In this document: positions 1 to 64,000 of the stretch, piece by piece
Layout: every line of letters begins with the position of its first letter
How positions within the stretch are numbered: the stretch's first letter is position 1
DNA from: Escherichia phage FL15
Sequence record: PP400778
Strand: one strand, 5' to 3'
Length of the DNA stretch: 64,000 nucleotides
Notes under the pieces: generated by a model
Databases searched by the model: none
Seen by the model: only the letters and a program-made list of their open reading frames with translations
Told to the model about the DNA's origin: nothing
Made by a program: the position numbers and the translations under genes

Positions 1-160
1 AGGCTGTAGCCATCTTTTTAGTGGTCAGTAATGGGAAACCCTTGCTTAAATCAATTCGCATCTCTGCGCCGAATTTAGAGAGCGTACCTACCCCCGTGCG
101 GTCTTCACGAGGCCAGCCATTATCAAGAACATCACGCAACAGTTTCAAATATTCTTTCAT
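1..160 (-). CDS. td: thymidylate synthase, 5' part only (C-terminus lies beyond window start)
   Basis: Minus-strand ORF from ATG at 160 reads [51 protein letters not shown], the conserved ThyA N-terminus; runs off the window edge. Confidence 0.85.
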
Positions 161-395
161 CCCACTTCCCCTTTTTCTTTGCTTTCTTACGCAGTTTGGC
201 TACTGTCTCGCTAATGTTAATAAAAATATCGTCTGGACCGAATACAGTAACAGGTCTTGATATATCGCTATTTTCTTGTACAGGAAACCATGACGCTTTC
301 GATTCATCATAGAGATATTGCAACCCGTAAAGATCTTCTGCTACTGCGTAGTTTTCATTGGTTGCCGGCCATAATCGAATAATACTGATTTTCAT
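132..395 (-). CDS. hypothetical small protein between frd and td
   Basis: ORF with internal ATG ([16 protein letters not shown]...), overlaps td start in another frame; no recognisable motif. Confidence 0.3.
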
Positions 396-488
396 TATTG
401 TTCCCGTCCGCAGTGTAAACACCGACTACCAGCAAACATCAAAGATTCACCACAATGTTTGCACTCATAATCTGTCAGAATTTTCATG

Positions 489-1070
489 TTACGCCTTCTT
501 ACGTTCTAAAATTTGTTCGCTGATCAGGTAATCATCAAGGAAGTAATTATGTTCTTCTTTGGTTACAAAGTCAAAATATAATTCCTGAATCATTTCCTTA
601 GAGATACCAACATCATATTCAAATGGATCGTTGATTCCTGAACGTTGAACATACGTTAACACAATACGATCCGCAAAGTCAACCGCTTTTTCAATCAGGG
701 AAGGTCCGCCGATAACACTTACCAAACCTTGCAATTTCTCTATGACTTCTAATAATTCCTTCAATCCACCATCATTAGTAATCGCGGTATACACATCTGG
801 TTGGTCGCCGTTTTTTGCTTTCGGTGCTGGCTTACTGGTATCGGTGCTAACAACCACATTCACACGACCTTCCAGTGCTTTAGGGAGACTTTCAAAGGTA
901 TTACGTCCCATTACAACCGCCGCAAGTTCAACATCTCCCATAGTGCGCATTTTAAAGTTTTCCATGTCCTTTTTAATTGGACGCCCCCAGGGTAAACCGC
1001 CTTTAAAACCAAAAGCCCAATTTTCATCTGACATTTTAGTGTCACCAATAGCAAATACACATTGAATCAT
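489..1070 (-). CDS. frd: dihydrofolate reductase
   Basis: 193 aa; GGLPWGRP, VVMGRNTFESLP and VIGGPSL motifs typical of DHFR; T4 frd position next to td. Confidence 0.9.
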   Translation of the reverse strand: MIQCVFAIGDTKMSDENWAFGFKGGLPWGRPIKKDMENFKMRTMGDVELAAVVMGRNTFESLPKALEGRVNVVVSTDTSKPAPKAKNGDQPDVYTAITNDGGLKELLEVIEKLQGLVSVIGGPSLIEKAVDFADRIVLTYVQRSGINDPFEYDVGISKEMIQELYFDFVTKEEHNYFLDDYLISEQILERKKA

Positions 1071-1085
1071 AATATAAATCTCCCA

Positions 1086-1414
1086 TCAAATCAGTTTGAA
1101 ATAGTTTTCGTTTACATTTTCTTCTGTGATTGCTGTCTTAAATTCTTGACCGTTATCCGGTGTGATGAAATAACGGTCAGAATAATCACGAAAACGTTTT
1201 AAGTGAGATACCCCAACATTAACACCATTTTCCCAAAAACGAAAGGTAATCATTTTTGGTTCATATCGATAGTCGCTGGTTAACACAGTACCATCCCCGC
1301 GACGGGCTTCATAAACCGTAATACATTCACGATTAGCGGCTTTAAGGCATTCTTCAATAGTGCCGCACGAGATAATACTTACTTTTTCATCTACGATTTG
1401 TTCTACAGTCCACA
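1086..1414 (-). CDS. hypothetical protein
   Basis: ORF; likely start at ATG 1414 (MWTVEQ...) preceded by AGAGAGGA SD; the longer track ORF would include the promoter -10. Confidence 0.55.
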
Positions 1415-1446
1415 TAATATCATCCTCTCTTTGTTTCGATATGTGC

Positions 1447-1475
1447 ATTATACACTATTGCGTTACGCTGTCAAC
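1447..1475 (-). promoter_or_regulatory. sigma70-type early promoter (TTGACA-17-TATAAT)
   Basis: Minus strand TTGACA (1470-1475), 17-nt spacer, TATAAT (1447-1452), followed by conserved leader ATCGAAACAAAGAGAGGA. Confidence 0.6.
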
Positions 1476-2642
1476 TCTTTTTCAAAAGATTTTACGATAT
1501 ACATGATGGTGCTCAATTCGGACGGCGCTACTGTCTCTGTGTAGCCATCCGGCATATCTTCTTTCGAGATATAGGAAGTTTTACCTTTCATTACTTCCTT
1601 GATTTTGTTCTCTAATTCTAAGATCTTTTGACCGTCTTGTAAAGTCAATTCATAAAAGATCTCATGATCGAACTTTGAAACACGAGATTGGTTTCTCATG
1701 CGCTCATGTGTTTCTTTGTTTGTTATTCCAAATTTCACGCCAACAAAGGAATCATTGTTGGTTAATTTCTGTATATAAAGAGTTCCTGTCTTTAATGCCT
1801 GATAACCATGCTTAGAACACAACGGGCAGCGTGTTCCGCGATTAACAAAATTATCAATAGTTACATCCCATTCATGGTTACGTTCGCATGTCAGAAGTAT
1901 TCTTGTTAATGCACCTTTCCACTTTCCTGAAATCCCAATAAATTTTAGTCTGTTGGTTTCGCATATTTTTTTCAATTTGTTTTAATCGGTCACTTTTTGT
2001 TATTGGTGCTGTTCCGCTACATTTGCGACACCGACGACCTAGTTTGAACTTATCATAACTTTGTTCGTAAATGTGATTATTAGGACACTCAAATTTAAGT
2101 TTAGTTTTTGTTCCTCTCCATTCCCCAATTATACCCAAAAATTTATAATCTCCTTTATTTTCATTTATATAAGATAAGGAATCTTCTTTATCATGCATCT
2201 TGCCCCCGTTACATAAAGGACATCTTGTTTTTTGATGAATGAAATCTGTATATGTTGGTTGGTATGTGTGTCCGTTTGTACAGTTCATAATGAGTCTTGT
2301 TCTGCTATTTTTATACTCCCCACCAACAAAACCAACAAATACATCGTTTGTTTCTTGTTTTATTCTTTCTATCACATTGTTTGGGTTTAATCTTTGAGAA
2401 TCAACCACACATTTCTTACACGAAACGTTTTTCCTGATATTTGCTAGAGTTGATGTGTATTCATGCTTGTTATTACATAATATAAGAGCTTTTGTTTTGA
2501 GACCAGACCATTCTCCAACAAACCCCATGAAAGAATAACCAACTTCCAAACATGAATTTTTTACAACATTTTCCCAATAGAAGGGAGTTTTCGTGTTTCC
2601 TTTTATTTCTATACTAATCTCATGTGCTTGACGTACTAACAT
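1463..2642 (-). CDS. protein with four tandem ~65-aa Cys/His zinc-ribbon-like repeats, interrupted by a frameshift in an A7 run (ORFs 1878..2642 and 1463..1975)
   Basis: Repeats G-[FI]-x-G-x-W-x-G-x-x-T-[KR]...C-x3-H...C-x2-C occur 3x in the upstream ORF and 1x in the overlapping downstream ORF; linker lengths match only if one A is removed from the A7 run (plus T7 at 1966-1972). Start ATG 2642 has a GGAGGA SD. Confidence 0.55.
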
Positions 2643-2672
2643 ATTTTTATCCTCCGTTGTTTCGATGATTGT

Positions 2673-2700
2673 ATTATACATTACCACATCAGCATGTCAA
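2673..2700 (-). promoter_or_regulatory. sigma70-type early promoter (TTGACA-16-TATAAT)
   Basis: Minus strand TTGACA (2695-2700) and TATAAT (2673-2678), then leader CATCGAAACAACGGAGGA upstream of ATG 2642. Confidence 0.55.
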
Positions 2701-2723
2701 TACATTTTCATAAAATTTTAGGC

Positions 2724-2754
2724 AATAAAAAAAGCCTTCCCGAAGGAAGGCTTT
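2724..2754 (-). terminator. intrinsic terminator downstream of gene 32
   Basis: Hairpin AAGCCTTCC-CGAA-GGAAGGCTT followed by a U-run on the minus strand, just after the gene 32 stop. Confidence 0.7.
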
Positions 2755-2762
2755 AAAATTCA

Positions 2763-3731
2763 TTACATCCCTAACAGAGCGTCAAGATCATCCAGATCAG
2801 AAGCGGAGGAAGTACCGCCACCCAGGTCCAGAGATGCCATCAGGTCATCAGCGGAAGAATCTAACGCCGTGCTAGCTGCGTTAATACCAACTACAGTGCT
2901 AGCTGCGGTAGTACCAGCGTCGAATGCATTCATCTGTGCGTCAAAATCATCAAGCTGGCTGTTAATCGCTGCCGCAGCACTGGAAGCCGCAGCACCAGCT
3001 ACCATAGAAACGCCCATAGTTTTCTTAAATTTGGTTTCCAGTTCATCGAACGGTTTAAACTGGCTAGGTGCTACAATCTCACTCAGATCAACCATGTTTT
3101 CCATCAGATATTTCTGATATGCTTCGTCTTCAATTTTCGGAAGCTGTGATTGCTGCATGAAACGAGAATCATCATAGTTCTGGTGTTTATCAACCTTCTT
3201 AGCTTTCAGGAGGAAGTTAGCACCGGAGAACACACAAGTTACATCTACCGGAACTTCGCCCATGTCGGTATTCACGTTCACCATTGCAACGATCTTATCA
3301 TAAATTTTCTGACCGAAGCGGAATTTGAATACCTTACCTTCATTTTCTGGTGCTTGAGGATCTTTCAGTACCAGAATGTTTGCGTAGTAAGACGCTTTAC
3401 GCTTAATCAGTTGCCATTCGGTTTTATCGGTATTGTACAAGTCTTTTTCGTTAATATATTTGCACACAGGGCAAGAATCAAAATCACCGTGGGTGCTGGA
3501 GCAGTTTTCCCAATACCATTTGCCATTAACTTTGAAGGAATGGTTTACCAGTTTCACAATCGGCAGACCGTCTTCTGTCTTAGACGGCAGGAAGCGAATC
3601 AGGGCTTCACCGTTACCTGCTGCATCAGTCTTAATCTTCCACTCTTTCGGATCTTCTTTGGAGAAACCGTTGCCACCTTTCAGTGCGGCCAGTTGAGCTT
3701 GCAGTCTGGAAGAATCTTGGCGTTTAAACAT
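2763..3731 (-). CDS. 32: single-stranded DNA-binding protein gp32
   Basis: Strong similarity to T4 gp32 ([28 protein letters not shown], acidic C-terminal tail); start at MFKRQ with AAGGAA SD. Confidence 0.95.
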
Positions 3732-3767
3732 ATTCACTATTCCTTCTTTTGATTAATTTACTAGACT

Positions 3768-3795
3768 ATTATACAGATTTAAATTTACTTGTCAA
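3768..3795 (-). promoter_or_regulatory. sigma70-type promoter upstream of gene 32
   Basis: Minus strand TTGACA (3790-3795), 16-nt spacer, TATAAT (3768-3773). Confidence 0.55.
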
Positions 3796-4472
3796 CTATT
3801 TGTTTCGGCTTTTAATTGAGATATTTCTTTACACTCTTTAACTACTTTAACAAATAATGCTCTTGCTTTTGCGGCGTCAATAACAAGTAGTTTCTTGTAC
3901 GCCTTCATTTTAACACTATAAGTTTGCCAAATCAAGTCTTTGGCTACCTTGTCGTGTTCGTCGATTATATTTAGAAAGCTATCTAACAACATAAACGACT
4001 CAAACGATATAATCCGATTTTGCAGTAGTTTAAAGATACCGCTAGTTTCGGTTGCGGGATTATATGTAATTAGCTCTTTAAGAGTAACCCCGCGTTTCTC
4101 TGAGAAGTATACAAGACTTTTAATGTCATCGTCAAATCGTGTTGCCGCATCAGTGATTTTACCGATGTACTCCATGTAAAACCCGTATGCGTCAACATCG
4201 GTGATTTCACCTACCCATGCATCGGTATTAGCTACCAGATTGCTTAGGAATAGGAAGTATAATTCTCTTAGATTGTACTTTTCCGCTAATTTTGCGAAAT
4301 AATACTTATCTCTGCGTTTATTGAATGCGGCATCAGACAACCGCATCCTCCAATTGTATTTTACGCAATCATAACGCCCGTTCATATGAGCTTTCATCAT
4401 GCAATATAACATATACACAGATTTAGCATTAATTCGCATATCTGGATCTGGAGGAAGACGGTTTCTGATCAT
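3792..4472 (-). CDS. 59: helicase-loading protein gp59
   Basis: 226 aa; matches T4 gp59 (GKSVY, HMNGRYD, KYNW.MR.SDAA, NLVAN.DAW, ISFE.F.LLDSFLNIID). Confidence 0.9.
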   Translation of the reverse strand: MIRNRLPPDPDMRINAKSVYMLYCMMKAHMNGRYDCVKYNWRMRLSDAAFNKRRDKYYFAKLAEKYNLRELYFLFLSNLVANTDAWVGEITDVDAYGFYMEYIGKITDAATRFDDDIKSLVYFSEKRGVTLKELITYNPATETSGIFKLLQNRIISFESFMLLDSFLNIIDEHDKVAKDLIWQTYSVKMKAYKKLLVIDAAKARALFVKVVKECKEISQLKAETNS

Positions 4473-4481
4473 ACATACCCC

Positions 4482-4736
4482 TTAAATATCGAGAGTGTTG
4501 GTCGGTTCGTCGATCACTCCCTTCCTGAGCGTTCTATTTACTATACATTCTTGTGTGATCTTGTCAATAATGGACACCGGAATATATTTCTGATAGTGAC
4601 CATATTCTATAGAGTTTTCCTCTACAAACTGAGTTGTCGCTTCAAGATAAGTCAATCCCTCTTCAACAACCAGTTTTTCGATTGCAAGACCGTTTGCTGT
4701 TTTATTCGCGGCTTTTACCGCATGTTCATTAAGCAT
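4482..4736 (-). CDS. 33: late transcription co-activator gp33
   Basis: Matches T4 gp33 (IEK.V.E.G.TYLEATT.F.EENSI, C-terminal NTLD); exact start ambiguous. Confidence 0.75.
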   Translation of the reverse strand: MLNEHAVKAANKTANGLAIEKLVVEEGLTYLEATTQFVEENSIEYGHYQKYIPVSIIDKITQECIVNRTLRKGVIDEPTNTLDI

Positions 4737-5004
4737 TGAACACCCGATCATAGAGTTCTACTGCTTCATCGCGTTCTGCTTCGAAGGTTTCGCGCTGTTG
4801 CTGGTGATACAGTTTAAACAGAATGCCCCACATTTTACCATCTACGCCTAATTCTTCTTTAGCACGCTGTTTGATCTCTTTGATCTTATCGCCGTATGCT
4901 TCTTGAATGGTTTTCTGATCGCTGGCTTCTTTAATCAGTTGTGCCAGGGTATTTCCGTGTACATTTTCGTCAAATACTACTTTTTCTTTTTTCTGTTCAG
5001 TCAT
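4729..5004 (-). CDS. dsbA: double-stranded DNA-binding protein DsbA
   Basis: 91 aa; matches T4 DsbA (FIKEASD, AKEELGVDGKM, VELYD.VF). Confidence 0.85.
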   Translation of the reverse strand: MTEQKKEKVVFDENVHGNTLAQLIKEASDQKTIQEAYGDKIKEIKQRAKEELGVDGKMWGILFKLYHQQQRETFEAERDEAVELYDRVFNA

Positions 5005-5008
5005 AATA

Positions 5009-5605
5009 TTAACCCTCTTTCGTCATTAATTGAAAACCACGTTCAGCTTTTGAAATTTCGCTAGGACTTAAATCGTCACCAACATATTCTAGCATCATTT
5101 CTCGGATAATGTCAAGTGCTTTTTCATCACCTGATTTTAACTCGAACTCAAGTTCATAGTGAGCCTCTCCCATTCTTTCGCCGACTTTGCAATAATAGAA
5201 AGTGTCTTTGCACATTTCCACTATAGCACCCTCAAGGTCAAGTGTCAATGACTTGCGGTATGTCATTACTTGCAATAAAGGAACGATAAGGTCGGAGTTT
5301 ACGCCTAGACTATCAACATAATGATAGAAATCATCCATTGTTGAAAAAGTAATTTCTTCTCGGTTGAAGAGTCCAGATTCACTATCACCTATTTTGACCA
5401 TGATCAATGATCTATTAACGTCAAGTCGAGCATAAATTCCTTTTCGACGCAGTGCATGATCTTCGGTATCATAATAAAATTCGTGTTTTAGAGTGTTAGC
5501 ACGATCTACTAGATTGTATCCGTCATACATTGCTACCCACAAATCACAGATTGTTTCGACGCCAATTTGTGAGTGTGCATAGTATTTTAATTCAAGTTCT
5601 TTCAT
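5009..5605 (-). CDS. CYTH-domain protein (triphosphate tunnel metalloenzyme family, YgiF N-domain-like)
   Basis: 198 aa; N-terminal ELELKY (ExExK), FYYDTEDHALRRKG...R, ELEFELKSGDEKAL and C-terminal SKAERGF all match CYTH signature positions. Confidence 0.75.
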   Translation of the reverse strand: MKELELKYYAHSQIGVETICDLWVAMYDGYNLVDRANTLKHEFYYDTEDHALRRKGIYARLDVNRSLIMVKIGDSESGLFNREEITFSTMDDFYHYVDSLGVNSDLIVPLLQVMTYRKSLTLDLEGAIVEMCKDTFYYCKVGERMGEAHYELEFELKSGDEKALDIIREMMLEYVGDDLSPSEISKAERGFQLMTKEG

Positions 5606-5615
5606 ATGTCAACCC

Positions 5616-6563
5616 TTAGAACTCACCAATTTTCTGCAACATTTTAACTAACGCATTTGTTACAAAATAGTTATAAATTTTACCGCGTGGCGCTGGTTTA
5701 GATTTTTCCCATGCTAACAAAATTTCATATTCGATGTTATCAGGAATAAATTCAAAATCAATAAGTTCGCGGTTTTCGTCAAAGCGTCGTGCTTCTTCCT
5801 CTGTCATCAAAGACTTTGGATCTTTGGCATCGAAAATTTGCTCTAACCATTTGGTTGCAATTGGTTTAGCTCGTTCTCCTTCCAGTCGTGAGATAATGAA
5901 ATCACTACGGCACTTGATCGAAGCTACACCGTCTTTTGCGTCACCCTTAACACATTTTACCATAAGGTCTTTGTAAGGGCTACCATATTTGCATTTCTTC
6001 CATGCTTTCTGTACTGGCGCCCACTGTTTCACATTTTTGTATTTGTGCAACTGTGTGTAGTCACCATCGCCGGAGTTGATCAGCACCTGGCGACCTTCGA
6101 CAGAAAACTTTTTAGTTAACACAGCGATTATATCATCCGCTTCAACTTTGTCAACCTTAATAACGTGATAAGGCATGTTCTCTTTAAACTCTTCGGTGAT
6201 CTTATTGATCGCAGCAAAAATCATCTCCCAATCACGCGGATCTGCGTCTCGTTTTTCCTTACGGTTGCGTTTATAGTAAGGTGCGATATCACGTCGCCAG
6301 TAACCTTTGCTTGAATCAAAGGCAAGTACCGTAATTGGGTATTGCTCTTTGAATTTTGTCATATTATAACGCATGGTGTCAAGGATAAGATGACGGATCA
6401 TGCCTTCATTAATAGGGTCTTCCGGTTTAAAGGTATGCGAGATAGTAGCAATCATAAGCTGCGACATATCAATCAAATGCACACCTTCCGGTAGTTTATC
6501 TTCTGGATCATCAAAGAAATCATTAAGTGTAGCGGTAGTTTTTGTAAACGGGTTATACGTCAT
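5616..6563 (-). CDS. rnh: RNase H / 5'-3' flap exonuclease
   Basis: 315 aa; matches T4 RNase H (GYWRRD, YYK.NR, VEADD.IAVL, SGDGD.TQLHKY.NVKQW, PRGKIY.YFV). Confidence 0.95.
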   Translation of the reverse strand: MTYNPFTKTTATLNDFFDDPEDKLPEGVHLIDMSQLMIATISHTFKPEDPINEGMIRHLILDTMRYNMTKFKEQYPITVLAFDSSKGYWRRDIAPYYKRNRKEKRDADPRDWEMIFAAINKITEEFKENMPYHVIKVDKVEADDIIAVLTKKFSVEGRQVLINSGDGDYTQLHKYKNVKQWAPVQKAWKKCKYGSPYKDLMVKCVKGDAKDGVASIKCRSDFIISRLEGERAKPIATKWLEQIFDAKDPKSLMTEEEARRFDENRELIDFEFIPDNIEYEILLAWEKSKPAPRGKIYNYFVTNALVKMLQKIGEF

Positions 6564-6565
6564 AA

Positions 6566-6751
6566 TTAAGTTCTCTCCACTCTCACAACAACATATTCGC
6601 CAAACGAGTTAGATACTTCACGATCATACCCGTACTTCTCCATAACTCGCAGAATTGCATTGTTTAGTTCTGCGCGAAAATAATTATAATCCTTATCAGG
6701 TATTCTGTCAACTATCCATTTTGCACCGTCTGACAAATCAACTTTAACCAT
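6566..6751 (-). CDS. hypothetical small protein
   Basis: 61-aa ORF with AAGAGGA SD, packed between the HNH gene and rnh. Confidence 0.55.
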   Translation of the reverse strand: MVKVDLSDGAKWIVDRIPDKDYNYFRAELNNAILRVMEKYGYDREVSNSFGEYVVVRVERT

Positions 6752-6757
6752 AATATA

Positions 6758-7321
6758 TCATCCTCTTTTTGGAAAATTTAAATAAGCATACTCGCCAACT
6801 ATTTCATGTGCTGCACGGTCATAAGCCTTAGCCGCCTCAACTTCTGTCTCAAAGTATCCTAGATGTATATTCTTTCGATTGATAACAATATACGCCTTCC
6901 ACGGCTTTTTCTTGCTTGGTGATAATGATACACCTTTATATTTGCTATGGCAAGCCTTTTTCTTTGAGACGTTAAACTGATTTTGCTGTTCGGTTGCTTC
7001 TCTCATGTTTGACGGTCTATTGTTAGTTTTGTCTTGGTCTATGTGATCTATTCGTTCAACCTGAGTACCATACTCTAAAAACCAGACAACTCTATGTACA
7101 AACAGATTAAGTTTATGACCATTGTTGTAAAATGTAAAGTATAAATATCCTTCTTTATGGAGACATACCCTTACCACATCACCTTTTTTGTATATGGACC
7201 CTTCTTTTCGGAATCCAGCAGCTACAGAATCCTTTAAATGGTATAATATTCCATCGACATGATAGAATCTACCTTTTATCGCTTTCTGTGTCTCGATATC
7301 CCAAAATTTTGTTTTTGCCAC
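6758..7321 (-). CDS. free-standing HNH homing endonuclease with AP2 DNA-binding domain
   Basis: HNH motif (HRVVWFLEYG...IDHID.DK.NNRPSNMREAT) and AP2-like YKGVS...WKAYI...HLGYFETEVEAAKAYD; likely GTG start with GAGGTG SD; paralog at 30558-31121. Confidence 0.8.
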   Translation of the reverse strand: MAKTKFWDIETQKAIKGRFYHVDGILYHLKDSVAAGFRKEGSIYKKGDVVRVCLHKEGYLYFTFYNNGHKLNLFVHRVVWFLEYGTQVERIDHIDQDKTNNRPSNMREATEQQNQFNVSKKKACHSKYKGVSLSPSKKKPWKAYIVINRKNIHLGYFETEVEAAKAYDRAAHEIVGEYAYLNFPKRG

Positions 7322-7373
7322 AACAAACACCTCACACAATAAATAATTTCATATTATAACAGGAGACCCAATA

Positions 7374-10300
7374 ATGGCAGATTTTTCTCAACATTTCAAG
7401 GCCACATTTGGCTTTGACGCTGGTAATGAAAAGGTCGTCAATGTAGCATACGCAGATAAAAACACATCAACGGATGCGGTCAACGTTGAATTTTTCAATT
7501 ACCATAATGGTATTACTCAGTATGACACAACTCGCGGTTATGATCAATACGGCACTACAATCTATCAAAACCGTCCGTATTATGCAAAAGAAGATATCGC
7601 AAAACCAGCAGGTGACTTTGACCCGACTAAATGGCAAGCACTGCGCACGGACCCACGTTGGGATTATGTTGCAGCAACTTCCGGCGATACTCCTTTAAAG
7701 TCCGGTGACTATATCGCAGCGGACTGTCAGTTTGCAAACTTGACATTCTCAATGCCTACTAATCCGGTAGAGGGCGACACTATAACAGTAAAAGATATCG
7801 GTGGCAAGTGTGGTGTTAACGAATTATCGTTCTTGAGTACAGGACATGAGTTTTACCATAATGGTAATGTGTATAACAGAAAATGGTATTGCACTACCCC
7901 GTATGCAATGAACTATTTCATCTTTGTTCGGAATCGTTGGCATGTTTATCAGACAGGAACAGAGCCACGCGGTGTGTACGCACAGCCAGCGATTGATGCT
8001 ATTCAAATGCAGAATGGTGATCAGGTATTTCGTCGTAGTTCGTTGGGTAATATTACCTTAGTGCTTCCTAAGTTTGCCAACAATGGCGACATGATCCAGA
8101 CTACAGACCTTGACGGATTAACCGCAACCAACCACGTTACGGTTAAAGTTCATGAGCACGCAGAAGAACAATCAATTGGCACGTCCGGTCTAAAAGAGAT
8201 TATCGGTAAGCGTAGCGGTCATGGTGTATTCATCTTTGACAAGACGGAAAACTTATGGCGTTTGTGGGATGGTGATCAGTCTGTTCGTCTTAAACCGATC
8301 ATCAATGACACTCGCTTGCAACCTAATAGCTATGTTTCTGTATTTGGTGGTCGTGATGTTACTCTGACGCTGCCGACCAATGTCGAGCCGGGTGATCGTA
8401 TTCAAGTTTCTATGCAGTATATGCACGGAAACCAGACTTGCCGAATCATTACCTCAGAAGAGGATACAAAAATCCTTATGCAGAAAAACATGGTTCAGTT
8501 TCCTAAGCGTAGCGAGTACCCATTCAATGGGACCGATACATGGACTGGAGTGTCTGAATTGTCTTTCAACGCTGCAAATGATTATGTACCTTATCTGGAG
8601 TTCTCTTATTCAGAAGGTGATGATGGTAAGAAATACTGGTTGGTGGCACATGCTCACCCGATTGTAGAACGAGTAGATCCGACTCGTAAAGATCGTGTTG
8701 GTGTAATTGCACTGGCTACCCAGGATGAAACAAACAAAAACCATGAAGATAATCCTAGCGACGAAGTTGCGGTGACTCCAAAGGTTCTGGCTAACAAAAC
8801 AGCCAACGAAACTCGACGCGGTATTGCTCGCATTGCGACTCAAGCGGAAACGCATCAAGATACTGGTTCCAGCTTCCTGGATGATGTTATCGTTACGCCT
8901 AAAAAGTTAAATGATTGTGTTGCTACCGAAGCCCGTCGTGGTGTAATGGAAATTGCAACTCAACATGAAACCAACGAAGGTTTAGACGATACTCGCGCAA
9001 TAACTCCTAAGAAGTTAGAAGAACGTCGCGCTTCCGAAGATCTCGCTGGTATTGCTGAAATTGTTCAGGTTGGCGGTAGTGCTGCCGCTCGACGTGGCGA
9101 AGCTGGTACAGGGATCTATAACATCAATGACCATGCTAAAATTGTTACGCCACAAAACATCAACGAAGTCAAGGCGACCGAAACTTCCCGTGGTGTTGGG
9201 TATCTGGCAACTGACGCGGAAGTGCAAGGGGCTACAGAATCAACCCCGCAAGATGCTTTACTAATCACGACTCGCACGCTAACGAAACGTACTGCTACCG
9301 AATCGCGTACTGGTATCGCTGAAATTGCAACTCAGGAAGAAACAAACTTAGGTCAAAGTGATAACCATATCATCACGCCTAAAAAGCTGCATACTCGCCG
9401 CGCAACGGAAACTTTACATGGTTTAGCAGAAATTGCAACCCAACCGGAGTTTGACGCAGGTCGTGACGATGCTCGCATTTCTACCCCATTGAAGATTAAA
9501 ACCTTCTTTGAGAATGCACAGCGTTTGAAAGTAGACCCGACTCAGGGGCTTAACCTTACTGGTGATTTGTGGCAAGGTATCATGATCAGCGGTCTGGATG
9601 CAACCGAAGACACAAAAGGTGTCGCTAAAGTTGCTACTACTCAGCTTACGGATGCTGGTCAAGATGATACTACAATCATCACTCCTAAAAAGCTGCAAGG
9701 CAAAAAGGCCACCGAAGGTAAAGAAGGTATTATCCGAGTTGGTACTCAAGCCGAAACCGTGGCTGGTGCACTGGCTAATGTAGCAATTTCTCCGAAGAAC
9801 TTCAAATATGTTGTTCAGACAGAGGATACATGGAAAGCAACCGAAGCACGTCGTGGTTTCTTGAAAGTTGCTACTCAGGAAAACTGTTTTGTTGGTGATA
9901 ATCTGCAAGGTTCTACTCAAGAACTAGGAAACTACCAGCATGACGGAATTGCTGTTACTCCGAAAGGATTAAACTACGCACTTGCTAATTTCTTACCTAA
10001 GATGGCAACCGCTCAGAATAGTTTGAAATTGGGTAACGTAGAGGCCGCTAAATGGGCGCGTAGAGACATTGACCAAATCATAGAGAGCAATTACACGTTT
10101 AATAAAAAAGTTAACGTGAAGGGCGATTTAGAGTGCTTAAAATCAGGTTCCTTTGAAACTCTGTCTGTGACTAAGAACTCGACCGATGTTCCGAGTAATG
10201 GTCATCTGGTGTTGGGTGAGCGTGGAGTTGACGGTCACACCGGAATTACTCTGCATGGCACAACCGCATCGGAAGGCATGAAAAACTCTTGGTCTATTAT

Positions 10301-11114
10301 CGTTGGTGGTACTGGAACAGCGCAAGTTGTTGATAGTGATGCTATCGCTTTCGGTAAAATCAATGATGGTGGAGTCGTTGAGCATTACGCCTTTGCTATG
10401 AAACACAATGGCGACGCGACAGCATATAGAGACTTTATTGCAGGTCGTAACCTGTATGCGAAACAAGGCGGTTTATACATTGTTGACCAGTCTAATCCGG
10501 CAATGACTCGTTCCTCAGATGGTATGCTGAATATCGGTCACGGTGGAAGTGTTAACATCAAGGCAGGTCATCAAACGTTAACTACAGAGATCGCCGGACA
10601 GAAATATCAGATCGTACACGCAGGAAACGCTGACGAAGTTCTTAACCGTCAGTTTGTTAAGAATGCTGGCGATACAATGGTCGGTAAGCTGACTATGGAT
10701 AATGCGCCTATTGTTTCTGTTAAGCATGAAGCTAGCGCGGAAACCGCTCCGGCAATCGGTAACATCGGTTTCTGGAATATGCGAGTTACTACCCAGAACA
10801 TCAAAGAAACTTATCCAGAGAAGAAAAACGGTACTCTGATGCAATGGGGTACTGACGCGGACGGGCTTACCCAGCTTTGGTCCCCTGATGGTACTCATAA
10901 ACATTATATCCGTTCCGGTACTGGTGGTCAATGGACCGCATGGGGTGAAATTTACACCAAACAGAACAAGCCTACCGCTCAGGAAATTGGGGCAGTGGTT
11001 GCCGAAGGTGGTTTGATGAACTCTATGACGGTTCGTGATTGGATCAAAGTTGGTAATGTTAAAATCATCGCCAATAATCTGACTCGTACCGTAGACTTTA
11101 TCTGGGAAGACTAA
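7374..11114 (+). CDS. 34: long tail fibre proximal subunit gp34
   Basis: 1246 aa; N-terminus and repeated ETRRGIARIATQ / PKKL motifs match T4 gp34; C-terminal NVKIIAN...VDFIWED. Confidence 0.95.
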   Translation: MADFSQHFKATFGFDAGNEKVVNVAYADKNTSTDAVNVEFFNYHNGITQYDTTRGYDQYGTTIYQNRPYYAKEDIAKPAGDFDPTKWQALRTDPRWDYVAATSGDTPLKSGDYIAADCQFANLTFSMPTNPVEGDTITVKDIGGKCGVNELSFLSTGHEFYHNGNVYNRKWYCTTPYAMNYFIFVRNRWHVYQTGTEPRGVYAQPAIDAIQMQNGDQVFRRSSLGNITLVLPKFANNGDMIQTTDLDGLTATNHVTVKVHEHAEEQSIGTSGLKEIIGKRSGHGVFIFDKTENLWRLWDGDQSVRLKPIINDTRLQPNSYVSVFGGRDVTLTLPTNVEPGDRIQVSMQYMHGNQTCRIITSEEDTKILMQKNMVQFPKRSEYPFNGTDTWTGVSELSFNAANDYVPYLEFSYSEGDDGKKYWLVAHAHPIVERVDPTRKDRVGVIALATQDETNKNHEDNPSDEVAVTPKVLANKTANETRRGIARIATQAETHQDTGSSFLDDVIVTPKKLNDCVATEARRGVMEIATQHETNEGLDDTRAITPKKLEERRASEDLAGIAEIVQVGGSAAARRGEAGTGIYNINDHAKIVTPQNINEVKATETSRGVGYLATDAEVQGATESTPQDALLITTRTLTKRTATESRTGIAEIATQEETNLGQSDNHIITPKKLHTRRATETLHGLAEIATQPEFDAGRDDARISTPLKIKTFFENAQRLKVDPTQGLNLTGDLWQGIMISGLDATEDTKGVAKVATTQLTDAGQDDTTIITPKKLQGKKATEGKEGIIRVGTQAETVAGALANVAISPKNFKYVVQTEDTWKATEARRGFLKVATQENCFVGDNLQGSTQELGNYQHDGIAVTPKGLNYALANFLPKMATAQNSLKLGNVEAAKWARRDIDQIIESNYTFNKKVNVKGDLECLKSGSFETLSVTKNSTDVPSNGHLVLGERGVDGHTGITLHGTTASEGMKNSWSIIVGGTGTAQVVDSDAIAFGKINDGGVVEHYAFAMKHNGDATAYRDFIAGRNLYAKQGGLYIVDQSNPAMTRSSDGMLNIGHGGSVNIKAGHQTLTTEIAGQKYQIVHAGNADEVLNRQFVKNAGDTMVGKLTMDNAPIVSVKHEASAETAPAIGNIGFWNMRVTTQNIKETYPEKKNGTLMQWGTDADGLTQLWSPDGTHKHYIRSGTGGQWTAWGEIYTKQNKPTAQEIGAVVAEGGLMNSMTVRDWIKVGNVKIIANNLTRTVDFIWED

Positions 11115-11119
11115 TTAAA

Positions 11120-11136
11120 GGGGGCGAAAGCCCCCC
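11120..11136 (+). terminator. GC-rich stem-loop after gene 34 (weak terminator or RNA stability element)
   Basis: GGGGGC-GAAA-GCCCCC hairpin; no clear U-run. Confidence 0.3.
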
Positions 11137-11148
11137 TATGGGGTTATT

Positions 11149-12288
11149 ATGACACAAGAGATAGAATTACGCAACACTGGAATTAAGTTTGCGCATTTCG
11201 ACGAAGACTCCGCGACATTTACAAGCATTTCAGAAAACAACTCTGTGATGTATAAGCTGGAAGTGCGCGGATCTAATGCGGATTCTACCAAACCAGCAAG
11301 AATTAGATTTAATGGAGTGGAGATCGTTGGCGCTGGCTATGAAAATGGCCTAAATTTTAAAGTTCTTACTCCAACTGGACAACTACACGAAGAAAAGGTA
11401 TTCTATGGTCGCGGTGCTGTTTTGGCAATGCGTGATTATCTTTCTTTGCTGAAAGGTGACTATATCATTGCGATGGTAACGCATGGAGAATTGTTTGCAG
11501 ACCCGATAAGTGATGTTGTATTTTCTAAGATGGGATCTGTATCATTCCCGAATCACATTTTGTTACAGCAAATGCCTCGTGTATCCTATGCAGCAATTTA
11601 TTCTACTAAAATGGGCAAAATTGTGTGCGAAGGGATGCAAGCAACGAACGGGGAAGGTCAAGATTCGTCTATACAGATCGAGAAAGTTTATGATACTATA
11701 GACGATCTTGCAATAACAGGAACACCACAACGATTTTTAGATTATCCGGTTGAATATGTTAGCGAAGATGCCGAACATTTCGAGCTAATACAATGGCATC
11801 ATGATGAGATCAGCGCACCACTTGAAGATTTTAACATAAAGGCAGGTGACAAACTATCAATATCCTTTGAATTGTTCCGTGATAGTGCCGCAGCCGCAGC
11901 CAACGTAACAGCGCGTTTCTATCACAACTACTTCACCGATGGACAATATAAAACTGGCGTTCGTTATAATGCCATCCAGAAAGATCAATGGGAAAAGTTT
12001 GAAGCCGTCTATACAGTACCGGAAGGAGTTGATAGTGTTACCACTGGTTGTATCAGATATCCAACCAACTCCAACGAAGGTGTTGTTAAGGTTAGAAACA
12101 TACTAATAACGCCGATTAGTGGAGTCGTCAAAACTACTGGTCCTACTTCCTTTGGTGTTAACGGTATTAGAACAACTCACATTCAGGATAACGGCAATTT
12201 CGATAACCCTGTTATGAGTCTTCTTAAATTACCTAGAGACAATAAACATATCACATCCAACAACTTTAAAGAGTTCGATGTTGATTAA
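11149..12288 (+). CDS. 35: long tail fibre hinge protein gp35
   Basis: 379 aa ORF between gp34 and gp36 on the late strand; size and position match T4 gp35 (372 aa). Confidence 0.8.
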   Translation: MTQEIELRNTGIKFAHFDEDSATFTSISENNSVMYKLEVRGSNADSTKPARIRFNGVEIVGAGYENGLNFKVLTPTGQLHEEKVFYGRGAVLAMRDYLSLLKGDYIIAMVTHGELFADPISDVVFSKMGSVSFPNHILLQQMPRVSYAAIYSTKMGKIVCEGMQATNGEGQDSSIQIEKVYDTIDDLAITGTPQRFLDYPVEYVSEDAEHFELIQWHHDEISAPLEDFNIKAGDKLSISFELFRDSAAAAANVTARFYHNYFTDGQYKTGVRYNAIQKDQWEKFEAVYTVPEGVDSVTTGCIRYPTNSNEGVVKVRNILITPISGVVKTTGPTSFGVNGIRTTHIQDNGNFDNPVMSLLKLPRDNKHITSNNFKEFDVD

Positions 12289-12299
12289 CATTTTTAACA

Positions 12300-12328
12300 A
12301 GCCGATCCTCGTGGTCGGCTTTATTTTT
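12300..12328 (+). terminator. intrinsic terminator after gene 35
   Basis: Hairpin AGCCGATCC-TCGT-GGTCGGCT followed by TTATTTTTTA; the same stem recurs at 23316 and 61868. Confidence 0.7.
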
Positions 12329-12450
12329 TATACAGTTGGTTAAAACATAACCAAAACGAAGAAAGATCTTTAGAATAATAGAAAATTTGTTTCGGTTAAA
12401 AAATAGTCAGTGCCTACGGCACGTCGCGAAGCGATATTTTGTTAACATTC

Positions 12451-12458
12451 TATAAATA
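12451..12458 (+). promoter_or_regulatory. T4-type late promoter core TATAAATA
   Basis: Exact TATAAATA about 34 nt upstream of the gene 36 start codon. Confidence 0.45.
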
Positions 12459-12491
12459 CTCGGAACTATAACTAATTTTTGAGGTTACTTT

Positions 12492-13982
12492 ATGGCAGAT
12501 TTGAAACATGGATCTACTGTAGGCGGATCTCCCATTTGGACGCAAGGAAACTTGACGATCCAACCAGCGGGCGATCAGCTTTTCTATAAAGGTCATAAAA
12601 TCTATACCGCTTTTGATAAACCTTCGGCTGCCGATTTTGATGCTGTTAGTGCATCTGAGGGTGGTACATTTCAGAAACTGGTCCATTTTGAGGAAGGTTT
12701 AAGCGTAGGTAGCGCATCCGGTGGAGAAACCAAAAAGAACGGGATCTTTAAAGGAAAGAGCGACGCTGCTAATTTTGACGGCGTAAGCTGGGGTTTGCAT
12801 TCATGGAAGTCAATCGGCTTTGTTAATGCCCGTGATGGCGTTATTATGGCGTATATTGACACCACAACGGGCGAATTTAAGTCTAAAGGGACTATCGAAG
12901 GGACAACCATTAAAGACACAGGTCAACGCGTCTATAGCCCTGTTAATAAACCAACGAATAATGATTTGGATTTAGTTTCCCGTCGCGGTGATACTCTCTC
13001 AGGAACGTATAATTTAAACACTGTCACTGTTAAACTATCGGTTGATTCGAAATTAATTGCAAGGGAACGTGATTTAATTAATTTTGATGCGACTAAGATC
13101 TATTATGGTAACGTTCTTGATACGTTGGTCTTCCGAAGTAAAGATGAGCCTACCATTTTTGTTAATGGCAAAGAAGGTCGTTTTTATCACACCAACAATA
13201 AACCGACTAAAGCCGATGTTGGACTAGGTAATGTCACCAATGATGCACAGGTTAAACGTGCTGGTGATATTATGGAAGGTAACTTGCAAGCTCCTAGAAT
13301 GTTGGCGACAAACGATCCTGCTGGTCCTAATGAATTGGTTCGTTTGAGCTACTTTGAGAAAAAATCAATGGTAGCAAATCCAACAATCATCGGAAACGTT
13401 GATTGGAACACTCTTATTAATCGCGGTATCTATCGTGTTGAAAATGCTGGGTCAGGTACTAATAAACCGTCTGATAGCTATTATAACGGCGTTTTGATGG
13501 TATATCGCCCAGAAGATGCGGTCGGTACTCGTCGAATTGTTCAGGTATACTATCCTGAATCTATTGATCATCCTATGTGCTGGCGTTCTTGTTCTAATGA
13601 ATCATGGACTGCATGGAACTATGTCGATCACCGTAAATTAGCCGATATTCGCTATGTTAACGTAACTGGCGATACCATGAGAGGTGCTTTGACAGTTCCC
13701 GCTGCAAACGGCGTTCGTACCGCAAAAGCTAACTATAATGGTGATAATTGCTACGCTGGACTTAATAGCTTAGATGGCACAGCAATGATTCATCGTGTTA
13801 GTGATATTAAAGCGCATGAGAAACTAGGCATCACACATGATTCTAAAATTATTTTCGTTAAATCACGCAACAATACTCAGGACACCGATACATTTGAATT
13901 ATACCACGAAGGGCATAAACCTACCCCTGCCGAAGTTGGCGCTGTTCCGCTTAATGCGGTAATTGATTTTGGTACTTTCTAA
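12492..13982 (+). CDS. 36: long tail fibre distal connector gp36 (enlarged, 496 aa)
   Basis: N-terminus MADLKHGSTVGGSPIWTQGN matches T4 gp36 (MADLKVGSTTGGSVIWHQGN); much longer than the 221-aa T4 protein. Confidence 0.8.
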   Translation: MADLKHGSTVGGSPIWTQGNLTIQPAGDQLFYKGHKIYTAFDKPSAADFDAVSASEGGTFQKLVHFEEGLSVGSASGGETKKNGIFKGKSDAANFDGVSWGLHSWKSIGFVNARDGVIMAYIDTTTGEFKSKGTIEGTTIKDTGQRVYSPVNKPTNNDLDLVSRRGDTLSGTYNLNTVTVKLSVDSKLIARERDLINFDATKIYYGNVLDTLVFRSKDEPTIFVNGKEGRFYHTNNKPTKADVGLGNVTNDAQVKRAGDIMEGNLQAPRMLATNDPAGPNELVRLSYFEKKSMVANPTIIGNVDWNTLINRGIYRVENAGSGTNKPSDSYYNGVLMVYRPEDAVGTRRIVQVYYPESIDHPMCWRSCSNESWTAWNYVDHRKLADIRYVNVTGDTMRGALTVPAANGVRTAKANYNGDNCYAGLNSLDGTAMIHRVSDIKAHEKLGITHDSKIIFVKSRNNTQDTDTFELYHEGHKPTPAEVGAVPLNAVIDFGTF

Positions 13983-13987
13983 TTCTA

Positions 13988-14010
13988 GCGGGGATTATCC
14001 CCGCTTTTCT
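13988..14010 (+). terminator. stem-loop / weak terminator after gene 36
   Basis: AGCGGGG-ATTAT-CCCCGCT hairpin followed by TTTT. Confidence 0.45.
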
Positions 14011-14049
14011 AAATAATATTATTCTAACAACCGTTAAGGATTTTATAAA

Positions 14050-16809
14050 ATGGCAGATTTACAGAGAATCCAATTTAAAAGAACAAGTACGGCAGGTCGC
14101 AAGCCGGATGCGAATATTCTAACTCCGGGTGAACTTGCTATTAACCTAGCGGATCGAAAACTATATACAAAAGATGACAGCAATAATGTAATTACTTTGG
14201 GACACTTTCGCGGTGAGTTGCCATCTGATGCAAATTTAGATAATTATGGACCTACTGGTAAATTTACTGGCGTTTGGTCTAAATCAAGTTCAACAAATGC
14301 GCAGCCAGCAAATAAATTCCCAGAAGCGAATGCTGTAGGTGTATTAGAAGTATTTGTGGCTGGTCAATTTGCTGGCAGTCAGCGTTATACTGTTAGATCT
14401 GGTAACGTTTATATCCGTTCTTTGTCTGCGAAATGGAATGGTGTAGATGGTCCATGGGGTCCGTGGCTCAATATTCAAAATGGCACACGTCCACTATCAA
14501 CTACACTAGACTTGAATACTTTAGGTGATGCTTCTCATTTTGGGTTATGGCGAAATAGTTCAAGTTCCATTGCATCATTTTCTCGAAATTACCCAGAAGA
14601 AGGTGGTCTCGCGCAAGGTCTTTTAGAAATTTATGAAGGTGGTAACTATTCTTGCACGCAACGTTATACTACCCGAATGGGTGTTGTATATGTTCGTTGT
14701 CTTGCAGGTGCATGGGATCCAGAAGCTCCGAATTGGGGACCGTGGCAACAAGTAGGTATGGTTACTCCCAGCACATTCTATGACGGGGATCTTAATAATT
14801 TTCGTTCTCCTGGCTTGTATAACATTTTAGGGACTGATGCCGTTATTAACCGTCCAGTTGCAGAAGGTGTTCCGGTTGAGATGACCGGATTGCTTGAGGT
14901 TAAACAGCGTGCTTCCGGTGGCGCTATTTTCCAACGTTTCACTACCGCAGGAACGGGTGCAACTACGCGATCTCGCGTGTTTGAACGTGCAATGACAAAT
15001 AATATCTGGGGAAATTGGTACGAAGTATATACGTCCTATTCTATGCCAATTACTTTGGGTATGGGTGGTGTTAAAACTCAATTAGCGGAGCTAGATTGGC
15101 AAACATTTGATTTTGTTCCTGGTAGTATGTTTAGCGTTCCTTTGAACAAAATAAAGAACATGCCAGCAAATATGAATTGGGGTACGATTGACGGAGACTT
15201 GGTTATGTTTTCTGTCGGTCCTAGCGAACACACTGGCACAGGACGTACTGTTCAGGTTTGGCGTGGTACTGTATCCCAGACAAACTACCGTTATTTTGTC
15301 GTTCGTGTGTTCGGTAATTCTGGAAATAGAACTTGCACAGTTCGCCGTGTTGTTCTTGAAGATGGATCACATACTTGGACTGCTCAACAAAACTTTAGGG
15401 GATTGTTGAATATCACTGCTGCTGTTAATCTTGGTGCTAATCAGAAAATTTCACTTGCTCCAGGAGCATATATTCAAGCCCCTGCTAGCGGTTCTGGTTC
15501 TAATACTTACGCGAATCAGAATACTACCATTGCACCATTATATCAGGCCATTGACGATTCAAATAAAAACCAGTTTGCGCCAATTGTTAAACAGAAAAAC
15601 ACTGTAACAAATATTACTATGGCTTCTGGTATGGATATTGCTAGTTCAGAATATCGTATCGTTGCTCAGGGTGATTTATCCGCTACTGGAACTACAGCCA
15701 CTGAATTAGCTACATGGCGTTTCTTGCCGTCTGGCCGATTCATGTCACAAAGCCGAGTTTATGCTGGCGCAGCATTCTTGAACACTGATGGTAACATTGC
15801 TGGTTCAATCTGGAAGAAATACAACGATGCAACCAATTTAGATGCTGCCTTGAATACTCGCCTAGGTAAAGGCGGTGATACGATGACAGGTCGGTTAACA
15901 ATCAATGCACCTAATGATTCTATCGTATTATCAACAACTGCTAGTAATTCTTTGCATATTCGCGGTGACATAGACGGGACTGGTAACTGGTATATTGGCA
16001 AGGGTGGTGCTGATAATGGATTAGCGTTCTATAGTTATGCTACTAATGCTGCTGTAAACATTACAAACGCGGGGGATATCGCTCTAAGTCCAAAAGGCAT
16101 CGAAATGACTCATGTCAATAACGTTCGATTCTATGTTCATGGTGAACGTTGGACTGCTAGCCAATCTGGAGGTTGGAACGACCAATGGGGATTAGAAGCT
16201 CCGATATTTGTTGACCACGGCTATGTTGGACCAGACAGTTATTATCCGATTATCAAAGGAAGAAGTTTAATCACCAATCAAGGATATACAACTGCCGTCG
16301 ATTTTGGTCTACGTCGTGTCCCTAACAATTGGGGGCAAGCAATTATTCGTGTTGGATCTGCGGAAAACTCGCCAGCGGCTGGTCATCCTCAAGCTGTATT
16401 CGAGTTCCATCATGATGGTACTTTCTATTCTCCAGGTAATGGTAACTTTAACGATGTGTATATTCGTTCCGATGGTCGTCTTAAGATTAATAAAAAAGAG
16501 CTAGAAAACGGAGCACTTGAAAAAGTATGTCGACTGAAAGTTTATATTTACGATAAAGTTAAGTCTATTAAAGACCGTAGTGTTATTAAACGTGAAGTTG
16601 GTATTATTGCTCAGGACCTTGAAAAGGAATTACCGGAAGCTGTATCTAAAGTTGAAGTTGATGGATCTGATGTTCTGACAATTTCTAACTCTGCAGTGAA
16701 TGCTCTTTTAATTAAGGCTATTCAGGAAATGAGTGAAGAAATTAAAGAATTGAAAACGCCTCTCTTTACTAAAATTGCTCGCAAAATTAGTAAATATTTT
16801 AAATTCTAA
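14050..16809 (+). CDS. 37: long tail fibre distal subunit gp37 with C-terminal intramolecular chaperone domain
   Basis: 919 aa; N-terminus MADLQRIQFKRTSTAGRKPDANILTPGELAINLADRKLYTKDDS matches gp37; C-terminal ~100 aa (GIIAQDLEKELPEAV...ISNSAVNALLIKAIQE) resembles S74-type intramolecular chaperone. Confidence 0.9.
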   Translation: MADLQRIQFKRTSTAGRKPDANILTPGELAINLADRKLYTKDDSNNVITLGHFRGELPSDANLDNYGPTGKFTGVWSKSSSTNAQPANKFPEANAVGVLEVFVAGQFAGSQRYTVRSGNVYIRSLSAKWNGVDGPWGPWLNIQNGTRPLSTTLDLNTLGDASHFGLWRNSSSSIASFSRNYPEEGGLAQGLLEIYEGGNYSCTQRYTTRMGVVYVRCLAGAWDPEAPNWGPWQQVGMVTPSTFYDGDLNNFRSPGLYNILGTDAVINRPVAEGVPVEMTGLLEVKQRASGGAIFQRFTTAGTGATTRSRVFERAMTNNIWGNWYEVYTSYSMPITLGMGGVKTQLAELDWQTFDFVPGSMFSVPLNKIKNMPANMNWGTIDGDLVMFSVGPSEHTGTGRTVQVWRGTVSQTNYRYFVVRVFGNSGNRTCTVRRVVLEDGSHTWTAQQNFRGLLNITAAVNLGANQKISLAPGAYIQAPASGSGSNTYANQNTTIAPLYQAIDDSNKNQFAPIVKQKNTVTNITMASGMDIASSEYRIVAQGDLSATGTTATELATWRFLPSGRFMSQSRVYAGAAFLNTDGNIAGSIWKKYNDATNLDAALNTRLGKGGDTMTGRLTINAPNDSIVLSTTASNSLHIRGDIDGTGNWYIGKGGADNGLAFYSYATNAAVNITNAGDIALSPKGIEMTHVNNVRFYVHGERWTASQSGGWNDQWGLEAPIFVDHGYVGPDSYYPIIKGRSLITNQGYTTAVDFGLRRVPNNWGQAIIRVGSAENSPAAGHPQAVFEFHHDGTFYSPGNGNFNDVYIRSDGRLKINKKELENGALEKVCRLKVYIYDKVKSIKDRSVIKREVGIIAQDLEKELPEAVSKVEVDGSDVLTISNSAVNALLIKAIQEMSEEIKELKTPLFTKIARKISKYFKF

Positions 16810-16813
16810 CAAC

Positions 16814-16832
16814 AAGGGGCTTTGCCCCCTTT
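16814..16832 (+). terminator. stem-loop after gene 37
   Basis: AAGGGGC-TTTG-CCCCCTT hairpin; weak U-run. Confidence 0.3.
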
Positions 16833-16844
16833 GGAGTATAAATT

Positions 16845-17627
16845 ATGGCAGTAGTTGGAGTTCCTGGCTGGATTGGAAGTTCAGCCGTAAATGAAACGGG
16901 TCAGCGCTGGATGAGTCAAGCGGCTGGTCAATTAAGATTGGGTGTTCCTTGCTGGATGAGTCAATTTTCAGGTCGCTCGCGAGAAATTATTCACACGCTT
17001 GGCGCAGACCATAACTTCAATGGTCAGTGGTTCCGTGATAGATGCTTTGAGGCAGGTAATGCACCTATAGTGTTTAATATTACCGGTGATTTAGTATCAT
17101 ATTCTAAAGATGTTCCTTTATTCTTCATGTACGGAGATACACCAAATGAATATGTTCAGTTGAATATACATGGCGTAACGATGTATGGTCGTGGCGGGAA
17201 TGGCGGTAGCAATGGTCCTGGATCAGCCGGGGGGCATTGTATTCAAAATGATATTGGTGGGAGACTAAGAATTAATAATGGTGGAGCTATTGCAGGTGGC
17301 GGTGGCGGTGGCGGTGGCGGGTATTATTCTCCTTTTTCACAAATGAGATTAACCTTTGGCGGTGGCGGTGGGCGTCCGTTTGGTGCGCCCGGCGGATCTA
17401 TTGATATGCAATCAGGCGCAACTGCTGGTACTCTTTATGCGCCCGGATCGGGGTCCGTGAACGGTGTCTATAATGGCGGAAGCGGTGGTGAGGTAGGTGC
17501 TGCGGGAGGTAGATGTAATATTCGTGGTCAAGGATCTGAATATAATGGCGGCGATTCTGGATATGCTGTTATAGGGTCTTCTCCAACGTGGCAAAATCGC
17601 GGAGCTATTTACGGACCGGCTGTTTAG
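16845..17627 (+). CDS. 38: T2-type receptor-binding adhesin gp38 (glycine-rich motifs)
   Basis: 260 aa; N-terminus [15 protein letters not shown] and multiple poly-Gly islands separating variable segments are the T2/T6-type gp38 architecture. Confidence 0.85.
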
Positions 17628-17690
17628 ATGTAATTATAAAAAGAATTAAGGAAACCTCCCACGGAAGGGAACTACTAAGGAGAAACGGCT

Positions 17691-17930
17691 ATGGTCTATA
17701 ATATCGTCATTGGTGCTTTGTCTAATTTCGGAATGAAACTATTGTCAAAGTTAATTAGTGAAAAGATGCTCACTAAAATTTTCTTCTATTGCGCTCGTCG
17801 TCTTGCGTCTTATACCAATACGCCAATTGATGATCGTTTTGTGGAAGAACTTTATAAGGAGTTTAATAAAGATCAGTCAGAAGATAGCAACGAGCAAGAT
17901 AAACCTAGTGATAGTCAACTACCTAAATAA
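17691..17930 (+). CDS. hypothetical small protein with hydrophobic N-terminus and acidic C-terminus
   Basis: 79-aa ORF with AAGGAG SD on the late strand between gp38 and holin t; no counterpart at this position in the T4 map as I recall it. Confidence 0.55.
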   Translation: MVYNIVIGALSNFGMKLLSKLISEKMLTKIFFYCARRLASYTNTPIDDRFVEELYKEFNKDQSEDSNEQDKPSDSQLPK

Positions 17931-17963
17931 GAGTACACTGTCATAGTTATCTTAGGGCATTAT

Positions 17964-18620
17964 ATGCAAGTTTCTGAAAAAGGGAAAGACTTTGCTATCT
18001 CAAATGTCCTGCGCGCTATTTTCACAACTAAAAGCACGGAGTTGCTCGTACTTCGTGTTTTTGCTGCCGTCGTGTTGTCCATATTGGCATTTGTCGTTTA
18101 TAGTAAAAACGAGTTATTTGCGCTTTATAAAGAGACTCGTTATGAGACTTATGCTCACATTCTCCAGGTAGAGAAAGACCGCAATTTTGATAATGCAGCA
18201 CAGGAGCAGTTACAGATAGTTCATGTGTCGGCTGATGCCGATTTTTCTGCTGTTTTTAGTTTTCGTCCGAAAAACCTAAACTATTTTGTTGATTTGGTGG
18301 CATATGAAGGAAAGCTACCGCATACAATCGATGAAAAAAATTTAGGCGGATTCCCTATCAATAAAACGAGTGAAGAATATCGTAGGCATCTTTTAGGTAA
18401 ATCATATTTTACCGATAAAGATTTCCAGTATATTCCATCAAGAGAAAAGAAATTAGAGAGTATCGATATAGGGTTTATGTATTCTTGTCCTATATTCAAT
18501 CTCGATAATGTCTATTCTGGTAGTATCGCCATTTCATGGAAGAATAAACCGGATATTGACATTGAGAATTTAGATACTCTTTGCAATCAATCTGCCAGAA
18601 TCCTCGGAAGGATTAGATAA
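17964..18620 (+). CDS. t: holin t
   Basis: 218 aa; matches T4 holin (LEQLQIVH.S.DADFSAV.SFRPKNLNYFVD..AYEGKLP, MYSCP.FNLDN.Y.G.I, ARILGR). Confidence 0.95.
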   Translation: MQVSEKGKDFAISNVLRAIFTTKSTELLVLRVFAAVVLSILAFVVYSKNELFALYKETRYETYAHILQVEKDRNFDNAAQEQLQIVHVSADADFSAVFSFRPKNLNYFVDLVAYEGKLPHTIDEKNLGGFPINKTSEEYRRHLLGKSYFTDKDFQYIPSREKKLESIDIGFMYSCPIFNLDNVYSGSIAISWKNKPDIDIENLDTLCNQSARILGRIR

Positions 18621-18626
18621 CTTAAA

Positions 18627-18659
18627 GGGGAAGCCTTTCGGCCTCCCCTTCTTTTTATT
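18627..18659. terminator. intrinsic terminator at the convergence of the late (+) and early (-) blocks
   Basis: Hairpin GGGGAAGCC-TTTC-GGCCTCCCC followed by TTCTTTTTATT on the plus strand. Confidence 0.65.
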
Positions 18660-18903
18660 GGGGCATAGAAGCCCCTGAATCACATTTTGACGCTGTATGA
18701 TGAAAACAGGTAGCGTACCAGTCATCTGCTTGTTTGTCTTCGTCAGAAAACGCGTAATTTCGTTGTGTGCCGTTTTCTACTTTGACCAGTGCAATAGCTG
18801 TTTCTGGAAGATCAATCAGTCGGACAAAATCACCATCTTCCCACTCTACACGAGCAATATCATATCCCATCTCAAAGTATACAATCGCTTGTTCTAATTT
18901 CAT
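18655..18903 (-). CDS. small protein, possibly DUF2829-like
   Basis: 82 aa; start ATG overlaps upstream stop (ATGA coupling); pattern A..Y...G..IAR.EW...................DDW resembles DUF2829 as I remember it. Confidence 0.5.
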   Translation of the reverse strand: MKLEQAIVYFEMGYDIARVEWEDGDFVRLIDLPETAIALVKVENGTQRNYAFSDEDKQADDWYATCFHHTASKCDSGASMPQ

Positions 18904-19223
18904 TCTGGAAACTTCCCGTAAACATTCTCTGCCAGCTTACGTGCATCTTTTACAATATCTTTCATGTAATGACTATAATTTTTAGCTAGATCAATGATGC
19001 AATCAACAAAGAAGTAATAGCGTCGCAGTGCTACCAGCTCAACATCTTCAAGATGACCATTTTCTCCAATCGCTGAAATATGTTTAAATTCCTTTCGGAT
19101 CGCGTCCATCGCTACATTAACTTCTTTTATAATATCTTTCGTATTATATGCACCTCGACTAATCAAAATTTTGGTTAGGTCTTCTGCTTTTTCGTGAAAG
19201 TTGTCAATTTCAAACTCGATCAT
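18900..19223 (-). CDS. hypothetical protein (paralog of 19338-19670)
   Basis: 107-aa ORF; C-terminal ...KDARKLAENVYGKF aligns with ...DEARIMTENIFGKF of the neighbour. Confidence 0.55.
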   Translation of the reverse strand: MIEFEIDNFHEKAEDLTKILISRGAYNTKDIIKEVNVAMDAIRKEFKHISAIGENGHLEDVELVALRRYYFFVDCIIDLAKNYSHYMKDIVKDARKLAENVYGKFPE

Positions 19224-19337
19224 AATCACCTCTCATAATTTCACTCTGTTGTGTCAACATTTTTTCGTGGTTTGCTAATTCTATACCTTGTAATAGCATA
19301 ACCAGTGCAATTTTCAATGATTCATCATCTTTCATAA

Positions 19338-19670
19338 TCAAAATTTACCGAAAATATTCTCTGTCATAATTCTTGCTTCGTCGATTATTTTCGTCATGTT
19401 CATGGTGTAGTTATGATCATTTAGTGCCTTAATGACAACGAGCAAGGAATCTAAAAACACTCGATACCGGGTATATTCTACGCTATTTGTGAATACCGAT
19501 GTTTTCTCTACTTTATCGATCAGATAGCCTAAAGCCGATAGCGCCTCGTTTACTTCCCTTGTTACTTTATCGGCGCTAAACAACACCGGATAAAGACGCG
19601 GTGTGATTAACCGCGCTGCCTCTTTCAATTCGGTAGCTTTCCATGATTCATATTTGTCATAGTTAAACAT
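19338..19670 (-). CDS. hypothetical protein (paralog of 18900-19223)
   Basis: 110-aa ORF with AAGGAG SD; shares C-terminal half with the neighbouring gene. Confidence 0.55.
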   Translation of the reverse strand: MFNYDKYESWKATELKEAARLITPRLYPVLFSADKVTREVNEALSALGYLIDKVEKTSVFTNSVEYTRYRVFLDSLLVVIKALNDHNYTMNMTKIIDEARIMTENIFGKF

Positions 19671-19682
19671 TGTATAATCTCC

Positions 19683-20015
19683 TTACAGATGAAAACCTGT
19701 TACGATCACCGCATCGATCATACCGCTAGGAATAAACGGTTCGCCCTCTTTTATTTCAACTTTGAATTGATGCCATTTCGCTAATACTTCTTCCGGTACA
19801 CCCAGCGATTCGGCGTCTGCTTTAGTTTCATCCATAATCCAACTAGGCTGCATGAGAGCATAGTTTACATAGTCCATTTCTGGGGTCATGTCATCAATGT
19901 TAATATATTTGCAGTTGACGCGTTTCAGAATTTCAAATTCTTTATTGTCAACCTGTACCATGTATAATTCAGTAGTTTCTGGAATCAGTTCCCACACAAT
20001 CAGTACATTTTTCAT
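19683..20015 (-). CDS. hypothetical protein
   Basis: 110-aa ORF, tightly packed in the early-gene run. Confidence 0.5.
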   Translation of the reverse strand: MKNVLIVWELIPETTELYMVQVDNKEFEILKRVNCKYINIDDMTPEMDYVNYALMQPSWIMDETKADAESLGVPEEVLAKWHQFKVEIKEGEPFIPSGMIDAVIVTGFHL

Positions 20016-20023
20016 AGTTCACC

Positions 20024-20392
20024 TCACTTAACAAAGATTTTCTTTAATGCTTTCAGGATCGTTGCTTCCGGTGCTTCTTCCGGTGGAGGAAGCAATTCTA
20101 CCACTTCCTCTTCCAACTCGATATAGTCTACCAGATATTCTACATAGAATGCAAGTGCTTCCATGAAATTAGATGCTACATCCGATTCACCACAAGCGCC
20201 TACATGCATTGTATAAACATCACTGCGATCAAGTTTGTGGATGCTTCCCAGATAGTTTCGGTTATACCAGACTTCCCACACTTTCAGCTTTCCGGTTTTG
20301 GTTGCTGTTTTATAATCGGTTTCGTAATGATGCAATTGACGTTGCAAATCATTGATAATAACACATTTTTCGTAATTGTTTTGAATTTCCAT
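20024..20392 (-). CDS. hypothetical protein
   Basis: 122-aa ORF with GAGGA SD. Confidence 0.5.
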   Translation of the reverse strand: MEIQNNYEKCVIINDLQRQLHHYETDYKTATKTGKLKVWEVWYNRNYLGSIHKLDRSDVYTMHVGACGESDVASNFMEALAFYVEYLVDYIELEEEVVELLPPPEEAPEATILKALKKIFVK

Positions 20393-20402
20393 GATGTAAT
20401 CC

Positions 20403-20594
20403 TCACTTATCGTTAAGAAGTTCTAAAACTTTCTGTCGTACTTTGTCAATATTAGTTGATTCAAAAACTGTACGGTATCCCCAGCTTTGACCGTATGATC
20501 GCGAGCAATCCCCATATCCCCATTGTTCAACCTGATAGTATTCAAGGAATGGGTGCTGCCGAACTATGATACCATCGCGATTAAAAATTACCAT
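20403..20594 (-). CDS. hypothetical small protein
   Basis: 63-aa ORF with GAGGA SD. Confidence 0.45.
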   Translation of the reverse strand: MVIFNRDGIIVRQHPFLEYYQVEQWGYGDCSRSYGQSWGYRTVFESTNIDKVRQKVLELLNDK

Positions 20595-20617
20595 AATATA
20601 ATCCTCACGTCAACAAC

Positions 20618-20905
20618 TTATTTTCGGTTGTGGTCACGATATGTTTTAAAATATCCCTCGTACCACGGTAAAATATCTGGATTTTTACCACTATACAGAC
20701 CTTTAACCATCATGTCAATAAGGCCATCTGGTGTTTGATAGTTTCCAGCTTTTATAAGCTCTCTGATTAAAATCTCTCTGTATATGTCTTTCGGATCTTC
20801 GTAATCAACTTGTATTGTGGTTGTTGTCTCGCTTAATTTGGTTTCTGGAGTATCTTGCATCGCCTTCCACCAATCTTTTGTAATCTTCATGTTATTGAAT
20901 TGCAT
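20618..20905 (-). CDS. hypothetical protein
   Basis: 95-aa ORF. Confidence 0.45.
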   Translation of the reverse strand: MQFNNMKITKDWWKAMQDTPETKLSETTTTIQVDYEDPKDIYREILIRELIKAGNYQTPDGLIDMMVKGLYSGKNPDILPWYEGYFKTYRDHNRK

Positions 20906-20916
20906 AATTTAACCTC

Positions 20917-21675
20917 TTACTTGCAAACGTATTGATCTACATCAATTGCTCCACCGAATGTAGGATGACGTTTTTCAAATCGAATAGTTCCGTCGTTTGG
21001 TTCGAAAACGGAGTATTCATATAGATCTTTCTTGCCAACATTCTTATAAAACCCGCCTTTAGTCATAACGGTTTCTTGTACGTTTGCTTTGTGTACGTTG
21101 TATTCATCAATGTATACAAAATCAACCATCTTCCCATTTTTAATGGTTACTTTAAGATCCCCTGGCTGGTTTCCATATTTTGCATACAGTGGAGCCTCTT
21201 TAATTTTTGTGGAAATTCCATCTTTCATACTCCACTCATAACGAACGGTGCATTGATAGGTAAAAGTTTCGACCTTCGGTTCTTCTACCACTTTTGCTTC
21301 CTGTTTCGGTTGTTCTTCTTCAACCTTCGCAGAAGTCTCTGAATCGCTTTCTGACGCGGTTTCTTCTTTAGGTAATACATTCATCAAGTTTTGGATTTGA
21401 GCGTTATATACAGCCTCCAGTGGCTGAATCTGCCCGATATTGATCATTGTATCACGAACAGTTTTATTCCAGTTTCGTTGCTCTTGTTTCAGAGACGGAT
21501 CAATCTTAACAGCCTTAACATACACCTCATGAAGTTTAGAGTCCAGTGCGGAGATAGACTCATTAGCACAAATAAACTTCTCTGATTTGGTAGTAGCTTT
21601 AGCGCAATCAAAGGACGCAGCGTTAGCACCGAAAGCAGTAGCAGAAAGAACGATAGCAGCGATAATGTTTTTCAT
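20917..21675 (-). CDS. secreted protein with N-terminal LprI-like (DUF1311) domain
   Basis: 252 aa; signal peptide MKNIIAAIVLSATAFGANA; then C-x10-E-x2-IC...LDSKLHEVY matching the DUF1311 Cys/Leu/Tyr pattern; Glu/Lys-rich linker; C-terminal domain unknown. Confidence 0.6.
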   Translation of the reverse strand: MKNIIAAIVLSATAFGANAASFDCAKATTKSEKFICANESISALDSKLHEVYVKAVKIDPSLKQEQRNWNKTVRDTMINIGQIQPLEAVYNAQIQNLMNVLPKEETASESDSETSAKVEEEQPKQEAKVVEEPKVETFTYQCTVRYEWSMKDGISTKIKEAPLYAKYGNQPGDLKVTIKNGKMVDFVYIDEYNVHKANVQETVMTKGGFYKNVGKKDLYEYSVFEPNDGTIRFEKRHPTFGGAIDVDQYVCK

Positions 21676-21699
21676 AATATATTCCTCAGTGTTTTGTCT

Positions 21700-21740
21700 T
21701 GATGGGAGTATCTTACTACTCCCTTAATCCGGTGTCAACT
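21700..21740 (-). promoter_or_regulatory. early promoter cassette with palindrome (PeSL-like)
   Basis: Minus strand GTTGAC (21734-21739), then palindrome GGGAGTA-N6-TACTCCC (21704-21723) enclosing a TAAGAT -10, upstream of ATG 21675. Confidence 0.5.
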
Positions 21741-21749
21741 ACTTTTAAA

Positions 21750-22010
21750 TTATTTTCGCCATTCACCGGAAACAATAAAGTTTGTAAAGTGATCGTGGTC
21801 CATGATAACGTCATTAAGTACCATATGCGGATATGCTTTAGTGTAATCACGTTTACGATCAGTCATCCAGCCAACGAAAGTTGGTGCAAAGTACGGTACA
21901 CCGTCAGACGATGCCATATTAAACCCTTTATCAACCATAAATGCAGCCGCCCTAAGATTTTTAATTGAAGTAGTGCGACTAATTTCAAAAACTTTATCGG
22001 TAAAATTCAT
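21750..22010 (-). CDS. hypothetical protein
   Basis: ORF; start at MNFTDK (ATG 22010) directly after the upstream stop. Confidence 0.5.
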   Translation of the reverse strand: MNFTDKVFEISRTTSIKNLRAAAFMVDKGFNMASSDGVPYFAPTFVGWMTDRKRDYTKAYPHMVLNDVIMDHDHFTNFIVSGEWRK

Positions 22011-22011
22011 T

Positions 22012-22221
22012 TTAAGCCCCCGCTCGTGCATTAATACGCATTTTCTGTATAGCCATGATCTGGTTTACTGCTTCTTCTTTACGTTCTTGCGTGATAATGT
22101 GACCAGATTCCGCAAACTCTCCAGCAACTTCTTCTACGATCTCGCGAACTTGAGAACGTCCAAAGATGCGGTTTCCTTCGTAGCTCATAAACTCTGTTAC
22201 TACTTGCTCGATAGATTTCAT
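22012..22221 (-). CDS. hypothetical small protein
   Basis: 69-aa ORF preceded by conserved leader AAAGGAGAATCAC. Confidence 0.5.
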   Translation of the reverse strand: MKSIEQVVTEFMSYEGNRIFGRSQVREIVEEVAGEFAESGHIITQERKEEAVNQIMAIQKMRINARAGA

Positions 22222-22244
22222 GTGATTCTCCTTTCGTTTGGTAT

Positions 22245-22280
22245 GGGAGTATCTTACTACTCCCTTATCTTTACGTCAAC
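22245..22280 (-). promoter_or_regulatory. early promoter cassette with palindrome (PeSL-like)
   Basis: GTTGAC (22275-22280) plus GGGAGTA-N6-TACTCCC palindrome (22245-22264), near-identical to the 21700 copy. Confidence 0.5.
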
Positions 22281-22286
22281 TAGTTT

Positions 22287-22529
22287 TTAGAAATTTTTCG
22301 CTTCTTCTTCGGTCATCATAACCGCGCATTCGTGCATAACTTTGAAAACCGGATCAATCATGTCGAATGCTTCGCGGGACAGTTTACGAGAAGCGATTTT
22401 GATTGCTTCTACGTCTTCTACTACAGGAACAAAAACAGTTTTCAGTTCGTCGAGGACGGCAGCTTCTTTTTCATTCAGGAAGATCCCAGCGTCGTACAGT
22501 GCAACTTCGATAACATTAACTTTAACCAT
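22287..22529 (-). CDS. hypothetical small protein
   Basis: 80-aa ORF with GGAGG SD. Confidence 0.5.
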   Translation of the reverse strand: MVKVNVIEVALYDAGIFLNEKEAAVLDELKTVFVPVVEDVEAIKIASRKLSREAFDMIDPVFKVMHECAVMMTEEEAKNF

Positions 22530-22559
22530 TTTATTTCCTCCAGTTCGTTTCGGTATGGG

Positions 22560-22592
22560 AGTATAATACTACCGATGACCTTTGGCGTCAAC
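22560..22592 (-). promoter_or_regulatory. early promoter cassette (PeSL-like, degenerate palindrome)
   Basis: GTTGAC (22587-22592), -10 TATTAT/TATACT inside GGGAGTATAATACTACC, conserved leader CCCATACCGAAAC. Confidence 0.45.
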
Positions 22593-22792
22593 TAGTTTTT
22601 TGTTATTTTCGTGAAATTTTTCGTCGCCTCATGTGCTTTTCGCTGGGCTTCTTGTTGTGCTTGCTGGCGTGCTGCCTCTTGCGATGTCATAACAGACGCA
22701 TTTGCAGCAGTTACAGCCGCGACCATCGCTGCGGTATTAGCATTTACCGTACATGCACTAGCCAGCAAAGCAATCGCAATCATTTTCTTCAT
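22592..22792 (-). CDS. small secreted protein (signal peptide)
   Basis: 66 aa; MKKMIAIALLASACTVNA signal-like N-terminus then Ala/Gln-rich mature part; AAAGGGGAA SD. Confidence 0.5.
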   Translation of the reverse strand: MKKMIAIALLASACTVNANTAAMVAAVTAANASVMTSQEAARQQAQQEAQRKAHEATKNFTKITKN

Positions 22793-22959
22793 AGTTTCCC
22801 CTTTAGGTTATCTTCGACCTTCACCCATTCCGCGTATTCTTGCGCGGCTACTTTCGGATTTAAGCCGTCTTCGTACATTGCTTCAAGTAATTCTTCGTCG
22901 GTGGGCTTATACCCTAGATAAGCCTCCACCTGATTTTTCCAAATTTTATACCAGTTCAT
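22789..22959 (-). CDS. hypothetical small protein
   Basis: ORF; start at MNWYKIWK abuts the upstream stop. Confidence 0.45.
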   Translation of the reverse strand: MNWYKIWKNQVEAYLGYKPTDEELLEAMYEDGLNPKVAAQEYAEWVKVEDNLKGKL

Positions 22960-22963
22960 ATTA

Positions 22964-23236
22964 TCACCAATCAAGAGCGCGTGTCTCTGCGTCTTCCCAT
23001 GCTTGATCCATAACAGCCTTGAAAACATATTCTAGAGTATCATCTTTAGAGAATCCGAAGACCTTAGACGGAATATCTTCAATTGCTACTCCCGCAACTT
23101 CTGCATTACGCGCTTGGCAATAATGCAACTCTAAGTTATCGAGATAGCGACCGCCTAATTTCTCCATATCATCCCAGCATTTCCAGTAACCTACTTTATC
23201 TGCAATTGCCAACACTTTGCTGTTTTCGTTGTTCAT
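22964..23236 (-). CDS. hypothetical protein
   Basis: ORF starting MNNENSKVLAIADKV with leader AAAGGAGAATCAAAG. Confidence 0.5.
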   Translation of the reverse strand: MNNENSKVLAIADKVGYWKCWDDMEKLGGRYLDNLELHYCQARNAEVAGVAIEDIPSKVFGFSKDDTLEYVFKAVMDQAWEDAETRALDW

Positions 23237-23267
23237 CTTTGATTCTCCTTTTGTTTGGTATGGGTGT

Positions 23268-23296
23268 ATTATGCAATGCTGGATTATGGAAGTCAA
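23268..23296 (-). promoter_or_regulatory. sigma70-type early promoter
   Basis: Minus strand TTGACT (23291-23296), 17-nt spacer, CATAAT; leader ACCCATACCAAAC...GGAGAATCA conserved with other cassettes. Confidence 0.45.
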
Positions 23297-23307
23297 ACAA
23301 CTTTTCA

Positions 23308-23337
23308 AATAAAAAAGCCGACCACAAGGATCGGCTT
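23308..23337 (-). terminator. intrinsic terminator
   Basis: Minus strand AGCCGATCC-TTGT-GGTCGGCT + TTTTTTATTT; same stem as the terminators at 12300 and 61868. Confidence 0.7.
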
Positions 23338-23346
23338 AATAGTCAG

Positions 23347-23742
23347 TTACTTACTAAATTTCTTTTTGGCTTCGTCTACTGCATGAGATGCCAGCACCGC
23401 TGCCGCATGTGCACTTTTATCTGTGTTGCATAGAACACCCAGATAAACATCACGCCAAAGTTTAATCATCTCGTAGATCATATCAATATCATTTTCTTGT
23501 TTGTTGGCGATGCTATTCGTCGTTATCTGGTAAGGCAACGGCTTGATCTGTACTGGTTCCGCCATCGGGCTAATCGGTTTCGGATCAGTCATAATAGGTG
23601 CTGTTGTTGGTGGTGTTTTCCATACACCATTATTCCACGGTTTAATCGTTGTATCGTAAAGTTTATAAGGATTTTTGTCTGGATTAACCATCCAGGCATG
23701 ATGAGTACCCAAACCATTTGAAGTAATGCGTCGTTCAGTCAT
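23347..23742 (-). CDS. hypothetical Pro-rich protein
   Basis: 131-aa ORF followed by a strong terminator. Confidence 0.5.
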   Translation of the reverse strand: MTERRITSNGLGTHHAWMVNPDKNPYKLYDTTIKPWNNGVWKTPPTTAPIMTDPKPISPMAEPVQIKPLPYQITTNSIANKQENDIDMIYEMIKLWRDVYLGVLCNTDKSAHAAAVLASHAVDEAKKKFSK

Positions 23743-23944
23743 ACTTTCCCTCCAAAAATTCTTTCATCAAATAGTCTATCGTTGCTCTGTGTTCTGGTGT
23801 GTTTGTTATCTCTGCTAACTTGTTCAGAGATTCAATAGTGATCCGGTTGGCTTCTTCCATAGTCTCAACGACCATCGGTACAATCTTTTTATTGTTGTAC
23901 ACGAAAGCCACATAACCGCCTTCTGGATATTCTTTCATAATCAA
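23735..23944 (-). CDS. hypothetical small protein
   Basis: 69-aa ORF immediately downstream of gene 52. Confidence 0.5.
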   Translation of the reverse strand: MIMKEYPEGGYVAFVYNNKKIVPMVVETMEEANRITIESLNKLAEITNTPEHRATIDYLMKEFLEGKYD

Positions 23945-25287
23945 CCCTTCTTAAGTTCTTTAAGATCTTTCTTATATTCCTTCATTGCGGTCGTCTTTGT
24001 CCAATACTCATATTCACTATGATGTTTATCGGCATCTTTGACCAGTCGATCATACTCTTCTTGAGTAACGCTATACAATGGCATAGAAACTAGCTTATCG
24101 GCGTATGGACGCAGTTTTTCATGTCCATTGATGGATTGCATTACCTCGGCCTTTTTCTTTCCCTGTAGCTCGATTTCGCCCTTAATTACAAGGTCGATAA
24201 ATTCAGCTTTAGCCATTGCATAATTGTATGCTTCCAGTGTTTCCGCTTGCATCAATTCAATGCGTTTATCGACATACCCTAATCGGATTTCGACGAATCG
24301 ACGGATCAGATCGCTCGCTTTCTCGAATACTTCAACTAAACCACGTTCATTAACCACTACGATATTCTGGGCTACTAACTGCGTTAGTTTAAAATCCTTC
24401 ATGATTTGCTCATGTCGAGCGGATTCATCTTCGCTTTTGAAATAATCGCGTTTCAGTGTTACTTCAAATCTGAATCCGTCCTTAGAGCAACGGTCATTAT
24501 ACGATACAATCAGATCTTTTTCTTCCAGTGCATCAAGTACCGCTACATATTCTTCACGGTCGAACTTATAAGGAACTTCTGATATTGTCAGCTTAGTCTT
24601 GCCGTTTAGTTCATATGTACCCTCAAGAATCACACCATCGCGATCATCTCGCGGGATAACTTTACCCGTGAATTTCGGGAATTGAACACTAGGTTCTTCA
24701 TCCAGTTTTCCGGCAAGTGCTAGCTCTGTGCATTCAATGAGGCTTTCCAGTGAATGCGGTAAAATGTCAGTTTTATACCCTGTAGCAATACCACTAATAC
24801 CATTAGCCAATACCATTGGCACAACTGGCAAGTAGAACGCTGGCGGGATGTGTTCCAGATCTTCGTGCTTGGGTGCGCAATTCATATCTTTATAGATTTT
24901 AAAGAAGTTTTCATGCACGCGAGCAAAGATATAACGTGCCGCACCTGCTTTCTGGACTAAACGTGATCCGAAGTTACCTTGACCGTCAAGCAGTGGAGTA
25001 TTATTGCTCCATGTATTCGCCATAAGTGATCCGGCTTCTACGGCATTAGTTTCCCCGTGGTGATAACCCAACTCGGCAACACCAGATCCAATATCTGCCA
25101 TCTTACGGAATTTCTTACGGTCGCCTTTACTCTTTTGCAAAGCACATTCCATAACAAAGCGTTGCACTGGTTTAAGCCCATCTACTAATTGAGGAATCCC
25201 GCGTTCCTCGGCAGAATAGATCGCATATTCCTTAGCTTCATTATGTACAATGCTTTCAAGGCTGCGGTAAGTAACTGATTTATTCAT
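23941..25287 (-). CDS. 52: DNA topoisomerase II medium subunit gp52
   Basis: Matches T4 gp52 (NEA..YA.Y..E.R.IP...DG.KPVQRFV, LGYHHGE, LLDGQGNFGSR, RYIFARV, PPAFYLP, TGY.T.ILPHS); start at 25287 or 25302. Confidence 0.9.
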   Translation of the reverse strand: MNKSVTYRSLESIVHNEAKEYAIYSAEERGIPQLVDGLKPVQRFVMECALQKSKGDRKKFRKMADIGSGVAELGYHHGETNAVEAGSLMANTWSNNTPLLDGQGNFGSRLVQKAGAARYIFARVHENFFKIYKDMNCAPKHEDLEHIPPAFYLPVVPMVLANGISGIATGYKTDILPHSLESLIECTELALAGKLDEEPSVQFPKFTGKVIPRDDRDGVILEGTYELNGKTKLTISEVPYKFDREEYVAVLDALEEKDLIVSYNDRCSKDGFRFEVTLKRDYFKSEDESARHEQIMKDFKLTQLVAQNIVVVNERGLVEVFEKASDLIRRFVEIRLGYVDKRIELMQAETLEAYNYAMAKAEFIDLVIKGEIELQGKKKAEVMQSINGHEKLRPYADKLVSMPLYSVTQEEYDRLVKDADKHHSEYEYWTKTTAMKEYKKDLKELKKG

Positions 25288-25294
25288 CTTCACC

Positions 25295-25657
25295 TCATAC
25301 ACGCTTACAAATCACATTCTTTACTTTATCAGATTTATCAGCCCAATCCAATAGCCATTTTAACGGAAGGATTGACACAATAAACGGGGCAGCAATCAAA
25401 GCAAACATGATACACCTGATAATCAGGAAAACGCAAGTGACAAAACTAGCGATAGTGATCCCGACAAAACAAAATACCATAGAAAACAGAGTAATGATAT
25501 AGAAAGGCCAGAATACCCACTCCCGCATCTTAACGCCTTTGTATTCTCTGAATTGCTTAAAATCTACAAACAACTCTCGGATAGACGCGTACAGGACAGA
25601 AAAATCATCTTTCATTGCTCTGAATGAGCAATCTTCTATTTTAGAATGACCTAGCAT
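25295..25657 (-). CDS. hypothetical membrane protein (two predicted TM helices)
   Basis: 120 aa; two long hydrophobic stretches (WVFWPFYIITLFSMVFCFVGITIASFV, FLIIRCIMFALIAAPFIVSILP). Confidence 0.5.
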   Translation of the reverse strand: MLGHSKIEDCSFRAMKDDFSVLYASIRELFVDFKQFREYKGVKMREWVFWPFYIITLFSMVFCFVGITIASFVTCVFLIIRCIMFALIAAPFIVSILPLKWLLDWADKSDKVKNVICKRV

Positions 25658-25659
25658 TA

Positions 25660-25953
25660 TTAACCGCCTTTAACCATTGATACAGGAATTGTTTTCTGAT
25701 TTGTGTATAAGTGGCCTACTTCAATTTTTTCTTGAATCACCACGACGTTACAATATCCACTGTCTTTAAGTTTTCTGATAATGACTCGCTTTTGTTCGTC
25801 GGTGATAGGATTGACTGTTCTCACCAATTCACCGCAAATAATAGCACCATCTTTACAATTACCAGTAACTTTCATGCTACGACCGTGAACAACAACCACG
25901 TCACCGTAAATCACATTTTCGTCGTCGTATTTGGTAATAACCGTGACCGTCAT
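25660..25953 (-). CDS. hypothetical protein
   Basis: 97-aa ORF. Confidence 0.45.
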   Translation of the reverse strand: MTVTVITKYDDENVIYGDVVVVHGRSMKVTGNCKDGAIICGELVRTVNPITDEQKRVIIRKLKDSGYCNVVVIQEKIEVGHLYTNQKTIPVSMVKGG

Positions 25954-25998
25954 AATGTATTCCCTCTAAGAAAGGCCGCGCAAAGCGGCCTATGTTGA

Positions 25999-26331
25999 TT
26001 ATTGTTCTACAGTATAACCGTTGTTTTCAAGCCATGCAATAACAATCTTTTCGCCAATTTCATCGAGCATTTCATCAGCGCCATATTCTTTAATGAAAGT
26101 CGATGGATCATTATTGCTTACTACGTGCTGGATCACAACATGTTCAGGAATTGCGTCTAGTAGTTCGCTATGATCATACTCATTAACGATATCTTCAACA
26201 CTAACATTATTAACCAAATCAACATCATCCATAGTCACAGTAACGCGACCGGACGGACGCAATGAATATTGGCTACTTTCAACTTCAACATGTGCACTTT
26301 CGCAAGTAACTTTCATATCAACCATAATCAA
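25999..26331 (-). CDS. hypothetical acidic protein
   Basis: 110-aa ORF downstream of rIIB, followed by a GGCCGC-GCAAA-GCGGCC stem-loop. Confidence 0.45.
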   Translation of the reverse strand: MIMVDMKVTCESAHVEVESSQYSLRPSGRVTVTMDDVDLVNNVSVEDIVNEYDHSELLDAIPEHVVIQHVVSNNDPSTFIKEYGADEMLDEIGEKIVIAWLENNGYTVEQ

Positions 26332-26339
26332 TTCCTCTG

Positions 26340-27341
26340 TTAGTAATGGCTAAAACCTTCGGTCACATCTTCAACCACATAGTAACGATGACAGCGCATT
26401 TTGGCATTTGCATAATCTTTCGGGATACTTACAACGTGACGCGGATCAACTTTGCATTTAATGATTCGGCCTCGTCCACCGCCATAGTGCGGAATATAGT
26501 GTTTCGCTGCAACGTGGAGGCCATTAGAGCAAGTGCGATCATCATCTGGGTCCACGTCTTTACGCTTCATTTTAACCGTGCGACCTGGGCTATTATCAAA
26601 CGTATGCGTAAAGAAATCTTTATAATCAACATCAACACGTTTCCATGCATAGAAACAACCATCTTCCACGATCTCAATGTCGTTGTGCTCTAAGAAGTCA
26701 AATAGACGATCTACGGCCTTACGGCTAGGGTTTTTCTTGCACTTCTCAAAGAAGTTCAGATAGTGCGTATATGGCTTATTCTCTTTAATCGACTCCACAA
26801 CTCGACGAGTCAGATTATTATCAAGAACAATATTATGATAATACACAATACCATTTTCGATACGGAAAGCGCCGTGATAATATACTTCAACCGCTTTCTT
26901 AATGTCAATCAGCGTAATTGCTTTAATAAAATCATTCTGCTTAATTGCTTCCAGTGCTTCATTAAAGTTAACATGTGATGGATCAGCAGTATAAACAATG
27001 TCACCACATGTAATAGTAATAAACTTAGTTGAGGCTATGGCTACGATTTTTGAGGAAGTAGTCACGGGCTTTTTTGCGCGTTCACCGCCTTTTCCTTTAC
27101 TGGTTTTACGGCGTGCTTTACGTTTTTCTAGTGCCTTGCGACCTTCCGCTACTGCGTCTTTCTGAATCAGTAATACACGGGAGGCAGTACGACGAGATAC
27201 CCCAAATGCTGCCGCAAGTGCTTCGCGGGTAGTAAACTTACCTTCGCCCCACTGTTTAGCCAGTTTGATTTGTTTTTCAGAATCCAGGCATTGAACGTTA
27301 CGGTCAGAGACGGTGATTTTTGCTTTAGTCATAGTATTCAT
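26340..27341 (-). CDS. rIIB: rIIB protein
   Basis: 333 aa; C-terminal two-thirds match T4 rIIB (SRLFDFL..NDIEI.EDG.FYAWK, FDNSPG..VKM.R..V, CS.GLHV, PRDVVSIP.DY..AKMR); N-terminal region carries an HTH. Confidence 0.9.
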   Translation of the reverse strand: MNTMTKAKITVSDRNVQCLDSEKQIKLAKQWGEGKFTTREALAAAFGVSRRTASRVLLIQKDAVAEGRKALEKRKARRKTSKGKGGERAKKPVTTSSKIVAIASTKFITITCGDIVYTADPSHVNFNEALEAIKQNDFIKAITLIDIKKAVEVYYHGAFRIENGIVYYHNIVLDNNLTRRVVESIKENKPYTHYLNFFEKCKKNPSRKAVDRLFDFLEHNDIEIVEDGCFYAWKRVDVDYKDFFTHTFDNSPGRTVKMKRKDVDPDDDRTCSNGLHVAAKHYIPHYGGGRGRIIKCKVDPRHVVSIPKDYANAKMRCHRYYVVEDVTEGFSHY

Positions 27342-27394
27342 TCCTCTATTAGTTGGGCGACTATCGCCGCCCGATTCACATCATTATACCAGAA

Positions 27395-27526
27395 TTATTT
27401 TGCTTCCACAACCTTGCGGATTGTGCGGTCTGATACATTATAGATTCGTGCCAGTTCGCCTTTAGTCAAGCCGCGAGCGTATTGTTTACGGATGGTTTCT
27501 TTCTGGATAGCGGTCAGTTTAGTCAT
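27395..27526 (-). CDS. small helix-turn-helix protein (43 aa) between rIIA and rIIB
   Basis: ATG 27526 with AAGAGGTGA SD; MTKLTAIQKETIRKQYARGLTKGELARIYNVSDRTIRKVVEAK has a resolvase/IS-type HTH pattern; stop at 27395; a GGGCG...CGCCC stem-loop follows. Confidence 0.55.
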   Translation of the reverse strand: MTKLTAIQKETIRKQYARGLTKGELARIYNVSDRTIRKVVEAK

Positions 27527-27537
27527 AATATCACCTC

Positions 27538-29646
27538 TTAAAATTTAACATTCTTAACCAGTTTCATAAAGTCTTGTGCGCGTTTGTCGTTATGCAGAAT
27601 ACGATACCAGTTATCTACAATATCATACAGTAACGGGCTATTCTCTTTAAACTTCGCACAAACTGCTTTAATTCGTTCGTTTGCTGCCGTGAATTTTTCA
27701 TCACAGATCTTTTTAGTTTCTTCGTCCATAATCCAACGAGTATGAAGGAGTAACTTGGAAACCTCTTTATTATAATGACGACCGTACAGTCTGTCAATAA
27801 ATTCTGGAACACAGCGTTCTAGTTCATCGTCATGAAACAACATAGTGATCACACCCAGATATTCGCCATACCCCAGATGATTGGTCTTAACCTTCTTAGC
27901 CAGACCAGCCAGCTTACCGCGAACAAATTCTAGCGCACATTCCAATTGTTCGTCAACGAGATATTTTTGTGTCTCGTTACGAGTAATAATATACTTTGTT
28001 ACCCCGAAGTAGTCAAGCGCCGTGTGTAATGTATTTTCACTATAGATCGATTTACGACTACGGCTTTCGAATGCATCACCTACGCGGAACATGTGCAAGC
28101 CGGATAACTCGCGAATCTCTGCCGCTTTCATGTGATGGCTGGTTTTATGCCAACTGTCACCAATCTTTTCCATAATATACACGTTAGGCAGCTTAGGAGT
28201 CGCTTCACGTTGTGTACGCTCGGTCTTCTCCGGTTTAACTGCTTTAGCACGCAGATCATCGGCCTCAGACACTTTAATCACGGTCATTTCAGAATCATCA
28301 TAATACTGTTTGATGTACTCGAAAGTCTCCATATGTTTTTCGTTGCGCTGACGGAACACAAGTACCTTTTTATTGATGCCGTATTCCTGGACCATACCGT
28401 TAAGAGTCAGTGCACGCAGTTTCGGTTTATCGGTATCATCAATAAGACACGTAATATCTTCTTTATGCATCCATACAAAATGCGTAATGTTGTATTGACT
28501 GCTAACGAAAGCAGGGCGCAATTTACTGATTGTGTGACGAGTACGATACAGAGTATACACTTGACCTTCTACGTCATTAGGCGAATCTTTACCCGCATTC
28601 ACAAACTTATTATAGATTGCTACCGGATCGTCCCATTGCCCGACCTTACCCATCTTGCTAATAATATTGCGTTGAGTCGATGAATACTCGCTCATAAATT
28701 GCGCAAGTTTACGCTCTGTTTTAATGTTGGCGATCTTTTCTTTAACCTTTTCCAACATCATTTCATTTATTTCTGCAATACGTTTTTCGATGTTTGCTTT
28801 AGTCTCAATTGACAAGTGAACTTCTTCACGCGATGGCATCAGGTCCAGATCACCCAACTCAAAATTAATGTAAATGGTCTGGTGCTGGCGGTTTACAGCT
28901 TCTAACCATGTTCCGCGAACATATTCATACGGGATCGGATACTGGATCTTACCCATGATTGCATATACTACATAGGAATCGTTATCACGCCCATTGCAAA
29001 CATAATAATTATCAAAGCTAGGGAAATAATTAATTTCGATTGCATTGATATTAGGTTTGTGTTCCCCAAAATGACGAAGTACAAATTGTGCTTCTCGATG
29101 CCATGTCTGAATGTCTTTTTCTTTCACCGGAATAGTGATTTTCAGACCATTGTCTTCATAGGTCGGTTCGTCGAAAATCTGCACCATTTTCGGCATAGAG
29201 TTTTGCACAAATGCCGTAAAGCCATAAGCGCGACCATTGTAATAGTTTACGATTGTAAAGGTGTCAGTGTAGCTATAAGCAGATTTCGCACCTAAACCAA
29301 AAGATCCGATATAATCATTAGTTTGGTCTTTTGTTGATTCAAAGTAAACCGTAAACAGTTGTTCTAATTCTTTCTTAGACGGAATACCCGTACCATAATC
29401 ACGCACAGAGAAATAAGGTTCAATTGCGGTAGGCAAATGAATATCAAACGGACGATCTAAGGTTCCGGCTTCTTTGTGAGTGTCGGTAGCATTGCACGAA
29501 TACTCACGGACGCAAGCACGCTCACAATATTGATAAGTGTTCTTAGAAAGCACCATAAAAGCCTTGCTACTTGCTTTCAGAGAAAAATCAACCTCACCGC
29601 TCAAGTCACTGCCAAATACTTCTTCATTATCAATATGCATTTTCAT
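27538..29646 (-). CDS. rIIA: rIIA protein
   Basis: 702 aa; N-terminal region (GEVDF.LKASSKAF.VLS.N.YQ, SCNA.D.HK.AGTLD.PF..HLP.AIEPY) matches T4 rIIA; adjacent to rIIB. Confidence 0.9.
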   Translation of the reverse strand: MKMHIDNEEVFGSDLSGEVDFSLKASSKAFMVLSKNTYQYCERACVREYSCNATDTHKEAGTLDRPFDIHLPTAIEPYFSVRDYGTGIPSKKELEQLFTVYFESTKDQTNDYIGSFGLGAKSAYSYTDTFTIVNYYNGRAYGFTAFVQNSMPKMVQIFDEPTYEDNGLKITIPVKEKDIQTWHREAQFVLRHFGEHKPNINAIEINYFPSFDNYYVCNGRDNDSYVVYAIMGKIQYPIPYEYVRGTWLEAVNRQHQTIYINFELGDLDLMPSREEVHLSIETKANIEKRIAEINEMMLEKVKEKIANIKTERKLAQFMSEYSSTQRNIISKMGKVGQWDDPVAIYNKFVNAGKDSPNDVEGQVYTLYRTRHTISKLRPAFVSSQYNITHFVWMHKEDITCLIDDTDKPKLRALTLNGMVQEYGINKKVLVFRQRNEKHMETFEYIKQYYDDSEMTVIKVSEADDLRAKAVKPEKTERTQREATPKLPNVYIMEKIGDSWHKTSHHMKAAEIRELSGLHMFRVGDAFESRSRKSIYSENTLHTALDYFGVTKYIITRNETQKYLVDEQLECALEFVRGKLAGLAKKVKTNHLGYGEYLGVITMLFHDDELERCVPEFIDRLYGRHYNKEVSKLLLHTRWIMDEETKKICDEKFTAANERIKAVCAKFKENSPLLYDIVDNWYRILHNDKRAQDFMKLVKNVKF

Positions 29647-29660
29647 AATATAATCCTCAC

Positions 29661-29918
29661 TTAATTAAAATCTTCTTTGTCCATCTCTGCGTAGATTACA
29701 TCCCACGCCCATAAATCAATAAACGAATTATATGTCACGGTGCAATCGTTGTCAATCACTTCTTTCGCATATTTCTTGATGTTTTCGTAGGCAACTTGCG
29801 GATCAATTTTGTGTTTACGAAGGTGTGCATATTCATACCTCAAACATTTCATAAACAGGTCCATCGATTTCTTTTCTCGATGACACTTGGCGATCAGAAA
29901 ATCAAAACTTCGACTCAT
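29661..29918 (-). CDS. hypothetical protein (rIIA.1 position)
   Basis: 85-aa ORF with AAGGAG SD. Confidence 0.5.
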   Translation of the reverse strand: MSRSFDFLIAKCHREKKSMDLFMKCLRYEYAHLRKHKIDPQVAYENIKKYAKEVIDNDCTVTYNSFIDLWAWDVIYAEMDKEDFN

Positions 29919-29928
29919 TTTCTACTCC

Positions 29929-30123
29929 TTATACATTTTCAATCACCCATTGCAGATGGGCTTCTGCGTCAACCAGTTCAGCGCGGCTTTTCTCTAAGCA
30001 CTTGCTGTATTCTTTACGTTCCCAATCAGCAATTTTGTTTTTCAGGACTTCTTCATAGTAAGCAATTACGCCTTTCAGGTCTGAAACTTTACGGCTTGCC
30101 AATTCGATGTAATGGTTACGCAT
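29929..30123 (-). CDS. hypothetical small protein
   Basis: 64-aa ORF with leader TTAGGAGAATCAAAAT. Confidence 0.5.
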   Translation of the reverse strand: MRNHYIELASRKVSDLKGVIAYYEEVLKNKIADWERKEYSKCLEKSRAELVDAEAHLQWVIENV

Positions 30124-30155
30124 TTTGATTCTCCTAAGTGGTATCTCGTTTCGAT

Positions 30156-30191
30156 GGGGACATTATGATATATCCCCGATCCAGTGTCAAC
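30156..30191 (-). promoter_or_regulatory. early promoter cassette with palindrome (PeSL-like)
   Basis: Minus strand TTGACA (30185-30190), 17-nt spacer, CATAAT; palindrome GGGGATATATCATAATGTCCCC encloses the -10. Confidence 0.5.
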
Positions 30192-30199
30192 AACTTTTT

Positions 30200-30499
30200 T
30201 TAATCTTTTTTCAGTGCGTCCATTACTCGCTCTGCGATCAGTTCTCGTAAGCACTGATAACCATGATATTTGATGGCAATGTCACGCAGATCATTAACCA
30301 GTTCCCGTACTTCATGGTCTTTCAGATCGTCTCTGTATTTCGATTTAATCGTATCTTTAGGTGGATTGCGGATAACCTGAAAACCTTGTTCTGCAATCAC
30401 TGCGGCTTCTCGCTGGCGTTCATGCTGTACTGTATTTTTGATCAGGTCTACTTCCATGAACTTTGTCATACTCATCATCATGTTATTCTTTTTGATCAT
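30200..30499 (-). CDS. hypothetical protein
   Basis: 99-aa ORF with GAGGA SD. Confidence 0.5.
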   Translation of the reverse strand: MIKKNNMMMSMTKFMEVDLIKNTVQHERQREAAVIAEQGFQVIRNPPKDTIKSKYRDDLKDHEVRELVNDLRDIAIKYHGYQCLRELIAERVMDALKKD

Positions 30500-30533
30500 T
30501 ATTCAATCCTCATAAAAGAAAAGGGAGACTCCC

Positions 30534-30561
30534 ATTATAGAGAATCTCCCTTGTATGTCAA
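30534..30561 (-). promoter_or_regulatory. sigma70-type early promoter (TTGACA-16-TATAAT)
   Basis: Minus strand TTGACA (30556-30561) and TATAAT (30534-30539) with GGGAGA...TCTCCC inverted repeats around the -10. Confidence 0.5.
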
Positions 30562-31121
30562 CTAAAATTTAAAGATGCAAACTCCCCGTGATGAATTTTT
30601 GCATATTCATCATATGCTCTAGCGGCTTCCTCCTGAGTAGCAAACGATCCTATGTATTTTCTGTATCCGTTTATCCTTATTTGTGCTTGCCACGGTCTTT
30701 TGCTAGATCCTTTGCGATGAGTAACACCATTATATATGCTCGTGCACCCGTCCATTTTCTTTTTATTGTACATGTTTTGTTGTTGTGTTGCCTCCCGTAA
30801 ATTTGGTGGATTGTTGTTTTCTGGATTCCCGTCTATGTGGTCTATTACCTTAACCTGTGTTCCATATTCAAGAAACCAGACAATTCTATGTACAAGATAT
30901 GTAGATGTTCTCTTTTTAACCTTATTGTAAACATCTATTGCCAAATGACCGTAATTTAACTTTTTTGTTTTTACTTTATCACCGACTCGGTAGAAATATC
31001 CCTCTGGTAGACCATTAAAAGACGGACTATTTGTTTTGTGATATAGAACACCTTCCGTGTGTTCAAATCTGCGTTTTAATTCCTCTTGAATTTCAGTATT
31101 CCAAAATTTCGCACTTTTCAT
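30558..31121 (-). CDS. free-standing HNH homing endonuclease with AP2 domain (paralog of 6758-7321)
   Basis: 187 aa; LVHRIVWFLEYGTQVKVIDHIDGNPENNNPPNLREATQQQN and YNGVTH...WQAQIRINGYRKYIGSFATQEEAARAYD; begins 1 nt after the gp39 stop. Confidence 0.8.
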   Translation of the reverse strand: MKSAKFWNTEIQEELKRRFEHTEGVLYHKTNSPSFNGLPEGYFYRVGDKVKTKKLNYGHLAIDVYNKVKKRTSTYLVHRIVWFLEYGTQVKVIDHIDGNPENNNPPNLREATQQQNMYNKKKMDGCTSIYNGVTHRKGSSKRPWQAQIRINGYRKYIGSFATQEEAARAYDEYAKIHHGEFASLNFS

Positions 31122-31122
31122 A

Positions 31123-32946
31123 TTATGACGCCATCCATGCCTTCCTCATGTCTGAATCTTCACTATAGAGCAAATCGAATAGCTCTTTATAGTTTTCCGG
31201 TAACGTGATGATTTCCATTACAGGATCGTTGATCACGCGATGATAATCTGATTCTGTAAGCGATGCTAACCCTTTGATATATCGAATGCTATAACCTTTG
31301 ATATTATCTCGGTCGTTCTCAAAATCTTCTAGGTCATAATACCATCGAACATCATCACCTTTCTTTGGTTCCGCAATGATAATAGGTGTTTTGATAAACC
31401 GGATTCGTCCATATTCGAACAATTCAGGCCAACGAGCAAAGAAAGAGATCAGACTAGGTTTAATAGACCCGATCCCGTCAGTATCAGCGTCGGTCATAAT
31501 CGCAATATTTTTGTATTGCATAACTTCCAATGCATCAACACCAAATTGCAAGCCTGTGATCGCCATGATGTTAAAAATTTCGGCGTTCTTAACGATCTTT
31601 GCCTCCGGTTGTTCCCACGTTGTAAGAGTTTTGCCTCGCAACGGGAAACCTCCATGTAAATCTTGATCACGTACAGAGATCAGATAGTTGATCGCGGAAT
31701 CACCTTCCGTCAAAAACAGGGTAGTTTCTGCGTCAGTTCCAATAAGGTTAGCTTTAACGTGTTTTGCCACCTTAGCCCGTTTCGCTGCCTTTGCTGCCTT
31801 AGTCGCTGCCGCTTTATCTGCTGCCTCTTTGCGTGCCAGGACTACAGCAATAATAGGCATGATAATGTTTTCTTTCTTCGCAATGACTTTAGCCAGCTTT
31901 TTAAAATCCAGATCAATGTGTCGCTTGATATCACCAGTTGGGTTAGTCAAGCGTTCTTTTGTTTGTGAATCAAAACGAAGGTTTGGCAATTCACGAACAA
32001 TAAGAATACAGGTCAATCCAGACTTAACCGCAGCTTTAGTAACATCAACCTTATATTCTTTCTTGATTCGTTTTACAATCTCTTCACAAAGATCATCTGT
32101 CACGTAGTCTACGTGTGTTCCCCCGTTTTTGGTAAACAGACCATTAGCAAAGGATACTGATTTAAAACCTTCTCCCTCGACCGCAGGAACTAGGGCAAGT
32201 GAAAAGTTTTTATCTTCAATGACAAACGGATTATCATTGTATAGTTTAGCATAATCCTTGAACTTACTAACAATACGTTTACCATTAAACTTAAACGTGA
32301 TCTTAGGAAATATTACGCTCAATGATTGCAGACGATCATGAACAATATCTAAAACAGAGTTGTCCATCATATAACCTTCGAAGTGGTCGAAGTCTGGGCA
32401 AAATGTAACCTTTGTTCCCTTCAATTTTGATGGTTTCGATGACCATGTGATATTTTCAGCACCGTTTGTACATTGAACGGTCATTTCTGTTTCGCCGTCA
32501 CAGGTCACACCAGTAAACCAATCGCTAAAGAAATTTGATAACGACGACCCAACACCGTTCATCCCTTGCGTTAATCGATTGGTATCATCAAAGTTAGACC
32601 CTGCTTTTGTTCGTGTCCATGCGGCTACAGGTTGCGGAATCTGCGTACCCTCTGGGGTAGTAACCATATGTTGAGGAATACCGCGACCATTGTCTGTTAC
32701 CGTAACAATATTGTTTTGGATATCGACGCTAATCACATTGGCAAATTCAAAATTAGTGCGAATCGCCTCGTCTACAGAGTTGTCGATGATCTCATCAATG
32801 ATTTTAACCAGTCCAGGAACGTATGAAATTTTTGTCCACTTACCGAACAGGAAACGTTGATGTTCTTCGTAAGTTGTTGATCCTATATACATTCCTGCAC
32901 GCTTAAGGACATGCTCACGATCAGATAAAATGCGAAACTCACTCAT
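31123..32946 (-). CDS. 39: DNA topoisomerase II large subunit, fused gp39+gp60 form
   Basis: 607 aa; GyrB-like ATPase (SDREHV.KRAGMYIGS, IDEIIDNSVDE, DNGRGIP) through TOPRIM (LFLTEGDSA, IMTDADTDG) to the gp60-like C-terminus (WPELFE.GRIRF.KTP, IRYIKGL) in one uninterrupted ORF. Confidence 0.9.
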   Translation of the reverse strand: MSEFRILSDREHVLKRAGMYIGSTTYEEHQRFLFGKWTKISYVPGLVKIIDEIIDNSVDEAIRTNFEFANVISVDIQNNIVTVTDNGRGIPQHMVTTPEGTQIPQPVAAWTRTKAGSNFDDTNRLTQGMNGVGSSLSNFFSDWFTGVTCDGETEMTVQCTNGAENITWSSKPSKLKGTKVTFCPDFDHFEGYMMDNSVLDIVHDRLQSLSVIFPKITFKFNGKRIVSKFKDYAKLYNDNPFVIEDKNFSLALVPAVEGEGFKSVSFANGLFTKNGGTHVDYVTDDLCEEIVKRIKKEYKVDVTKAAVKSGLTCILIVRELPNLRFDSQTKERLTNPTGDIKRHIDLDFKKLAKVIAKKENIIMPIIAVVLARKEAADKAAATKAAKAAKRAKVAKHVKANLIGTDAETTLFLTEGDSAINYLISVRDQDLHGGFPLRGKTLTTWEQPEAKIVKNAEIFNIMAITGLQFGVDALEVMQYKNIAIMTDADTDGIGSIKPSLISFFARWPELFEYGRIRFIKTPIIIAEPKKGDDVRWYYDLEDFENDRDNIKGYSIRYIKGLASLTESDYHRVINDPVMEIITLPENYKELFDLLYSEDSDMRKAWMAS

Positions 32947-33045
32947 TATTAAACCTCTTCATAACATAACCATAACTTACTGCAACCGCCACAAAGACGG
33001 CTGCAACAATCATATTAAAAATTGAGTGATTGTCAAGTATATGAC

Positions 33046-33219
33046 TCATGACACGCGCACATTTTTATCATAGTACCCGCCATTAATCCCGCGCGGGGCA
33101 GTCAATCCCTGTTTGCATTCTTTACCGCATTCAGGGCATTCTGCCTTTTCACGCTCGGAAATTTTGCGGATTTTCTGAAATTGACCGTGTTCTTCACAAG
33201 AATAATCGTATAATGGCAT
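33046..33219 (-). CDS. FmdB-family zinc-ribbon protein
   Basis: 57 aa from ATG 33219: MPLYDYSCEEHGQF...CPECGK with two CxxC pairs; AAGGGG SD. Confidence 0.6.
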   Translation of the reverse strand: MPLYDYSCEEHGQFQKIRKISEREKAECPECGKECKQGLTAPRGINGGYYDKNVRVS

Positions 33220-33220
33220 A

Positions 33221-33889
33221 TTATCCCCTTTGTTTCTTAACTGAATTTGGATCTGGATTTTCTGGTAGGTCTTCCAGACCCATAGCATAACGTTGTGCAT
33301 AGATTAGCATAAGAATATCGCGAGCGCAATCATGAATTGCATCATGTGCGATAAAACCATCTAGCGTACCCATTGGTAACGGACACTCACACATCCCGCG
33401 ATGCATCAATGTACGCTCAATGGCGGTGCGAACATCTCGGATATTCCAGAATCGCACAGGTTCAAGGCTGAACGTCTCTCGTGTATTGTGTGCACGGCGG
33501 ATCATATCAACTAGTAACGGAATATCAAACGCATTACCGCGTGACCACATTACGGATTTAACCGGATCTACCCCTACGGCTTCACAGAATGCGTTAAAAC
33601 GCGCTAAACCTTCTTTAGTTGATACTTCCGTACCATTTGTGATTAATTGCTTTCTCATGCCTTCTGAGGCGGTATTCTTCCACCATTCAACTACACCATG
33701 ATCAAACACCCTTACACCTTTCTGGGAAGGAATATCAAATTTTACCAGAAAGGAATTGTCAACCAGTTCTTTAAATGTAGGTGGGTTGTGCGGATCTTCT
33801 TTAAATCCGATTGCCGCCATATTGATCACCGCCCCATCAGGCGGATAACCTAAACTTTCAAAGTCAATCATTAAATCCACTGGAAGCAT
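33221..33889 (-). CDS. dexA: exonuclease A (DnaQ-like 3'-5' exonuclease)
   Basis: Matches T4 DexA (IDFE..G, KFD..SQKG, WWKN, FD.PLLVD.IR, LEP.RFWN.RD.RT, CPLP.GTLDGF.AHD.IHDCA.DILM..YA.RYAMGLED). Confidence 0.9.
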   Translation of the reverse strand: MLPVDLMIDFESLGYPPDGAVINMAAIGFKEDPHNPPTFKELVDNSFLVKFDIPSQKGVRVFDHGVVEWWKNTASEGMRKQLITNGTEVSTKEGLARFNAFCEAVGVDPVKSVMWSRGNAFDIPLLVDMIRRAHNTRETFSLEPVRFWNIRDVRTAIERTLMHRGMCECPLPMGTLDGFIAHDAIHDCARDILMLIYAQRYAMGLEDLPENPDPNSVKKQRG

Positions 33890-33890
33890 T

Positions 33891-34133
33891 TTAAATATCC
33901 TCCGCGATATGCCGGAACAACTCCAGATCGTTTTTATCCAGAATGAAACCGCTACAATCAATAATCCCGTTACCGTAATTATCGGTTAACAGTCGTTCCG
34001 TTGCCATGTATGCGCGTACTTTGTTGTTAAAATTCATTACATGTTGTGCATAGTCACAATGAATCTTTTGACGGTTCCACGCGACAATTGATTGTAGATG
34101 TATTACATTAGCCACATTATCAATAACAACCAT
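33891..34133 (-). CDS. hypothetical protein
   Basis: 80-aa ORF abutting dexA. Confidence 0.45.
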   Translation of the reverse strand: MVVIDNVANVIHLQSIVAWNRQKIHCDYAQHVMNFNNKVRAYMATERLLTDNYGNGIIDCSGFILDKNDLELFRHIAEDI

Positions 34134-34134
34134 A

Positions 34135-34302
34135 TCAAAACCCTCGCTTAGTGAAATGCTCGATCATTTTATTGATACATGCAGCTTCACTATCGCCGGA
34201 CACGTTCCAGCCGTATAGACCCCATCTAAAGCACATGGTAACAGTTCCATTGTGACGGCTTACCGTCACATCATTAAATTCTGGGATACTTCGCATAATC
34301 AT
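34135..34302 (-). CDS. hypothetical small protein (55 aa)
   Basis: Below the ORF-track cutoff; ATG 34302 with GAGGA SD; exactly fills the gap between dda and the 33891-34133 ORF. Confidence 0.4.
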   Translation of the reverse strand: MIMRSIPEFNDVTVSRHNGTVTMCFRWGLYGWNVSGDSEAACINKMIEHFTKRGF

Positions 34303-34312
34303 AATAATTTCC

Positions 34313-35704
34313 TCAAATATAGTCTACTCGATACCGCGCACGGGTAACACCCACATATAATAACTGCATTGCCAATTCAAAGTCAACATTGTCTGTACAC
34401 ATGCAAGGAGTATACAGGAACACGCGGTCTACGCTGATCCCTTGTGACTTATGAATGGTGCAAGCTGGTAATGCTTTTACATTCAAGAACATACGCTTCA
34501 TCGTCCAGAATGAATCCCAATCTGGTTTAAATTTTGGATTCTCTTTCTTCATTTCGCGATATTGTCCGGCGACCGTATTCAGATAGATAGAGAAAATGTT
34601 CTTCTGACGTTGTTCTGTCAGAATGTTGATTTCTACTAAATCTGGTTTATCTGTAGTGATTCCGACTGCATCTAAACCGACTTTCTGATTTAGGATTTCT
34701 TTGTCTTCGTCATCATCGACGCTTTCCACTTTCAGAGTATATCCTAAAACTGGTTGCGGATCTACCCCCGTGCAACGTAATGTAAATTCACGCGGGATGA
34801 CCTCTTTAACTCGGATCATCTCACCATTGTTAAAAATAACATTGGGAATCTTCTTCCCGCGTTCATCTCGCAGATATTCGATCAATGGTTCCTGAGTAAC
34901 CAGAATTTCATCTACAATCACTGGTTCATCGGTGTTATAAACGCGCTTACGCACAATTTCATTTAGTTTTTCGACGCTCTTGTTAGTGTAGGCCAGAATA
35001 CGGTTTTCTAGAAGGTCTTCCGGCGTTTTAACGGTTTCGAAATAATGCTTCATAAACTCCGGCAGAGTTGAGCTATGGAATACACCCTCGTTACCGCACT
35101 GCTTTTCGAATACCCATTTACCATTACGGACAGCGGTCGCCACATCAATTATTGGCGCATTAGATCGTTTAATCTCTGTAAGTTCTACATTCTGAAACCT
35201 TTCATCGGTGAAGAAAGGAGAGATCGACGTTGCACCGCCCGGATCAACTGGTCGTAACTGGTACAGATCACCCACGGCAATAATAACAATTCGACCGTTG
35301 ATACTCTTCATGAGAATATCAAATAGTTTCTTATCGACCATACTCGCTTCATCAACAATGATGATCTGAACATCATCTAGCTTAGGAGTATCTTTTTGCT
35401 CAAATACTTGAGTATCTTCATAGTTGGTCGGGTTTAGTCGCAGTAGTGCATGTAAAGTAAATGCTTGACGACCTACCGCTTTACTCAAAACTTTTTTAGC
35501 CTGGTGGGTAGGCGTTGCCAAAACCACACCAGTTACACCACGGCGGACCATTTCCTGAACAATGAATTTCATCATTGCGGTTTTACCAGTACCCGCCGCA
35601 CCACGGACAGTTGTATGCTTCTTTTGTTCAATGCGTTTCATTAGAACATCAAAAGCATGTTTTTGCCCGTCTGTTAACATATCGAAAGTTAATACTCTGC
35701 TCAT
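34313..35704 (-). CDS. dda: Dda DNA helicase (SF1)
   Basis: 463 aa; Walker A GAAGTGKT, VDEASMV, EIKRSNAPIIDVATAVRNGKW, TIHKSQG, LYVGVTRAR match T4 Dda. Confidence 0.95.
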   Translation of the reverse strand: MSRVLTFDMLTDGQKHAFDVLMKRIEQKKHTTVRGAAGTGKTAMMKFIVQEMVRRGVTGVVLATPTHQAKKVLSKAVGRQAFTLHALLRLNPTNYEDTQVFEQKDTPKLDDVQIIIVDEASMVDKKLFDILMKSINGRIVIIAVGDLYQLRPVDPGGATSISPFFTDERFQNVELTEIKRSNAPIIDVATAVRNGKWVFEKQCGNEGVFHSSTLPEFMKHYFETVKTPEDLLENRILAYTNKSVEKLNEIVRKRVYNTDEPVIVDEILVTQEPLIEYLRDERGKKIPNVIFNNGEMIRVKEVIPREFTLRCTGVDPQPVLGYTLKVESVDDDEDKEILNQKVGLDAVGITTDKPDLVEINILTEQRQKNIFSIYLNTVAGQYREMKKENPKFKPDWDSFWTMKRMFLNVKALPACTIHKSQGISVDRVFLYTPCMCTDNVDFELAMQLLYVGVTRARYRVDYI

Positions 35705-36018
35705 TATCCTAAAATCCTCACCTTGCGAACACAGATAGTATTGAGTTCTCGCCGTACCCGTTCTTTTTCATATTCAGGAATTTTATATTCGATACCATCC
35801 CGAACAATTTCAGAAGACCGGATTATGCCAAATTTTCGTTTAGGTACAACCTTGTATTTCGGTTCACCCGCCAATAGACTCTCACAATAATCTATCTGAT
35901 CACACATTGACGCTAACGCAGCATCATGTGTTTCGCAAGTTAGGACGCGACCTTTCGCGTCCACTGAGTATTGAAAGAATCCGTCTTTATCACGATAACA
36001 TACAGCAAATACATGCAT
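35704..36018 (-). CDS. hypothetical protein
   Basis: 104-aa ORF. Confidence 0.45.
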   Translation of the reverse strand: MHVFAVCYRDKDGFFQYSVDAKGRVLTCETHDAALASMCDQIDYCESLLAGEPKYKVVPKRKFGIIRSSEIVRDGIEYKIPEYEKERVRRELNTICVRKVRILG

Positions 36019-36773
36019 TATAAACCTACCTTCGCTTTCATCAATTCAATCCACGACGCATCAATCGGAAGCCCGTATTTCACGCGTTCTTTTTGTGCTG
36101 GCGTTAAGTTCTCATACTTAGAAAGAGATTCAATCAAAACGCTGGTATATTTTAGCACGATTTCGGTATTGTTTGCAATAGCCTTAAGTTTTTCTTCTTT
36201 CTTGTTGATTTCGCTAAGTGCTTGCTTGAGATCTGCAATTTTCTGATAACGTTCTTCCATACGGAAGAGAGTATTTTTAATCGCTCGCTCGGCTGCCTCT
36301 GCTTTCTCCGGTTCGTTGTGCTTTTTGTGGCGCTCGATTGCTAATTTCTTTTCTTCGATTGCCATTTCCTGATTTTTGATGCGATTCTCGTTAAGTTCGA
36401 TCCACTCGATGTACTTCGCACGTAGGGCAATTTCATCATCAGAAAGTTTACCGTTAGTTCCTAGTTCTTGGATCTCTTTAAGAGATTCGATAGTGTGATT
36501 GCCACGGAAAGAATTATATTTCAGTTTAACCGGAATTACATTGCCATCAACATATCCCAGATTGCAATCAATGCGCTCTAAGGAGAGTCCGTCATCACCT
36601 TCACCGAAAGCCTCACCTGAATAGGCGCAATGAGTCTGACGGTAAATGTTACGCACAGTGACTAAGCTCATAGAGAAGTCTTTGTTGCGACGTGAAGCGC
36701 CAGCCATGATAGAGTTCAGACGGAAAACAACCAGCGCCAATTCTTCGTTAGATTTAAAAGCAAACAGTTTCAT
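36018..36773 (-). CDS. hypothetical protein with coiled-coil C-terminal half
   Basis: 251-aa ORF, leader AAGGAGAATCAATT; Glu/Lys-rich heptad-like C-terminus; in the T4 srd/mod region but identity not established. Confidence 0.5.
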   Translation of the reverse strand: MKLFAFKSNEELALVVFRLNSIMAGASRRNKDFSMSLVTVRNIYRQTHCAYSGEAFGEGDDGLSLERIDCNLGYVDGNVIPVKLKYNSFRGNHTIESLKEIQELGTNGKLSDDEIALRAKYIEWIELNENRIKNQEMAIEEKKLAIERHKKHNEPEKAEAAERAIKNTLFRMEERYQKIADLKQALSEINKKEEKLKAIANNTEIVLKYTSVLIESLSKYENLTPAQKERVKYGLPIDASWIELMKAKVGL

Positions 36774-36834
36774 AATTGATTCTCCTTAGTTGGTATGGGT
36801 GTATTATTGTCTATCTGGTTTGTGCTGTCAACAC

Positions 36835-37338
36835 TTAAATTAAAGAAAATTTGTAAATCTCTATCAGATCGCCATTACACGCGTAAACTTCCTCGATCTC
36901 ATCAAGGATCATGGTCGTCCCTGTCTTGTATATGCACTCGCGCTCATCTGCCAACATAGCATACAAAGACAGTCGAGTAGTCGGATTGTCATACTCTTTA
37001 GACACCACTCGGTCAATAGCATGTTCGTAATAATTCATGCAAGGCTTGGTAGGTTTTATTGCAATAATCTTTCCTGTTGCATAAACATCGGTTGCAAAGT
37101 CCTCTGCTGTTGATTGCAGTGGCGTAAAGCTCATAGGACGCTCTACAACGAAAGAATCACCAACAATTAAGGTATCCAGCTTACGGCCTTCTCTTTTGCT
37201 CACACCGCGATACAAGGCTTCATGATGCACTAACCGCTCAGTCTTTTCAATCAATCCATTAAGGATCGACATATCGATATTTTCTTTAGAGTTCATCACC
37301 TCATCAATGATGTTAAGTTCTTCTGGTGTAAATTGCAT
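36835..37338 (-). CDS. hypothetical protein, possible ADP-ribosyltransferase-like (ModA/ModB position)
   Basis: 167 aa; YRG, S-T-x and E-x-E-like elements in the expected order; weak. Confidence 0.4.
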   Translation of the reverse strand: MQFTPEELNIIDEVMNSKENIDMSILNGLIEKTERLVHHEALYRGVSKREGRKLDTLIVGDSFVVERPMSFTPLQSTAEDFATDVYATGKIIAIKPTKPCMNYYEHAIDRVVSKEYDNPTTRLSLYAMLADERECIYKTGTTMILDEIEEVYACNGDLIEIYKFSLI

Positions 37339-37340
37339 AA

Positions 37341-37371
37341 TAAAAAAGCCTCCAATCTTTCGACGGGAGGC
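37341..37371 (-). terminator. intrinsic terminator after gene 56
   Basis: Minus strand GCCTCCC-loop-GGAGGC hairpin followed by TTTTTTATT. Confidence 0.55.
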
Positions 37372-37400
37372 ATAATAAAACCATGATAGAGTAGTGTCAA
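37372..37400 (-). promoter_or_regulatory. sigma70-type early promoter
   Basis: Minus strand TTGACA (37395-37400), 17-nt spacer, TATTAT (37372-37377), overlapping the terminator. Confidence 0.45.
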
Positions 37401-37407
37401 CTAATTT

Positions 37408-37932
37408 TTAGTAGCCGCGTTCTTGACGGGCGAAGTTTTCAGCATTTTTCAGATAGTACAGAATAAAGAGTTCTTGAGCGTCAATACCCAGCGGGATCAT
37501 CTTTGACAGAATGAAGTGGATCGCGTCCACAAATTCAAATTTCACTTCAAGCTGATCTTCTGGTGACAGTTCAGAGAATTTACGCGCTCGCGCTTCCCCG
37601 TGGTTCTTTTTCCACATTTTCCAGATTGCACTTGCATCTTTACCATTGGACATTCCACCCAGCGATGTGTAAAGCTCTCGTGTTTCGTCTGCGATAGCGT
37701 CATCCATCCGTTGCATCCAATCCAGCATTTCACCGCAAGTCTCTAGCTTAGTTGGATTTGGGACCCAATCAAATTTTTCGGATAGTGCAACCTGCAAACC
37801 AGTTTGCATTTCTAGCATCACCTGAAACGGATCTTTACCTTCTGCAATCGCGTGATGATATGCGGCGATAGCCGCGTTAATATCTTTTTCGTTAACCAGA
37901 CCAGCACAAGAATTAAATTCTGACATATTCAC
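37408..37932 (-). CDS. 56: dCTP pyrophosphatase gp56 (MazG-like)
   Basis: 174 aa; matches T4 gp56 (KDP.QVML.MQ, KLET.G.M..WM, ASA.WKKWK, SPEDQLE.KFE.VD..HF.L, LYYLKN.ENFARQ.RGY). Confidence 0.9.
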   Translation of the reverse strand: MNMSEFNSCAGLVNEKDINAAIAAYHHAIAEGKDPFQVMLEMQTGLQVALSEKFDWVPNPTKLETCGEMLDWMQRMDDAIADETRELYTSLGGMSNGKDASAIWKMWKKNHGEARARKFSELSPEDQLEVKFEFVDAIHFILSKMIPLGIDAQELFILYYLKNAENFARQERGY

Positions 37933-37940
37933 CTCATTAA

Positions 37941-38969
37941 TTAAAATTTACAATATTTCATAAACCGCATTTTAGCCATCAGACCTTGTACGGTGTTCTC
38001 TTTGATATATTCCATGATCTGGTCGCGTGTAGCGCCCTCGTCCTGAATCATGGCGTTAACGTCTTTAGAATGCCACGGGCAACGGTCCCACAATACAATC
38101 TTTTCCCCTGCATTGATAAACTTTTCCAGTCGGTGCATTGTATCGGCAGACCGTGGTTCCGCATCAAGTACAAACACTCGCTGATCAGGGAAAGGAATTT
38201 CATCTAATCCCAAAGTACCGCCAGTAATTGCACACCCGTTATCAATAAACAATGAATCGATCGGACCTTCTAAGAAATACACTGGCCTACTCGGATCGGC
38301 GCGTTCAAGACCATAGACCTTACTCGCTAACTCATGAGTTTTAATCGTCATATATTTGGTCTTTCCGTAATCCTTTCTCAATGCTCGCCCCTGAATGGAT
38401 TCTATCTTGTTCTCGCGGTTAAAGATAGGAATCACTAAACGCGGTTCAGGTTGTGGATTCTTGAAAGTATCAGCCTTAATGTGATTTGCTACCTTTTGCC
38501 ATTCTCTCGTGAAATACAGAAGATACCATTTATCGTGGGGAATGCAACGATCACTGACATACTTTATTATAGGATGATTAGCCGGAAGAGTATCTAATCT
38601 CTCGCAGAAAGGCAATGTTTGCACTTTCTTAATCTCCGGCTTTTCTACCTTTTTCAGTGGCTTGAACGTGGTGTTCTTGTGGTCGCCTTGTTCCTTCCGT
38701 CGTTCCATAAGCCATTCCCTGAATAGGTCCGGCTTATACTGTTTAAGAAATTCACCTAACGGCTGATTGTAGTTACAGTTGAAACAGCCGCAACGCAAAC
38801 TATCCTTATAGGTATAGATACGGAATCGCGCTTGAGTATGATTTTTCTTTGAGTCACCGCAGATCGGACAACTACAGACCAGCGTAAATGAGCTAGTATG
38901 CAACCGTTTAAAATTTCGTTCGCCGTATATGGCTTTTTCCGCTATTTCATAATCTGCGTAGTAAATCAT
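37941..38969 (-). CDS. 61: DNA primase gp61
   Basis: 342 aa; N-terminal zinc ribbon CSCPICGDSKKN...CGCFNC and TOPRIM-like core; T4 position next to gene 41 region. Confidence 0.9.
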   Translation of the reverse strand: MIYYADYEIAEKAIYGERNFKRLHTSSFTLVCSCPICGDSKKNHTQARFRIYTYKDSLRCGCFNCNYNQPLGEFLKQYKPDLFREWLMERRKEQGDHKNTTFKPLKKVEKPEIKKVQTLPFCERLDTLPANHPIIKYVSDRCIPHDKWYLLYFTREWQKVANHIKADTFKNPQPEPRLVIPIFNRENKIESIQGRALRKDYGKTKYMTIKTHELASKVYGLERADPSRPVYFLEGPIDSLFIDNGCAITGGTLGLDEIPFPDQRVFVLDAEPRSADTMHRLEKFINAGEKIVLWDRCPWHSKDVNAMIQDEGATRDQIMEYIKENTVQGLMAKMRFMKYCKF

Positions 38970-38978
38970 AATAACCTC

Positions 38979-39182
38979 TTATAGCTCAAATTTCATGAAA
39001 GTTCCTACACTTTCATTTTCATTCTCTCCGTTTTCATCTAAGCCAAATTTGTAGACACTACCATCTGGCGATGTGTAAGAGAATACACGAAAACGGCCTA
39101 CCGGATCAAGTTCTGTAAATTCATATTCTTTTCCGGCTTCAAAAAGTGCATATGTGCTTTTAAGACATTTCATCGTAATCAT
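38979..39182 (-). CDS. hypothetical small protein
   Basis: 67-aa ORF; ATG overlaps the upstream stop (ATGA). Confidence 0.5.
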   Translation of the reverse strand: MITMKCLKSTYALFEAGKEYEFTELDPVGRFRVFSYTSPDGSVYKFGLDENGENENESVGTFMKFEL

Positions 39183-39322
39183 TTAAGCGCCACCGATAAC
39201 AGAATGAGAACTACACCAACATACATTGTGATCTCGGATAACTTTTCTGTTTTTGTTTTGTGTCCAGATAATCCGAAAACAACAACACCGATAATAGCGG
39301 ACAGCAAGCCAACGATAAACAT
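39179..39322 (-). CDS. small membrane protein (47 aa, two hydrophobic segments)
   Basis: Below track cutoff; MFIVGLLSAIIGVVVFGLSGHKTKTEKLSEITMYVGVVLILLSVALK; stop overlaps next start (ATGA). Confidence 0.4.
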   Translation of the reverse strand: MFIVGLLSAIIGVVVFGLSGHKTKTEKLSEITMYVGVVLILLSVALK

Positions 39323-39329
39323 GATGATA

Positions 39330-39506
39330 CTAAGCACCGTCTTTCTCCTTTTTGCGTTTTTCTTTACCCGCTACACTAGGTCCACGATTGGTAATAGATC
39401 CGCTCGTTTCACCTGCTGCGATCTTCTCAGGATTGCCGCCAGCATCGCCAGCGGTCATATCTTCTTTGAGTTTATTTTCTTCAACAAACTGTTTAAATCC
39501 AATCAT
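39330..39506 (-). CDS. hypothetical small protein (58 aa)
   Basis: Below track cutoff; ATG overlaps the stop of the 39503-39787 ORF (ATGA); basic C-terminus. Confidence 0.4.
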   Translation of the reverse strand: MIGFKQFVEENKLKEDMTAGDAGGNPEKIAAGETSGSITNRGPSVAGKEKRKKEKDGA

Positions 39507-39787
39507 AGAATAATCTCTTTCAGTAAGTCAACAATCTGGTCTTTCGTCAGTTTATCCTGATCCTCTACAATCTTGATAACACAAGCATTAACATCTTTTC
39601 GAGTCACGCGGGAGATCGTTTTAATACGATGAAACGGTTCGTAGAAATATACTGCTTCATTATAGGTCGCAGCAATTTTTTGACGCATTTGATCTTTATC
39701 GGCCATAAAAACAATTGCAATTTTCGGATCTACACCAGCCACATCATAAAGTTCGGCGACTCCCCAGCGTCCTCCCGGTTCAATCAT
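39503..39787 (-). CDS. hypothetical protein
   Basis: 94-aa ORF; a 30-aa ORF in another frame ends on its ATG, so a frameshifted longer gene cannot be excluded. Confidence 0.45.
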   Translation of the reverse strand: MIEPGGRWGVAELYDVAGVDPKIAIVFMADKDQMRQKIAATYNEAVYFYEPFHRIKTISRVTRKDVNACVIKIVEDQDKLTKDQIVDLLKEIIL

Positions 39788-39906
39788 CCCAGCGTGTTTA
39801 CCGTTAATAAAGATAAGATGTCTCCGTTATTTGCGGTTTTAAATGCTACATCTTCCGGCGTAATCATATTCTTCATAATATCGTCTCCTTAGAGTTTCAT
39901 TATAGA

Positions 39907-40542
39907 TCAAGCGAACGTAGAAAGCAAATGTTTTGTTTCTTTCAGTTGTCGTTCAAGATCTTTGCGTTTCTCTTTAAGTTGCATTTTAGCATTATTTCGC
40001 TGTTTTTCAACATCTTTATCAATATGCTTAGTCCAATTATCAATATCAGAATAAGTTGGCATACCCAATTCTAGACCTAATGCGGTTGGATACAGGGTAA
40101 CAGTCCATAAACCGCTAATCTTCTTAAATAGGTCTGTGTGTAGTGTACTATCTACATCTTCCGGTGTCAACTCTTTTTCTTCTTTCAGTGGTGGGATCTC
40201 GTCATATGGTTCCAGTGCATTTACTTTAATATCAGATACCTCATCAAAGAATCCGCGTACATCCGCAGGAAATACACAAGCAATTTCCCAACCGTGATCA
40301 CGCAGAGAAGTAATATTTTTCACTCCCCCACCATGTGTGATGATTGATGTGACATTGCCATCAAGGTCCACCGAATTTACGAGAAATGGCTTATCGTCTG
40401 TCAGATCATTATAAAACTGTGCTTCGGCTGTAGTCATCTCCAGAAACAGATCTCGGATCGGACGACCATCCGGTGCGTTACCTTCCTTGAGAGTATAAAA
40501 GCGACTTACGATCCATTTTGGCGGTAAAGCATTAGCAATCAT
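39907..40542 (-). CDS. hypothetical protein
   Basis: 211-aa ORF between gene 41 and the small-ORF chain. Confidence 0.5.
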   Translation of the reverse strand: MIANALPPKWIVSRFYTLKEGNAPDGRPIRDLFLEMTTAEAQFYNDLTDDKPFLVNSVDLDGNVTSIITHGGGVKNITSLRDHGWEIACVFPADVRGFFDEVSDIKVNALEPYDEIPPLKEEKELTPEDVDSTLHTDLFKKISGLWTVTLYPTALGLELGMPTYSDIDNWTKHIDKDVEKQRNNAKMQLKEKRKDLERQLKETKHLLSTFA

Positions 40543-40592
40543 GTTATATCTCCTATCAAATCATTCACCAGCGCCCCGCAGGGCGCATTTTA

Positions 40593-42005
40593 TTAGAAAG
40601 TCATGTTATTTGCTAGCTCGTCGAGTTTTTCTCGTTTCTCGGCTTGCTGTGCGCTTTGTGGTTTAACTTGTGCGTTCTCCTGATCTGCGATCTGGTTTGG
40701 TACTTCATACCAACGCTGATTGCCTTTCTTCACACCAACGTTAAACCGTGAATAATAGTTCTTATCACCGTAACGAGACTTGATCTGCTTCATGAGTTGG
40801 ACGCCCATTTTAGCCAGGTCTTCGGTTTCGATAACACCCAACATAAAATCTGCTGTAGCCGGAAGACCTGCTGATTCAGCGGTATCACTCATGTTAAGGT
40901 CGGAAGCATCCCAACCAGCACGGGTAGTCTGTGCCGCAGTCCAACCAACAACATCCCACTTAACAAAAAAACCTCGCAGTTCTTCCGCAATCGCCTTAAC
41001 TAGTGTGTAACTATTTTCAGAGTATACACGCAAGCGAGACGATGCGCAAATCCCCAGATAGTCAACAATCACAACATCAGGTTTAAACTGTTTCTTGAGT
41101 CGCAATTCATTCATTAACGCCTCAAAGTGATTGGAGTTCGCGCCACCAGTCGGATACTGCTTGATCATCAATTTTCCAACCGGACGATCTCCGATCTTCT
41201 TATTCTTAACACGCTTCATACGTGCGGAATATTCCGCAAAAGAAACATTACCATTATCCAATTCATCTAATGTAATGTCAAGCAAGTTTGCGTCGATACG
41301 TTTGGCTACGACATGCTCTGCCATCTCCATTGAGATATACAATACATCATAACCACATTCCATATAATCCGCAGCAAGAGAACACAATCCAAGCGATTTA
41401 CCAACATTTACACCAGCAAGCAACACATTTAGCGTTTTTCTTTCCGCACCTCCTTTCGTGATTTTATTCAACATCGGCAGCTTAAACGGGATCTTATTCG
41501 CCTTAGTCTGATATAGCAAGAATCGTTTTTCAAAGTCATTAAACCAGTCATGACCTACATCAGAATCAAACGTAATGGATAGTGCTTCCTGCATGATCTC
41601 AGGAATAGCACCCTCACTCGGCAATTTCTTATTCTGTTTCTCTTTTGGTAGTTGTGCGTTCGCCTGAATCTCTAGCGCCCGTGACATTGCATTGTACATA
41701 GCACGGTCACGAATAAATTTTTCGGTTTCCTTCATTAACCAATCAAGGTCTTCCGGTGTATTCTCCAGCGAATCGAGAAGAGTTTTAGCCCCTTCATATG
41801 TTGTCTGATTGCCTCTCTCCTTGTCTAAAGCAATCTGTAATGCAGTTGGCGTAGGAATATTGGAATATTCGTCTACGTGCTTTTTAATCAGCTTATAAAT
41901 CAGTTTTTCTTCGTCTTCGGTGAAGTAGTCCGCTTTAAGGTGAGGCCATACATTCGTAAAGAATGCGCCATTGTAAATCAACTGTGAAAAGATAGTTTTA
42001 ATCAT
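40593..42005 (-). CDS. 41: replicative DNA helicase gp41 (DnaB-like)
   Basis: 470 aa; Walker A GVNVGKS, DnaB-type motifs, matches T4 gp41. Confidence 0.95.
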   Translation of the reverse strand: MIKTIFSQLIYNGAFFTNVWPHLKADYFTEDEEKLIYKLIKKHVDEYSNIPTPTALQIALDKERGNQTTYEGAKTLLDSLENTPEDLDWLMKETEKFIRDRAMYNAMSRALEIQANAQLPKEKQNKKLPSEGAIPEIMQEALSITFDSDVGHDWFNDFEKRFLLYQTKANKIPFKLPMLNKITKGGAERKTLNVLLAGVNVGKSLGLCSLAADYMECGYDVLYISMEMAEHVVAKRIDANLLDITLDELDNGNVSFAEYSARMKRVKNKKIGDRPVGKLMIKQYPTGGANSNHFEALMNELRLKKQFKPDVVIVDYLGICASSRLRVYSENSYTLVKAIAEELRGFFVKWDVVGWTAAQTTRAGWDASDLNMSDTAESAGLPATADFMLGVIETEDLAKMGVQLMKQIKSRYGDKNYYSRFNVGVKKGNQRWYEVPNQIADQENAQVKPQSAQQAEKREKLDELANNMTF

Positions 42006-42319
42006 ACATAGCCCCCAACTACACGCATAACAAAGGTCTTGAGTTTATACCAGAAAGTTTCTTTTTTCAACTTTTCTTCTGCTTCTTTGATCTGCGCGGT
42101 TAACGCCTTAATGACGTGTGGATATACCACATCACGATCTGACGGCGTGGAGTAGTCGACCACAATACCTTTAGTGTCTGGATCGTATTCAACATTATGA
42201 ATATAGACAATATGATGTTCTCCCTCTTCATCAACAATTATCAGTTCCTGGATAACTGTCTTCATTGCTTCTTGAATCAAGCTGTGTGCTTCTTCTAAAC
42301 TTGTTGGTTTCTTATCCAT
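42002..42319 (-). CDS. 40: hypothetical protein at the gp40 position
   Basis: 105-aa ORF between uvsX and 41, the position of T4 gene 40; call is positional only. Confidence 0.4.
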   Translation of the reverse strand: MDKKPTSLEEAHSLIQEAMKTVIQELIIVDEEGEHHIVYIHNVEYDPDTKGIVVDYSTPSDRDVVYPHVIKALTAQIKEAEEKLKKETFWYKLKTFVMRVVGGYV

Positions 42320-42341
42320 AATATAATCCTCTCTAGATATG

Positions 42342-42366
42342 AAAAAGGGGCATGTAGCCCCTTTAC
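42342..42366 (-). terminator. intrinsic terminator after uvsX
   Basis: Minus strand AAAGGGGC-TACAT-GCCCCTTT followed by TTCAT; plus strand has AAAAA upstream of the stem. Confidence 0.55.
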
Positions 42367-42374
42367 TACCATTG

Positions 42375-43445
42375 TTATGCTAACATATCTTCGATTTCTT
42401 TGTCAACTGCTTCGTCGCTGATCACTTGCCCCAGCTTATAATGATCGTTGATTGCTTCGTTAAACTTATCGTTTGTCAGAAGTGGTTTCCAGAACTCAAT
42501 GCTATTGGTTTCTTTAGCACGGAACTTGCGTTCTTCGGTTTCCATCTCTCCGGTCTCGGTATTTAGGATTGAACGGGAATACCAGCCGTTTGACGGTTTC
42601 ACCACCCAGCCTAACTCTACAGCCAATTCCAGCAAGCCGGAATAAGGATCGATGCCACCGCTAAATGTTACGCTAATCGGGAACTTCGATTTTTCTTTAA
42701 CGGTTCGTGATTTTTCCGCATTCAGGATAAAATCATAACCAGTAATTTCGGTTCCTTCTTTCTGCTGACGACGACCAATAATGAAAACTTCATTGGCTGA
42801 ATACATCGCGCCCGTACCGCCGGACATAACGGTCTTACTAAACATTTCTTGCGTTTCGTAAGTGTGGTTAATAGCGATGCACGGGATATCATTCATAGTC
42901 AGATACGGCGTAACCATACGGAACAAGCCTTTAAGTGCTTTCGCTCGCGTCATATCCTGTGCGGATTTCTCATTAATCGCGTCTTCAACTTCTTTTTTAC
43001 TTGCTAAGTTACCGATTGAGTCAATAAAGATGATCACTTTATCTTCACGGGTAATTTGCTCAAGCTGGTTCATGATTTCAAATTTAAATTCTTCGATGTT
43101 CTTGATTGGAACATGCACCACGCGATCAGGATCTACACCCATAGATTCAAGATAAGCGGGTGTAATACCGAACTCAGAATCAAAGAACAAACACGCCGCA
43201 TCAGGATTCTGTTTCATGTATGCACTAACACAAGTTAATCCCATGTTTGATTTAAAGTGCTTAGACGGACCAGCAAAGAAAATCAGACCAGATTGAAAGC
43301 CTTTTTTAAGATCACCTGAAAACGCAATATTCAGCATCGGGATCTTAGTGCGAGTATTTGTTTTTTCGTTAAAGAAGCTGGATTTAGACAGTACCGCAGT
43401 AGTTTTCAGGGTAGAGTTCTTTTTCAGTTTTTCCAGTACAGACAT
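42375..43445 (-). CDS. uvsX: UvsX recombinase (RecA-like)
   Basis: 356 aa; matches T4 UvsX (RTKIPM.NIA.SG, FFDSEFGITPAYL.SMGVDP.RV.H, FIDS.GNLASKKE.EDA, CIAINHTYETQEMFSKTVM.GGTG). Confidence 0.95.
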   Translation of the reverse strand: MSVLEKLKKNSTLKTTAVLSKSSFFNEKTNTRTKIPMLNIAFSGDLKKGFQSGLIFFAGPSKHFKSNMGLTCVSAYMKQNPDAACLFFDSEFGITPAYLESMGVDPDRVVHVPIKNIEEFKFEIMNQLEQITREDKVIIFIDSIGNLASKKEVEDAINEKSAQDMTRAKALKGLFRMVTPYLTMNDIPCIAINHTYETQEMFSKTVMSGGTGAMYSANEVFIIGRRQQKEGTEITGYDFILNAEKSRTVKEKSKFPISVTFSGGIDPYSGLLELAVELGWVVKPSNGWYSRSILNTETGEMETEERKFRAKETNSIEFWKPLLTNDKFNEAINDHYKLGQVISDEAVDKEIEDMLA

Positions 43446-43456
43446 TATTAATACCT

Positions 43457-43684
43457 CTATTCAGTTAATCCGTAATACTTTAATTGCTTCATTGTTATTC
43501 GATCTTTGTAGTGCTCTTGAATTAACTTTTTCATCGCATCAACATCGATCGTCACAAATACTTCGTTGCTGTGATTTCCGTGAACTTTCTTGAAATGCTC
43601 TATGCCTTCCTCACGTTCACGTTTAATCTTTTCAATTTCTCTCATAGTATATTTCTCACGTTGGCGGGTATCGTCACCCAACAC
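43457..43684 (-). CDS. hypothetical protein (occupies the T4 imm/42/beta-gt interval)
   Basis: 75-aa hydrophilic ORF; start uncertain; not similar to Imm, gp42 or beta-gt. Confidence 0.4.
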   Translation of the reverse strand: MLGDDTRQREKYTMREIEKIKREREEGIEHFKKVHGNHSNEVFVTIDVDAMKKLIQEHYKDRITMKQLKYYGLTE

Positions 43685-43706
43685 CCGCCATTATACACAC
43701 TTTATC

Positions 43707-46385
43707 TTAAATGTCAAACAGGTCTGTAAGAGATGCCACTTTTTCATATTGCAGCTTTGCAGCCGTGGTAATGTTCTCCAGTGGTTTGACGAAAGTCTTA
43801 TTAAACAACAAAGGCCAGTCTAACCACTTTAACACCTTTGATTCAATTTCTGGAGGAATACGAGTACCGGACAACCAACCAAAACAGATTTCTCCAAACG
43901 GATTTCGATCTTTCAGCGGTACAATCATAACCTTCTCGCCTTCACGAATCGGATCTAGTCCGAATTTTCGAGCATTACGATTATAACACAATACACTCTT
44001 AACCGCATACGGACAACCCTTAATCGGATACCCGTTTGAATCGCTGTATTTCTGTAGGTTGTTTGCAGATGATACCGCAGCAACATCAAGATAGTCAAGT
44101 TTTCTAAATTCTTGCTCAAAAATACCGTAGTATTCCTGCAACGACTCTTCACCTTCCTGCAACATACGGCGAATACATTCTTTCAGTGATTTCTGACATG
44201 CTTTAGGGGTGGAGCTACGTTGCGTTTCCAAGCCCATGATTTTTAGCTTAGGTTCAGCAAAGCGCGTTCCTTCCATATCCCAAACATTAAGAGCATAACG
44301 CTTTTTACCAGTCCAGAATCCACCGATACCCGCAGATTTCAATGGAGGACCAGCAATTGCCTCACGGTCCATAAACATCAAGTGCTCATAGTTGTTCATG
44401 TACTCGCATAACTCGCGATATCCCTTGTCGATAATAGGTTCCATTCGATGTTTACCGAAATTATCAAGGAAGTCAACAAGTTTTTCGGTATCGTCGAAAC
44501 GGTCTTCCCCGCCAACCTTATCAACAACATTGTTAACCAGCACATAAACGGAGTCAGTATCACAATAACGAACATATGCAAAATCGGTTGTTCCACAAAG
44601 CTCGTTTAAGTATTCATTAATCTTACGCTCAATCCACTGAATTGCAAGCTGACCAAACAAGGTGATCGCACTAGCGTTACGGAGATCATAAAAACGGAAT
44701 TTAGGATTCCCCAACGCACCATAAAGGGAGTTGATCAAAACTTTACGAGAAAGCTGGTTTGTATTGCACAAGATCGACTCGTCTTTACATTCTTCCAGCA
44801 ATTTCTCTAAGGCATCTTTACTTAATTCAGAAAGCATCGATTTAAACGCTTCATCAAAGTCGTGACGCACTTCAACGCTATAGTTAATGGTTCCTCCATA
44901 AACATGATTTTCATCGTGTAGAATCGCTTTACAGAGTTCAGCATTGCGATCACATGCCAACATCATGTTTTTGTACTGCTTACGCTGATCGAATACCTTT
45001 TTAATCTCAATCGGTACGATACCGTGAATATCTTTTCTATACATCCATCCGTTAGGCGAGCAAGAATACTCATCACTCGGACGTGGTGCAGTTTTATTGA
45101 TATACTCGTGCATCGGTGCAGCATCAAAAGATCCAGCGATTGTTTCAGGCGAAATATTAACCTGTCGAATAATAGATGGGTACAGACTTGTTAAGTCAAA
45201 GCTCATCATCCAACGGTAAGCATTCGGCACAGGTTCTTTTACGAATGCGCCTGGATACGTCTGCTTAGGCTGTATCTTATTTTCCGGTACTACTTTACCC
45301 TCAGCTTTCAGAGATCCGAAGATAATAGCATCCCACACTTTCATCGGGTTATAAACATGGTTAAATTTAATCTTTGCATAGAAACATAGACTATACACCA
45401 GATCGATAAATCCACGCTTTTTATCAATCGCCAGAACACGATCAACGTCGCCGATGTTATAATCGATGTAAAGTTGATGGTTGTCATCACGCAATTTCTT
45501 TAACGGACCATCATAATCAACCTTACCGATTCCTGTCTCATATTCAGCAACATAATCTAATGCATATGTTGGTTGAGTCGTAAAGCTAAATTTCTTGTAC
45601 AGGTCAATATAATCAAGGCTTTCGATCCCCATGATCGTAAATGCTTCACGCTCGTTGCCAAAATCATCCTGTGAGATTCGGGATTTAATCTTACCGCACG
45701 GGCTTAGACGGTTAGCGGTTCTACTTCCGAACTTATTACTGATACGTTTAATGATATATGGAATATCGAATGTTTCTGTGTTCCAGCCAGTGAAACCAAC
45801 GGGTCGGTTTTCCTCAAAGAATCGGATGTATTCTAACAGCAATTCATCTTCTGTGTCATAGACGTTATAAACAACGCGCTCTACAATATCAGGTCGAAGA
45901 ATAGACTTGCTAGATTCCCAGATTTCACAGTTTTTTCCTTTCAAATCAAATACAAAGAAACGATCATGTACGGAATCATAATGCGTAATTGCATCGATAG
46001 GATATTTCGCTTCTTCTGGTTTAGGAAATTCTGGGGCAGTGACCTCGATATCAACCCATGCTACACGGATTTTATTTCGGTCATATCGAATCTCGCCTTT
46101 ATACGTATCAGACAGATAGGAGATGATAAAATCATCCATCCCTAGCGCCTCTTGCCCCATTTCTCCCATCTTTTTACGCCATTTGTTGGCCTCGTTCATA
46201 GAGGGGAATTTTTTAGCAATGCAAGGCTTGCCATAGATATCTTTATAATTCGTAACCATACCAGGCGCGGCATGATGAAATAAAGTTGGCGTATATTCAA
46301 CGTAACGCTCTTGTTCTTGTCCAGCATCATCAATATAACGCTCGTAGATCTTATCACCTACTCGCTCACATGACAGAAAATACAT
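43707..46385 (-). CDS. 43: DNA polymerase gp43 (family B)
   Basis: Start MYFLSCERVGDKIYERYID (AAGGAG SD); exo and pol motifs (FD.E, YNI.DV, SLYPSII, DTDS, KKRYA) match T4 gp43. Confidence 0.95.
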   Translation of the reverse strand: MYFLSCERVGDKIYERYIDDAGQEQERYVEYTPTLFHHAAPGMVTNYKDIYGKPCIAKKFPSMNEANKWRKKMGEMGQEALGMDDFIISYLSDTYKGEIRYDRNKIRVAWVDIEVTAPEFPKPEEAKYPIDAITHYDSVHDRFFVFDLKGKNCEIWESSKSILRPDIVERVVYNVYDTEDELLLEYIRFFEENRPVGFTGWNTETFDIPYIIKRISNKFGSRTANRLSPCGKIKSRISQDDFGNEREAFTIMGIESLDYIDLYKKFSFTTQPTYALDYVAEYETGIGKVDYDGPLKKLRDDNHQLYIDYNIGDVDRVLAIDKKRGFIDLVYSLCFYAKIKFNHVYNPMKVWDAIIFGSLKAEGKVVPENKIQPKQTYPGAFVKEPVPNAYRWMMSFDLTSLYPSIIRQVNISPETIAGSFDAAPMHEYINKTAPRPSDEYSCSPNGWMYRKDIHGIVPIEIKKVFDQRKQYKNMMLACDRNAELCKAILHDENHVYGGTINYSVEVRHDFDEAFKSMLSELSKDALEKLLEECKDESILCNTNQLSRKVLINSLYGALGNPKFRFYDLRNASAITLFGQLAIQWIERKINEYLNELCGTTDFAYVRYCDTDSVYVLVNNVVDKVGGEDRFDDTEKLVDFLDNFGKHRMEPIIDKGYRELCEYMNNYEHLMFMDREAIAGPPLKSAGIGGFWTGKKRYALNVWDMEGTRFAEPKLKIMGLETQRSSTPKACQKSLKECIRRMLQEGEESLQEYYGIFEQEFRKLDYLDVAAVSSANNLQKYSDSNGYPIKGCPYAVKSVLCYNRNARKFGLDPIREGEKVMIVPLKDRNPFGEICFGWLSGTRIPPEIESKVLKWLDWPLLFNKTFVKPLENITTAAKLQYEKVASLTDLFDI

Positions 46386-46417
46386 AATATAAACTCCTTC
46401 ACTTACGAAAGACACTC

Positions 46418-46446
46418 ATTATAGGGGAATCGACTTAGTTTGTCAA
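46418..46446 (-). promoter_or_regulatory. sigma70-type promoter upstream of gene 43
   Basis: Minus strand TTGACA (46441-46446), 17-nt spacer, TATAAT (46418-46423). Confidence 0.55.
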
Positions 46447-46467
46447 TACCCCTATCCCATCAGTATC

Positions 46468-46830
46468 TTATCGCCCGATCTGATATTTCTCGATCAGCGT
46501 CCACTCTTCTTTCTGTTTGAAAGACAATACACGGAAATTATTAACTTCGGTAGTTTCAAAATCACTATCAATCAGGGTACACAGATTCCACTGCGCCAGA
46601 AGTTTTGCAATGTTATTACGGCGTAATTCATCTTCCCACGTCATTTTAACACTACGACCATCTAATTTCAACAACTCCTTGAAATGAACGATGTAATAGC
46701 GCCCTTTCTTCTGGAGAATATGACAAGACTGATACAGCGTCTTGTCTCGATTGTTGGCAATGCCGCAGCGGGTTAAAGTTTCCTTAATTTTAAGGAAGTT
46801 TTCAGGACTAATCAAATTAATTTCAATCAT
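46468..46830 (-). CDS. regA: translational repressor RegA
   Basis: 120 aa; MIEINLISPENFLKIKETLTRCGIANNRDKTLYQSCHILQKKGRYYIVHFKE matches T4 RegA almost residue for residue. Confidence 0.95.
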   Translation of the reverse strand: MIEINLISPENFLKIKETLTRCGIANNRDKTLYQSCHILQKKGRYYIVHFKELLKLDGRSVKMTWEDELRRNNIAKLLAQWNLCTLIDSDFETTEVNNFRVLSFKQKEEWTLIEKYQIGR

Positions 46831-46831
46831 T

Positions 46832-47410
46832 TTACCACCTTTCTATAATCTTTTTAAGTCGTTTCCTTTCTGTCTGATTCTTAGTAACACCCGCCAAAAG
46901 TTCATCGGTCGCATACGGTTTAATGTGCTTCAATAACTTGTCCATATATCCCTTTTCATTAGCCAAATCGAGATAAAACCGGGCGTCATCCATATTTACA
47001 CAATATGCTTTCGCCACTGCCATTAAAACCAATTTTTGGTCCAATTCTTCTGTTAGTTTAGCCCATTTACCGTATCGTTTCCCCTTAGAAATACTCTGTA
47101 AGAGATAATCAAAATGCATTTGATCTGGGAGGCCATGACCGATTAAATTCATCACATACGCGCTATATAGGCAATCTGCGTGCTGGGAAAGAGCGGTGTT
47201 AATCCATCTCTGGTTATATGCAGAATTGTTTCCCACATTAACGCGCTGTTTATCTAAGGTGATATGATCCATCAGAGCAAATAATGCATTGTCGGTTTTC
47301 TCGGTGAATGTATCCGCTAATTCAGACACCTTTTCCCAATCACGAGAGCGCCATGCAATTTCATGCTCGTTTAATTGTGTATCATCTTCACCGAAAAATT
47401 GACCTAACAT
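46832..47410 (-). CDS. 62: clamp-loader small subunit gp62
   Basis: 192 aa; matches T4 gp62 (QLNEH..AW.S.DW, Y.MNLIG.GL, KGKRYGKWAKL, QLKK). Confidence 0.9.
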   Translation of the reverse strand: MLGQFFGEDDTQLNEHEIAWRSRDWEKVSELADTFTEKTDNALFALMDHITLDKQRVNVGNNSAYNQRWINTALSQHADCLYSAYVMNLIGHGLPDQMHFDYLLQSISKGKRYGKWAKLTEELDQKLVLMAVAKAYCVNMDDARFYLDLANEKGYMDKLLKHIKPYATDELLAGVTKNQTERKRLKKIIERW

Positions 47411-48384
47411 TATACGAACTCCAATTCAACCATTAATTGCATTAACAAAAAGACAATGTGAATCTCTTTATCAGCCGCGTGTGCAAACATCTGATTATTT
47501 TCACCGATAATCTCAGTGAGACGAATAATAGAAGCTGGCTTAACTTGAGTATACAACTCATTATAAAGTTTCTTGACAAATTGAGCGTATGTATTGGTAT
47601 ATCGCGGCGCAAGTTTACGCACATTAGCAAACTGTTTAGTTTTAAGTGCTTCCACCACATCGGTTACTTCGGTATTGCTACTTTCGATAACCATGCTCAA
47701 TACGCCAGCATCAATTTTACCATGTTTAGCGTAGCGGTCCAAAAGTTTCATTACGCGTCGGAAGTCTGGGAAGTTCTGTTTAACCAGTTCCGCTAATACG
47801 CGCATTTCTTCTACTGGCACACCTTCTTTATCAAGAATTGCTTTACACCGGACGATCATTTCTTTCATCATGCGAAGCTGATCATCTTTAGTCGGAGATC
47901 CAAACGTTATGGGGTCAAATCGAGATCGTAACGCTGGGATAATACCTTCTAGATCGTTTGCTGTGATAATGAATGTCACATTGTTTGAGTATGCCTCAGA
48001 GAAACTACGCAAGTGTCTTTGAGCGTCAGCCAACCCCGCTCGGTCATACTCATCGATAATAACAACTTTGCCTTTTTCTCTTTTTTCTTCATCGAGTGAT
48101 ACACTCTGCGCAAAGCGTGTAATCTCATCGCGGATAAAATCAATCTTACAATCTGCGCCGTTAACAAACAGATAATCAACACCCACATCTTCGCAAAGCG
48201 CCTTAGCAACGGTTGTTTTACCAGTACCCGGCGATGGGCTATGCAGGATCATAGAAGGGATTCGGCCTTGCTTAACAATCTGCGCGAAGATCTTTTTATC
48301 TGCTTCCGGCAGAATACATTCAGAAATTGATTTCGGACGGTATTTCTGTTCCCACTGAAACTCATTTTCATTAACACTCAGCAT
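47410..48384 (-). CDS. 44: clamp-loader large subunit gp44 (AAA+)
   Basis: Start MLSVNEN with GAGGTG SD; Walker A SPGTGKTT, DEYD, SRFD; overlaps gp62 start (ATGA). Confidence 0.95.
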   Translation of the reverse strand: MLSVNENEFQWEQKYRPKSISECILPEADKKIFAQIVKQGRIPSMILHSPSPGTGKTTVAKALCEDVGVDYLFVNGADCKIDFIRDEITRFAQSVSLDEEKREKGKVVIIDEYDRAGLADAQRHLRSFSEAYSNNVTFIITANDLEGIIPALRSRFDPITFGSPTKDDQLRMMKEMIVRCKAILDKEGVPVEEMRVLAELVKQNFPDFRRVMKLLDRYAKHGKIDAGVLSMVIESSNTEVTDVVEALKTKQFANVRKLAPRYTNTYAQFVKKLYNELYTQVKPASIIRLTEIIGENNQMFAHAADKEIHIVFLLMQLMVELEFV

Positions 48385-48417
48385 ATAATCACCTCTCACA
48401 AATTACATCATTAAAAC

Positions 48418-48438
48418 GGGGAGTATTTTATACTCCCC
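48418..48438 (-). promoter_or_regulatory. intergenic stem-loop between genes 45 and 44 sharing the GGGAGTA palindrome
   Basis: GGGGAGTA-TTTTA-TACTCCCC; same arms as the palindromes in the 21700 and 22245 promoter cassettes; loop reads TATAAAATA on the minus strand. Confidence 0.4.
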
Positions 48439-48450
48439 ACAAACATTATA

Positions 48451-49137
48451 TTAGTCGGTGTAGCTGGAGTCAAGGTCACACGCGATCATATAAGATACGG
48501 TTTCACTTGCCAGCCATACAGCCTTACGGCGAGTGAAGCTCAGTTTGTAATCGCCGAAGTCAGTAGCAACCAGTTTCATGTTATCTTTACGAATAAAGAA
48601 ATGGAAGTCTGCGGTTCCGGTATATTCGCCCATATCAAGACAAAACATCTCATTAGGATTATTTTTGTCAATCTCTTCCCAACCTTTGATCATCAGACGA
48701 CCATCAATCGGAAGAAATTCAAGGCGATCCACTTTAAGCTGATTGCTCATTTTCATAAGCTGTTTCAGATCGTCGTTGCTCAGTTCGTAATCTACATCGC
48801 TTGCAGGTGGAGTAACTCGGCCTTTCGGTGATACGATAGCAGCAGCACTAGCACCAGGATAATTAATTTTCAGACGATCATTAGACACACGAATGTTTCC
48901 GGTGCGGTTATCAACCGTAATATCTGCTTCATCGCCCACCAGATTCAGAATGCCCAAGAAAGAGTTAAGATCATAGATCCCAATTTCGTGTTCCAGTTCT
49001 TGATTCAGAGTCGCTTCACCATATACAACGTTTGTCATGTTTTTGGTGATCAGGACGTTTCCTTTTTTCAGGATGATACCTGGGTTAATAGCGGAAAAGT
49101 TTTTCAGGATAGCAATGGTTTCTTTAGTCAGTTTCAT
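48451..49137 (-). CDS. 45: sliding clamp gp45
   Basis: 228 aa; matches T4 gp45 (LKNF..IN.GI.LK, IYDLN.FLGIL.LV); AAAGGTGA SD. Confidence 0.95.
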   Translation of the reverse strand: MKLTKETIAILKNFSAINPGIILKKGNVLITKNMTNVVYGEATLNQELEHEIGIYDLNSFLGILNLVGDEADITVDNRTGNIRVSNDRLKINYPGASAAAIVSPKGRVTPPASDVDYELSNDDLKQLMKMSNQLKVDRLEFLPIDGRLMIKGWEEIDKNNPNEMFCLDMGEYTGTADFHFFIRKDNMKLVATDFGDYKLSFTRRKAVWLASETVSYMIACDLDSSYTD

Positions 49138-49167
49138 CAAATCACCTTTATCATGTTAATCAATTAA

Positions 49168-49545
49168 TTACGGGTTTACTTCGTGCTCATTTTGAATCTT
49201 TAGCATTCTTTCGATAAATTTTTTCTCGGCTTCCTTGTCGGATGAGTGAGTATACTTCAATCCAATGTAAGCTGTCAAGTATTGTTGCAGAGCATAGACA
49301 GTAACAGGATTCTTTGCGGTCTTTTTGCCGTCGAGATATACCAGATCACCACGAACATCAAACGCAAGTTTACGACGAATCACATCATCAACAAATTTAT
49401 CTAGGACAAAATACCACTCAATACATTCTATCCCGTGACGGTAGTTCATTACATCATTATCTTTGATATAGTCAAACGGAATATGACATAATTTACGATT
49501 TTGTAGGATGAATAGCATTTGTTCTTTTAAGCTCATACGTTTCAT
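49168..49545 (-). CDS. hypothetical protein at the rpbA position
   Basis: ORF downstream of gene 45; start at MKRMSLKEQ; identity with RpbA not verified. Confidence 0.45.
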   Translation of the reverse strand: MKRMSLKEQMLFILQNRKLCHIPFDYIKDNDVMNYRHGIECIEWYFVLDKFVDDVIRRKLAFDVRGDLVYLDGKKTAKNPVTVYALQQYLTAYIGLKYTHSSDKEAEKKFIERMLKIQNEHEVNP

Positions 49546-49549
49546 TCTA

Positions 49550-49927
49550 TCACTTCCCATCAGCAATTGCGATCAGACGAGTTACTACTACGCTAGCGGC
49601 TTCAATCAGCAGTTCATCAGTGTCAATCTGATAACCCTTTTCGAGAATATCTTTACCTCGAATAGTTTTAGCGCCTTTAGCAATTGAATCATCGTAATAC
49701 TTGCGCATTGCCGCGATCCATTCTTTTTGCACCATATCATCAATATGAGCGTACAGTTCAAAGCGTGCTTGCTGCGGGATAACCTTCATTTTAGCTTTCT
49801 CGCTTTCTGGCATTTGTAGTACCCACGCTTTACGGATCTTGTTCATTGCTCGGTCAAATTCGAGACTGGTTTTCTTGTTCTGAATGTCTGCTACAGTAAT
49901 TTTAGCCAGGTTTGCGGAAGTAGTCAT
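49550..49927 (-). CDS. hypothetical protein
   Basis: ORF from ATG 49927 (MTTSANLAK...) with GGAG SD. Confidence 0.5.
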   Translation of the reverse strand: MTTSANLAKITVADIQNKKTSLEFDRAMNKIRKAWVLQMPESEKAKMKVIPQQARFELYAHIDDMVQKEWIAAMRKYYDDSIAKGAKTIRGKDILEKGYQIDTDELLIEAASVVVTRLIAIADGK

Positions 49928-49958
49928 AATATTAATCTCCAAAAATAAAATCAGTATA

Positions 49959-50189
49959 TCACGTTCTAAAGTTTGTTGCAACCCCAGCATCAGGGTAATC
50001 AAGTTTATCAAAGTTGGGGACCAGCATAAACTCATGATGACGACAAGACAACATTTTTGTTATGTCTGCATCGCTGTATATGCTGTTTTTCATGTCCCCC
50101 ATACTAACTACATATTCTTCACCGGAATATAGATTGATTAAGGTATACAATTCTAACTCCGGCTGCGTTACTCTGTCAAATGTTAACAT
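49959..50189 (-). CDS. hypothetical small protein
   Basis: 76-aa ORF overlapping the gene 46 stop. Confidence 0.45.
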   Translation of the reverse strand: MLTFDRVTQPELELYTLINLYSGEEYVVSMGDMKNSIYSDADITKMLSCRHHEFMLVPNFDKLDYPDAGVATNFRT

Positions 50190-51858
50190 TCATTTCAGTG
50201 AATCGCCCACGTTTAACCATCTTGAGATGACGGCTAAAATCATCAGGGTTATGGCCACGATGGCTGATAATATACACGTTATCATCTAACTTGTCAATGA
50301 TGGAATCAAGTGCTTTTACGCCCTGAACGTCCGTAGCCCCATCATAAATTTCGTCGAGTACCAACAAAGAAATATTAGTACCAGATACTTTACCAGCAAC
50401 ATCACGCCATGTAAAGAGCATCGCAAGGTCAATACGTGCTTTTTCGCCTTGACTGAATGATGTATACGAAAACGATTCCCGCCCCCGTGATTTGATTGTT
50501 TCGTTAAACTCTTCATCTAGCGTAAAGATATAATCCGCTTCCATGATATCAAGATAATACGCAATCCGATCATTGAAATATGGAATATATTTCTTGACGA
50601 TAGACGCCTTAACACCGGAATCCTTCAACATTTCTGTTACAAATCCACGGTGATATTTTTCAAGAACTAGCTTTGATTTTTCATTAGTAATCTCTACCAG
50701 TTCGTGTTCCAGTTTAGCAAGTTCTTCGGAATTGTCAACCCTTTCTTTTTGTAATTCCTGAATTGCTTTCTGGATCTGTTTAGCCCGACCTACAGATGCC
50801 GTTAAATTCGCTCTCTGTGACTCTATAGCGCGTTTAATTTCCAAGACCTTAGTTTGTGCTGTCTGGAAAGAATTGGCCTTCTCCGCGTATTCTACGCGTT
50901 TCTCGTCAATCAGAGACAGTTTATGTTCTGCTTGTGCTTTTTGTTCGCGTACAGCTTGATCATTACCTTGAATAATCGGTTGTGTGCACGTAGGACAGAC
51001 CCCGCCTTTCTCATGCATATGAATAACACGGTCAAAGTTCTGGATCTGCGCACCAATCTGAGCAATAGCAGTATTGATTTTAGTCAATGCCGCGCTAGGA
51101 TCTTCCGGCATAACAACCGACAATAGCTCATCTGTCAAGCGTGTTTCTTCCGCTTTAAATGCTTTAGCGGATTCTACTTCTTTCTCGTACATATTCTGCA
51201 AACGCTGTAGATTCTCGGCACTAGCCTTGCTAGCGTCCTCTATGTACTTTTTATGAGTATTGATTTGTTGCTGAACGTGATTAGCTTTCATTTCCTGCAT
51301 TTGGATATTCTGGGTTATCTCGCGCACATACGCTTTATTCAGTTTATCCATTTCGCCTAGCGTAGCAATATCAAGCAAATCCTCGACCAGCTTACGGCGA
51401 CCCGCTGCCGGAAGACTCATAAACGGAACATAACCAGCAGTGCCTAAAACAACGATCTGTTTAAAGCTGGCTAGGTTCATGCCTATGATACCTTCAAAAT
51501 ATTCCTGAAAGTCTTTGGTGCTTGCGCTCTCGTCGATCTTTTGACCGTCGCGATGCACTTCGAATACTTCCGGTTTTTGACCACGTTTGATATAAAACTC
51601 TTTCCCGTCCAGTTCAAACCAGACTTCGACTAACAGTTTCTTTTTGTTGACGCTGTTAATCAATTGGCCTTTCTTGATACTACGAAACGGTTTACCGAAC
51701 AACACAAAGCAAAGCGCCTCGATCATTGTTGATTTACCAGCACCGTTAACACCAGTGATTAGTGTCTTTTTGAATCCGTCTAGCTGAATCTCTACAGGTT
51801 CAGCACCCACGCTCATTATATTTTGATAGCGCAAGGTTTTAAAATTTAACTTTGCCAT
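50176..51858 (-). CDS. 46: recombination nuclease subunit gp46 (Rad50/SbcC-like ATPase)
   Basis: Start MAKLNFKTLRYQNIMSVG; Walker A GVNGAGKST, central coiled coil with CPTC hook, C-terminal FTLDEEFNETIKSRGRE.FSY.SFS.GEKARID and LLVLDE match T4 gp46. Confidence 0.95.
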   Translation of the reverse strand: MAKLNFKTLRYQNIMSVGAEPVEIQLDGFKKTLITGVNGAGKSTMIEALCFVLFGKPFRSIKKGQLINSVNKKKLLVEVWFELDGKEFYIKRGQKPEVFEVHRDGQKIDESASTKDFQEYFEGIIGMNLASFKQIVVLGTAGYVPFMSLPAAGRRKLVEDLLDIATLGEMDKLNKAYVREITQNIQMQEMKANHVQQQINTHKKYIEDASKASAENLQRLQNMYEKEVESAKAFKAEETRLTDELLSVVMPEDPSAALTKINTAIAQIGAQIQNFDRVIHMHEKGGVCPTCTQPIIQGNDQAVREQKAQAEHKLSLIDEKRVEYAEKANSFQTAQTKVLEIKRAIESQRANLTASVGRAKQIQKAIQELQKERVDNSEELAKLEHELVEITNEKSKLVLEKYHRGFVTEMLKDSGVKASIVKKYIPYFNDRIAYYLDIMEADYIFTLDEEFNETIKSRGRESFSYTSFSQGEKARIDLAMLFTWRDVAGKVSGTNISLLVLDEIYDGATDVQGVKALDSIIDKLDDNVYIISHRGHNPDDFSRHLKMVKRGRFTEMNVNI

Positions 51859-52102
51859 TAATCCACTCCGCAATCACACATTCCATAATATTAAATGCTA
51901 ACACATCTTCATCAATGTTGTAAACACTTGCCGCCTTCACTTTAACTAATGTGTCTCTGCGATCTGGCAACATGATCACATAATCCAGTGTCGCAGGATC
52001 ATATGTCATAAAGGGATCAACATAAATCCCTTTATTCAATGCCAGATATTCGCGAAGACCTTCTATAACCCTGTGTCTAAGGTAGGTCATCGATAGAATC
52101 AT
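51839..52102 (-). CDS. hypothetical protein
   Basis: 87-aa ORF between genes 47 and 46. Confidence 0.45.
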   Translation of the reverse strand: MILSMTYLRHRVIEGLREYLALNKGIYVDPFMTYDPATLDYVIMLPDRRDTLVKVKAASVYNIDEDVLAFNIMECVIAEWINGKVKF

Positions 52103-52671
52103 TTTAGTTTATGTTCCTCTAAAAATTCTTCAATTTCACCTTGCAGGTCTTCCGCTTGCTGTTCCAGAATATCGCGAAATTCACCTACAGTCAAGCGGTA
52201 ATCACATTTCACCAGTCGATGCGGGAGAATATACCCTTTATACATTGTCTCTGACGCTTCCAGGAATACCCCACTATGCATGACAGAGATCCAACCTGTT
52301 AACGTCAATGGAGTATTCGGAAAATAATACTTGCTGGATTGTTTCCACTGTACGAAAGCACCATATACAATCGGATTATATTCACCAACCACACTCTTAA
52401 TAATGGATTCTACTTTGTCTTTTACAAAGTCGCCAATGTCCATAGTTACCATCAAATCCTGTGGATGAATCACTTTAAGGTAACGACGATAACCGTCATC
52501 ATACCACATCTTAACCACTGGCTGACCCCACATTTTAGCAATACTCGCTTTCAGATAGCCATAGATCGGATTCTTGCAATGTGATTGTTTTAGTGTGTAT
52601 GTGTGCACCAATTTAATAAAATGTTCCATTACCAACAAATCAGAATCAGCCGCGACCATAGTCGTATTCAT
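52099..52671 (-). CDS. hypothetical protein
   Basis: ORF; start at MNTTMVAADSD with GAGGAA SD. Confidence 0.5.
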   Translation of the reverse strand: MNTTMVAADSDLLVMEHFIKLVHTYTLKQSHCKNPIYGYLKASIAKMWGQPVVKMWYDDGYRRYLKVIHPQDLMVTMDIGDFVKDKVESIIKSVVGEYNPIVYGAFVQWKQSSKYYFPNTPLTLTGWISVMHSGVFLEASETMYKGYILPHRLVKCDYRLTVGEFRDILEQQAEDLQGEIEEFLEEHKLK

Positions 52672-52963
52672 AATATGTTCCTCGTTCAATCTCATATTGT
52701 TTCAGGTCTTCTAAAAGTTCATCCACTGCTTGTTTCAGTACATGACGCAGCGTAAAGTAATAGCTTTCATCAAATTCTATTTCCGCGCGAGGAATAGAGC
52801 GAAACTTACACTTAACGGTAGTATCAGTGAGTCGCTTTTCGACCATCATCCGAACTTCTTCATGCTCTTTGGAATACCATACATCAACGGAGATCCCCTT
52901 ACGTCGAGCAAACATAGGCAATGCCTCATTAAATTCCATTACCTTTTGTGCAAGTGTTTTCAT
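52646..52963 (-). CDS. hypothetical protein
   Basis: 105-aa ORF. Confidence 0.45.
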   Translation of the reverse strand: MKTLAQKVMEFNEALPMFARRKGISVDVWYSKEHEEVRMMVEKRLTDTTVKCKFRSIPRAEIEFDESYYFTLRHVLKQAVDELLEDLKQYEIERGTYYEYDYGRG

Positions 52964-53223
52964 CGTACAGACCCCATAGATCCACGCGCAATAACATTCT
53001 GGGTAATATCAGCAACCTTACGGGATACGATGTTTGTTAGCCCCTCTTTGGTGATATTTTCACGATCAAATGGGATTTCGTCATGAGTCCACAAACCATA
53101 GTTAGATCGAAATGATAGCATATACTGACCATCTCGCACAACCTCAAATACATGGATCTTAGTGAATTTCGATAAACCTTCGTTGATTTCTTTCAATGCA
53201 TTAGTAATCATAACAACCTCCAA
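52960..53223 (-). CDS. hypothetical protein
   Basis: 87-aa ORF downstream of a promoter/stem-loop cassette. Confidence 0.5.
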   Translation of the reverse strand: MEVVMITNALKEINEGLSKFTKIHVFEVVRDGQYMLSFRSNYGLWTHDEIPFDRENITKEGLTNIVSRKVADITQNVIARGSMGSVR

Positions 53224-53236
53224 TCAATTTTTAGAG

Positions 53237-53265
53237 AGTATAACGGGGATTTCTCCCCGCGTCAA
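53237..53265 (-). promoter_or_regulatory. early promoter with stem-loop in the spacer (PeSL-like)
   Basis: Minus strand TTGACG (53260-53265), spacer containing CGGGGA-GAAA-TCCCCG hairpin, TATACT (53237-53242). Confidence 0.5.
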
Positions 53266-54291
53266 CTAACTTTTTGCGCTATTTACCTCGGCTAAAAGTT
53301 CATCAGAAATACGCTTGACCGCCGCAAGTTCTTCCGGTTCTAGGTTTTGTTCTTCCAGATATTCATATACCATCTGAATAGTGCTTTTAACTTCAATAAC
53401 ACCTGTTTCCTGTGATGCGCTACTCTCCAGTTTATGGACCACTTTTAGCTTGTGTACAACGGCCTCTAACGCGCTTTCTAACTTAGTTAACCCATTATCA
53501 GCAACCGTTGCAATAAGACGCACACTAAGCCCCTTAAAGCGTTCTACATCGATTTTATCATCTGACGGGTAAGTGATACGCACATGATAAGTTTTGTCAT
53601 TCTGGATAAACTCTTTTTTGTGTGTATCGGTATCGAATACCCAAAACCCACGCGGATCGTTTTCGTCACCCGCCGTTAGTGTGTATGGTGTACCGATATA
53701 CGTTACATTACCGCCATCGCTGATAGTATGAAAATGACCGGAAAACACTTCACGGTATTTCTTGAGGAAGTCCGCGCTATAACCTTCGGATTTTAGCCCT
53801 TTATAGAAATAGTAACCGGACAATTCCCAATGGCCTACACAATATTCGCTGAATGAGTTTTGAATAAACTCTAAAATCTCTGATTTATTGTCATCACAAA
53901 ACCACGGGAACAGATCAAATGATACACCATCAAAGGTAACTGTTTCCGGTTTATCGATAACCTTAATGCAATCATACTGGCTTAACACTTCACGCGGTGC
54001 GTTAGGCTGGATCTTGTTTCGTTTAAACATATCATGATTCCCGACCGTGATATAACAAGTAATTCCAGCCTCTTCCAGTAATGGGATGACCTTAGTACGG
54101 TTAAATTTCATGGTTTCATGGGTAATTGCTTTTCGGCAATCAAACCAATCCCCTGTTTGAATCCATGTCTTAATATTATGCTCTTTGGAGTATTCAACCG
54201 CTTTCTTGATGGTATCAAGAATATACTCATGCACCCACGGATCATCGCCACCGATACCAGTATGCAGATCACCTAAAAGCAAAATTTTCAT
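53266..54291 (-). CDS. 47: recombination nuclease subunit gp47 (Mre11/SbcD-like)
   Basis: 341 aa; phosphoesterase motifs (GDLH, GDWFD, GNHD, GHWE, GHFH) in Mre11 order. Confidence 0.95.
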   Translation of the reverse strand: MKILLLGDLHTGIGGDDPWVHEYILDTIKKAVEYSKEHNIKTWIQTGDWFDCRKAITHETMKFNRTKVIPLLEEAGITCYITVGNHDMFKRNKIQPNAPREVLSQYDCIKVIDKPETVTFDGVSFDLFPWFCDDNKSEILEFIQNSFSEYCVGHWELSGYYFYKGLKSEGYSADFLKKYREVFSGHFHTISDGGNVTYIGTPYTLTAGDENDPRGFWVFDTDTHKKEFIQNDKTYHVRITYPSDDKIDVERFKGLSVRLIATVADNGLTKLESALEAVVHKLKVVHKLESSASQETGVIEVKSTIQMVYEYLEEQNLEPEELAAVKRISDELLAEVNSAKS

Positions 54292-54333
54292 AGTCTCTTC
54301 CTCTCTTCGTTTTCGATGCTCTCACTATATCAC

Positions 54334-54359
54334 AGAAAAATAAAAAGGGAAACCCCTTT
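54334..54359 (-). terminator. intrinsic terminator
   Basis: Minus strand AAAGGG-GTTT-CCCTTT followed by TTATTTTTC, between the 54382 ORF and gene 47. Confidence 0.6.
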
Positions 54360-54381
54360 CAGAGTCTCCCTTATAAAGCCA

Positions 54382-54669
54382 TTACAGCATACTTAATACC
54401 GTTTGCCGTGTACTAATCCACATAGCAGAAAGCAGTTCTGGTGTGTGTGGCTGTTTGTAGATATCACGTAATTTTCCGATAGCGTAGATATACGCATCAC
54501 GATTATCATCGATGATAGCTTGTTCAGCCCACCGCTTAAGGCGTGCAATCTCTCGCGAGTTCTTACGCAAGATCTTTTCCGCTTTCTTAGCGGCTTTAGC
54601 CTCTAGTTCTGCTTGTACTTTGTCTACTTCATTCACTGCAATCTGGTCATGCTGTTCATCGTAAGTCAT
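54382..54669 (-). CDS. hypothetical protein
   Basis: 95-aa ORF. Confidence 0.45.
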   Translation of the reverse strand: MTYDEQHDQIAVNEVDKVQAELEAKAAKKAEKILRKNSREIARLKRWAEQAIIDDNRDAYIYAIGKLRDIYKQPHTPELLSAMWISTRQTVLSML

Positions 54670-54670
54670 G

Positions 54671-54904
54671 TTATTTTCCTTCTGGGATATAGTCGATGAT
54701 TAAAGAAAATTCATCTTCTGATACATTATAGCTATGTGAGATTGTACCCGTAAAGACCTCAAGATCCGGTGATTTGATATTGCACGGATCGATAATCACC
54801 GGAACGCCGCAATCTCTCAAAAATAATTTGGCGAAATACGGCACGAGGTCAGTTTCAAACTCTGCTTCTTCCAGCAAACGGGAAATGTTAATTTTCAATC
54901 TCAT
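54671..54904 (-). CDS. hypothetical protein
   Basis: 77-aa ORF directly downstream of gene 55. Confidence 0.45.
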
Positions 54905-55421
54905 AAAATTGGTCCAGGCTAGGCAATTCCTCGGTCAATACATCTTCAACCTTTGGCGCTTTCGGTTTATTGACCGATTCCTCGTAGTTGTTGATTTTAT
55001 CGTAAATGTCCTGTATGAATGCCTCATCAGCAATCTGGCACATATCAGCGTCGCGTTCGTCATATACATGATGCACAAAATATTTGTATTTTGCGGCTGT
55101 CGCTGTTCTCTCTTTTTTAATGCGCTGTACAAAAGCATTAAAGCACGCTTGCGTGATGTAAGCATGAGGATTTTTATACTTTGTCTCGTCAAAATTAATC
55201 AAACCCTTGACCGCCGCTTCGATTCCGTCGTCGATCATTTCTTCGCGCCATGTTTGACTATAACCAGAAAAGTTAAAACGACGTGATAGATTTTTAGAGA
55301 TTTGCATAATTGCTAGGCCGATTTGATCGCTCATTGGAACTTGCCGACCTTGTGCTGCAATTTGTTGTTTCCAACGGCAAATTTCTTCGTAAAGCTCTTT
55401 ATTGTTTACATAATCAGACAC
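54888..55421 (-). CDS. 55: late-transcription sigma factor gp55
   Basis: 177 aa; [66 protein letters not shown] match T4 gp55; GTG start with GAGGGTG SD. Confidence 0.95.
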
Positions 55422-55461
55422 TTCGCACCCTCGCTATTATTTAGGAAATAACCCTTTCGGG

Positions 55462-56931
55462 CTATTCCCCATTACCATTATACTTTCTTTGCTTAGTTAT
55501 CCACACTCTAACCATCTCTACAGATTCACCGTCAGACGGATCAAGAGTTTTTCCTTTTTTCTTCATGCGGTACTTAAATCCGTTAAATCTTGCATTCTCT
55601 TGCTCGTTAAAGTCGAACATCTTTTTAAATGATTTTCGCCCTTTACGCTCACCACATTCTAGCGGAATCATTCGGTCTGTTATTACATTGGCATTAGGTA
55701 GAAACGTTTTTAGATAATCCACCAACGCCCAATCAGGAACATATAGATTAACATTCTCCTTGCTCTCGTTGTCTCTCAGGTTACAACGCAAACATAATTG
55801 AAATGCTGGTTCCAGATAATCAGACACATGACGCGCTTTCAAAAACTCGTTTGTCGGGAGATCACAACTATTAGCAAGACCTTTTAAAATATCAATCTCC
55901 CATCGTTGAGGGTTAAAGCTGAACATCACAGCAACATTTTTATGATGAATGTAAGAGTTAAGACCATAAGATCCGTAAGGTATCCGCTCACCAATACCAT
56001 TTGTACACGCTTCACGGTCCCGATTCACGGTATAAATGAAGTCATCGCCACATTCATTTTTAACCATATCAACAAGACGTTCAAAGGTATTGTTTGTTTC
56101 TGACTGGTGACGCGACCATCGTTCAGAGTCCGTCATAAGGATGATATTAACTCTATCTGTATTTTTATACTCTTTGAAATATAGTCTGGATTCTAGCGCA
56201 CTCGGAACAAAATCGCAATTTGCATAGTATCGTAGATACTTCCCACTATATGTATCAAAGAGATTTGCACATGCTATCGTAACCTTTTTAAAGTCTCCCC
56301 ACGTACCGTGTTTGTTATCGTTCAAGAAAACAATTTTCGACCCATTCTTCCGGTGTCCTTCGTTATGTTTTACCATAACGTTGATTTTCTTCTCTAATAA
56401 CGCCTCATAAAGCCCTCTAAGAGAAGAATCGATCATATCAGTACCATCCTTTGCACTTTCTATCTTTTCTTTGATAGCGGCCTTCTCAGAGTCTTTTAGA
56501 ACTAAGTTCTGTAGGCATTCCGATTCGTCGGCGATTGGTTCGCAATGCTTCGTGATAAGTTCAAGATTAGACTTAAACGGATACTCATTAAATTCAACCA
56601 GTTGAGGAACTTCATCAATGTAAAGAGCATATTCACCAAAAATTTTTGAACGTTCCATATTAGATAACGCTGTATGTGTAATGAATATCACATCAGCACC
56701 GTCTTTAACTGATTGCATTATCGACGCTTGCACTGTCTTAAGGCTTCTTAGTCGTGTGCTATCAATCAAGACAGCACGACCACCCATTCTTTTAAACTTA
56801 TTGTAAGATTGTTCACTTAAAACACGAGATGGCGAAGCAATAACCGCTTTTTCTTTTGTCTCTAGGACGTGGGAAAGTATAGCATCAGTTTTCCCCGCCG
56901 CTGGCAATGCGATTAATGTTTCAATCTTCAT
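55462..56931 (-). CDS. P-loop NTPase of unknown function (489 aa)
   Basis: N-terminal Walker A-like LPAAGKT and Walker B-like ALYIDEV; large Cys/Trp/Tyr-rich C-terminal region without recognisable motifs; sits where T4 has alpha-gt. Confidence 0.6.
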   Translation of the reverse strand: MKIETLIALPAAGKTDAILSHVLETKEKAVIASPSRVLSEQSYNKFKRMGGRAVLIDSTRLRSLKTVQASIMQSVKDGADVIFITHTALSNMERSKIFGEYALYIDEVPQLVEFNEYPFKSNLELITKHCEPIADESECLQNLVLKDSEKAAIKEKIESAKDGTDMIDSSLRGLYEALLEKKINVMVKHNEGHRKNGSKIVFLNDNKHGTWGDFKKVTIACANLFDTYSGKYLRYYANCDFVPSALESRLYFKEYKNTDRVNIILMTDSERWSRHQSETNNTFERLVDMVKNECGDDFIYTVNRDREACTNGIGERIPYGSYGLNSYIHHKNVAVMFSFNPQRWEIDILKGLANSCDLPTNEFLKARHVSDYLEPAFQLCLRCNLRDNESKENVNLYVPDWALVDYLKTFLPNANVITDRMIPLECGERKGRKSFKKMFDFNEQENARFNGFKYRMKKKGKTLDPSDGESVEMVRVWITKQRKYNGNGE

Positions 56932-57218
56932 TAGAAACCCTTACGTCGTGCTTTCTGGCATTTCTTGATCATTTTATCAGAAATTTCTCGCTTAGGTGCA
57001 ATCTCTTTCACACCGAAAGCACTAATGCCAAATTCAGAGAGAATATATTCAACCAACAATTCACGCACACGAGCTTTACCGATATTCACGCCGTTATTTT
57101 TCAGATATGTCTGGCCTTCGACTTGCATCAGATCTAAATCTGCGTCGGTAATATTGATTTCTTCCATGCGCCCAAATCGAGAATAAACCATGTGTGCGAT
57201 TGCATTGTGTACTAACAT
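56931..57218 (-). CDS. hypothetical protein
   Basis: ORF; start MLVHNAIAH with GAGGA SD; stop overlaps the NTPase start. Confidence 0.5.
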   Translation of the reverse strand: MLVHNAIAHMVYSRFGRMEEINITDADLDLMQVEGQTYLKNNGVNIGKARVRELLVEYILSEFGISAFGVKEIAPKREISDKMIKKCQKARRKGF

Positions 57219-57240
57219 AATATATTCCTCACTCAAGAAT

Positions 57241-57399
57241 TACTTAATGATACTTACTTTACCAGATCCATGACAATGAGCGCAACACCCATCACCACGC
57301 AATCCTGTTCCGTTACAGTGTTTACACTTCTTCAACGGTAAAGCCATTATAGCAAATAAAGCAATAATGAACACCGAAACTAAATTCTCAATAATCATA
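57241..57399 (-). CDS. 52-aa membrane-anchored mini-protein with two CxxCxGxG (DnaJ-type) zinc-finger motifs
   Basis: Below track cutoff; MIIENLVSVFIIALFAIMALPLKKCKHCNGTGLRGDGCCAHCHGSGKVSIIK; GAGGG SD; overlaps the nrdH 3' end. Confidence 0.4.
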
Positions 57400-57657
57400 A
57401 ATCGCCCTCAGTTCTTTATAGCCTCCAATGTGCTCGTTGTCAATGAATATCTGGGGGTATACAAACCGGAGGCTCTTTGAGTTTAGCCTCCCCGCCAGTT
57501 CTTCAATCATATCACGGTCGGGAATAATGTCAACCCCGACCTGCTTGAATACTGGTTTAAGTGTATACGGAATACCCAGATCATCCAGTAGCTTCATTGC
57601 ACTAATACAACCATAACAATGATAAGCCTCTTTCGGTATACCGTATATCTCGATCAT
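57388..57657 (-). CDS. nrdH: NrdH-like glutaredoxin
   Basis: 89 aa; thioredoxin-fold pattern with CYGC redox motif near the N-terminus; T4 nrdH position. Confidence 0.8.
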   Translation of the reverse strand: MIEIYGIPKEAYHCYGCISAMKLLDDLGIPYTLKPVFKQVGVDIIPDRDMIEELAGRLNSKSLRFVYPQIFIDNEHIGGYKELRAIYDY

Positions 57658-58138
57658 TTCTCAGCCTTTAATCTTTCTAGTTCTTCTTCCAGTTCCTTAA
57701 TGCGCTTCTCGCGTTCAATATCACGTTGGATCTTAGTGGCGAATACTCGTTTAAACTGATTATAGTCATCAATTTTAAATACTTCCTCTTCACCGTATCG
57801 ACGTACAGAAACTTCGTAGTTGTTGAAAAATTGTTCCAACATTGCATCAGTGGTCAGTTCTGCCGATACCACTTTAAAATGACGTTCTTCTGATTGCAAA
57901 AACCAGTTGTGCGCGTATTCCCGTACATCATCAACATTGCGGCAGGTGTATACCGTGCCATCAATTTCAATCGCAGAAACATAATCAACATCCGATGCAT
58001 GGTGATCAAATGCGATAACTTTAAATGGACGGTCGCCTATAAACTCTGCTATTGCATCATTTACAACGCTAAAGTTTGCAAAATCTTCTCTCGTTTTCTT
58101 ATCTTTCCACTGATAGGTCACGCCAGCAACAAACATAT
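57654..58138 (-). CDS. member of tandem paralog family (WxD N-domain + coiled-coil tail)
   Basis: Start MFVAGVTYQWKDKK (GAGGA SD); N-domain aligns with neighbours (TYxW+D ... DRPF ... IEIDG ... +FF.EV); Glu/Lys-rich C-terminus. Confidence 0.6.
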
Positions 58139-58962
58139 TACCATCCTCGCTCTTTACCAATCAAAAATTCAACTTCACGACGTTTAATGTCTTCTTGAAG
58201 GTCTTTAATCTTCTGTCGGTCTTGCATGATTTCATCCATCTTGTCAAGTGCCGCAATGAAATCATCGAAACGTTCAAAGGTTTTACCTTCATTTGCTTCG
58301 CCAAATTTAACCATTGTCAGGCCGTAACGACTACTAAACAGACGTTTCAACTGTCCAACGATTTTAGAATCAGTGGTTATAACTTCCAATTCTTCTACTT
58401 CACGAAAGAATTTTCTATCAGAATCAATAAACCAGCTAGTTCCTTTATGGTCTCTATCTTCGGTTGCGCTCATTAGAGTATGGTCTTTACCATCAATTTC
58501 AATTACATCAATTTGCCCACATGGACTAACATTTTTAACAGTAAAAGGTCTATAATTTATTGCTCGTGCAATAACATAATTAAGGTTAGATACGTTTTCA
58601 GCATAATGACAGAAGTCGGTCATAGCATTCGCATCTTTCCAAGTATAAGTTTTACCAACTTCCCATTTCTGGGGAACTTCTTCAACTTCACGAAAGAATT
58701 TTCTATCGAATGGACTAAAGAAATATGTTGCAGTCCAAATGTCTTTTCCTGTAGCAGTTTTCGCCGTATGATAAACACCGTCTAGCTCTATTGCATCAAT
58801 CCAACCGTTACTCTCGATCTCGATGATGGTAAATGGCTTGTCACCAATAGCTGCACTGATATCGCTGTTAAGTGGAGAAAGAACACCTTCTCCGTTAGTA
58901 ATAAACTCAGTTTTAGCGTTTTCATCTCTCCAAGTGTAAGTTTTACCAATTTCCCATTTCAT
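58138..58962 (-). CDS. member of tandem paralog family carrying two N-domain copies
   Basis: 274 aa; MKWEIGKTYTWRD...DRKFFREVEE repeated as KWEVGKTYTWKD...DRKFFREVEE, then a helical tail. Confidence 0.65.
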   Translation of the reverse strand: MKWEIGKTYTWRDENAKTEFITNGEGVLSPLNSDISAAIGDKPFTIIEIESNGWIDAIELDGVYHTAKTATGKDIWTATYFFSPFDRKFFREVEEVPQKWEVGKTYTWKDANAMTDFCHYAENVSNLNYVIARAINYRPFTVKNVSPCGQIDVIEIDGKDHTLMSATEDRDHKGTSWFIDSDRKFFREVEELEVITTDSKIVGQLKRLFSSRYGLTMVKFGEANEGKTFERFDDFIAALDKMDEIMQDRQKIKDLQEDIKRREVEFLIGKERGW

Positions 58963-58974
58963 AATATATTCCCC

Positions 58975-59440
58975 TTAACCGATTTTATCAAGTTCGTTTA
59001 ATGCTTTCTCAGCTTCCTGTATAGCTTGCACTCTTTCCGGCATTTTGTCAAGAAAATCTTTCAACTCTTCAAAACTGGAGATATGACGCAAGGCGTTAGC
59101 ACCGATAGCCGCATGTGATTTGCATTCAAAGCGGATTTTATAATTATCCATCGCCAATTTGAGAAGATCAATTAATTTAGATTCTTCTGGAATAATAATT
59201 TCTTCAAATCTGCTACGGTCATGATCCAGAAACCAACAAGATAGACCTACATCGGTTGAACTCATATAAGTTCCATCATGAAGATAAACAGACCGCACGT
59301 ATCCTTTTTTTCGCATCAACCGACGCAACTTTAAACGGTAATCGCAGATATTTCAAATAATCAACATCATACCATTTAAAAAATTGGTTTGCATCTTTTA
59401 CATCTTTCCACGCATAGGTCTTACCAGCTTCCCATTTCAT
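58975..59440 (-). pseudogene. member of tandem paralog family interrupted by a frameshift at an A7 run
   Basis: N-domain start MKWEAGKTYAWKD (ATG 59440) is in a different frame from the rest (58975-59328); frames join at the A7 run (plus T7 59305-59311) and would be continuous with one fewer A. Confidence 0.55.
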
Positions 59441-59444
59441 AATA

Positions 59445-59972
59445 TCATCTCTCATTTTTGATACGTGATTCTAATTGGATCATACGGTCGCGCGTTTGTT
59501 TGTATTCTCGGATAGCACCGATCCGGCTAGGCATACCATCCAGTACGCTCTTAATACCTTCTAGGGTAGTAATTTTGGCAATGCTATTATGTAACCCCAT
59601 CTTATCGATCAACTGAATGTCGTAGGCTTCCATAAGCAGACCCAGGCGTTCTAAAGTTAGGTCTTCTTCTTTTTCTTCCGAATCTGGAATCTTAGGTTCA
59701 ATAGCAACTTCGGTAAAGAAACGACGCTCACCCGACCAAAACCACACACCGGAACAGCCAATAGGGGATTCTTTTAACGTCATAGAGTCGAAATTACTAC
59801 CAATAATAGTAATTTCTCTAACATCACCATCATCGTCAAGGTCTTCTACCCTAAACGGGCGACCAGCCAACAAGTCAACAATACATCTGTTAATAGACGA
59901 CGAAAATTTAGTAAGTTCGGCTTTCGACGCTTCGCATTCAATCTTGTAAGTTTTACCAACTTCCCATTCCAT
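59445..59972 (-). CDS. member of tandem paralog family
   Basis: Start MEWEVGKTYK with GAGGTG SD; same N-domain and helical C-terminal tail. Confidence 0.65.
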   Translation of the reverse strand: MEWEVGKTYKIECEASKAELTKFSSSINRCIVDLLAGRPFRVEDLDDDGDVREITIIGSNFDSMTLKESPIGCSGVWFWSGERRFFTEVAIEPKIPDSEEKEEDLTLERLGLLMEAYDIQLIDKMGLHNSIAKITTLEGIKSVLDGMPSRIGAIREYKQTRDRMIQLESRIKNER

Positions 59973-59982
59973 AATAATCACC

Positions 59983-60486
59983 TCAAATAATTTTCACTGG
60001 AATACTATTAACAATCTTGTATTGTACTTGATTGTCAGACCCCCGCCACGGCTTCTTCGTTGGCATATCTTTAATATAACGCCCATCGATGAACATGTCA
60101 ACTGATTCTACAATTTTTCTTTGCTCATCATTCAATTGGTCAAGGGTATAACCGGACCATAGCCAAATATCTTTATTTGGCATCCATGATTTTACTTCAT
60201 CGATGATCCGCTGTACACCCTTTAAATTGCGTTTATACAGTGGATCGCCACCTAAGAATGTTAGCCCCTGAATAAAATCAGGTCTAAGCAGATCCAGAAT
60301 CAATCCCATTGTATCATCGGTGAATGGTTCCCCGTTCTTAGGATTGAGTAGACTAGCATTAAAGCAACCATCACATGCGTGTGAACATCCGGTAACGTAA
60401 AGGGAGACTCTCACTCCCTCACCGTTAACCATATCACAATCTTTAATATCGGCATAGCGTAGTTTGCCGTATGTATCAGAACTCAT
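59983..60486 (-). CDS. nrdG: anaerobic ribonucleotide reductase activating protein NrdG (radical SAM)
   Basis: CxxxCxxC radical-SAM cluster (CSHACDGCFN), GGDPL, WLWSGY, WRGS.NQ match T4 NrdG. Confidence 0.9.
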   Translation of the reverse strand: MSSDTYGKLRYADIKDCDMVNGEGVRVSLYVTGCSHACDGCFNASLLNPKNGEPFTDDTMGLILDLLRPDFIQGLTFLGGDPLYKRNLKGVQRIIDEVKSWMPNKDIWLWSGYTLDQLNDEQRKIVESVDMFIDGRYIKDMPTKKPWRGSDNQVQYKIVNSIPVKII

Positions 60487-60628
60487 ATTCAATTACCCCG
60501 AACTCGTTTACAATCTGCGCTTTATAGTAACCACCGCGAGATGCTAATAGATAAGCTGGGCTTAGGTATTCGTATTCACGGATTTCTACTTGTGCGTTTT
60601 CAGTTTCCCAAATCAGTAAAGTCCACAT
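60476..60628 (-). CDS. hypothetical small protein (50 aa)
   Basis: ATG 60628 (MWTLLIW...) preceded by conserved leader CAGGAGAATCAAAT; the longer track ORF would include the promoter. Confidence 0.45.
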   Translation of the reverse strand: MWTLLIWETENAQVEIREYEYLSPAYLLASRGGYYKAQIVNEFGVIEYEF

Positions 60629-60670
60629 ATTTGATTCTCCTGTAAAGTTGTATCTCGTCTTGATGAATAT

Positions 60671-60699
60671 AGTATAGGGGATCGCGAGATCCCCGTCAA
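60671..60699 (-). promoter_or_regulatory. early promoter with perfect palindrome in the spacer (PeSL-like)
   Basis: Minus strand TTGACG (60694-60699), spacer GGGGATC-GCGA-GATCCCC, TATACT (60671-60676). Confidence 0.5.
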
Positions 60700-60703
60700 G
60701 CAT

Positions 60704-61231
60704 TTATTTTAAATTTTTTCGAATGTATTCAGACCATTCCTTCCCTGTCATTTCGGACCCATTCTGGAAACTGAAATATTCATACGGCATCGAGTCAAGA
60801 TAAAACAGGATCATACATCGCGCCATATAATACCAATCACGATTAAAGTAAACTACGTTATCACCAGTACCATCAACCCCTTTATCATAACCATCGCGGG
60901 TACGGGCGACCCATTGAATAGTATCATTTTTCTCGCGGATCGTAACAGGTTCCCAATATCCAGCACATCCAGCATGACCACACGAACAAGTCAGGAAATA
61001 TTGACCTTTTGCTTTGTTGTCATCCCATTCACGATGGATTGGTTCGATCTCGTGAAACAGTGCTAAGCAATCATGATTATGCAACACTGGCTTACCATCA
61101 ATCAATGCATGGAATGTATACAAACGACCAGTAGACAAATAGCTATCCTCACGCTCAACCAGTTCAATAGCAATCTTTTTAGCTCGTTCTTTGTGTCGTT
61201 GTGCTTTACGCTTACGGTTTAATGATTTCAT
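60704..61231 (-). CDS. hypothetical protein
   Basis: ORF; start MKSLNRKRKAQRH with GAGGTG SD; basic N-terminus, Cys/His-rich middle. Confidence 0.5.
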   Translation of the reverse strand: MKSLNRKRKAQRHKERAKKIAIELVEREDSYLSTGRLYTFHALIDGKPVLHNHDCLALFHEIEPIHREWDDNKAKGQYFLTCSCGHAGCAGYWEPVTIREKNDTIQWVARTRDGYDKGVDGTGDNVVYFNRDWYYMARCMILFYLDSMPYEYFSFQNGSEMTGKEWSEYIRKNLK

Positions 61232-61248
61232 ATTCACCTCACACATTA

Positions 61249-61794
61249 TCAAAGGTCGCGATATAGTACATTATGAAAATGAGAACTTGCATTACCAATA
61301 TTGTAGATAATAAATTCTTCATCCGGCGCTTGCGCTACAAATTGAGTATGAGCAACCGCCACAACCTTAAAAATACGATCCGTGATCTTGTGTTTAATTT
61401 CGGCTCCTACTTCCATAGGAACATATTCATGTGTTTCTGTTTCAGTCGCAAAACAGCCATCTTCTTCATAAGCACGAACAAATCGATCGCAATCAGTACG
61501 CTTAACAAATTCAAGAGTATACAATTCTCGTGAATTGTCGGTATAGACTAATACAGAATTATTCTGATAGCGAATCACATACAGGTTATTATCATCGTCA
61601 ATTACGCAAAAGCTACGGATTTGTGTTCCTTCGCCTTTACTCCAGCAGATATTAACCACCGTTCCTCTAATAAAAAAACTTTCCTTTAAATTAAAACTAG
61701 TCAATGTGCTAGCGTGCATTTTAACAACAACACCATCGCCAATTTCCAGTTTACGAAGTTTAACTTCTTTGCTCAGTACACAAAACATCATCAT
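61249..61794 (-). CDS. hypothetical protein
   Basis: 181-aa ORF downstream of a strong promoter. Confidence 0.5.
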   Translation of the reverse strand: MMMFCVLSKEVKLRKLEIGDGVVVKMHASTLTSFNLKESFFIRGTVVNICWSKGEGTQIRSFCVIDDDNNLYVIRYQNNSVLVYTDNSRELYTLEFVKRTDCDRFVRAYEEDGCFATETETHEYVPMEVGAEIKHKITDRIFKVVAVAHTQFVAQAPDEEFIIYNIGNASSHFHNVLYRDL

Positions 61795-61823
61795 GTTGTC
61801 CTCTCGTTGTTTTCGATGTGAGC

Positions 61824-61851
61824 ATTATACATGAGCTAATCATGTTGTCAA
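61824..61851 (-). promoter_or_regulatory. sigma70-type early promoter (TTGACA-16-TATAAT)
   Basis: Minus strand TTGACA (61846-61851), TATAAT (61824-61829), leader CATCGAAAACAACGAGAGGA. Confidence 0.6.
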
Positions 61852-61862
61852 CACCCCAAAAC

Positions 61863-61894
61863 GAAAAAGCCGACCCTTTCGGATCGGCTAAAAA
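61863..61894 (-). terminator. intrinsic terminator after nrdD
   Basis: AGCCGATCC-GAAA-GGGTCGGCT hairpin flanked by A/T runs on both sides; third copy of this conserved stem. Confidence 0.7.
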
Positions 61895-63757
61895 TTACAT
61901 GTGCTTAACGCGGTTTACCATCTCGGAGTGTTTCCCGTGGTTAAATGGACGCAGATCAACAGATCCAAGATATCCACTAACGCGACGGATAACATTCATC
62001 TTTTCCAGATTGTCATTACCGCAATCAGGGCAAACAAAACCAGACTCGGTCGCTCTCATTTCCTTATTAGATCCGCATACATGACATACATCAGAAGGAG
62101 TATTAACACCGAAGTAGTGCAATTTATCCATTGCATAGTCTACTACAGTTTCAAGACCTTTCAGGTTGTTTTTCATGTCTGGGAACTCAACATAAGAGAT
62201 CATGCCACCGGACGCCAGCCAGTGATAATCTTTCTCAAAGTCGATTTTCTCAAATGGTGTGACTTTCCGGTCTACGTCAAGGTGGAATGAGTTGGTGTAC
62301 CAGTCTTTATCGGTAGCACCCTTAACAATACCAAATTGCTCTCGATCCAGTCGATTAAATCGATAGCAAAGGCTCTCGGCTGGCGTACCGTAAAGACTAA
62401 ACCCAAGTCCGGTTTCATCCTTCCATTTTTCAGTATAATGACGCAAGATCTTAAGAATATGTTTACCGTATCGCTGCGCATCTTCCGAATCAAACGGATG
62501 AACACCAAACAGGACGCTCAATACCTCATGTAAACCAATATATCCAAGAGAGATACTAGCGCGACCATCTTTCAACACTTCCAAAATTTCATCGTTTTGA
62601 TGAATACGGAAAAATGCACCTTCTGTATACAGCACCGGAGCAACATTGGCTTTAGCCCCTTTTAAAGCGTCTACGCGACTCATGAGCGCATCAAAGCAAA
62701 TAGGCATACGATTAGCTAGCTCTTGTTCGAATAGCTCAATTCTGCGCATTACAGACGCTTTACCAGCACGACGAGCGGCAATAAGGGCAATACGCGGAAG
62801 ATTCAGAGTCACAACACCTAAGTTATTACGTCCGTCTAATACTTCCTCGCCTTTCTCATTATGCCACACACCCAGGAAGCTACGACAACCCATCGGGCTA
62901 ACCGGAACACTAGATCCAGTGATACTACGGTTATTCTTCGCAGAGATATAATCAGGGTAAAGACGCTTACTAGAACATTCCAATGCAAGTTGCTTAATGT
63001 CGTAGTTCGGATCTTCCGGTTTAAGGTTTAATCCTTCTTCTAAGAACATCACCAGCTTAGGAAACACCGGAGTGATACCATCTTTACCTAAACCTTTAGT
63101 TCGAACGTTCAGGATCGCTTTCTGAATCAGTTTTTCTTCCCAGCTAGTACCCATACCAAATGTTAAAGTCACAAAAGGTGTTTGACCGTTGGTGGAGAAC
63201 AAAGTGTTGATTTCATATTCCAACGCTTGATACCCGTCTAGCGTTTCTTTTTCTGTCTTCTCTTGTGCATAGAGAGTATCCGCTTTGATTCCGTAGGTTT
63301 CGGCATCAGCAAGGTGTTTATGATATGTTTTCTTAACATACGGTGCTAACACCTGGTCGATGTTTGCAATTGTGGTCCCGCCATATTGATGACTTGCCAC
63401 CTGTGCGATAATTTGAGCGGTTACAGCACATGCAACACCGATCGATTTAGGACTTTCGATTTGTGCGCTACCCAATTTAAAACCATTCTCTAACATGTCT
63501 TTGAGATTAACAAGACAGCAGTTAGTAAACGGCATAGCGGGTGCATAATCCATATCATGATAATGAATATCACCGTCTACATGCGCTTTATAGATGTGCT
63601 CAGGTAACACGGTTTTAGCAATCTGTTTAGACACAGCGCCAGCAATCAGATCTCGACGTGTCGGGAATGTTCGCGCGTCTTTGTTCGCGTTCTCTTTACT
63701 TACTTCGTTTTCTTTACCCGTTGCGATCTCTGTAATGTCTTTGATTAGTTTTTCCAT
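61895..63757 (-). CDS. nrdD: anaerobic ribonucleoside-triphosphate reductase NrdD
   Basis: 620 aa, uninterrupted; C-terminal CxxC...CPDCG zinc site and glycyl-radical region (RVSGYLG) typical of class III RNR; AGGTGA SD. Confidence 0.95.
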   Translation of the reverse strand: MEKLIKDITEIATGKENEVSKENANKDARTFPTRRDLIAGAVSKQIAKTVLPEHIYKAHVDGDIHYHDMDYAPAMPFTNCCLVNLKDMLENGFKLGSAQIESPKSIGVACAVTAQIIAQVASHQYGGTTIANIDQVLAPYVKKTYHKHLADAETYGIKADTLYAQEKTEKETLDGYQALEYEINTLFSTNGQTPFVTLTFGMGTSWEEKLIQKAILNVRTKGLGKDGITPVFPKLVMFLEEGLNLKPEDPNYDIKQLALECSSKRLYPDYISAKNNRSITGSSVPVSPMGCRSFLGVWHNEKGEEVLDGRNNLGVVTLNLPRIALIAARRAGKASVMRRIELFEQELANRMPICFDALMSRVDALKGAKANVAPVLYTEGAFFRIHQNDEILEVLKDGRASISLGYIGLHEVLSVLFGVHPFDSEDAQRYGKHILKILRHYTEKWKDETGLGFSLYGTPAESLCYRFNRLDREQFGIVKGATDKDWYTNSFHLDVDRKVTPFEKIDFEKDYHWLASGGMISYVEFPDMKNNLKGLETVVDYAMDKLHYFGVNTPSDVCHVCGSNKEMRATESGFVCPDCGNDNLEKMNVIRRVSGYLGSVDLRPFNHGKHSEMVNRVKHM

Positions 63758-63769
63758 TGTATCACCTAT

Positions 63770-63790
63770 GAAAAAGCGGGATTTCTCCCG
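63770..63790 (-). terminator. stem-loop / terminator immediately upstream of nrdD
   Basis: Minus strand AGCGGGAG-AAAT-CCCGCT followed by TTTTTC, about 15 nt before the nrdD SD. Confidence 0.45.
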
Positions 63791-63802
63791 CTCGTTGATA
63801 GT

Positions 63803-64000
63803 TATTTTACCAGTTCTGCTAATTCTTTTTCCGCCGCTTCCAGTTCAGCTTTCAGTTGTTTGATCTCTTGTCGCTTCTTATTAGCGGCTTCCTGCTTACT
63901 ATTTCGGATAATCTGATCTAGATATGAATCCCACTCCTGAATATTTTTGATAATGTAACCGTCAACATTAATTGGTCGGAGATTTAGTACAGCTTCCAGT
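63803..64000 (-). CDS. 3' end of a gene whose start lies beyond the window end
   Basis: Open frame on the minus strand to the window edge, ending ...KQLKAELEAAEKELAELVK; not in the ORF track because no start is in the window. Confidence 0.35.

Follow-up and report, generated by a model that had tools for sequence, protein, structure and literature searches.

What is the role of a small gene that lies between an adhesin gene and a holin gene in a T4-like phage, at a place where T4 itself has none? This question is raised by a 64,000-nucleotide stretch of Escherichia phage FL15 DNA (sequence record PP400778), called here the window, in which a 79-aa open reading frame (ORF) follows gp38 and precedes holin gene t on the late strand. 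An earlier sequence-only reading had credited this ORF with a good Shine-Dalgarno sequence, described it as an extra gene relative to T4 and proposed that its product acts either in lysis control or in tail-fibre/adhesin assembly. The ORF, its strand and its Shine-Dalgarno sequence were all borne out, and the gene order stated for T4 is also correct: gene 38 stops at 160200, 20 nt short of t, which begins at 160221, and no gene lies between them. The following features define the locus:

14050-16809, + strand: gp37, with Pfam gp37_trimer and Peptidase_S74 domains
16845-17627, + strand: gp38 adhesin, matching PF05268 GP38 (E 2e-70) and PF21721 Gp38_N
17628..17637, strand not applicable: module joint, with the gp38 adhesin module on its 5' side and ~99% RB49-like identity from 17637 on
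17677..17682, + strand: Shine-Dalgarno AAGGAG, 8 nt 5' of the ATG, read from the sequence
17691..17930, + strand: P18-family gene of 79 aa with an ATG start and a TAA stop, orthologue of RB49p252/Dc5
17964-18620, + strand: holin t, 218 aa, matching PF11031 Phage_holin_T (E 8.5e-61) and the phrog_860 holin family (E 5e-88)

Copies of the 79-aa ORF were detected by tblastn in 388 phage records (58 at at least 80% identity and 330 more distant) and its dN/dS is 0.24-0.40 among close relatives, so that it is not a chance reading frame. When compared with a 70%-identical metagenomic copy, dN amounts to 0.23 and synonymous sites are saturated. Judged by these comparisons, the ORF is a real gene under purifying selection. 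It is followed on the same strand, after 33 nt, by holin t, its likely functional partner. The first gene after t is found on the opposite strand (window 18655-18903, - strand) and encodes an 82-aa protein matching PF11195, the Thoeris anti-defence 2 (Tad2)-like domain, with E 1e-5 and 26.4 bits at a cut-off of 25 bits.

The window belongs to a Krischvirus, i.e. an RB49-like phage, and not to T4. A 1.8-kb segment of it that spans gp38 to t shows 92-98% identity to a few Krischvirus genomes (MIZ4, KMB43, FL04, kvi and others), and in megablast searches the part that comprises the ORF and t shows ~99% identity to RB49, JSE, Phi1 and dozens more. The ORF and t co-occur in every Krischvirus record among the matches listed. 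The gene is thus extra in comparison with T4 only, because it is standard in Krischvirus and has been annotated since the RB49 genome; within the genus the label does not hold. In the RB49 reference the gene is annotated twice, as RB49p252 (79 aa, GTG start; RB49 154699-154938, L001 4001-4240) and as Dc5 (65 aa, starting at an internal Met), and a 2019 paper draws "the Dc5 ORF" of pseudo-T-evens (PMC6832132). The Dc5 start corresponds to Met15 and lacks a Shine-Dalgarno sequence like that of the long form; the window copy carries an ATG at the long start behind a good Shine-Dalgarno sequence, and distant homologues align from the long N-terminus. We favour the 79-aa form because of this Shine-Dalgarno sequence and because its N-terminal helix aligns with the N-termini of the distant homologues. 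The RB49 orthologue has been annotated since 2003, and databases together with a 2007 paper already cover the gene, the family to which it belongs and its homology with RB49.

The T4 late-promoter motif TATAAATA does not occur near the 79-aa gene, the nearest copies being located at 7140 and 12451, and neither a sigma-70-like site nor a + strand terminator was found between gp38 and t. A small inverted repeat at 17655-17668 was discarded as a + strand element, as it pairs well on the - strand only. Since no promoter-like site or late-promoter motif lies nearby, the 79-aa protein would be made late, probably on a read-through transcript shared with gp37/gp38 and holin t.

The gp38 module on the 5' side has a different history from the ORF. 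It is common to only about 10 of the ~400 related records, and most RB49-like phages lack gp38, yet they keep the ORF and t at ~99% identity. Moreover, megablast hits H11-H30 all begin at query position 793, equivalent to window position 17637, ten bases past the gp38 stop. On the evidence of this joint, the gp38 adhesin module is a unit swapped 5' of a fixed ORF-t block, and the ORF itself has no link to gp38. Co-variation with gp38 type, suggested previously as a check of the gene's role, was consequently not observed, the ORF being present in RB49-like phages with or without gp38. Note also that a gene for a GP38-type adhesin comes after gp37 of the window, even though gp37 itself has an intramolecular-chaperone domain of the Peptidase_S74 type in its C-terminal part (aa 807-865); the Felix O1-like contig L056 (353-5566) has the same order of S74 fibre, Gp38_N, P18-like and single-transmembrane-domain (TMD) protein genes.

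To which family does the product belong? In PHROGs, the 79-aa ORF falls into phrog_402 (E 4.4e-20), a family of unknown function that also receives gp l of phage PM2 (E 8.2e-14), the 51-aa protein P18 encoded at NC_000867 9922-10077. Pfam-A and NCBIfam scans of the ORF returned nothing usable, TPR_LAA1_C and DUF1287 being weak matches far below their cut-offs that were rejected as domains. The Pfam result is explained by the release scanned, which does not contain model PF26925. This model, named Phage_PM2_Gpl, is precomputed for all but three of the 107 profile hits; PF26925.1 is recorded for relatives of the ORF at 87-91% identity, and some PM2-clade proteins carry the same model. When 50 diverse homologues were aligned by hhalign to the single PM2 gp l sequence, the probability was 84.9% (E 6.4e-6), and it reached 93.4% (E 2.6e-7, covering 43/51 residues) against an alignment of 13 PM2-clade proteins. 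The homology between the ORF and PM2 P18 is accordingly remote (~20% identity, 85-93% hhalign probability) but consistent, and it agrees with the earlier work of Krupovic and Bamford (2007), who listed P18 homologues in PaP3, Felix O1, RB49 and three cyanomyoviruses (PMC1950889). At E <= 1e-3 a narrow Krischvirus profile retrieved no more than 20 clusters, which did not extend the results of the other searches. A Foldseek comparison of the AlphaFold2 (AF2) model with the PDB gave no match at E <= 0.001, with ribosomal helices as top hits, and was set aside.

Two database curiosities surfaced among the family members. "L-fuculose phosphate aldolase" is a misannotation of P18-family proteins in Yersinia phage vB_YenM_P778 (L008 4001-4219) and Escherichia phage JLBYU28 (H47). 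The record of "Staphylococcus phage SA1" (GU169904.1 86647-86817, H56) contains a Felix O1-type copy of the gene with 49% identity to the window protein, and we suggest that this record is mislabelled or mixed, because one would not expect such a copy in a phage that infects Gram-positive bacteria.

The AF2 model, built from the 50-sequence alignment, predicts three helices (aa 2-21, 24-41 and 45-69) with a mean pLDDT of 80.5. The parts of the protein map onto the window as follows:

17694..17813, + strand: two N-terminal hydrophobic/amphipathic helices, aa 2-21 and 24-41 (AF2, pLDDT 83-91)
17814..17840, + strand: signature T42-x-T44-P-x-D47-D48-x-F50 at the start of helix 3 (50-homologue alignment)
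17874..17927, + strand: acidic Ser/Asp/Glu-rich C-terminal tail, aa 62-79 (pLDDT 54-59)

Averaged over the family, hydrophobicity <H> is 0.51 for helix 1 and 0.19 for helix 2, with a muH of about 0.34. A narrow polar stripe runs along the otherwise hydrophobic helix 1. Among family members Lys is conserved at positions 8 and 16, the former being Gly in the window protein, and Glu24 is near-invariant. Within the signature, D47 is invariant among the 50 diverse homologues and T42, T44 and D48 are at least 90% conserved; the PM2 clade has K-S/T-x-N-x-L-D-D/N-E-L at this site. Charge is unevenly distributed, with family means of +2.3 for the N-half and -1.5 for the C-half; the net charge is -1 for the window protein and 0 to +1 for other members. 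The acidic tail is absent or different in Felix O1-type, Vibrio-type and PM2 members, and it is predicted to be a Krischvirus-specific disordered extension. The best 19-residue Kyte-Doolittle mean of the 79-aa product is 1.31, compared with 2.86 for the TMD of T, and a simple Hessa-scale sum gives +6.8 kcal/mol compared with -2.1 kcal/mol. A signal peptide, a lipobox and a canonical TMD are all missing from its sequence, and its only Cys (C34) lies inside helix 2. In Vibrio phage 1.112.O the label "TMhelix containing" was given by the depositors to four proteins, the P18-family member not being among them. Owing to this low hydropathy and to the lack of a signal peptide or lipobox, the product is neither a spanin nor a textbook holin, although helix 1 is borderline as a transmembrane segment. 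The hydrophobic/amphipathic N-terminus and the acidic tail described previously are thus both present, but the former stays below the usual threshold for calling a transmembrane segment, and the latter is modelled at low confidence, lineage-specific and absent from most family members.

Gene neighbourhoods provide further clues regarding function. The family gene lies directly 3' of a GH108 endolysin gene in Vibrio phage 1.112.O (L003), L042 and prophage L051, directly 3' of a Phage_lysozyme/GH24 endolysin gene in L045, L049 and L052 (including Shewanella and Aeromonas prophages), directly 3' of an Amidase_3 endolysin gene in L057, and two small genes 3' of a Peptidase_M15_3 endolysin gene in L058. 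The gene 5' of the family member in L047 and L048 was considered as a transglycosylase but not counted as an endolysin, because Pfam found nothing in it and PHROGs places it in a family of unknown function. In lambdoid phages the slot after the endolysin is normally held by Rz/Rz1, and in prophage L051 the P18-like gene takes this very slot, as the order there is antiterminator Q, holin (phrog_20), GH108 and P18-like, followed by a gene without membrane features. In Ounavirinae (Felix O1, mistaenkt, Panisse, P778 and ~30 IMG/VR contigs) the family gene comes after the tail fibre, and directly after it stands a gene for a 111-121-aa protein, annotated as holin, that has one N-terminal TMD and a coiled coil; Felix O1-like phages have been reported to use a class III holin (PMC4392139). 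Contig L046 has a gene for a 90-aa single-TMD protein and then the P18-like gene, which is the k-l order of PM2. The single-TMD holin-type proteins (PM2 P17, the Felix O1-type, that of L046, and T) show no sequence relation to one another, and the common build of PM2 P17, the Felix O1-type and L046 proteins is one of architecture only. An exception is Aeromonas phage LAh_6, in which the family gene is located between a tail-needle knob gene and an adaptor gene. Otherwise, the neighbours of the family change from one family to another but stay lysis genes, either endolysins of four classes or holin-type genes. This company, of four endolysin classes or of single-TMD holin-like genes, supports a lysis role and disfavours adhesin assembly.

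What is known about the founding member comes from PM2. According to the review PMC6356626 and to PMC1950889, which both refer to Krupovic, Daugelavicius and Bamford (2007), the cytoplasmic membrane of the host is punctured by P17 (gp k), the wall is probably digested by host enzymes, and the disintegration of the outer membrane is aided by P18 (gp l), which experiments showed to be required at this step of lysis. The phenotype of the P18 mutant is given in PMC6356626 as an outer-membrane, not a timing, defect. From the homology and the gene neighbourhoods we consider it probable, though by no means assured, that the product of the 79-aa ORF, a small member of the PM2 P18 (gp l) family built of helices throughout, has an accessory function in lysis. 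The proposal of a role in lysis control would thereby be sustained regarding lysis, through PM2 P18 homology and gene neighbourhoods, but not regarding the control of timing, as the evidence points to an accessory step at the envelope or outer membrane.

The similarity to PM2 P18 consists of common family membership, a helical build, the conserved segment K-x-T/S-x-T/N-x-x-D-D/N-x-F/L, and a gene position at the end of a late operon beside a single-TMD holin gene. Differently from the 51-aa PM2 protein, with which it shares ~20% identity, the 79-aa product is longer at both ends, with about 10 additional residues at the N-terminus, by which helix 1 is completed, and an acidic tail of 18 residues. 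The phage group of the window has its own endolysin and spanins, whereas PM2 has been reported to have neither. Closer relatives are ORF78 of Felix O1 and its orthologues in Ounavirinae ("Phage conserved protein"), which are 44-49% identical over ~60 residues and are likewise encoded after a tail-fibre gene and directly before a holin-type gene whose product has a single TMD in N-in/C-out orientation. They differ in lacking the acidic tail, and the holin-type gene downstream (phrog_4038) is unrelated to T.

How might such a protein act in a Krischvirus? Given that it has no signal peptide, lipobox or canonical TMD, the 79-aa protein would be expected to be cytoplasmic or attached to the inside of the inner membrane, where its two hydrophobic/amphipathic N-terminal helices would keep it. 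Once the T holin had opened the inner membrane and the endolysin had removed the wall, it would gain access to the remaining envelope, and it could then help to break the last barrier, most likely the outer membrane, a function that was shown genetically for PM2 P18 and is extended to the 79-aa protein purely through homology. The pseT.2/pseT.3 spanins of Krischviruses would be supplemented and not replaced by it, and its contribution may be greatest where the outer membrane is stiffened by divalent cations.

Several observations weigh against parts of this scheme. RB49 encodes canonical T4-type spanins pseT.2/pseT.3, spanins are core genes of the genus Krischvirus (PMC10194099), and Felix O1-like phages have spanins as well (PMC4392139); because of these spanins an additional outer-membrane disruptor is not obviously needed in either group. 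In RB49 the 79-aa protein would therefore be redundant, or conditional (e.g. required at high divalent cation concentrations), or would be doing something else. The outer-membrane reading has also to contend with a non-secreted and roughly neutral protein (net -1) that has no evident route to the outer membrane, and the lysis reading with the position of the gene in Krischvirus, Ounavirinae and LAh_6, three lineages in which a tail-fibre or tail-needle gene precedes it. In the 48-kb genome of Vibrio phage 1.112.O, a crude regular-expression scan detected no convincing lipoprotein/o-spanin or lipobox ORF, which weakly fits the role of a spanin substitute there. We would also like to mention ORF17 of this phage (L061 10974-11183), the 69-aa product of which has an N-terminal TMD and a short coiled coil, a build like that of PM2 P17, and which lies far from the pair of endolysin and P18-like genes.

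Comparison with established outer-membrane breakers helps to delimit the accessory lysis protein proposed here. Spanins (lambda Rz/Rz1, T4 PseT.3/PseT.2, T1 gp11) share with it the proposed step, namely outer-membrane disruption as the last act of lysis, and in some family cassettes (L051) the slot after the endolysin. The 79-aa product lacks their TMD and periplasmic coiled coil, lipobox and signal sequence, however, and cannot span the periplasm. In this respect disruptin gp28 of phiKT is more similar, being small, unsecreted, helical and of membrane-active appearance, with a proposed outer-membrane-breaking action that needs no bridge across the periplasm (bioRxiv 10.1101/515445). Disruptin gp28 carries a charge of +7 and resembles an antimicrobial peptide, whereas the 79-aa product has a charge of -1 with a positive N-half and an acidic C-half; gp28 was moreover reported to have almost no homologues and to come from a spanin-less phage, in contrast to the widespread P18 family.

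An alternative is that the 79-aa product is an anti- or pro-holin that binds the holin (T, the Felix O1-type single-TMD coiled-coil protein, or PM2 P17) and tunes its triggering, in a manner functionally like T4 RIII. In four unrelated lineages the family gene does adjoin a holin-type gene with a single TMD, the 79-aa product is close in length to RIII (82 aa), which is likewise helical and genetically tied to T-holin biology, and RB49 has no recognisable rIII at the T4 position. Yet hhalign assigns a probability of 0.1% to the pair of the family and RIII, so that no sequence relation is detectable; in many phages the family gene stands beside endolysins without an adjacent holin, members occur with other holins and in phages that lack T, and in L051 the neighbouring holin is an unrelated one of the two-TMD type. 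The PM2 mutant phenotype cited above from PMC6356626, which concerns the outer membrane and not timing, also speaks against it, and we regard a holin-binding regulator as unlikely. With respect to rIII itself, the T4 position between the 30.x genes and gene 31 is occupied in RB49 by an unrelated 54-aa ORF (126078-126242, L060 7079-7243). A tblastn search with T4 RIII, sampled at 40 listed of 1117 matching records, contained no Krischvirus, and a weak RIII match at window 55517-55690 proved to be spurious, as it runs antisense inside a 489-aa gene.

It is also conceivable, though quite improbable, that the 79-aa product permeabilises membranes itself, as a holin or pinholin would, serving as the sole holin in Vibrio-type phages and as a second one here. 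The TMDs of holins are often just marginally hydrophobic, the family gene is often the only small hydrophobic one beside the endolysin (L003, L057, L058), and helix 1 combines its family <H> of 0.51 and narrow polar stripe with two conserved Lys. Against such a reading stand the Kyte-Doolittle and Hessa-scale values given above, which fall well short of those of the T TMD, the missing transmembrane label of the 1.112.O homologue, the presence of T in Krischviruses, and the assignment of the PM2 holin role to P17 and not to P18 in PMC6356626.

Finally, a tail-fibre/adhesin assembly factor or minor virion component, as the sequence-only reading had offered in its second proposal, would fit the position of family genes 3' of distal tail-fibre/adhesin genes in Krischvirus and Ounavirinae and of the tail-needle knob gene in LAh_6, but it is highly improbable given that the ORF is unchanged when the gp38 module is absent or swapped at joint 17637, that members of the family are encoded by PM2, which has no tail, and by prophages in lysis cassettes remote from the tail genes, and that the product, unlike the tail-fibre chaperones and adhesins gp38, Tfa and gp57A, was assigned to no chaperone or tail family by searches of Pfam, NCBIfam and PHROGs and is not co-inherited with the fibre tip.

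Regarding its wider meaning, the finding as stated matters little, since the gene is a standard, long-annotated gene of RB49-like phages that belongs to a family already entered in Pfam and described in print through its founder. The P18 family nevertheless seems to have been overlooked by the literature on membrane disruptors, as neither the disruptin paper (bioRxiv 10.1101/515445) nor a 2022 review of phage membrane disruptors mentions PM2. As a long shot, P18-type proteins could constitute a widespread second class of non-spanin outer-membrane breakers, neutral and dipolar instead of cationic like the phiKT disruptin, which would occur together with spanins in myoviruses of the T4-like and Felix O1-like groups and be linked genetically to single-TMD holins; or, in the seemingly rIII-less Krischviruses, such a protein could have been recruited as a cytoplasmic partner of T. 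Experiments on P18 come from PM2, a tailless, marine and spanin-less phage, whereas the family is conserved beside a holin gene in two large groups of spanin-bearing enterobacterial myoviruses. The point at stake is whether phages routinely carry two independent routes for breaking the outer membrane, a question that bears on the efficiency of lysis in cation-rich environments and on the engineering of therapeutic phages.

Follow-up and report, generated by a model that had tools for sequence, protein, structure and literature searches.

A minimal, acidic Tad2-like protein encoded beside the holin gene of an RB49-like coliphage, a candidate anti-defense sponge

Introduction

SPO1 Tad2 (gp34.65; PDB IDs 8SME, 8SMF, 8SMG, and 8WJE), the founding Tad2 sponge, is a small stand-alone phage protein of 89 residues. 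It forms a homotetramer in which two V-shaped dimers, each held together via helix α2 and strand β2, interlock along helix α1, and it has two pockets, each located between protomers that do not form a dimer with each other (bioRxiv 10.1101/2023.05.01.538930). The β1-β2 loop, the β3-β4 loop, strand β4, the β4-α3 loop, and helix α3 line the pocket, where W25, N26, I63, T65, D67, H71, W73, S76, T78, and D79 contact 1''-3' gcADPR (bioRxiv 10.1101/2023.05.01.538930). In HgmTad2 (AcrIIA7; PDB IDs 8KBI to 8KBM and 8WJC), the W21A/N22A and S90A/T92A/D93A mutants show reduced or lost gcADPR binding, and a long insertion between β2 and β5 provides a second pocket for cyclic dinucleotides; the same study, by Li et al., found the gcADPR site conserved in about 99% of Tad2 homologs (bioRxiv 10.1101/2023.11.15.567273). 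MoTad2 (ModTad2; PDB IDs 9EIB and 8V3E) holds His-ADPR in the canonical site and cUMP or cCMP at a second interface, and other Tad2 homologs bind N7-cADPR (bioRxiv 10.1101/2025.08.24.671296). The known sponges Tad1, Tad2, Acb2, Acb4, and Sequestin are homo-oligomers with positively charged pockets between protomers (bioRxiv 10.1101/2025.07.12.664507).

According to Hadary et al. 2025, who draw on a set of 7,492 Tad2 homologs, most tested ones with a WNGK loop act against one or more types of Thoeris (Table S2). The same table includes six tested homologs lacking WNGK (Tad2_69, 72, 75, 79, 80, and 81), among which Tad2_79 alone is active; although its motifs read KWSKD and PWKETMIEL instead of the canonical ones, it inhibits type I and type IV Thoeris. 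[quoted passage not shown] Roughly half of the homologs assayed in that source are given as inactive. In our reading, deviation from the motifs may be compatible with activity but would lower its prior probability considerably.

Results

The window, i.e., the whole 64,000-nucleotide stretch of DNA analyzed here (sequence record PP400778), contains an 82-amino-acid (82-aa) open reading frame (ORF) that an earlier note, made from the letters alone, had placed at 18655..18903 and likened to DUF2829, the family of Tad2. The ORF lies exactly there, on the minus strand (the note gave no strand); it begins with ATG and contains both peptides quoted in the note (IVYFEMGYDIARVEW and SDEDKQADDWY). What had been said of its surroundings also proved accurate. 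Translational coupling to the upstream neighbor takes the form of an ATGA overlap (18900..18903, minus strand), in which the ATG overlaps the TGA of a 109-aa ORF (18900..19229, minus strand); read on the minus strand, the junction is ...GGG AAG TTT CCA GAA TGA AAT TAG..., and the two ORFs share the ATGA. An overlap of 1 to 4 nucleotides between start and stop is likewise kept in two divergent metagenomic relatives (L004 and L005). The position beside the holin terminator is equally exact, with the stop codon (18655-18657) adjoining a G+C-rich hairpin at 18626..18650 that separates the ORF from the convergent holin gene t on the plus strand. This hairpin folds on both strands, more strongly on the minus strand (-23.6 kcal/mol, z = -4.5) than on the plus strand (-17.5 kcal/mol), where it is followed by the U-rich tract CUUCUUUUUAUU and terminates holin gene t. 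We read it as a bidirectional terminator; two public Krischvirus records (TB34 and GEC-3S) carry a terminator annotation at the hairpin.

The Tad2-like gene closes a run of small, leftward-reading ORFs that lies between topoisomerase gene 52 and the holin gene. Upstream of this minus-strand run, the best sigma-70-like match in a consensus scan scores 11/12 (TTGACA-17-TATAGT; 20690..20718, minus strand); it is a possible early promoter by inference only, since shuffled sequence yields promoter-like matches at least as often as this region does. The layout (last in the run, coupled to its neighbor, and followed by a bidirectional terminator), taken with the gene order and the sigma-70-like match, suggests early expression of the gene.

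The region is 98.6 to 99.2% identical to RB49-like coliphages (genus Krischvirus, family Straboviridae), in which the ORF corresponds to RB49p255 (NP_891826.1), located between holin gene t and the leftward small ORFs toward gene 52. An identical protein is on record for Escherichia phage FL15 (XAO14309.1), and every GenBank record inspected or listed labels the product "hypothetical protein." Compared with RB49 and most Krischvirus copies, the window protein carries I46T and R81P, the exact sequence being recorded only for FL15; residue 46 aligns with HgmTad2 T82, an adenine contact. The ORF is intact in all 58 Krischvirus records of the phage collection, at 95 to 98% amino acid identity. Comparison with RB49 and TB34 revealed 5 to 7 synonymous and 2 nonsynonymous differences (pN, 0.010; pS, 0.10 to 0.14), i.e., a pN/pS ratio of about 0.1 or less.

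Beyond the genus, relatives are few. An exhaustive HMMER (phmmer) search of 1.84 billion representatives returned the Krischvirus cluster, two full-length metagenomic relatives, and two fragments; the only full-length relatives outside the cluster are P0003 (57% identity) and P0004 (44 to 49%). On both of their contigs, the homolog overlaps the ORF upstream of it, which is about 110 aa long, and converges on a T-type holin, and the longer P0004 contig also has gp38 and gene 52 close by. This gene context means that length, position, and coupling are kept down to about 45% identity, a distance over which the holin is 85% identical and the upstream neighbors are 27 to 58% identical. For the acidic subfamily to which these proteins belong, the 1.8 billion representatives and 5.8 billion clusters searched yielded only four clusters, each in an RB49-like context, and two word-indexed searches added no member to it.

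Some matches had to be set aside. P0006 to P0009 are spurious as homologs, being long repeat proteins, two of which have strong Pfam matches as eukaryotic fibronectin-III proteins that match through an 'RVEWEDG'-like repeat. The 83-aa metagenomic sequence P0002 consists of the first 58 or so residues of the Tad2-like ORF joined to its antisense translation (window positions 18697..18897, plus strand); to judge from this composition, it looks like a fold-back assembly artifact and not a variant.

A subfamily so small, confined to RB49-like contexts, is what might be expected if the gene were a hitchhiking Tad2 remnant, decayed or dispensable, with no current anti-defense role in E. coli hosts, and the inactivity of about half of the Tad2 homologs tested by Hadary et al. 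2025 points the same way. We nevertheless regard such decay as highly improbable, because the ORF is intact in 58/58 genomes with a pN/pS of about 0.1 or less and because relatives as distant as 44% identity still share its length, position, and coupling, although neighboring ORFs diverge as much or more (27 to 33% identity).

The earlier note had given a search against PF11195 (now named Tad2-like) as the check on its DUF2829 guess. Run here, the search supports the guess with a significant match, by a small margin (E = 1.7e-6; 28.9 bits against a gathering score of 25 bits), spanning residues 1 to 63 and profile positions 1 to 71 of 73. The relatives P0001, P0003, and P0004 score 27.9, 26.1, and 25.5 bits, respectively, so that each exceeds the gathering score on its own. 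The label is not new, since the assignment already stands in precomputed Pfam tables and in UniRef, where the Krischvirus cluster is named "Thoeris anti-defense 2-like domain-containing protein." PHROGs places the ORF in phrog_1048 and gives no function there, and NCBIfam yielded no match for the protein.

An AlphaFold2 model built from a four-sequence alignment (mean pLDDT, 75; pTM, 0.63) predicts a helix at residues 3 to 11, strands at 14 to 21, 25 to 32, 36 to 43, and 46 to 50, a helix at 54 to 58, a strand at 63 to 67, and a disordered tail. This is the Tad2 fold, namely, an N-terminal helix, an antiparallel β-sheet, and a short helix before the last strand, and its core is that of the solved Tad2s HgmTad2 and ModTad2; SPO1 Tad2 belongs to the same Pfam family. 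The hydrophobic pattern of α1 (L3, A6, I7, F10, and G13) is retained as well. The best Foldseek match in the PDB was the Myroides Tad2 structure 8v3e, with a probability of 1.00 but an E value of 0.08. In the viral structure library BFVD, the Krischvirus protein itself ranked first, and ranks 2 to 16 all had probabilities of at least 0.87, every named one being Tad2-like or DUF2829 (six had no name).

Sequence comparison with characterized Tad2 proteins gave weaker signals. An hhalign comparison of the subfamily with a profile of characterized Tad2s reached 86.6% probability over the N-terminal 32 columns only (α1-β2), a restriction due to the insertion present in those proteins, and a profile of 94 canonical Tad2s plus SPO1 Tad2 scored the window protein at 9 bits, mostly over α1-β1. 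PDB sequence searches with the protein alone (phmmer) or with the four-sequence profile found no Tad2, and the solved Tad2 chains were retrieved only through a made-up DUF2829 consensus query. A wider family search returned 1,639 proteins, the best 120 of which, being the most canonical (118 with WNGK), give no unbiased family frequencies. Membership in the fold family is well supported, with the protein at the edge of that family. As modeled, it appears to be the most reduced Tad2-like form seen here, with α1, a five-stranded antiparallel sheet, a short helix before β5, and a 15-residue tail; the domain covers residues 1 to 67, and residues 68 to 82 are predicted to be disordered.

With only 82 codons, and overlapped by antisense ORFs of 66 to 72 codons, the frame could in principle have arisen by chance in AT-rich intergenic sequence. 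Such an origin is effectively refuted by the Pfam match above threshold, the confident fold, the purifying selection, the synteny, and the ATGA coupling: the Tad2-like ORF is a real gene under selection.

Its pocket was compared with those of SPO1 Tad2 (translated from the SPO1 genome), MoTad2, HgmTad2, SptTad2, and the tested homologs of Hadary et al. In this alignment, three of the ten SPO1 Tad2 ligand contacts are identical in the window protein (W25 is W21, S76 is S53, and D79 is D56), four are conservatively replaced (I63 by V40, D67 by N44, H71 by R48, and W73 by Y50), and three are changed nonconservatively (N26 to E22, T65 to V42, and T78 to E55); the gcADPR-contact residues that would mark a functional Tad2 are, hence, not all in place. 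Outside the contact list, W85 and R22 of SPO1 Tad2 are also kept, as W62 and R18. The mutationally validated HgmTad2 residues N22 and T92 correspond to E22 and E55, and the GWNGK pocket loop reads EWEDG. The lysine of that loop, which is Asp or Gly here depending on the alignment, is invariant in 11 of 11 characterized or active Tad2s and is found in 118 of the top 120 matches to the family. Against the roughly 99% conservation that Li et al. report for the gcADPR site, the window protein falls in a rare deviant class. Residues invariant within its own subfamily occupy 9 of 22 pocket positions and 18 of 43 positions elsewhere (our own count, alignment A1), for which reason we make no claim of enrichment in the pocket.

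The second difference concerns the β2-β3 insertion. The 24 residues that bear helix α2 and form the dimer interface in SPO1 Tad2 (residues 36 to 59) are wholly absent, in both the alignment and the model, and a four-residue turn stands in their place. All elements of the canonical pocket are present, but neither a second ligand site nor the helix that forms the dimer is. Since the insertion makes the dimer, the tetramer and its pocket may not form, and since no insertion is available to build a second, cyclic-nucleotide site, only the canonical site is possible. The protein thereby differs from the dual-site types: HgmTad2, which binds cGG and cGAMP, has a long insertion at residues 32 to 72, SptTad2 (PDB ID 8WJD) has an insertion of this kind, and ModTad2 keeps GWNGKG, W..S.SD, and the insertion of the cUMP site. 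The long insertion that gives HgmTad2, SptTad2, and MoTad2 their second pocket has no counterpart here.

Among the proteins tested by Hadary et al. 2025, the nearest architecture is that of Tad2_80, a 73-aa metagenomic protein with no β2-β3 insertion, the loop EWPDDG, a C-terminal ...STGDMSGTDW, and a net charge of -6.4. It is the only other insertion-less acidic form in that source, and its pairwise BLAST similarity to the window protein is not significant.

These comparisons bear directly on whether the protein acts as a canonical Tad2, i.e., as a tetramer that binds 1''-3' gcADPR (3'cADPR) and blocks type I Thoeris. The gathering score passed and the fold present, the retention of W21, S53, and D56, with Y50 in place of W73, and the inhibition of type I Thoeris by most tested canonical Tad2s are in its favor, as is Tad2_79, which in Hadary et al. 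2025 works despite noncanonical motifs. Yet N26 to E22 and T78 to E55 would place carboxylates at the diphosphate and adenine contacts, the GWNGK lysine and the dimer-forming insertion are lost, the net charge is -9, and Tad2_80 inhibited neither type I nor type II Thoeris in that source; the protein also deviates from the site that Li et al. found nearly universal. We consider canonical activity a minority possibility, and quite unlikely. As far as the sequence goes, Thoeris inhibition by gcADPR binding in the manner of Tad2 is not supported.

The third difference is electrostatic. The window protein has a net charge of -9.3 and a pI of 4.35; P0003 and P0004 have net charges of -8 to -10, and the three divergent members have pIs of 4.3 to 4.5. 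SPO1 Tad2 has a charge of about -3 against -9 here, where there is in addition the 15-residue disordered tail, and the range for SPO1 Tad2, MoTad2, HgmTad2, Tad2_71, and Tad2_79 is -0.4 to -3.4. Set against the short, homo-oligomeric, positively charged sponges, we have a protein of 82 aa with an acidic pocket loop and a net charge of -9.3. Such a surface might reflect reuse of the Tad2 fold, to bind a basic host protein or nucleic-acid-binding protein, like DNA mimics and other acidic phage-encoded inhibitors, or else to bind a ligand of the cation or polyamine type. The strongly negative charge conserved across the three divergent members (-8 to -10; pI, 4.3 to 4.5), the charge reversals in the pocket loop, the loss of the second-site and dimer elements, and the very weak score against canonical Tad2 profiles all fit this alternative. 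We still judge it unlikely, because no family member is known to target a protein, an earlier claim that AcrIIA7, a DUF2829 protein, acts against Cas9 was not reproduced (bioRxiv 10.1101/2023.11.15.567273), the aromatic and Ser/Asp scaffold of the pocket is still present, and the domain, at only about 65 residues, is on the small side for a DNA mimic.

Discussion

Our analysis supports the Tad2-like family call of the earlier note, which was right but not new; what it adds is the position of this protein as a minimal, charge-reversed outlier whose function should, on that account, not be read off the family name. The protein is best seen, on present comparisons, as a conserved sponge candidate against host defense, probably expressed early. 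That it is an immune-signal sponge of some specificity is a reading to which we give a little less than an even chance (about 0.45), canonical 3'cADPR trapping with type I Thoeris inhibition being the smaller part of it. The pocket scaffold appears partly retained (W21, S53, and D56, with Y50 as a conservative replacement), which would be compatible with it, and precedent comes from the active Tad2_79 and from the homologs that have diverged to His-ADPR, N7-cADPR, and cUMP.

If the protein is such a sponge, α1 and the sheet would assemble the protomers into a homo-oligomer, and a small nucleotide-derived immune signal would be sequestered in a pocket between protomers, made up of the β1-β2 loop (W21-E22-D23-G24) and the β4-α3 segment (Y50, S53, E55, and D56). 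Trapping of the signal would keep a host abortive-infection effector off. In view of the Asn-to-Glu, Thr-to-Glu, and Lys-to-Asp or -Gly changes and the net charge of -9, the ligand is probably not bound as SPO1 Tad2 binds 3'cADPR. A more specific, and very doubtful, version is that the protein belongs to a separate minimal acidic Tad2 branch with an oligomer of its own, in which E22, D23, and E55, together with Y50, S53, and D56, form a pocket that binds a novel immune signal. A candidate for that signal would be a positively charged or metal-bridged ADPR conjugate from a TIR or other signaling defense of Enterobacteria. Literature searches for papers that connect Krischvirus or RB49 to Tad2, DUF2829, Thoeris, or anti-defense returned nothing relevant.

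The practical value at present lies in correcting the annotation of the roughly 60 GenBank records of Krischvirus in which the product is labeled "hypothetical protein." If the protein does inhibit a signaling defense, no T4-like coliphage genus would have had an anti-Thoeris-type sponge assigned to it before, and this single-site domain of some 65 residues would be the smallest Tad2 scaffold that works. Should it bind a different ligand, it would be a ready-made affinity reagent for finding that ligand and, if the signal is novel, a bait for signal discovery, as ModTad2 served for His-ADPR. We regard this Tad2-like protein as a modestly interesting candidate for testing and not as a discovery.

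The neighboring genes call for a few remarks. The 109-aa ORF coupled to the Tad2-like gene is considered here as a neighbor only; together with a second ORF at 19338..19670 (minus strand), it forms a tandem pair of distant paralogs (109 to 110 aa, 26% identity, both in phrog_9457), and the ATGA coupling of the proximal copy is an arrangement kept in the divergent relatives. Neither Pfam (no significant match) nor the PDB (no meaningful one) offers a relative for the pair. Because fusions of Tad2 domains with other sponge families are common, the structures of these neighbors may be worth examining. A predicted 43-aa ORF starting with TTG (19210..19341, minus strand) bridges the two paralogs and overlaps each at one end; its counterpart in RB49 is an annotated 41-aa coding sequence (RB49p256.1).

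On the plus strand, a gp37-like distal long-tail-fiber protein of 919 aa (14050..16809) ends in a Peptidase_S74 intramolecular-chaperone domain (residues 807 to 865), and despite that domain it is followed by a separate gp38-type adhesin gene (16845..17627, plus strand; PF05268 and PF21721). Finally, among the leftward small ORFs, a 252-aa ORF (20917..21675, minus strand) carries a Pfam LprI (lysozyme-inhibitor) domain at residues 24 to 76 and, judged by eye from its sequence, an apparent N-terminal signal peptide.

Follow-up and report, generated by a model that had tools for sequence, protein, structure and literature searches.

An RB49-type accessory block with PeSL promoter cassettes and a minimal Tad2-fold gene between holin t and gene 52 of Escherichia phage FL15

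What does Escherichia phage FL15 carry between holin gene t and topoisomerase gene 52, the interval that in the T4 record holds asiA, asiA.1, arn, arn.1-4, motA and motA.1? A sequence-only reading of the FL15 record (PP400778) had correctly named asiA, arn and motA as the T4 content of this interval, recognised none of them in FL15, and described at 18900-23742 a dense run of about 18 small early genes downstream of the holin, of a kind that commonly encodes host-takeover and anti-defence functions. The window analysed here, a stretch of 64,000 nucleotides whose first letter is position 1, is a Krischvirus (RB49-like) genome with 97-99% nucleotide identity to sequenced phages, among them the collinear FL37, kaaroe and RB49. 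The t-to-52 stretch is the known variable accessory (hyperplastic) region of an RB49-type T4-like coliphage, ordinary and of a type already described.

Seventeen non-overlapping minus-strand ORFs of 41-252 aa are tightly packed between t (17964-18620, plus strand; Pfam Phage_holin_T, E 8.5e-61) and gene 52 (23941-25302, minus strand). Fifteen lie within 18900-23742, and an 82-aa ORF (18655-18903) and a 67-aa ORF (23735-23938) fall outside. The dense run of short ORFs, the 252-aa protein included, is thus as the sequence-only reading described it, with a count that was slightly high and a lower size limit of 50 aa that is in fact 41 aa. Its placement downstream of the holin does not stand: transcription runs from the gene 52 side toward the holin, and a GC-rich hairpin at 18625-18650 (-16.8 kcal/mol, z -3.55) separates the two, in the gap where the holin gene and the 82-aa ORF converge. 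This hairpin is annotated as a terminator in phage TB34 and is likely a bidirectional one. The block has a coding density of 93% on one strand and a GC skew below zero throughout, and GAGG/GGAG-type Shine-Dalgarno (SD) sequences precede nearly all of the ORFs. Full-length matches to PHROG families were obtained for 15 of the 17 (E 1e-26 to 1e-156), all to families of unknown function; amino acid identity is 97-100% across ~60 genomes, and independent annotators called the same ORFs, each of the 17 labelled "hypothetical" in public records.

The run begins directly after gene 52 with the 67-aa ORF (equivalent of RB49p268; phrog_15105, unknown function, E 3e-45). It continues, all on the minus strand, with a basic 131-aa ORF (23347-23742; pI 9.0; RB49p267 equivalent; phrog_15644, E 3e-92) for which Pfam, NCBIfam and PADLOC returned no match, an acidic 90-aa ORF (22964-23236; RB49p266 equivalent; phrog_7287) and a 56-aa ORF (22789-22959; RB49p265 equivalent; phrog_8655). 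The two ORFs with no PHROG match come next: a 66-aa secreted or lipoprotein-like ORF (22592-22792), with an N-terminus read as the signal peptide MKKMIAIALLASACTVNA/NT that also fits a lipobox (LASAC), and an 80-aa ORF (22287-22529), the second gene of a variable two-gene cassette. A 69-aa ORF (22012-22221; RB49p264 equivalent, 93% nucleotide identity; phrog_14966), a 93-aa ORF (21750-22031; 86 aa if the second ATG at 22010 is used; phrog_19692) and a 252-aa secreted two-domain protein (20917-21675) follow, and then a 95-aa ORF (20618-20905; phrog_15915), within which a promoter scan placed a near-consensus sigma-70 promoter, TTGACA-17-TATAGT, at 20718-20690 (11/12 matches). Beyond a 63-aa ORF (20403-20594; phrog_6957) lies a 122-aa ORF (20024-20392; RB49p259 equivalent; phrog_1594) that is nearly restricted to Krischvirus, tblastn returning 58 Krischvirus records at 97% or above and one distant Citrobacter phage. 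The RB49 annotation likens p259 to a T4 12.8-kDa protein, a similarity that was not reproduced against arn.2 or arn.3. An acidic 110-aa ORF (19683-20015; phrog_4658) precedes paralog B (110 aa, 19338-19670; phrog_9457, E 1.6e-43), a 41-aa ORF (19210-19335; RB49p256.1 equivalent; phrog_17009, E 1e-31) and paralog A (107 aa, 18900-19223; phrog_9457, E 7.9e-57). The 82-aa ORF, equivalent of RB49p255, is the last gene. The paralog pair already proposed from the letters is borne out by the shared family and by BLASTP (E 7e-8; 37% identity over the C-terminal 43 aa), and the same reading was right about two signal-peptide proteins (252 and 66 aa, themselves read from the sequence) and about multiple promoter cassettes.

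Four copies of a sigma-70 promoter and stem-loop cassette, which align in register, punctuate the block. Their motif, TTGAC-N19-A-NN-ATACNCCCAT, occurs four times in the region, always intergenic and on the minus strand, and six times in the whole window (two beyond the region) against 0.09 expected by chance. Enrichment is confined to this specific motif, as a generic promoter scan found 14 promoters against 16.5 expected from shuffles. Cassette 1 (23237-23346) consists of a terminator hairpin at 23315-23337 (-12.7 kcal/mol, z -2.9) with a T-run, a -35 box TTGACT (23296-23291) and a -10 box CATAAT (23273-23268), and leads into the 90-aa ORF with its SD and start. The -35 box of cassette 2 (22530-22591), TTGACG, overlaps the upstream stop codon and is separated by a 17-nt spacer from TATTAT and then ACTCCCATACC; its stem-loop is weak (z -1.1). 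In cassette 3 (22222-22286; -35 TTGACG) the -10 box TAAGAT sits within the stem-loop GGGAGTA-GTAAGA-TACTCCC (-11.9 kcal/mol, z -3.7), and cassette 4 (21676-21749; -35 TTGACA) has the same arrangement of TAAGAT within a stem-loop (z -3.0), the two sharing one 25-nt stem-loop block in 100% identical copies. All four, each on the minus strand, combine consensus -35 and -10 boxes at 17-nt spacing with an upstream A/T-rich run, and three of the four have hairpins with z at or below -2.9.

These cassettes are the published PeSL (promoter-early stem-loop) elements of the RB49 and phi1 hyperplastic regions (Arbiol et al. 2010, PMC2839356; Comeau et al. 2014, PMC4122927). The genus and the locus (RB49p255-p268) are the same, and FL15 shares with RB49/phi1 the AT-rich tract, the consensus boxes with a 17-nt spacer, the stem-loop over the -10 box or upstream of the -35 box, an SD and ORFan next in line, and indels between related genomes at the cassettes. 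It differs from those regions in nothing essential. Promoter and terminator activity has been shown experimentally in vivo for other PeSLs (PMC2839356).

Compared with RB49 and TB34, FL15 carries a replacement at 21752-22018 (breakpoints 21751/22019), where both relatives hold an unrelated 51-aa ORF in place of the 93-aa ORF, and a 500-bp insertion at 22301-22801 (breakpoints 22300/22802), both bounded by cassettes. The insertion comprises the 80-aa and 66-aa ORFs, the former with no counterpart in RB49 or TB34. Of 63 Krischvirus records, 31 carry the insertion. FL15 combines the 93-aa ORF with the 80-aa/66-aa cassette, both missing from the RB49 RefSeq. Related phages differ exactly at the cassettes, most likely because genes are swapped in and out at PeSLs, which would double as short homologous sequences for such exchange.

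Taken together, we consider it highly probable that the region is a PeSL-driven Krischvirus hyperplastic accessory block, with 17 small genes in place of the T4 asiA-arn-motA set. Host sigma-70 RNA polymerase would read the block leftwards, on the minus strand, right after infection, initiating at successive strong early promoters, the four PeSL cassettes (AT-rich tract, -35/-10 pair, stem-loop) among them. The PeSL stem-loops would attenuate read-through from upstream, and the hairpin adjoining the holin gene would end the unit. The coding strand carries sigma-70 promoters of consensus type and the region holds no copy of the late-promoter motif TATAAATA, which suggests expression early rather than late. 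The 17 genes are probably dispensable, and this lineage lacks MotA-dependent middle transcription.

Functional leads emerged for two of the 17 ORFs. The 82-aa protein matches DUF2829 (PF11195) in Pfam at 28.9 bits against a cut-off of 25, over model positions 1-71 of 73, and its near homologs carry prior PF11195 annotation. It has the Tad2 fold of an N-terminal helix and an antiparallel sheet, and a conserved C-terminal A-x-D-W motif. The ligand contacts W25, S76 and D79 of SPO1 Tad2 are kept as W21, S53 and D56, while N26 is changed to E22 (EWED for GWNG), W73 to Y50 and T78 to E55. Its core, ~67 residues against ~85-100 in SPO1 gp34.65, HgmTad2/AcrIIA7 and ModTad2, is smaller because the insert between beta2 and beta3 of known Tad2 is absent, and it has an additional disordered 15-residue tail. 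Foldseek against the PDB missed Tad2, searching the PDB with the protein by sequence and by profile was negative, and hhalign to solved Tad2 sequences gave a weak match (probability 2%). The protein probably acts by binding and sequestering a nucleotide that serves as immune signal in a host defence of the Thoeris or Pycsar type. There is a real possibility that it shares the fold only and serves another role, such as anti-CRISPR, as first proposed for AcrIIA7, or one outside defence. The retained contacts and motif speak against this, as does the position of the gene within the early accessory block, and DUF2829 proteins that were tested proved to be sponges, with varied ligands (bioRxiv 10.1101/2023.05.01.538930; 10.1101/2025.08.24.671296). 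The anti-defence expectation is supported by this one gene of a known anti-defence family, at the margin of the run first outlined. For host takeover, none of the ORFs could be given a role. An anti-defence role for the other 15 ORFs is plausible as a generalisation rather than a finding.

The second lead, the 252-aa protein, opens with the signal peptide MKNIIAAIVLSATAFGANA/ASF, followed by an LprI/DUF1311 helical domain (aa 24-98), an acidic disordered linker (104-131) and a predicted eight-stranded beta-barrel (135-251) whose first and last strands carry Cys142 and Cys251, a predicted disulfide closure. The LprI/DUF1311 match (PF07007) is above the Pfam gathering threshold, and the domain is helical with a conserved Cys pair and predicted export. 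Among homologs this domain is invariant and the barrel hypervariable, the C-terminal domain conserving only two Cys and a few Gly/Asp; the N-terminal half is common to E. coli prophages. M. tuberculosis LprI joins LprI and MliC domains, whereas the FL15 protein has no Pfam match to MliC (PF09864) at E<=1 and no conserved inhibitor loop motif. The barrel, hypervariable between homologs, also differs from the periplasmic MliC/PliC/ACP lysozyme inhibitors, and an LprI domain alone has no proven inhibitor activity (PMC7933661). T4 Spackle offers a functional comparison, with no sequence similarity, and a search of the window and of RB49 1-50 kb yielded no Spackle homolog. We infer that the protein is exported to the periplasm, where its variable barrel would probably bind, and so block, a cell-wall hydrolase or some other factor arriving in that compartment. 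A more specific reading, which we regard as rather unlikely, would place it in a polymorphic periplasmic-inhibitor family common to E. coli prophages and to T4-like phages of lytic habit, in which a constant export/DUF1311 module carries interchangeable disulfide-closed barrels that each block a different incoming cell-wall hydrolase, e.g., competitors' tail lysozymes or T6SS muramidases.

The T4 and FL15 intervals have the same flanking genes, both run convergently with t, and both hold small early genes of one class; each also has a small protein predicted to be periplasmic (motA.1 in T4). No gene of the interval in T4 has a detectable homolog in the FL15 one. A Pfam scan of the 17 ORFs (E<=1) returned no AsiA, MotA or Arn family, and phmmer --max with T4 proteins reached at best E 0.04 across all six-frame ORFs of the window and of RB49 1-50 kb, the best values in the window being 3.6 for AsiA, 0.24 for MotA (on a signal peptide) and 1.4 for Arn. 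This agrees with the earlier failure to recognise these genes, and searches of the ORFs with Pfam, NCBIfam and PADLOC likewise brought up nothing housekeeping. The position, the length of the paralogs (~110 aa, near the 90 aa of AsiA), the phage's continuing need for early transcription shut-off, and the retention of AsiA without MotA in other T4-like phages (PMC1524935) could nonetheless suggest a transcription-takeover module, in which one or more small helical ORFs, such as the paralog pair at the asiA position, stand in for AsiA or MotA, as functional analogues or as very remote homologues, and remodel host sigma-70 RNA polymerase. We judge this very unlikely: beyond the negative searches above, the paralog alignment matched T4 AsiA with an hhalign probability of 0.6%, a profile search of the PDB found no AsiA, and RB49 has other RNA-polymerase modifiers elsewhere (Srd, ModB and RpbA). 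RB49, moreover, lacks middle promoters and has no detectable motA ortholog, and asiA is likewise missing by implication of the same survey (PMC1524935). That many of the ORFs are not real genes, in a mostly regulatory or non-coding region, is hardly credible, as their shortness (41-131 aa), the two without a PHROG family and the general want of known function are set against one-strand coding density, SD sequences, full-length family matches, cross-genome identity and concordant calls.

For the accessory block of PeSL-driven small genes, then, the region itself adds little. A 2010 description of RB49 and phi1 covers the locus, how it varies and the promoter cassettes it carries, and that RB49 lacks MotA has been known since 2002-2006; both the missing motA and the cassettes are thus in print (PMC1524935, PMC2839356). 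The 252-aa protein, with its constant N-terminal and variable C-terminal halves exchanged between virulent phages and prophages at 95% nucleotide identity, bears the signature of an ongoing periplasmic arms race and, if the polymorphic-inhibitor reading were true, would be a superinfection-exclusion device and functional analogue of T4 Spackle. The remaining 15 ORFs form a compact, promoter-equipped natural set for anti-defence and toxicity screening. The 82-aa Tad2-fold gene comes from a coliphage genus present in phage therapy collections; if active, its product would be the smallest working Tad2 scaffold and would affect host range on E. coli carrying Thoeris or Pycsar.

The t-to-52 region is already known from a phage genus that has been sequenced in depth. 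A nucleotide search with the 5.35 kb around the run of small genes matched 63 phage records, all of them RB49-like coliphages of the genus Krischvirus and 51 of them at 95–99% identity, with FL37 (98.8%) and kaaroe (98.4%) as the best matches. The whole window aligns collinearly with RB49, starting at ~136.5 kb, crossing the record end and reaching 36.6 kb. The region is flanked on one side by the distal long-tail-fibre gene (14050-16809), a Gly-rich 260-aa ORF after gene 37 (16845-17627, plus strand), a 79-aa ORF and holin t (17964-18620; Pfam Phage_holin_T, E 8.5e-61), and on the other by topoisomerase gene 52 (23941-25302, minus strand; T4 gp52 match, E 5e-146). With its Gly runs, the product of 16845-17627 reads as probably resembling a T2-type gp38 adhesin. 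The RB49 RefSeq record carries a separate gp38-like gene elsewhere (RB49p079, L007 45367-46143).

Between t and 52 lie 17 minus-strand ORFs of 41–252 aa without overlaps, 15 of which fall within 18900-23742, and the sequence-only reading of this stretch as a dense run of small genes was accurate. Coding density in the run is 93%, and a GAGG/GGAG-type ribosome-binding site precedes nearly all starts. The same genes stand, all as “hypothetical”, in the independently annotated records of kaaroe, TB34 and RB49, and 15 of the 17 ORFs match PHROG families over their full length, every family being labelled “unknown function”. The proposed paralogs (18900-19223 and 19338-19670) both belong to phrog_9457 and match each other by BLASTP (E 7e-8), and the two proposed signal-peptide proteins, of 252 and 66 aa, have classical N-terminal signal peptides as read from their sequences; the signal region of the 66-aa product is also compatible with a lipobox. 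The run had been placed downstream of the holin; it instead converges on the holin gene, and a strong hairpin (18625-18650, z -3.55), annotated as a terminator in TB34, separates the two. An 18-nt inverted repeat (94% complementary) pairs 18615-18632, at the holin gene end and terminator, with 22796-22813, where the 66-aa secreted ORF at the margin of the variable cassette has its ribosome-binding region; chance or a recombination scar may account for it.

In the T4 record the equivalent interval does contain asiA, arn and motA, together with asiA.1, arn.1-4 and motA.1. No AsiA or MotA family was returned by Pfam for the 17 ORFs at E<=1, in agreement with the earlier failure to recognize either protein. 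In phmmer --max searches of the six-frame ORFs from the window and from RB49 1-50 kb with AsiA, MotA, Arn, all other proteins of the T4 t-to-denB interval and Spackle, gp52 alone matched and the rest was noise. By tblastn, AsiA and MotA are readily detected in >1100 other T4-like genomes, down to 29–34% identity. The RB49 RefSeq note likens p259, the equivalent of the 122-aa ORF (20024-20392), to a T4 12.8-kDa asiA-motA protein, a likeness that was not reproduced: BLASTP aligns p259 with neither arn.2 nor arn.3, and tblastn confines the 122-aa ORF essentially to Krischvirus, with no T4 match. The paralog pair sits at the asiA position and was considered as a remote AsiA, a reading dismissed by an hhalign probability of 0.6% and a PDB profile search that returned only noise. 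The negative for AsiA and MotA is correct and already known, agreeing with Nolan et al. 2006, who report RB49 to lack a motA ortholog and a middle-promoter consensus and list AsiA for other phages only (PMC1524935).

Late transcription of the region from T4-type late promoters is rejected because TATAAATA is absent from it; given that absence, we infer, as the best reading, that the region would be transcribed early by sigma-70. Exact TATAAATA copies in the 64-kb window occur only at 7140-7147 and 12451-12458, both plus-strand copies within the block of tail-fibre genes, a total below the chance expectation of 5.7.

The multiple promoter cassettes noticed at the outset are real. Their motif occurs 6 times in the window, where chance predicts 0.09. 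Four intergenic minus-strand cassettes (23237-23346, 22530-22591, 22222-22286 and 21676-21749) have in common an AT-rich tract, TTGAC(A/G/T), a spacer of 17 nt, a -10 hexamer (at 23268, 22563, 22251 and 21710, respectively) and the block ATAC(T/A)CCCAT(A/C). Two have an identical 25-nt stem-loop over the -10 box, and in a third, a terminator hairpin and its T-run precede the -35 box. These four cassettes fit the published description of promoter-early stem-loops (PeSLs), which number ~50 per genome in RB49 and phi1; promoter and terminator activity has been demonstrated for some, and Arbiol et al. proposed that genes are shuffled by recombination at PeSLs (PMC2839356). Compared with RB49 and TB34, a 93-aa ORF (21752-22018) stands in place of an unrelated 51-aa ORF, and a 500-bp insertion (22301-22801) carries 80-aa and 66-aa ORFs, a block found in 31 of 63 Krischvirus records. 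Cassettes lie at the boundaries of both the replacement and the insertion, and the locus illustrates the proposed gene-shuffling model. Two further PeSL-type motif copies lie outside the region on the minus strand (30154-30190 and 36795-36831), around rIIA-39 and dexA-dda. The region's closest match to the sigma-70 consensus, TTGACA-17-TATAGT (11/12; 20690-20718, minus strand), falls inside a 95-aa ORF rather than between genes and could, as an internal promoter, drive early transcription of the genes downstream, from the 63-aa to the 82-aa one.

None of the 17 ORFs had a meaningful match in NCBIfam or PADLOC, and Pfam gave nothing above noise for 15 of them, leaving an 82-aa and the 252-aa protein. 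The 82-aa ORF (18655-18903), the last gene of the run, overlaps by 4 bases the coordinate (18900) at which the run had been taken to start. At 28.9 bits it clears the Pfam cut-off of 25 for PF11195, the Tad2-like domain, and PDB sequence and profile searches with it were negative. Its homologs are few (four in both large protein collections). Four other phmmer matches at E 1e-9 to 6e-4 (P0006-P0009), all large proteins with multiple repeats, were judged spurious summed hits because all match via several short repeated stretches; Pfam assigns P0006 and P0007 to eukaryote-type fibronectin-III repeat proteins and P0009 to an immunoglobulin-type domain, and finds nothing in P0008. The AlphaFold2 model (pLDDT 73.6) has a helix and five strands in the topology described for Tad2, and when the protein is aligned by MAFFT with the sequences of three solved Tad2 proteins, A6, G13, R18, W21, D56, D61 and W62 are invariant. 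Of the SPO1 Tad2 ligand contacts, W25, S76 and D79 are retained, whereas W73 is replaced by Tyr and both N26 and T78 by Glu; unlike Tad2, the protein lacks the long beta2-beta3 insert. We conclude that it is a minimal Tad2-fold protein. Tad2 relatives sequester gcADPR, His-ADPR, N7-cADPR and cCMP/cUMP, and the 82-aa protein is a reasonable candidate sponge, a function that we hold as possible rather than probable.

The 252-aa secreted protein (20917-21675, minus strand) exceeds the Pfam cut-off for LprI/DUF1311 at residues 24–76; PDB sequence and profile searches were again negative. Its AlphaFold2 model comprises a helical domain (24–98), an acidic, disordered linker and a confidently modelled C-terminal domain of nine strands (135–251, pLDDT ~88), the first and last of which contain Cys142 and Cys251. 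In 20 homologs the N-terminal ~105 residues are 97–100% identical and the barrel is strongly divergent, with two alleles within Krischvirus. The E. coli counterpart (L005 9001-9771) is a chromosomal “LprI family” gene present in 26 of 5426 complete genomes and lying, in strain H2, at a prophage edge adjoining hicAB. The first 380–408 nt are 94–96% identical to the phage gene and the C-terminal domains are unrelated, so exchange between phage and E. coli was recent and involved part of the gene only. T4-like phages of Klebsiella and Aeromonas have secreted LprI-domain genes that are more distantly related. From these patterns we infer that diversifying pressure acts on an exported binding protein. 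Purely as a hypothesis, it may block the cell-wall hydrolases of competitors in a Spackle-like role. In the 77 kb examined (the window and RB49 1-50 kb), phmmer detected no homolog of T4 Spackle. The gene 61-41 interval, occupied in T4 by sp (Spackle) and dmd, holds p017, p018, 61.1, dc1 and dc2 in RB49 (L007 10023-14091).

A literature search on Krischvirus or RB49 and anti-defence found nothing. The view of this stretch as an early accessory region that lacks MotA and AsiA and may contain anti-defence genes was reasonable and is partly borne out. The 82-aa and 252-aa proteins are the two gene-level leads worth a bench test.

Follow-up and report, generated by a model that had tools for sequence, protein, structure and literature searches.

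Promoter-early stem-loops (PeSLs) were defined in the T4-type phages RB49 and phi1 by Arbiol et al. (2010, Genome Biol Evol 2:140, PMC2839356), and the sections of that paper cited here describe each element as an AT-rich region, a sigma-70-like early promoter, a stem-loop and a Shine-Dalgarno sequence with start codon, with about 51-52 PeSLs per genome in the RB49/phi1 group. The commonest stem positions given there for the two phages are between the -35 box and the -10 box, or such that the stem overlaps the latter. The same sections present lacZ evidence for promoter and terminator activity: in RB49, promoter activity was assayed for PeSL193/192 and PeSL206/205 and the stem-loop for PeSL211/210, the stem-loop acted as a terminator or attenuator in uninfected E. 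coli, and a stem with a poor U-tract lowered downstream expression to an extent comparable with the rrnB T1 terminator. PeSL mini-circles have also been reported, with site-specific recombination left open by the authors in the cited parts of PMC2839356 and PMC4122927, and Comeau et al. 2014 (PMC4122927) widened the set of PeSLs to PST/T4 and nt-1/KVP40. Mapped 5' ends of early RB49 transcripts agree with the published consensus for its early promoters, in which C is preferred at -3 to -1 (Nolan et al. 2006, PMC1524935).

The 64-kb window (the whole stretch of DNA analysed here) belongs to a Krischvirus, an RB49-like T4-type coliphage, with 98-99.6% nucleotide identity to Krischvirus genomes (phages FL37 and kaaroe); the figure is 96.9-98.1% for RB49 records and 97.5% for phi1. 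We put the probability that its repeat cassettes are PeSLs, the compound regulatory elements of T4-like phages of the RB49/phi1 type, at about 0.9. Because the cassettes are real and the window comes from an RB49-type phage, they are a correct rediscovery of elements already known, from which they show no essential difference. The RB49/phi1 elements and those of the window share genus, architecture (a stop codon in the AT-rich stretch, promoter boxes, a polyG...polyC stem, Shine-Dalgarno sequence and ATG), placement 5' of ORFans in hyperplastic regions, and association with indels. The tested RB49 elements PeSL211/210, which reads TTGACAGGGGATCACGTATCCCCTATACT, and PeSL206/205, which reads TTGACAGGGGATCGGTGATCCCCTATAAT, are near-identical in sequence to window cassettes and share their design with the window cassette at 60699 and with the G-module cassette of related phages; 62/80 aligned positions are identical between the 60699 cassette and the terminator-tested PeSL211/210. 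The sequence-only reading had named PeSLs as the match, and the RB49-type origin, together with the architecture and stem positions given in the cited sections of PMC2839356, bears this out: from the letters alone it recognised, and named correctly, a repeat family that is real, statistically strong and coherent in function. Our additions to the published picture are small, namely invariant stems with varying loops, -10 positions 3-4 among them, across 13 genomes, a focal class without a U-tract, and crossovers that fall in the flanks and not in the palindrome. The 13-genome comparison lends independent support, with junctions in the AT-rich/-35 stretch and the leader, and stems under purifying selection.

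Across the whole window, matches of at least 11/12 to TTGACA-N16-18-TATAAT number 29 on the minus strand, which is the sense, transcribed strand, and 0 on the plus strand, against 1.16 +/- 1.18 in shuffled sequence (200 dinucleotide shuffles); of perfect 12/12 matches there are 11, against 0.04 expected. The enrichment appears only at 10/12 or above and with the strands counted separately, and a lax scan of the window at 9/12 or above showed none (55 found, 56.3 expected). About 18 promoters sit 26-61 nt 5' of a start codon, in keeping with the earlier estimate of at least a dozen promoter-led minus-strand genes, and the GEC-3S record has promoters annotated at sites orthologous to those of the window. 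Among 17 aligned cassettes TTGAC, the A at -11 and the T at -7 are invariant, and the consensus is GTTGACA-N17-TATAAT-nCnCCCAT..AA..GAGGA.TATATTATG. The early promoters of T4 (with a UP-like A-tract, GTTTAC/-35 and TATAAT; Miller et al. 2003; Hinton 2010, PMC2988021; PMC1524935) likewise depend on the host sigma-70 holoenzyme, and share with the window promoters an A-rich -40 to -44 region, a conserved G at -36, C as the preferred base from -3 to -1, and large numbers, all on the early-gene strand. Unlike those of T4, RB49-type promoters prefer TTGACA (G at -33) and carry embedded stem-loops and long conserved leaders, because of which they act as repeated homology.

A PeSL unit occupies the interval between one small early gene's stop codon and the next gene's start codon, and comprises an UP-like stretch rich in A/T, a promoter close to the host sigma-70 consensus ((G)TTGAC(A/G)-N17-TAnnnT), a stem-loop, a discriminator and a leader. 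The predicted stem-loop is short and GC-clamped, its first arm a G-run and its second a C-run; the discriminator is C-rich, and the conserved leader is unstructured, A/C-rich and supplied with a GGAG/GAGG Shine-Dalgarno sequence. In the focal cassettes the upstream gene's stop codon lies in the AT-rich stretch before the -35 box (TAATTTAAAAGTAG-TTGACA from 21749; TAAAAACTAG-TTGACG from 22286; TAG-TTGACG at 22591). PeSLs are characterised by conservation over about 100 bp, with the Shine-Dalgarno sequence and start codon of the next gene at the 3' end, and cassettes of the window show this arrangement, with leaders of the form CCCATACCAAAC..GGAGAATCA..ATG and CATCGAAAAC..GAGAGGA..ATG. The leaders form a repeat family of four copies (21696, 22237, 22549 and 23254), which, with the 17-cassette consensus, upholds the leader conservation proposed from the first inspection.

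The focal cassettes, all on the minus strand, lie in the gp52-holin region ahead of ORFs of 69, 80 and 252 aa. Cassette A (21676..21749) extends from the stop of a 93-aa ORF to the ATG of the 252-aa ORF, which matches LprI in Pfam, and is conserved in 13/13 genomes. Its promoter scores 10/12 (-35 TTGACA 21738-21733, 17-nt spacer, -10 TAAGAT 21715-21710), its stem-loop GGGAGTA-GTAAGA-TACTCCC (21723-21704) overlaps the -10 box and discriminator, and the predicted +1 is the A at 21703, followed by the leader ATCAAGACAAAACACTGAGGAATATATTATG. Cassette B (22222..22286), 5' of the 69-aa ORF, has a promoter that scores only 9/12 (-35 TTGACG 22279-22274, 17-nt spacer, -10 TAAGAT 22256-22251), an identical stem-loop at 22264-22245, a predicted +1 at A 22244 and the leader ATACCAAACGAAAGGAGAATCACATG; its orthologues are present in 13/13 genomes, with a loop (the -10 box) that varies between TAAGAT, TAACAT, TAATAT and TATTAT. 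Cassette C (22530..22591), which is PeSL-type and lies 5' of the 80-aa ORF with the stop codon TAG abutting its -35 box, has a 10/12 promoter (-35 TTGACG 22591-22586, 17-nt spacer, -10 TATTAT 22568-22563) and a leader of the A/B family (CCCATACCGAAAC...GGAGG); its palindrome GGTAGTA-TTA-TACTCCC (22573-22557), whose arms have one mismatch and whose loop is 3 nt long, is degenerate and not predicted to fold (z = -1.26). Cassette D (23237..23346) has its stem-loop upstream of the -35 box, as a terminator-like hairpin AAGCCGATC-CTTGT-GGTCGGCTT with a T-run (23337-23315), followed by -35 TTGACT 23296-23291, -10 CATAAT 23273-23268 and the leader ACACCCATACCAAACAAAAGGAGAATCAAAGATG. The motif GGGAGTA-GTAAGA-TACTCCC has exactly 2 window matches at up to 2 mismatches against 0.06 expected. 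A pattern scan recovered the core TTGAC-N10-GGGAGTA-N6-TACTCCCA in 9 copies on 3 viral contigs, and in Krischvirus contigs it lies 5' of at least 6 unrelated ORFs. In the gp52-holin stretch, the 66-, 69-, 80- and 93-aa ORFs had no Pfam match.

Elsewhere in the window the same parts recur on the minus strand in other arrangements. The 60699 cassette (60629..60703) has -35 TTGACG 60699-60694 and -10 TATACT 60676-60671, a stem GGGGATC-TCGC-GATCCCC (60694-60677) that fills the spacer, and the leader ...CATCAAGACGAG...GGAGAATCAAATATG; the cassette at 53265 (53212..53265), between gp47 and the next ORF, joins a TAG stop to -35 TTGACG 53265-53260, with the stem CGGGGA-GAAA-TCCCCG at 53259-53244 and -10 TATACT at 53242-53237. 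At 30190 (30124..30199; -35 TTGACA 30190-30185) the stem GGGGAUAU-AUCAUA-AUGUCCCC overlaps the -10 box CATAAT and the leader is CCCCATCGAAAC...GGAGAATCAAAATG, and at 30561 (30500..30561) a perfect promoter (TTGACA 30561-30556, 16-nt spacer, TATAAT) has its -10 box enclosed by the stem AAGGGAGA...TCTCCCTT with a T-run (30552-30521). The regA/gp43 intergenic cassette (46386..46467) has a perfect promoter (TTGACA 46446, 17-nt spacer, TATAAT) enclosed by an imperfect stem TAGGGG...CCCCTA (z = -3.9). In the cassette at 37400 (37339..37407; TTGACA 37400, 17-nt spacer, TATTAT) the stem-loop lies 3' of the -10 box (GCCTCC-N12-GGAGGC plus T6; z = -2.6), with the 5' arm at about +1 and the Shine-Dalgarno sequence in the 3' arm. 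At 61851 (61795..61894) a terminator hairpin GCCGATCC-GAAA-GGGTCGGC with T5 comes before the promoter, which is perfect (TTGACA 61851, 16-nt spacer, TATAAT) and is followed by the leader CATCGAAAACAACGAGAGGA, and the cassette at 36831 (36774..36834; TTGACA 36831, 17-nt spacer, AATAAT) is stem-less (z = +0.2) with the leader CCCATACCAAC...GGAGAATCA.

By position, the stems lie over the -10 box and discriminator (21738, 22279), between the boxes (60699, 53265), upstream of the -35 box (23296, 61851) or downstream of the -10 box (37400, 43717, 48473); the cassettes at 36831, 3795, 1474 and 2700 have no stem and that at 22591 has a decayed one. The sequence-only reading had quoted four palindromes (21704, 22245, 60677 and 53244), placing the -10 box inside the palindrome or the palindrome in the spacer; all four are where it put them, with correct sequences on the minus (sense) strand. 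Folded as RNA, the focal hairpins of A and B, with a 7-bp stem, have a predicted energy of -11.9 kcal/mol (z = -3.9 and -4.3); for DNA the value is -5.6 kcal/mol. A local fold of z < -2, corresponding to a GC-clamped stem-loop, was found at 8/20 gene-proximal promoters against 0.5 expected (binomial p ~8e-9). Proximal and distal promoters differed weakly in fold z (Mann-Whitney p = 0.09), partly because the transferred gene map had placed the stem-bearing promoters 30561 and 33036 in the wrong class, as far from a gene.

In all 12 other Krischvirus genomes examined, the orthologous promoters carry the palindromes, whose absence there would have told against the original proposal. Across the 13 genomes, variable columns amount to 2/42 in stems, against 6/15 in loops and 14/52 in spacers free of a stem (Fisher p = 0.001). 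Stem conservation equals that of the -35 and -10 boxes, and at 23296, a promoter without a stem in its spacer, the spacer varies freely (10/17 columns). No compensatory double substitutions in stems were seen across these genomes, and the only two single stem changes comprise one that is G.U-compatible and one that breaks a pair, so that stem conservation fits RNA structure or a DNA palindrome alike and structure is unprovable in this way at this divergence. The G-rich arm comes first on the sense strand in 10/11 promoter-overlapping stems (p = 0.012), which points to a strand-specific, RNA-level constraint.

For the window copies we infer both transcription starts and termination. Early transcription would be started by the E. 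coli RNA polymerase holoenzyme at the A directly after the C-run, and a stem over the spacer or the -10/discriminator would then be missing from the cassette's own mRNA and present in read-through RNA from upstream; the focal stems would be absent from the cassette's own transcript because they end at -1, and confined to read-through RNA because they overlap the promoter. The sequence-only reading had correctly seen that the palindrome lies upstream of the predicted start, but its suggestion that the palindromes may therefore act at the DNA level does not follow, as the stem is transcribed in read-through RNA and terminator/attenuator activity is on record in the cited sections of PMC2839356. 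In read-through RNA the stem may act as a terminator, an attenuator or a 3'-end hairpin, and so insulate each small gene module. This insulator role has been shown for one RB49 stem-loop, of the class between -35 and -10, and probably extends, with less certainty, to the U-tract-less GGGAGTA-N6-TACTCCC class.

The cassette hairpins resemble intrinsic terminators in being GC-rich and placed in the 3' UTR of the upstream gene, and about half of those in the window have a canonical T-run (23337, 30552, 37400, 42374, 61886), whereas the focal hairpins and several others (30190, 43717) lack a U-tract, and the focal ones overlap a promoter. The cassettes at 23337, 30552 and 37400 reach the usual level of at least 5 T in 8 nt; the focal stems do not, and a sense-strand terminator scan made no call on them. 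Downstream of the focal stems, where one base in 10 nt is a T, the sequence is AUACCAAAC or AUCAAGAC (ATACCAAAC or ATCAAGACA), and they are therefore not canonical intrinsic terminators. Termination on the antisense strand was considered and dropped, the 22245 palindrome being terminator-like on the plus strand and the 21704 copy not. An Rfam search of both strands of the whole window gave 0 matches at gathering score to any described RNA family.

Comparison of 13 genomes shows the stretch from gp52 to the 252-aa ORF to be a mosaic of small ORF modules. Junctions fall at 21751-21727 (duplicated AT-rich sequence plus -35), at 22300 (just 5' of a -35 box), at 21754 (the AT-rich edge) and at 23270-23238, within the leader of cassette D, where the H module is inserted in phages Brandy and SSG23. 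Relative to the near-identical phage kaaroe three further differences begin exactly at a -35 box (30561), in a leader (30149-30135) or at the ATG after a cassette (2640), and the presence/absence junction of the kaaroe ORF k167 falls in the leader of the 30190 cassette. The left edge of the 93-aa ORF (~22019) is an exception, lying at a stop codon without a cassette; otherwise the recombination breakpoints that the sequence-only reading had proposed to look for in related genomes are found on cassette edges. These small-gene indel junctions fit the prediction of the PeSL shuffling model. Stretches of about 20-35 nt of AT-rich/-35 and of leader sequence recur at many intergenic sites, and because the flanks are repeated in this way homologous recombination could shuffle the ORFs between them; the phage's own homologous recombination would thereby exchange, delete and insert flanked ORFs, each transferred gene presumably bringing a promoter and an insulator along. 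The junction pattern is observed, and the DNA-level role that the data support is homologous exchange in the cassette flanks, not in the palindrome itself.

Against transcript insulation by the stems must be set the view that they are sites for structure-specific recombination, either integron attC-like hairpins or cruciforms cut by endonuclease VII, that drive site-specific excision and insertion of ORF mini-circles. The modules are indeed cassette-like, and the reported mini-circles, with site-specific recombination left open in the cited parts of PMC2839356 and PMC4122927, would suit it; we nevertheless hold it very improbable indeed, as the sequence shared or duplicated at every resolvable junction is an AT-rich/-35 stretch, a leader or an ATG and never the palindrome, and different palindromes often stand on the two sides of an insertion (GGGGATCGGCGATCCCC and GGGAGTAGTAAGATACTCCC around the G module). 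A dimeric phage or host protein binding the inverted repeat as an operator, and so repressing early promoters or timing their shut-off at the DNA level, would explain why the palindrome covers the -10 box and discriminator, a classic repressor position, why stems are conserved without covariation, and why one identical GGGAGTA-N6-TACTCCC core stands before at least 6 unrelated genes. Between cassettes, however, the arms are unrelated (GGGAGTA, GGGGATC, CGGGGA, GCCTCC, GGCGGGT), the loops range from 3 to 16 nt and the stems are differently placed with respect to the promoter, so that pairing ability and not a recognition sequence is held in common; the G-arm-first bias (10/11) is unexpected for a symmetric DNA site, and a PeSL stem-loop terminated in uninfected E. 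coli (PMC2839356, cited sections). We regard operators as very improbable. For GGGAGTA-N6-TACTCCC taken by itself, the broader claim that it is a recognition structure, whether an operator for an early-shut-off protein or a folded single-strand or cruciform attC-like recombination site, is quite improbable and keeps what small probability it has because stem conservation without covariation fits RNA and DNA alike; if true, it would turn PeSL modules into a genuine site-specific system of gene cassettes in lytic phages.

That the stems are instead RNA 3'-end or processing hairpins, which block 3' exonucleases after endonucleolytic cleavage and set the stability of the upstream mini-cistron mRNA without terminating transcription, is unlikely in our estimate. 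At -11.9 kcal/mol the focal hairpins form stable RNA folds yet have no U-tract, they lie about 25-45 nt past the upstream stop codon, and GGAG, the T4 RegB target, occurs in the 5' arm as well as in the Shine-Dalgarno sequence, with RB49 regB diverged (PMC3014915); on the other hand, the rrnB T1-like reporter drop given in the cited sections of PMC2839356 for a U-tract-poor PeSL stem fits termination or attenuation, and about half of the window hairpins have T-runs. It is scarcely credible, and already disfavoured, that the cassettes are simply strong early promoters whose palindromes are chance or functionless leftovers of duplication: cassettes without a stem (36831, 3795, 1474, 2700) or with a decayed one (22591) are still conserved, but in 13 genomes existing stems vary no more than the -35 and -10 boxes do, in contrast to the freely varying loops and 23296 spacer (10/17 columns), and z < -2 occurs in 8/20 promoters against 0.5 expected.

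As promoter-led, insulated modules flanked by shared homology, PeSLs explain how small accessory genes are gained and lost in T4-type phages without disturbing the expression of their neighbours. They resemble phage morons and integron cassettes in that small accessory genes, each with a promoter and terminator of its own, come and go as units, and the circular intermediates proposed for PeSL modules recall integron gene cassettes. Moron gain, by contrast, is thought to proceed by illegitimate recombination without conserved linkers, and integrons use an integrase and folded attC sites, whereas the window cassettes have their junctions in ordinary repeated flanking homology, with no dedicated recombinase evident. 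The 93-aa ORF (21750-22031) upstream of cassette A is a homologue of phi1 ORFan263.1, which the cited sections of PMC2839356 list as a phi1-unique ORFan within hyperplastic regions. An HNH-AP2 endonuclease gene is inserted directly 5' of the 30561 cassette, ending TAG-TTGACA.

Sequence comparison indicates that the promoter cassettes of the window are an already known feature, the promoter early stem-loops (PeSLs) named in RB49 and phi1 by Arbiol et al. 2010 (PMC2839356), which confirms the observation of repeated cassettes made in the sequence-only reading and supports its interpretation; every PeSL-defining feature that can be tested in sequence is present. In the published account PeSLs number ∼51-52 per genome and favour hyperplastic regions upstream of ORFans, PeSL206/205 has strong promoter activity, the PeSL211/210 stem-loop has a terminator-like effect on par with rrnB T1, and modular shuffling via PeSLs, with mini-circles, is proposed (PMC2839356). 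We took both elements from the RB49 record (as a pair, TTGACAGGGGATCGGTGATCCCCTATAAT... and TTGACAGGGGATCACGTATCCCCTATACT...), and they share the design of the window cassette with its -35 at 60699 and of the cassette that accompanies the G module, a 51-aa ORF, in relatives; cassette 60699 matches PeSL211/210 at 62 of 80 aligned positions. For the orthologues of the three focal cassettes, promoters are already annotated in the GenBank record of GEC-3S.

Megablast of 21400-23000 and 18001-43000 matched 58 and 81 phage records, respectively, with Krischvirus genomes as the best matches (FL37, 99.6%; kaaroe, 99.2%; LF73P4) and identities of 96.9-98.1% to RB49 records and 97.5% to phi1. Annotation transferred from kaaroe places td, frd, gp32, gp59, dsbA and rnh at 1-6750 (minus strand), tail-fibre genes gp34-37 and holin t at 7374-18620 (plus), a series of small ORFs of unassigned function at 18655-23940 (minus) and, after 23940, a minus-strand run of gp52, rIIB, rIIA, gp39, dexA, dda, srd, modA, gp61, gp41 and uvsX, continued by gp43, regA, gp62/44/45, gp46/47, gp55, nrdG and nrdD. 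The window spans the early and replication genes of a T4-type coliphage resembling RB49, and the hyperplastic region in which the focal cassettes lie is bounded by gp52 and the holin gene. Downstream of cassette A, a 252-aa ORF (20917-21675, minus) has a signal-peptide-like N-terminus (MKNIIAAIVLSATAFGANA) and a Pfam match to LprI (lysozyme inhibitor, formerly DUF1311; E = 1.4e-5), and it may encode an early protein of the periplasm that resembles lysozyme inhibitors.

A lax consensus scan of the window (≥9/12) gave no enrichment of promoter matches. At ≥11/12 there were 29 matches on the minus strand and none on the plus strand, against 1.16 ± 1.18 in 200 dinucleotide shuffles, and perfect 12/12 matches numbered 11 (0.04 expected). 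Where at least a dozen minus-strand genes had been credited with near-consensus promoters, we count ∼18 stringent ones, 26-61 nt 5′ of a start codon. Alignment of 17 cassettes gave the consensus AAA..TT..AAAAA.T.GTTGACA-N17-(G)TATAAT-nCnCCCAT..AA..GAGGA.TATATTATG, with TTGAC, A-11 and T-7 invariant, and the proposed leader conservation is borne out by repeat family D5 (copies at 21696, 22237, 22549 and 23254), a common leader and stem block. Four perfect predicted promoters lie in coding sequence without a stem-loop (29755, 27797, 6711 and 6154, minus strand): one in a small ORF, 81 nt 5′ of rIIA, another within rIIA itself and two in or near rnh. A translation-initiation block, GAGGAWTATATTATG in minus-strand reading, is conserved at no fewer than eight gene starts, including genes without their own promoter (repeat families D2/D4; 20385, 20587, 21669, 29639, 42312, 52665, 57211 and 58956).

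On the minus strand, the intergenic regions of the focal cassettes read TAATTTAAAAGTAG-TTGACA-ccggattaagggagtag-TAAGAT-actcccAtcaagacaaaacactGAGGaatatattATG (A, 21749-21676), TAAAAACTAG-TTGACG-taaagataagggagtag-TAAGAT-actcccAtaccaaacgaaaGGAGaatcacATG (B, 22286-22222) and TAG-TTGACG-ccaaaggtcatcggtag-TATTAT-actcccAtaccgaaacgaactGGAGGaaataaaATG (C, 22591-22530). All four palindromes of the sequence-only reading were recovered: GGGAGTA-N6-TACTCCC at 21723-21704 and 22264-22245, with no other window match at ≤2 mismatches (0.06 expected), GGGGATC-TCGC-GATCCCC at 60694-60677 and CGGGGA-GAAA-TCCCCG at 53259-53244 (both minus). The palindrome of cassette C is decayed and no fold is predicted there. 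For the focal hairpins the predicted folding energy is -11.9 kcal/mol in RNA form (z = -3.9 and -4.3) and -5.6 kcal/mol in DNA form, and local fold z falls below -2 in 8 of 20 gene-proximal promoters (∼0.5 expected, p ∼ 8e-9).

With the 17-nt spacer, the focal 5′ arm GGGAGTA occupies -20 to -14 and the loop, G plus TAAGA, -13 to -8, so that the -10 hexamer lies mostly inside the loop; the 3′ arm TACTCCC occupies -7 to -1, and the next A is the predicted start. The RB49 early-promoter consensus, including a preference for C at -3 to -1, has been reported as consistent with 5′-end mapping of early transcripts (PMC1524935). The placing of the palindromes mostly upstream of the predicted start therefore holds for the focal stem, and since it ends at -1, the cassette's own mRNA would lack the stem and only read-through RNA from upstream would include it. 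Across the window, stems occupy every position known from the literature (cassettes by -35 start, minus strand): between the boxes at 60699 and 53265, over the -10 at 21738, 22279, 30190 and 30561, enclosing the -35 at 46446, upstream of the -35 with a T-run at 23296 and 61851, and directly downstream of the -10 at 37400, 43717 and 48473. The G-rich arm comes first on the sense strand in 10 of 11 promoter-overlapping stems (p = 0.012). A hairpin between gp45 and gp44 (48411-48431, minus; GGGGAGTAT-AAA-ATACTCCCC, then GTTTTAAT) has arms identical in sequence to those of the focal palindrome and lies directly 3′ of a -10 box, so its own predicted transcript would start at or in the stem.

Palindromes were found at the orthologous promoters in all 12 other Krischvirus genomes from which the same region was compared. 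Among the 13 genomes, 2 of 42 stem columns vary (C-to-T in phi1, keeping a G.U pair; C-to-A in GEC-3S, breaking the pair), against 6 of 15 loop columns and 14 of 52 stem-free spacer columns (Fisher p = 0.001); in the spacer at 23296, a stem-less promoter, 10 of 17 columns are variable, and -10 variants comprise TAAGAT, TAACAT, TAATAT, TATTAT and TAAAAT. By this pattern, the stems are under purifying selection. No compensatory stem changes occur among the 13 genomes, so selection at the RNA level is indistinguishable from selection at the DNA level. In IMG/VR, TTGAC-N10-GGGAGTA-N6-TACTCCCA has nine copies on three Krischvirus-like contigs, before at least six unrelated ORFs and with differing spacers and leaders.

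From gp52 to the 252-aa ORF the 13 genomes form a mosaic of small ORF modules, whose indel and replacement junctions lie at cassette flanks, as the sequence-only reading had suggested looking for, with one exception. The two cassettes flanking the G module have AAATTTAAAAAGTAGTTGACA in common, overlapping at window 21751-21727; the 66-aa and 80-aa modules, absent from RB49 and phi1, have their right edge at 22300, immediately 5′ of the -35 at 22279; and in Brandy and SSG23 the H module (68 aa) comes with a duplication of the leader, 23270-23238. The 93-aa ORF (21750-22031) is a homologue of phi1 ORFan263.1, listed by Arbiol et al. as a phi1-unique ORFan of hyperplastic regions (PMC2839356); its right edge is an AT-rich stretch at 21754, and its left edge, the exception, is the 69-aa ORF stop codon, where there is no cassette. 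Its kaaroe homologue has 106 aa, with ∼39 extra nt at window 21815-21847 marked repeat_region in GenBank. Whole-window comparison with kaaroe added three differences touching cassettes exactly: an HNH-AP2 endonuclease gene (30558-31121, minus), absent from kaaroe, is an insertion that separates the gp39 stop codon from the -35 at 30561; kaaroe ORF k167 (195 nt) is missing, its junction falling within the cassette 30190 leader at 30135-30149, after CCCCATCGAAA; and the ORF after cassette 2700 is replaced, divergence beginning at its ATG, 2640. At every resolvable junction the two sides have flanking sequence in common, whether AT-rich/-35, leader or ATG, and in no case the palindrome, and cassette pairs flanking insertions often carry different palindromes.

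The published PeSL reading is best supported: a host-polymerase early promoter would be fused to a hairpin acting on read-through RNA, in a cassette repeated often enough to provide portable homology for recombination. That the palindromes are incidental is disfavoured, since stems are more strongly conserved than loops, and the mapping of crossovers to the flanks speaks against a structure-specific recombination site. An operator is likewise disfavoured, as arm sequences, loop lengths and positions vary between cassettes and the arms show strand bias. A role of the stem in RNA 3′-end protection is a live alternative, if an improbable one. As to the hairpin action within the PeSL reading, the focal stems are followed by AUACCAAAC or AUCAAGAC without a U-tract, so this class is not a canonical intrinsic terminator; the PeSL211/210 stem, itself assayed, is followed only by UAUACUAC, and a bare GC-clamped stem may thus be enough for a terminator-like effect. 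What small novelty remains lies in the function of a stem overlapping the -10 box. In antisense (plus-strand) reading the cassette B palindrome (22245-22264) is followed by TTATCTTTAC and scores terminator-like; the 21704 copy does not, and the antisense terminator is probably incidental.

Several further features were observed. The endonuclease ORF at 30558-31121 (187 aa) and its paralogue at 6758-7339 (minus, 193 aa), in the divergent intergenic region from the rnh cluster to gp34, are both free-standing, homing-endonuclease-like ORFs with HNH_3 + AP2 domains; the two have a 65-nt DNA block in common (83% identical), and both are absent from kaaroe. The distal tail-fibre (gp37) region, 14155-17637, is replaced relative to kaaroe (∼3.5 kb vs 2.6 kb), with one fragment 73% identical. 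Tandem paralogous small ORFs at 58138-59972 and 63802-64000 have a common 69-nt block (67-74% identical; repeat family D1) at their 5′ ends, and those at 59445-59972 and 63802-64000 carry the note VOG4723 in the kaaroe record. Finally, a PeSL-like arrangement lies inside the coding region of the glutaredoxin ORF (57510-57541, minus), where the stem GGTCGGG-N12-CCCGACC surrounds a TTGACA -35, followed by TATGAT, with the next ORF start ∼108 nt downstream.
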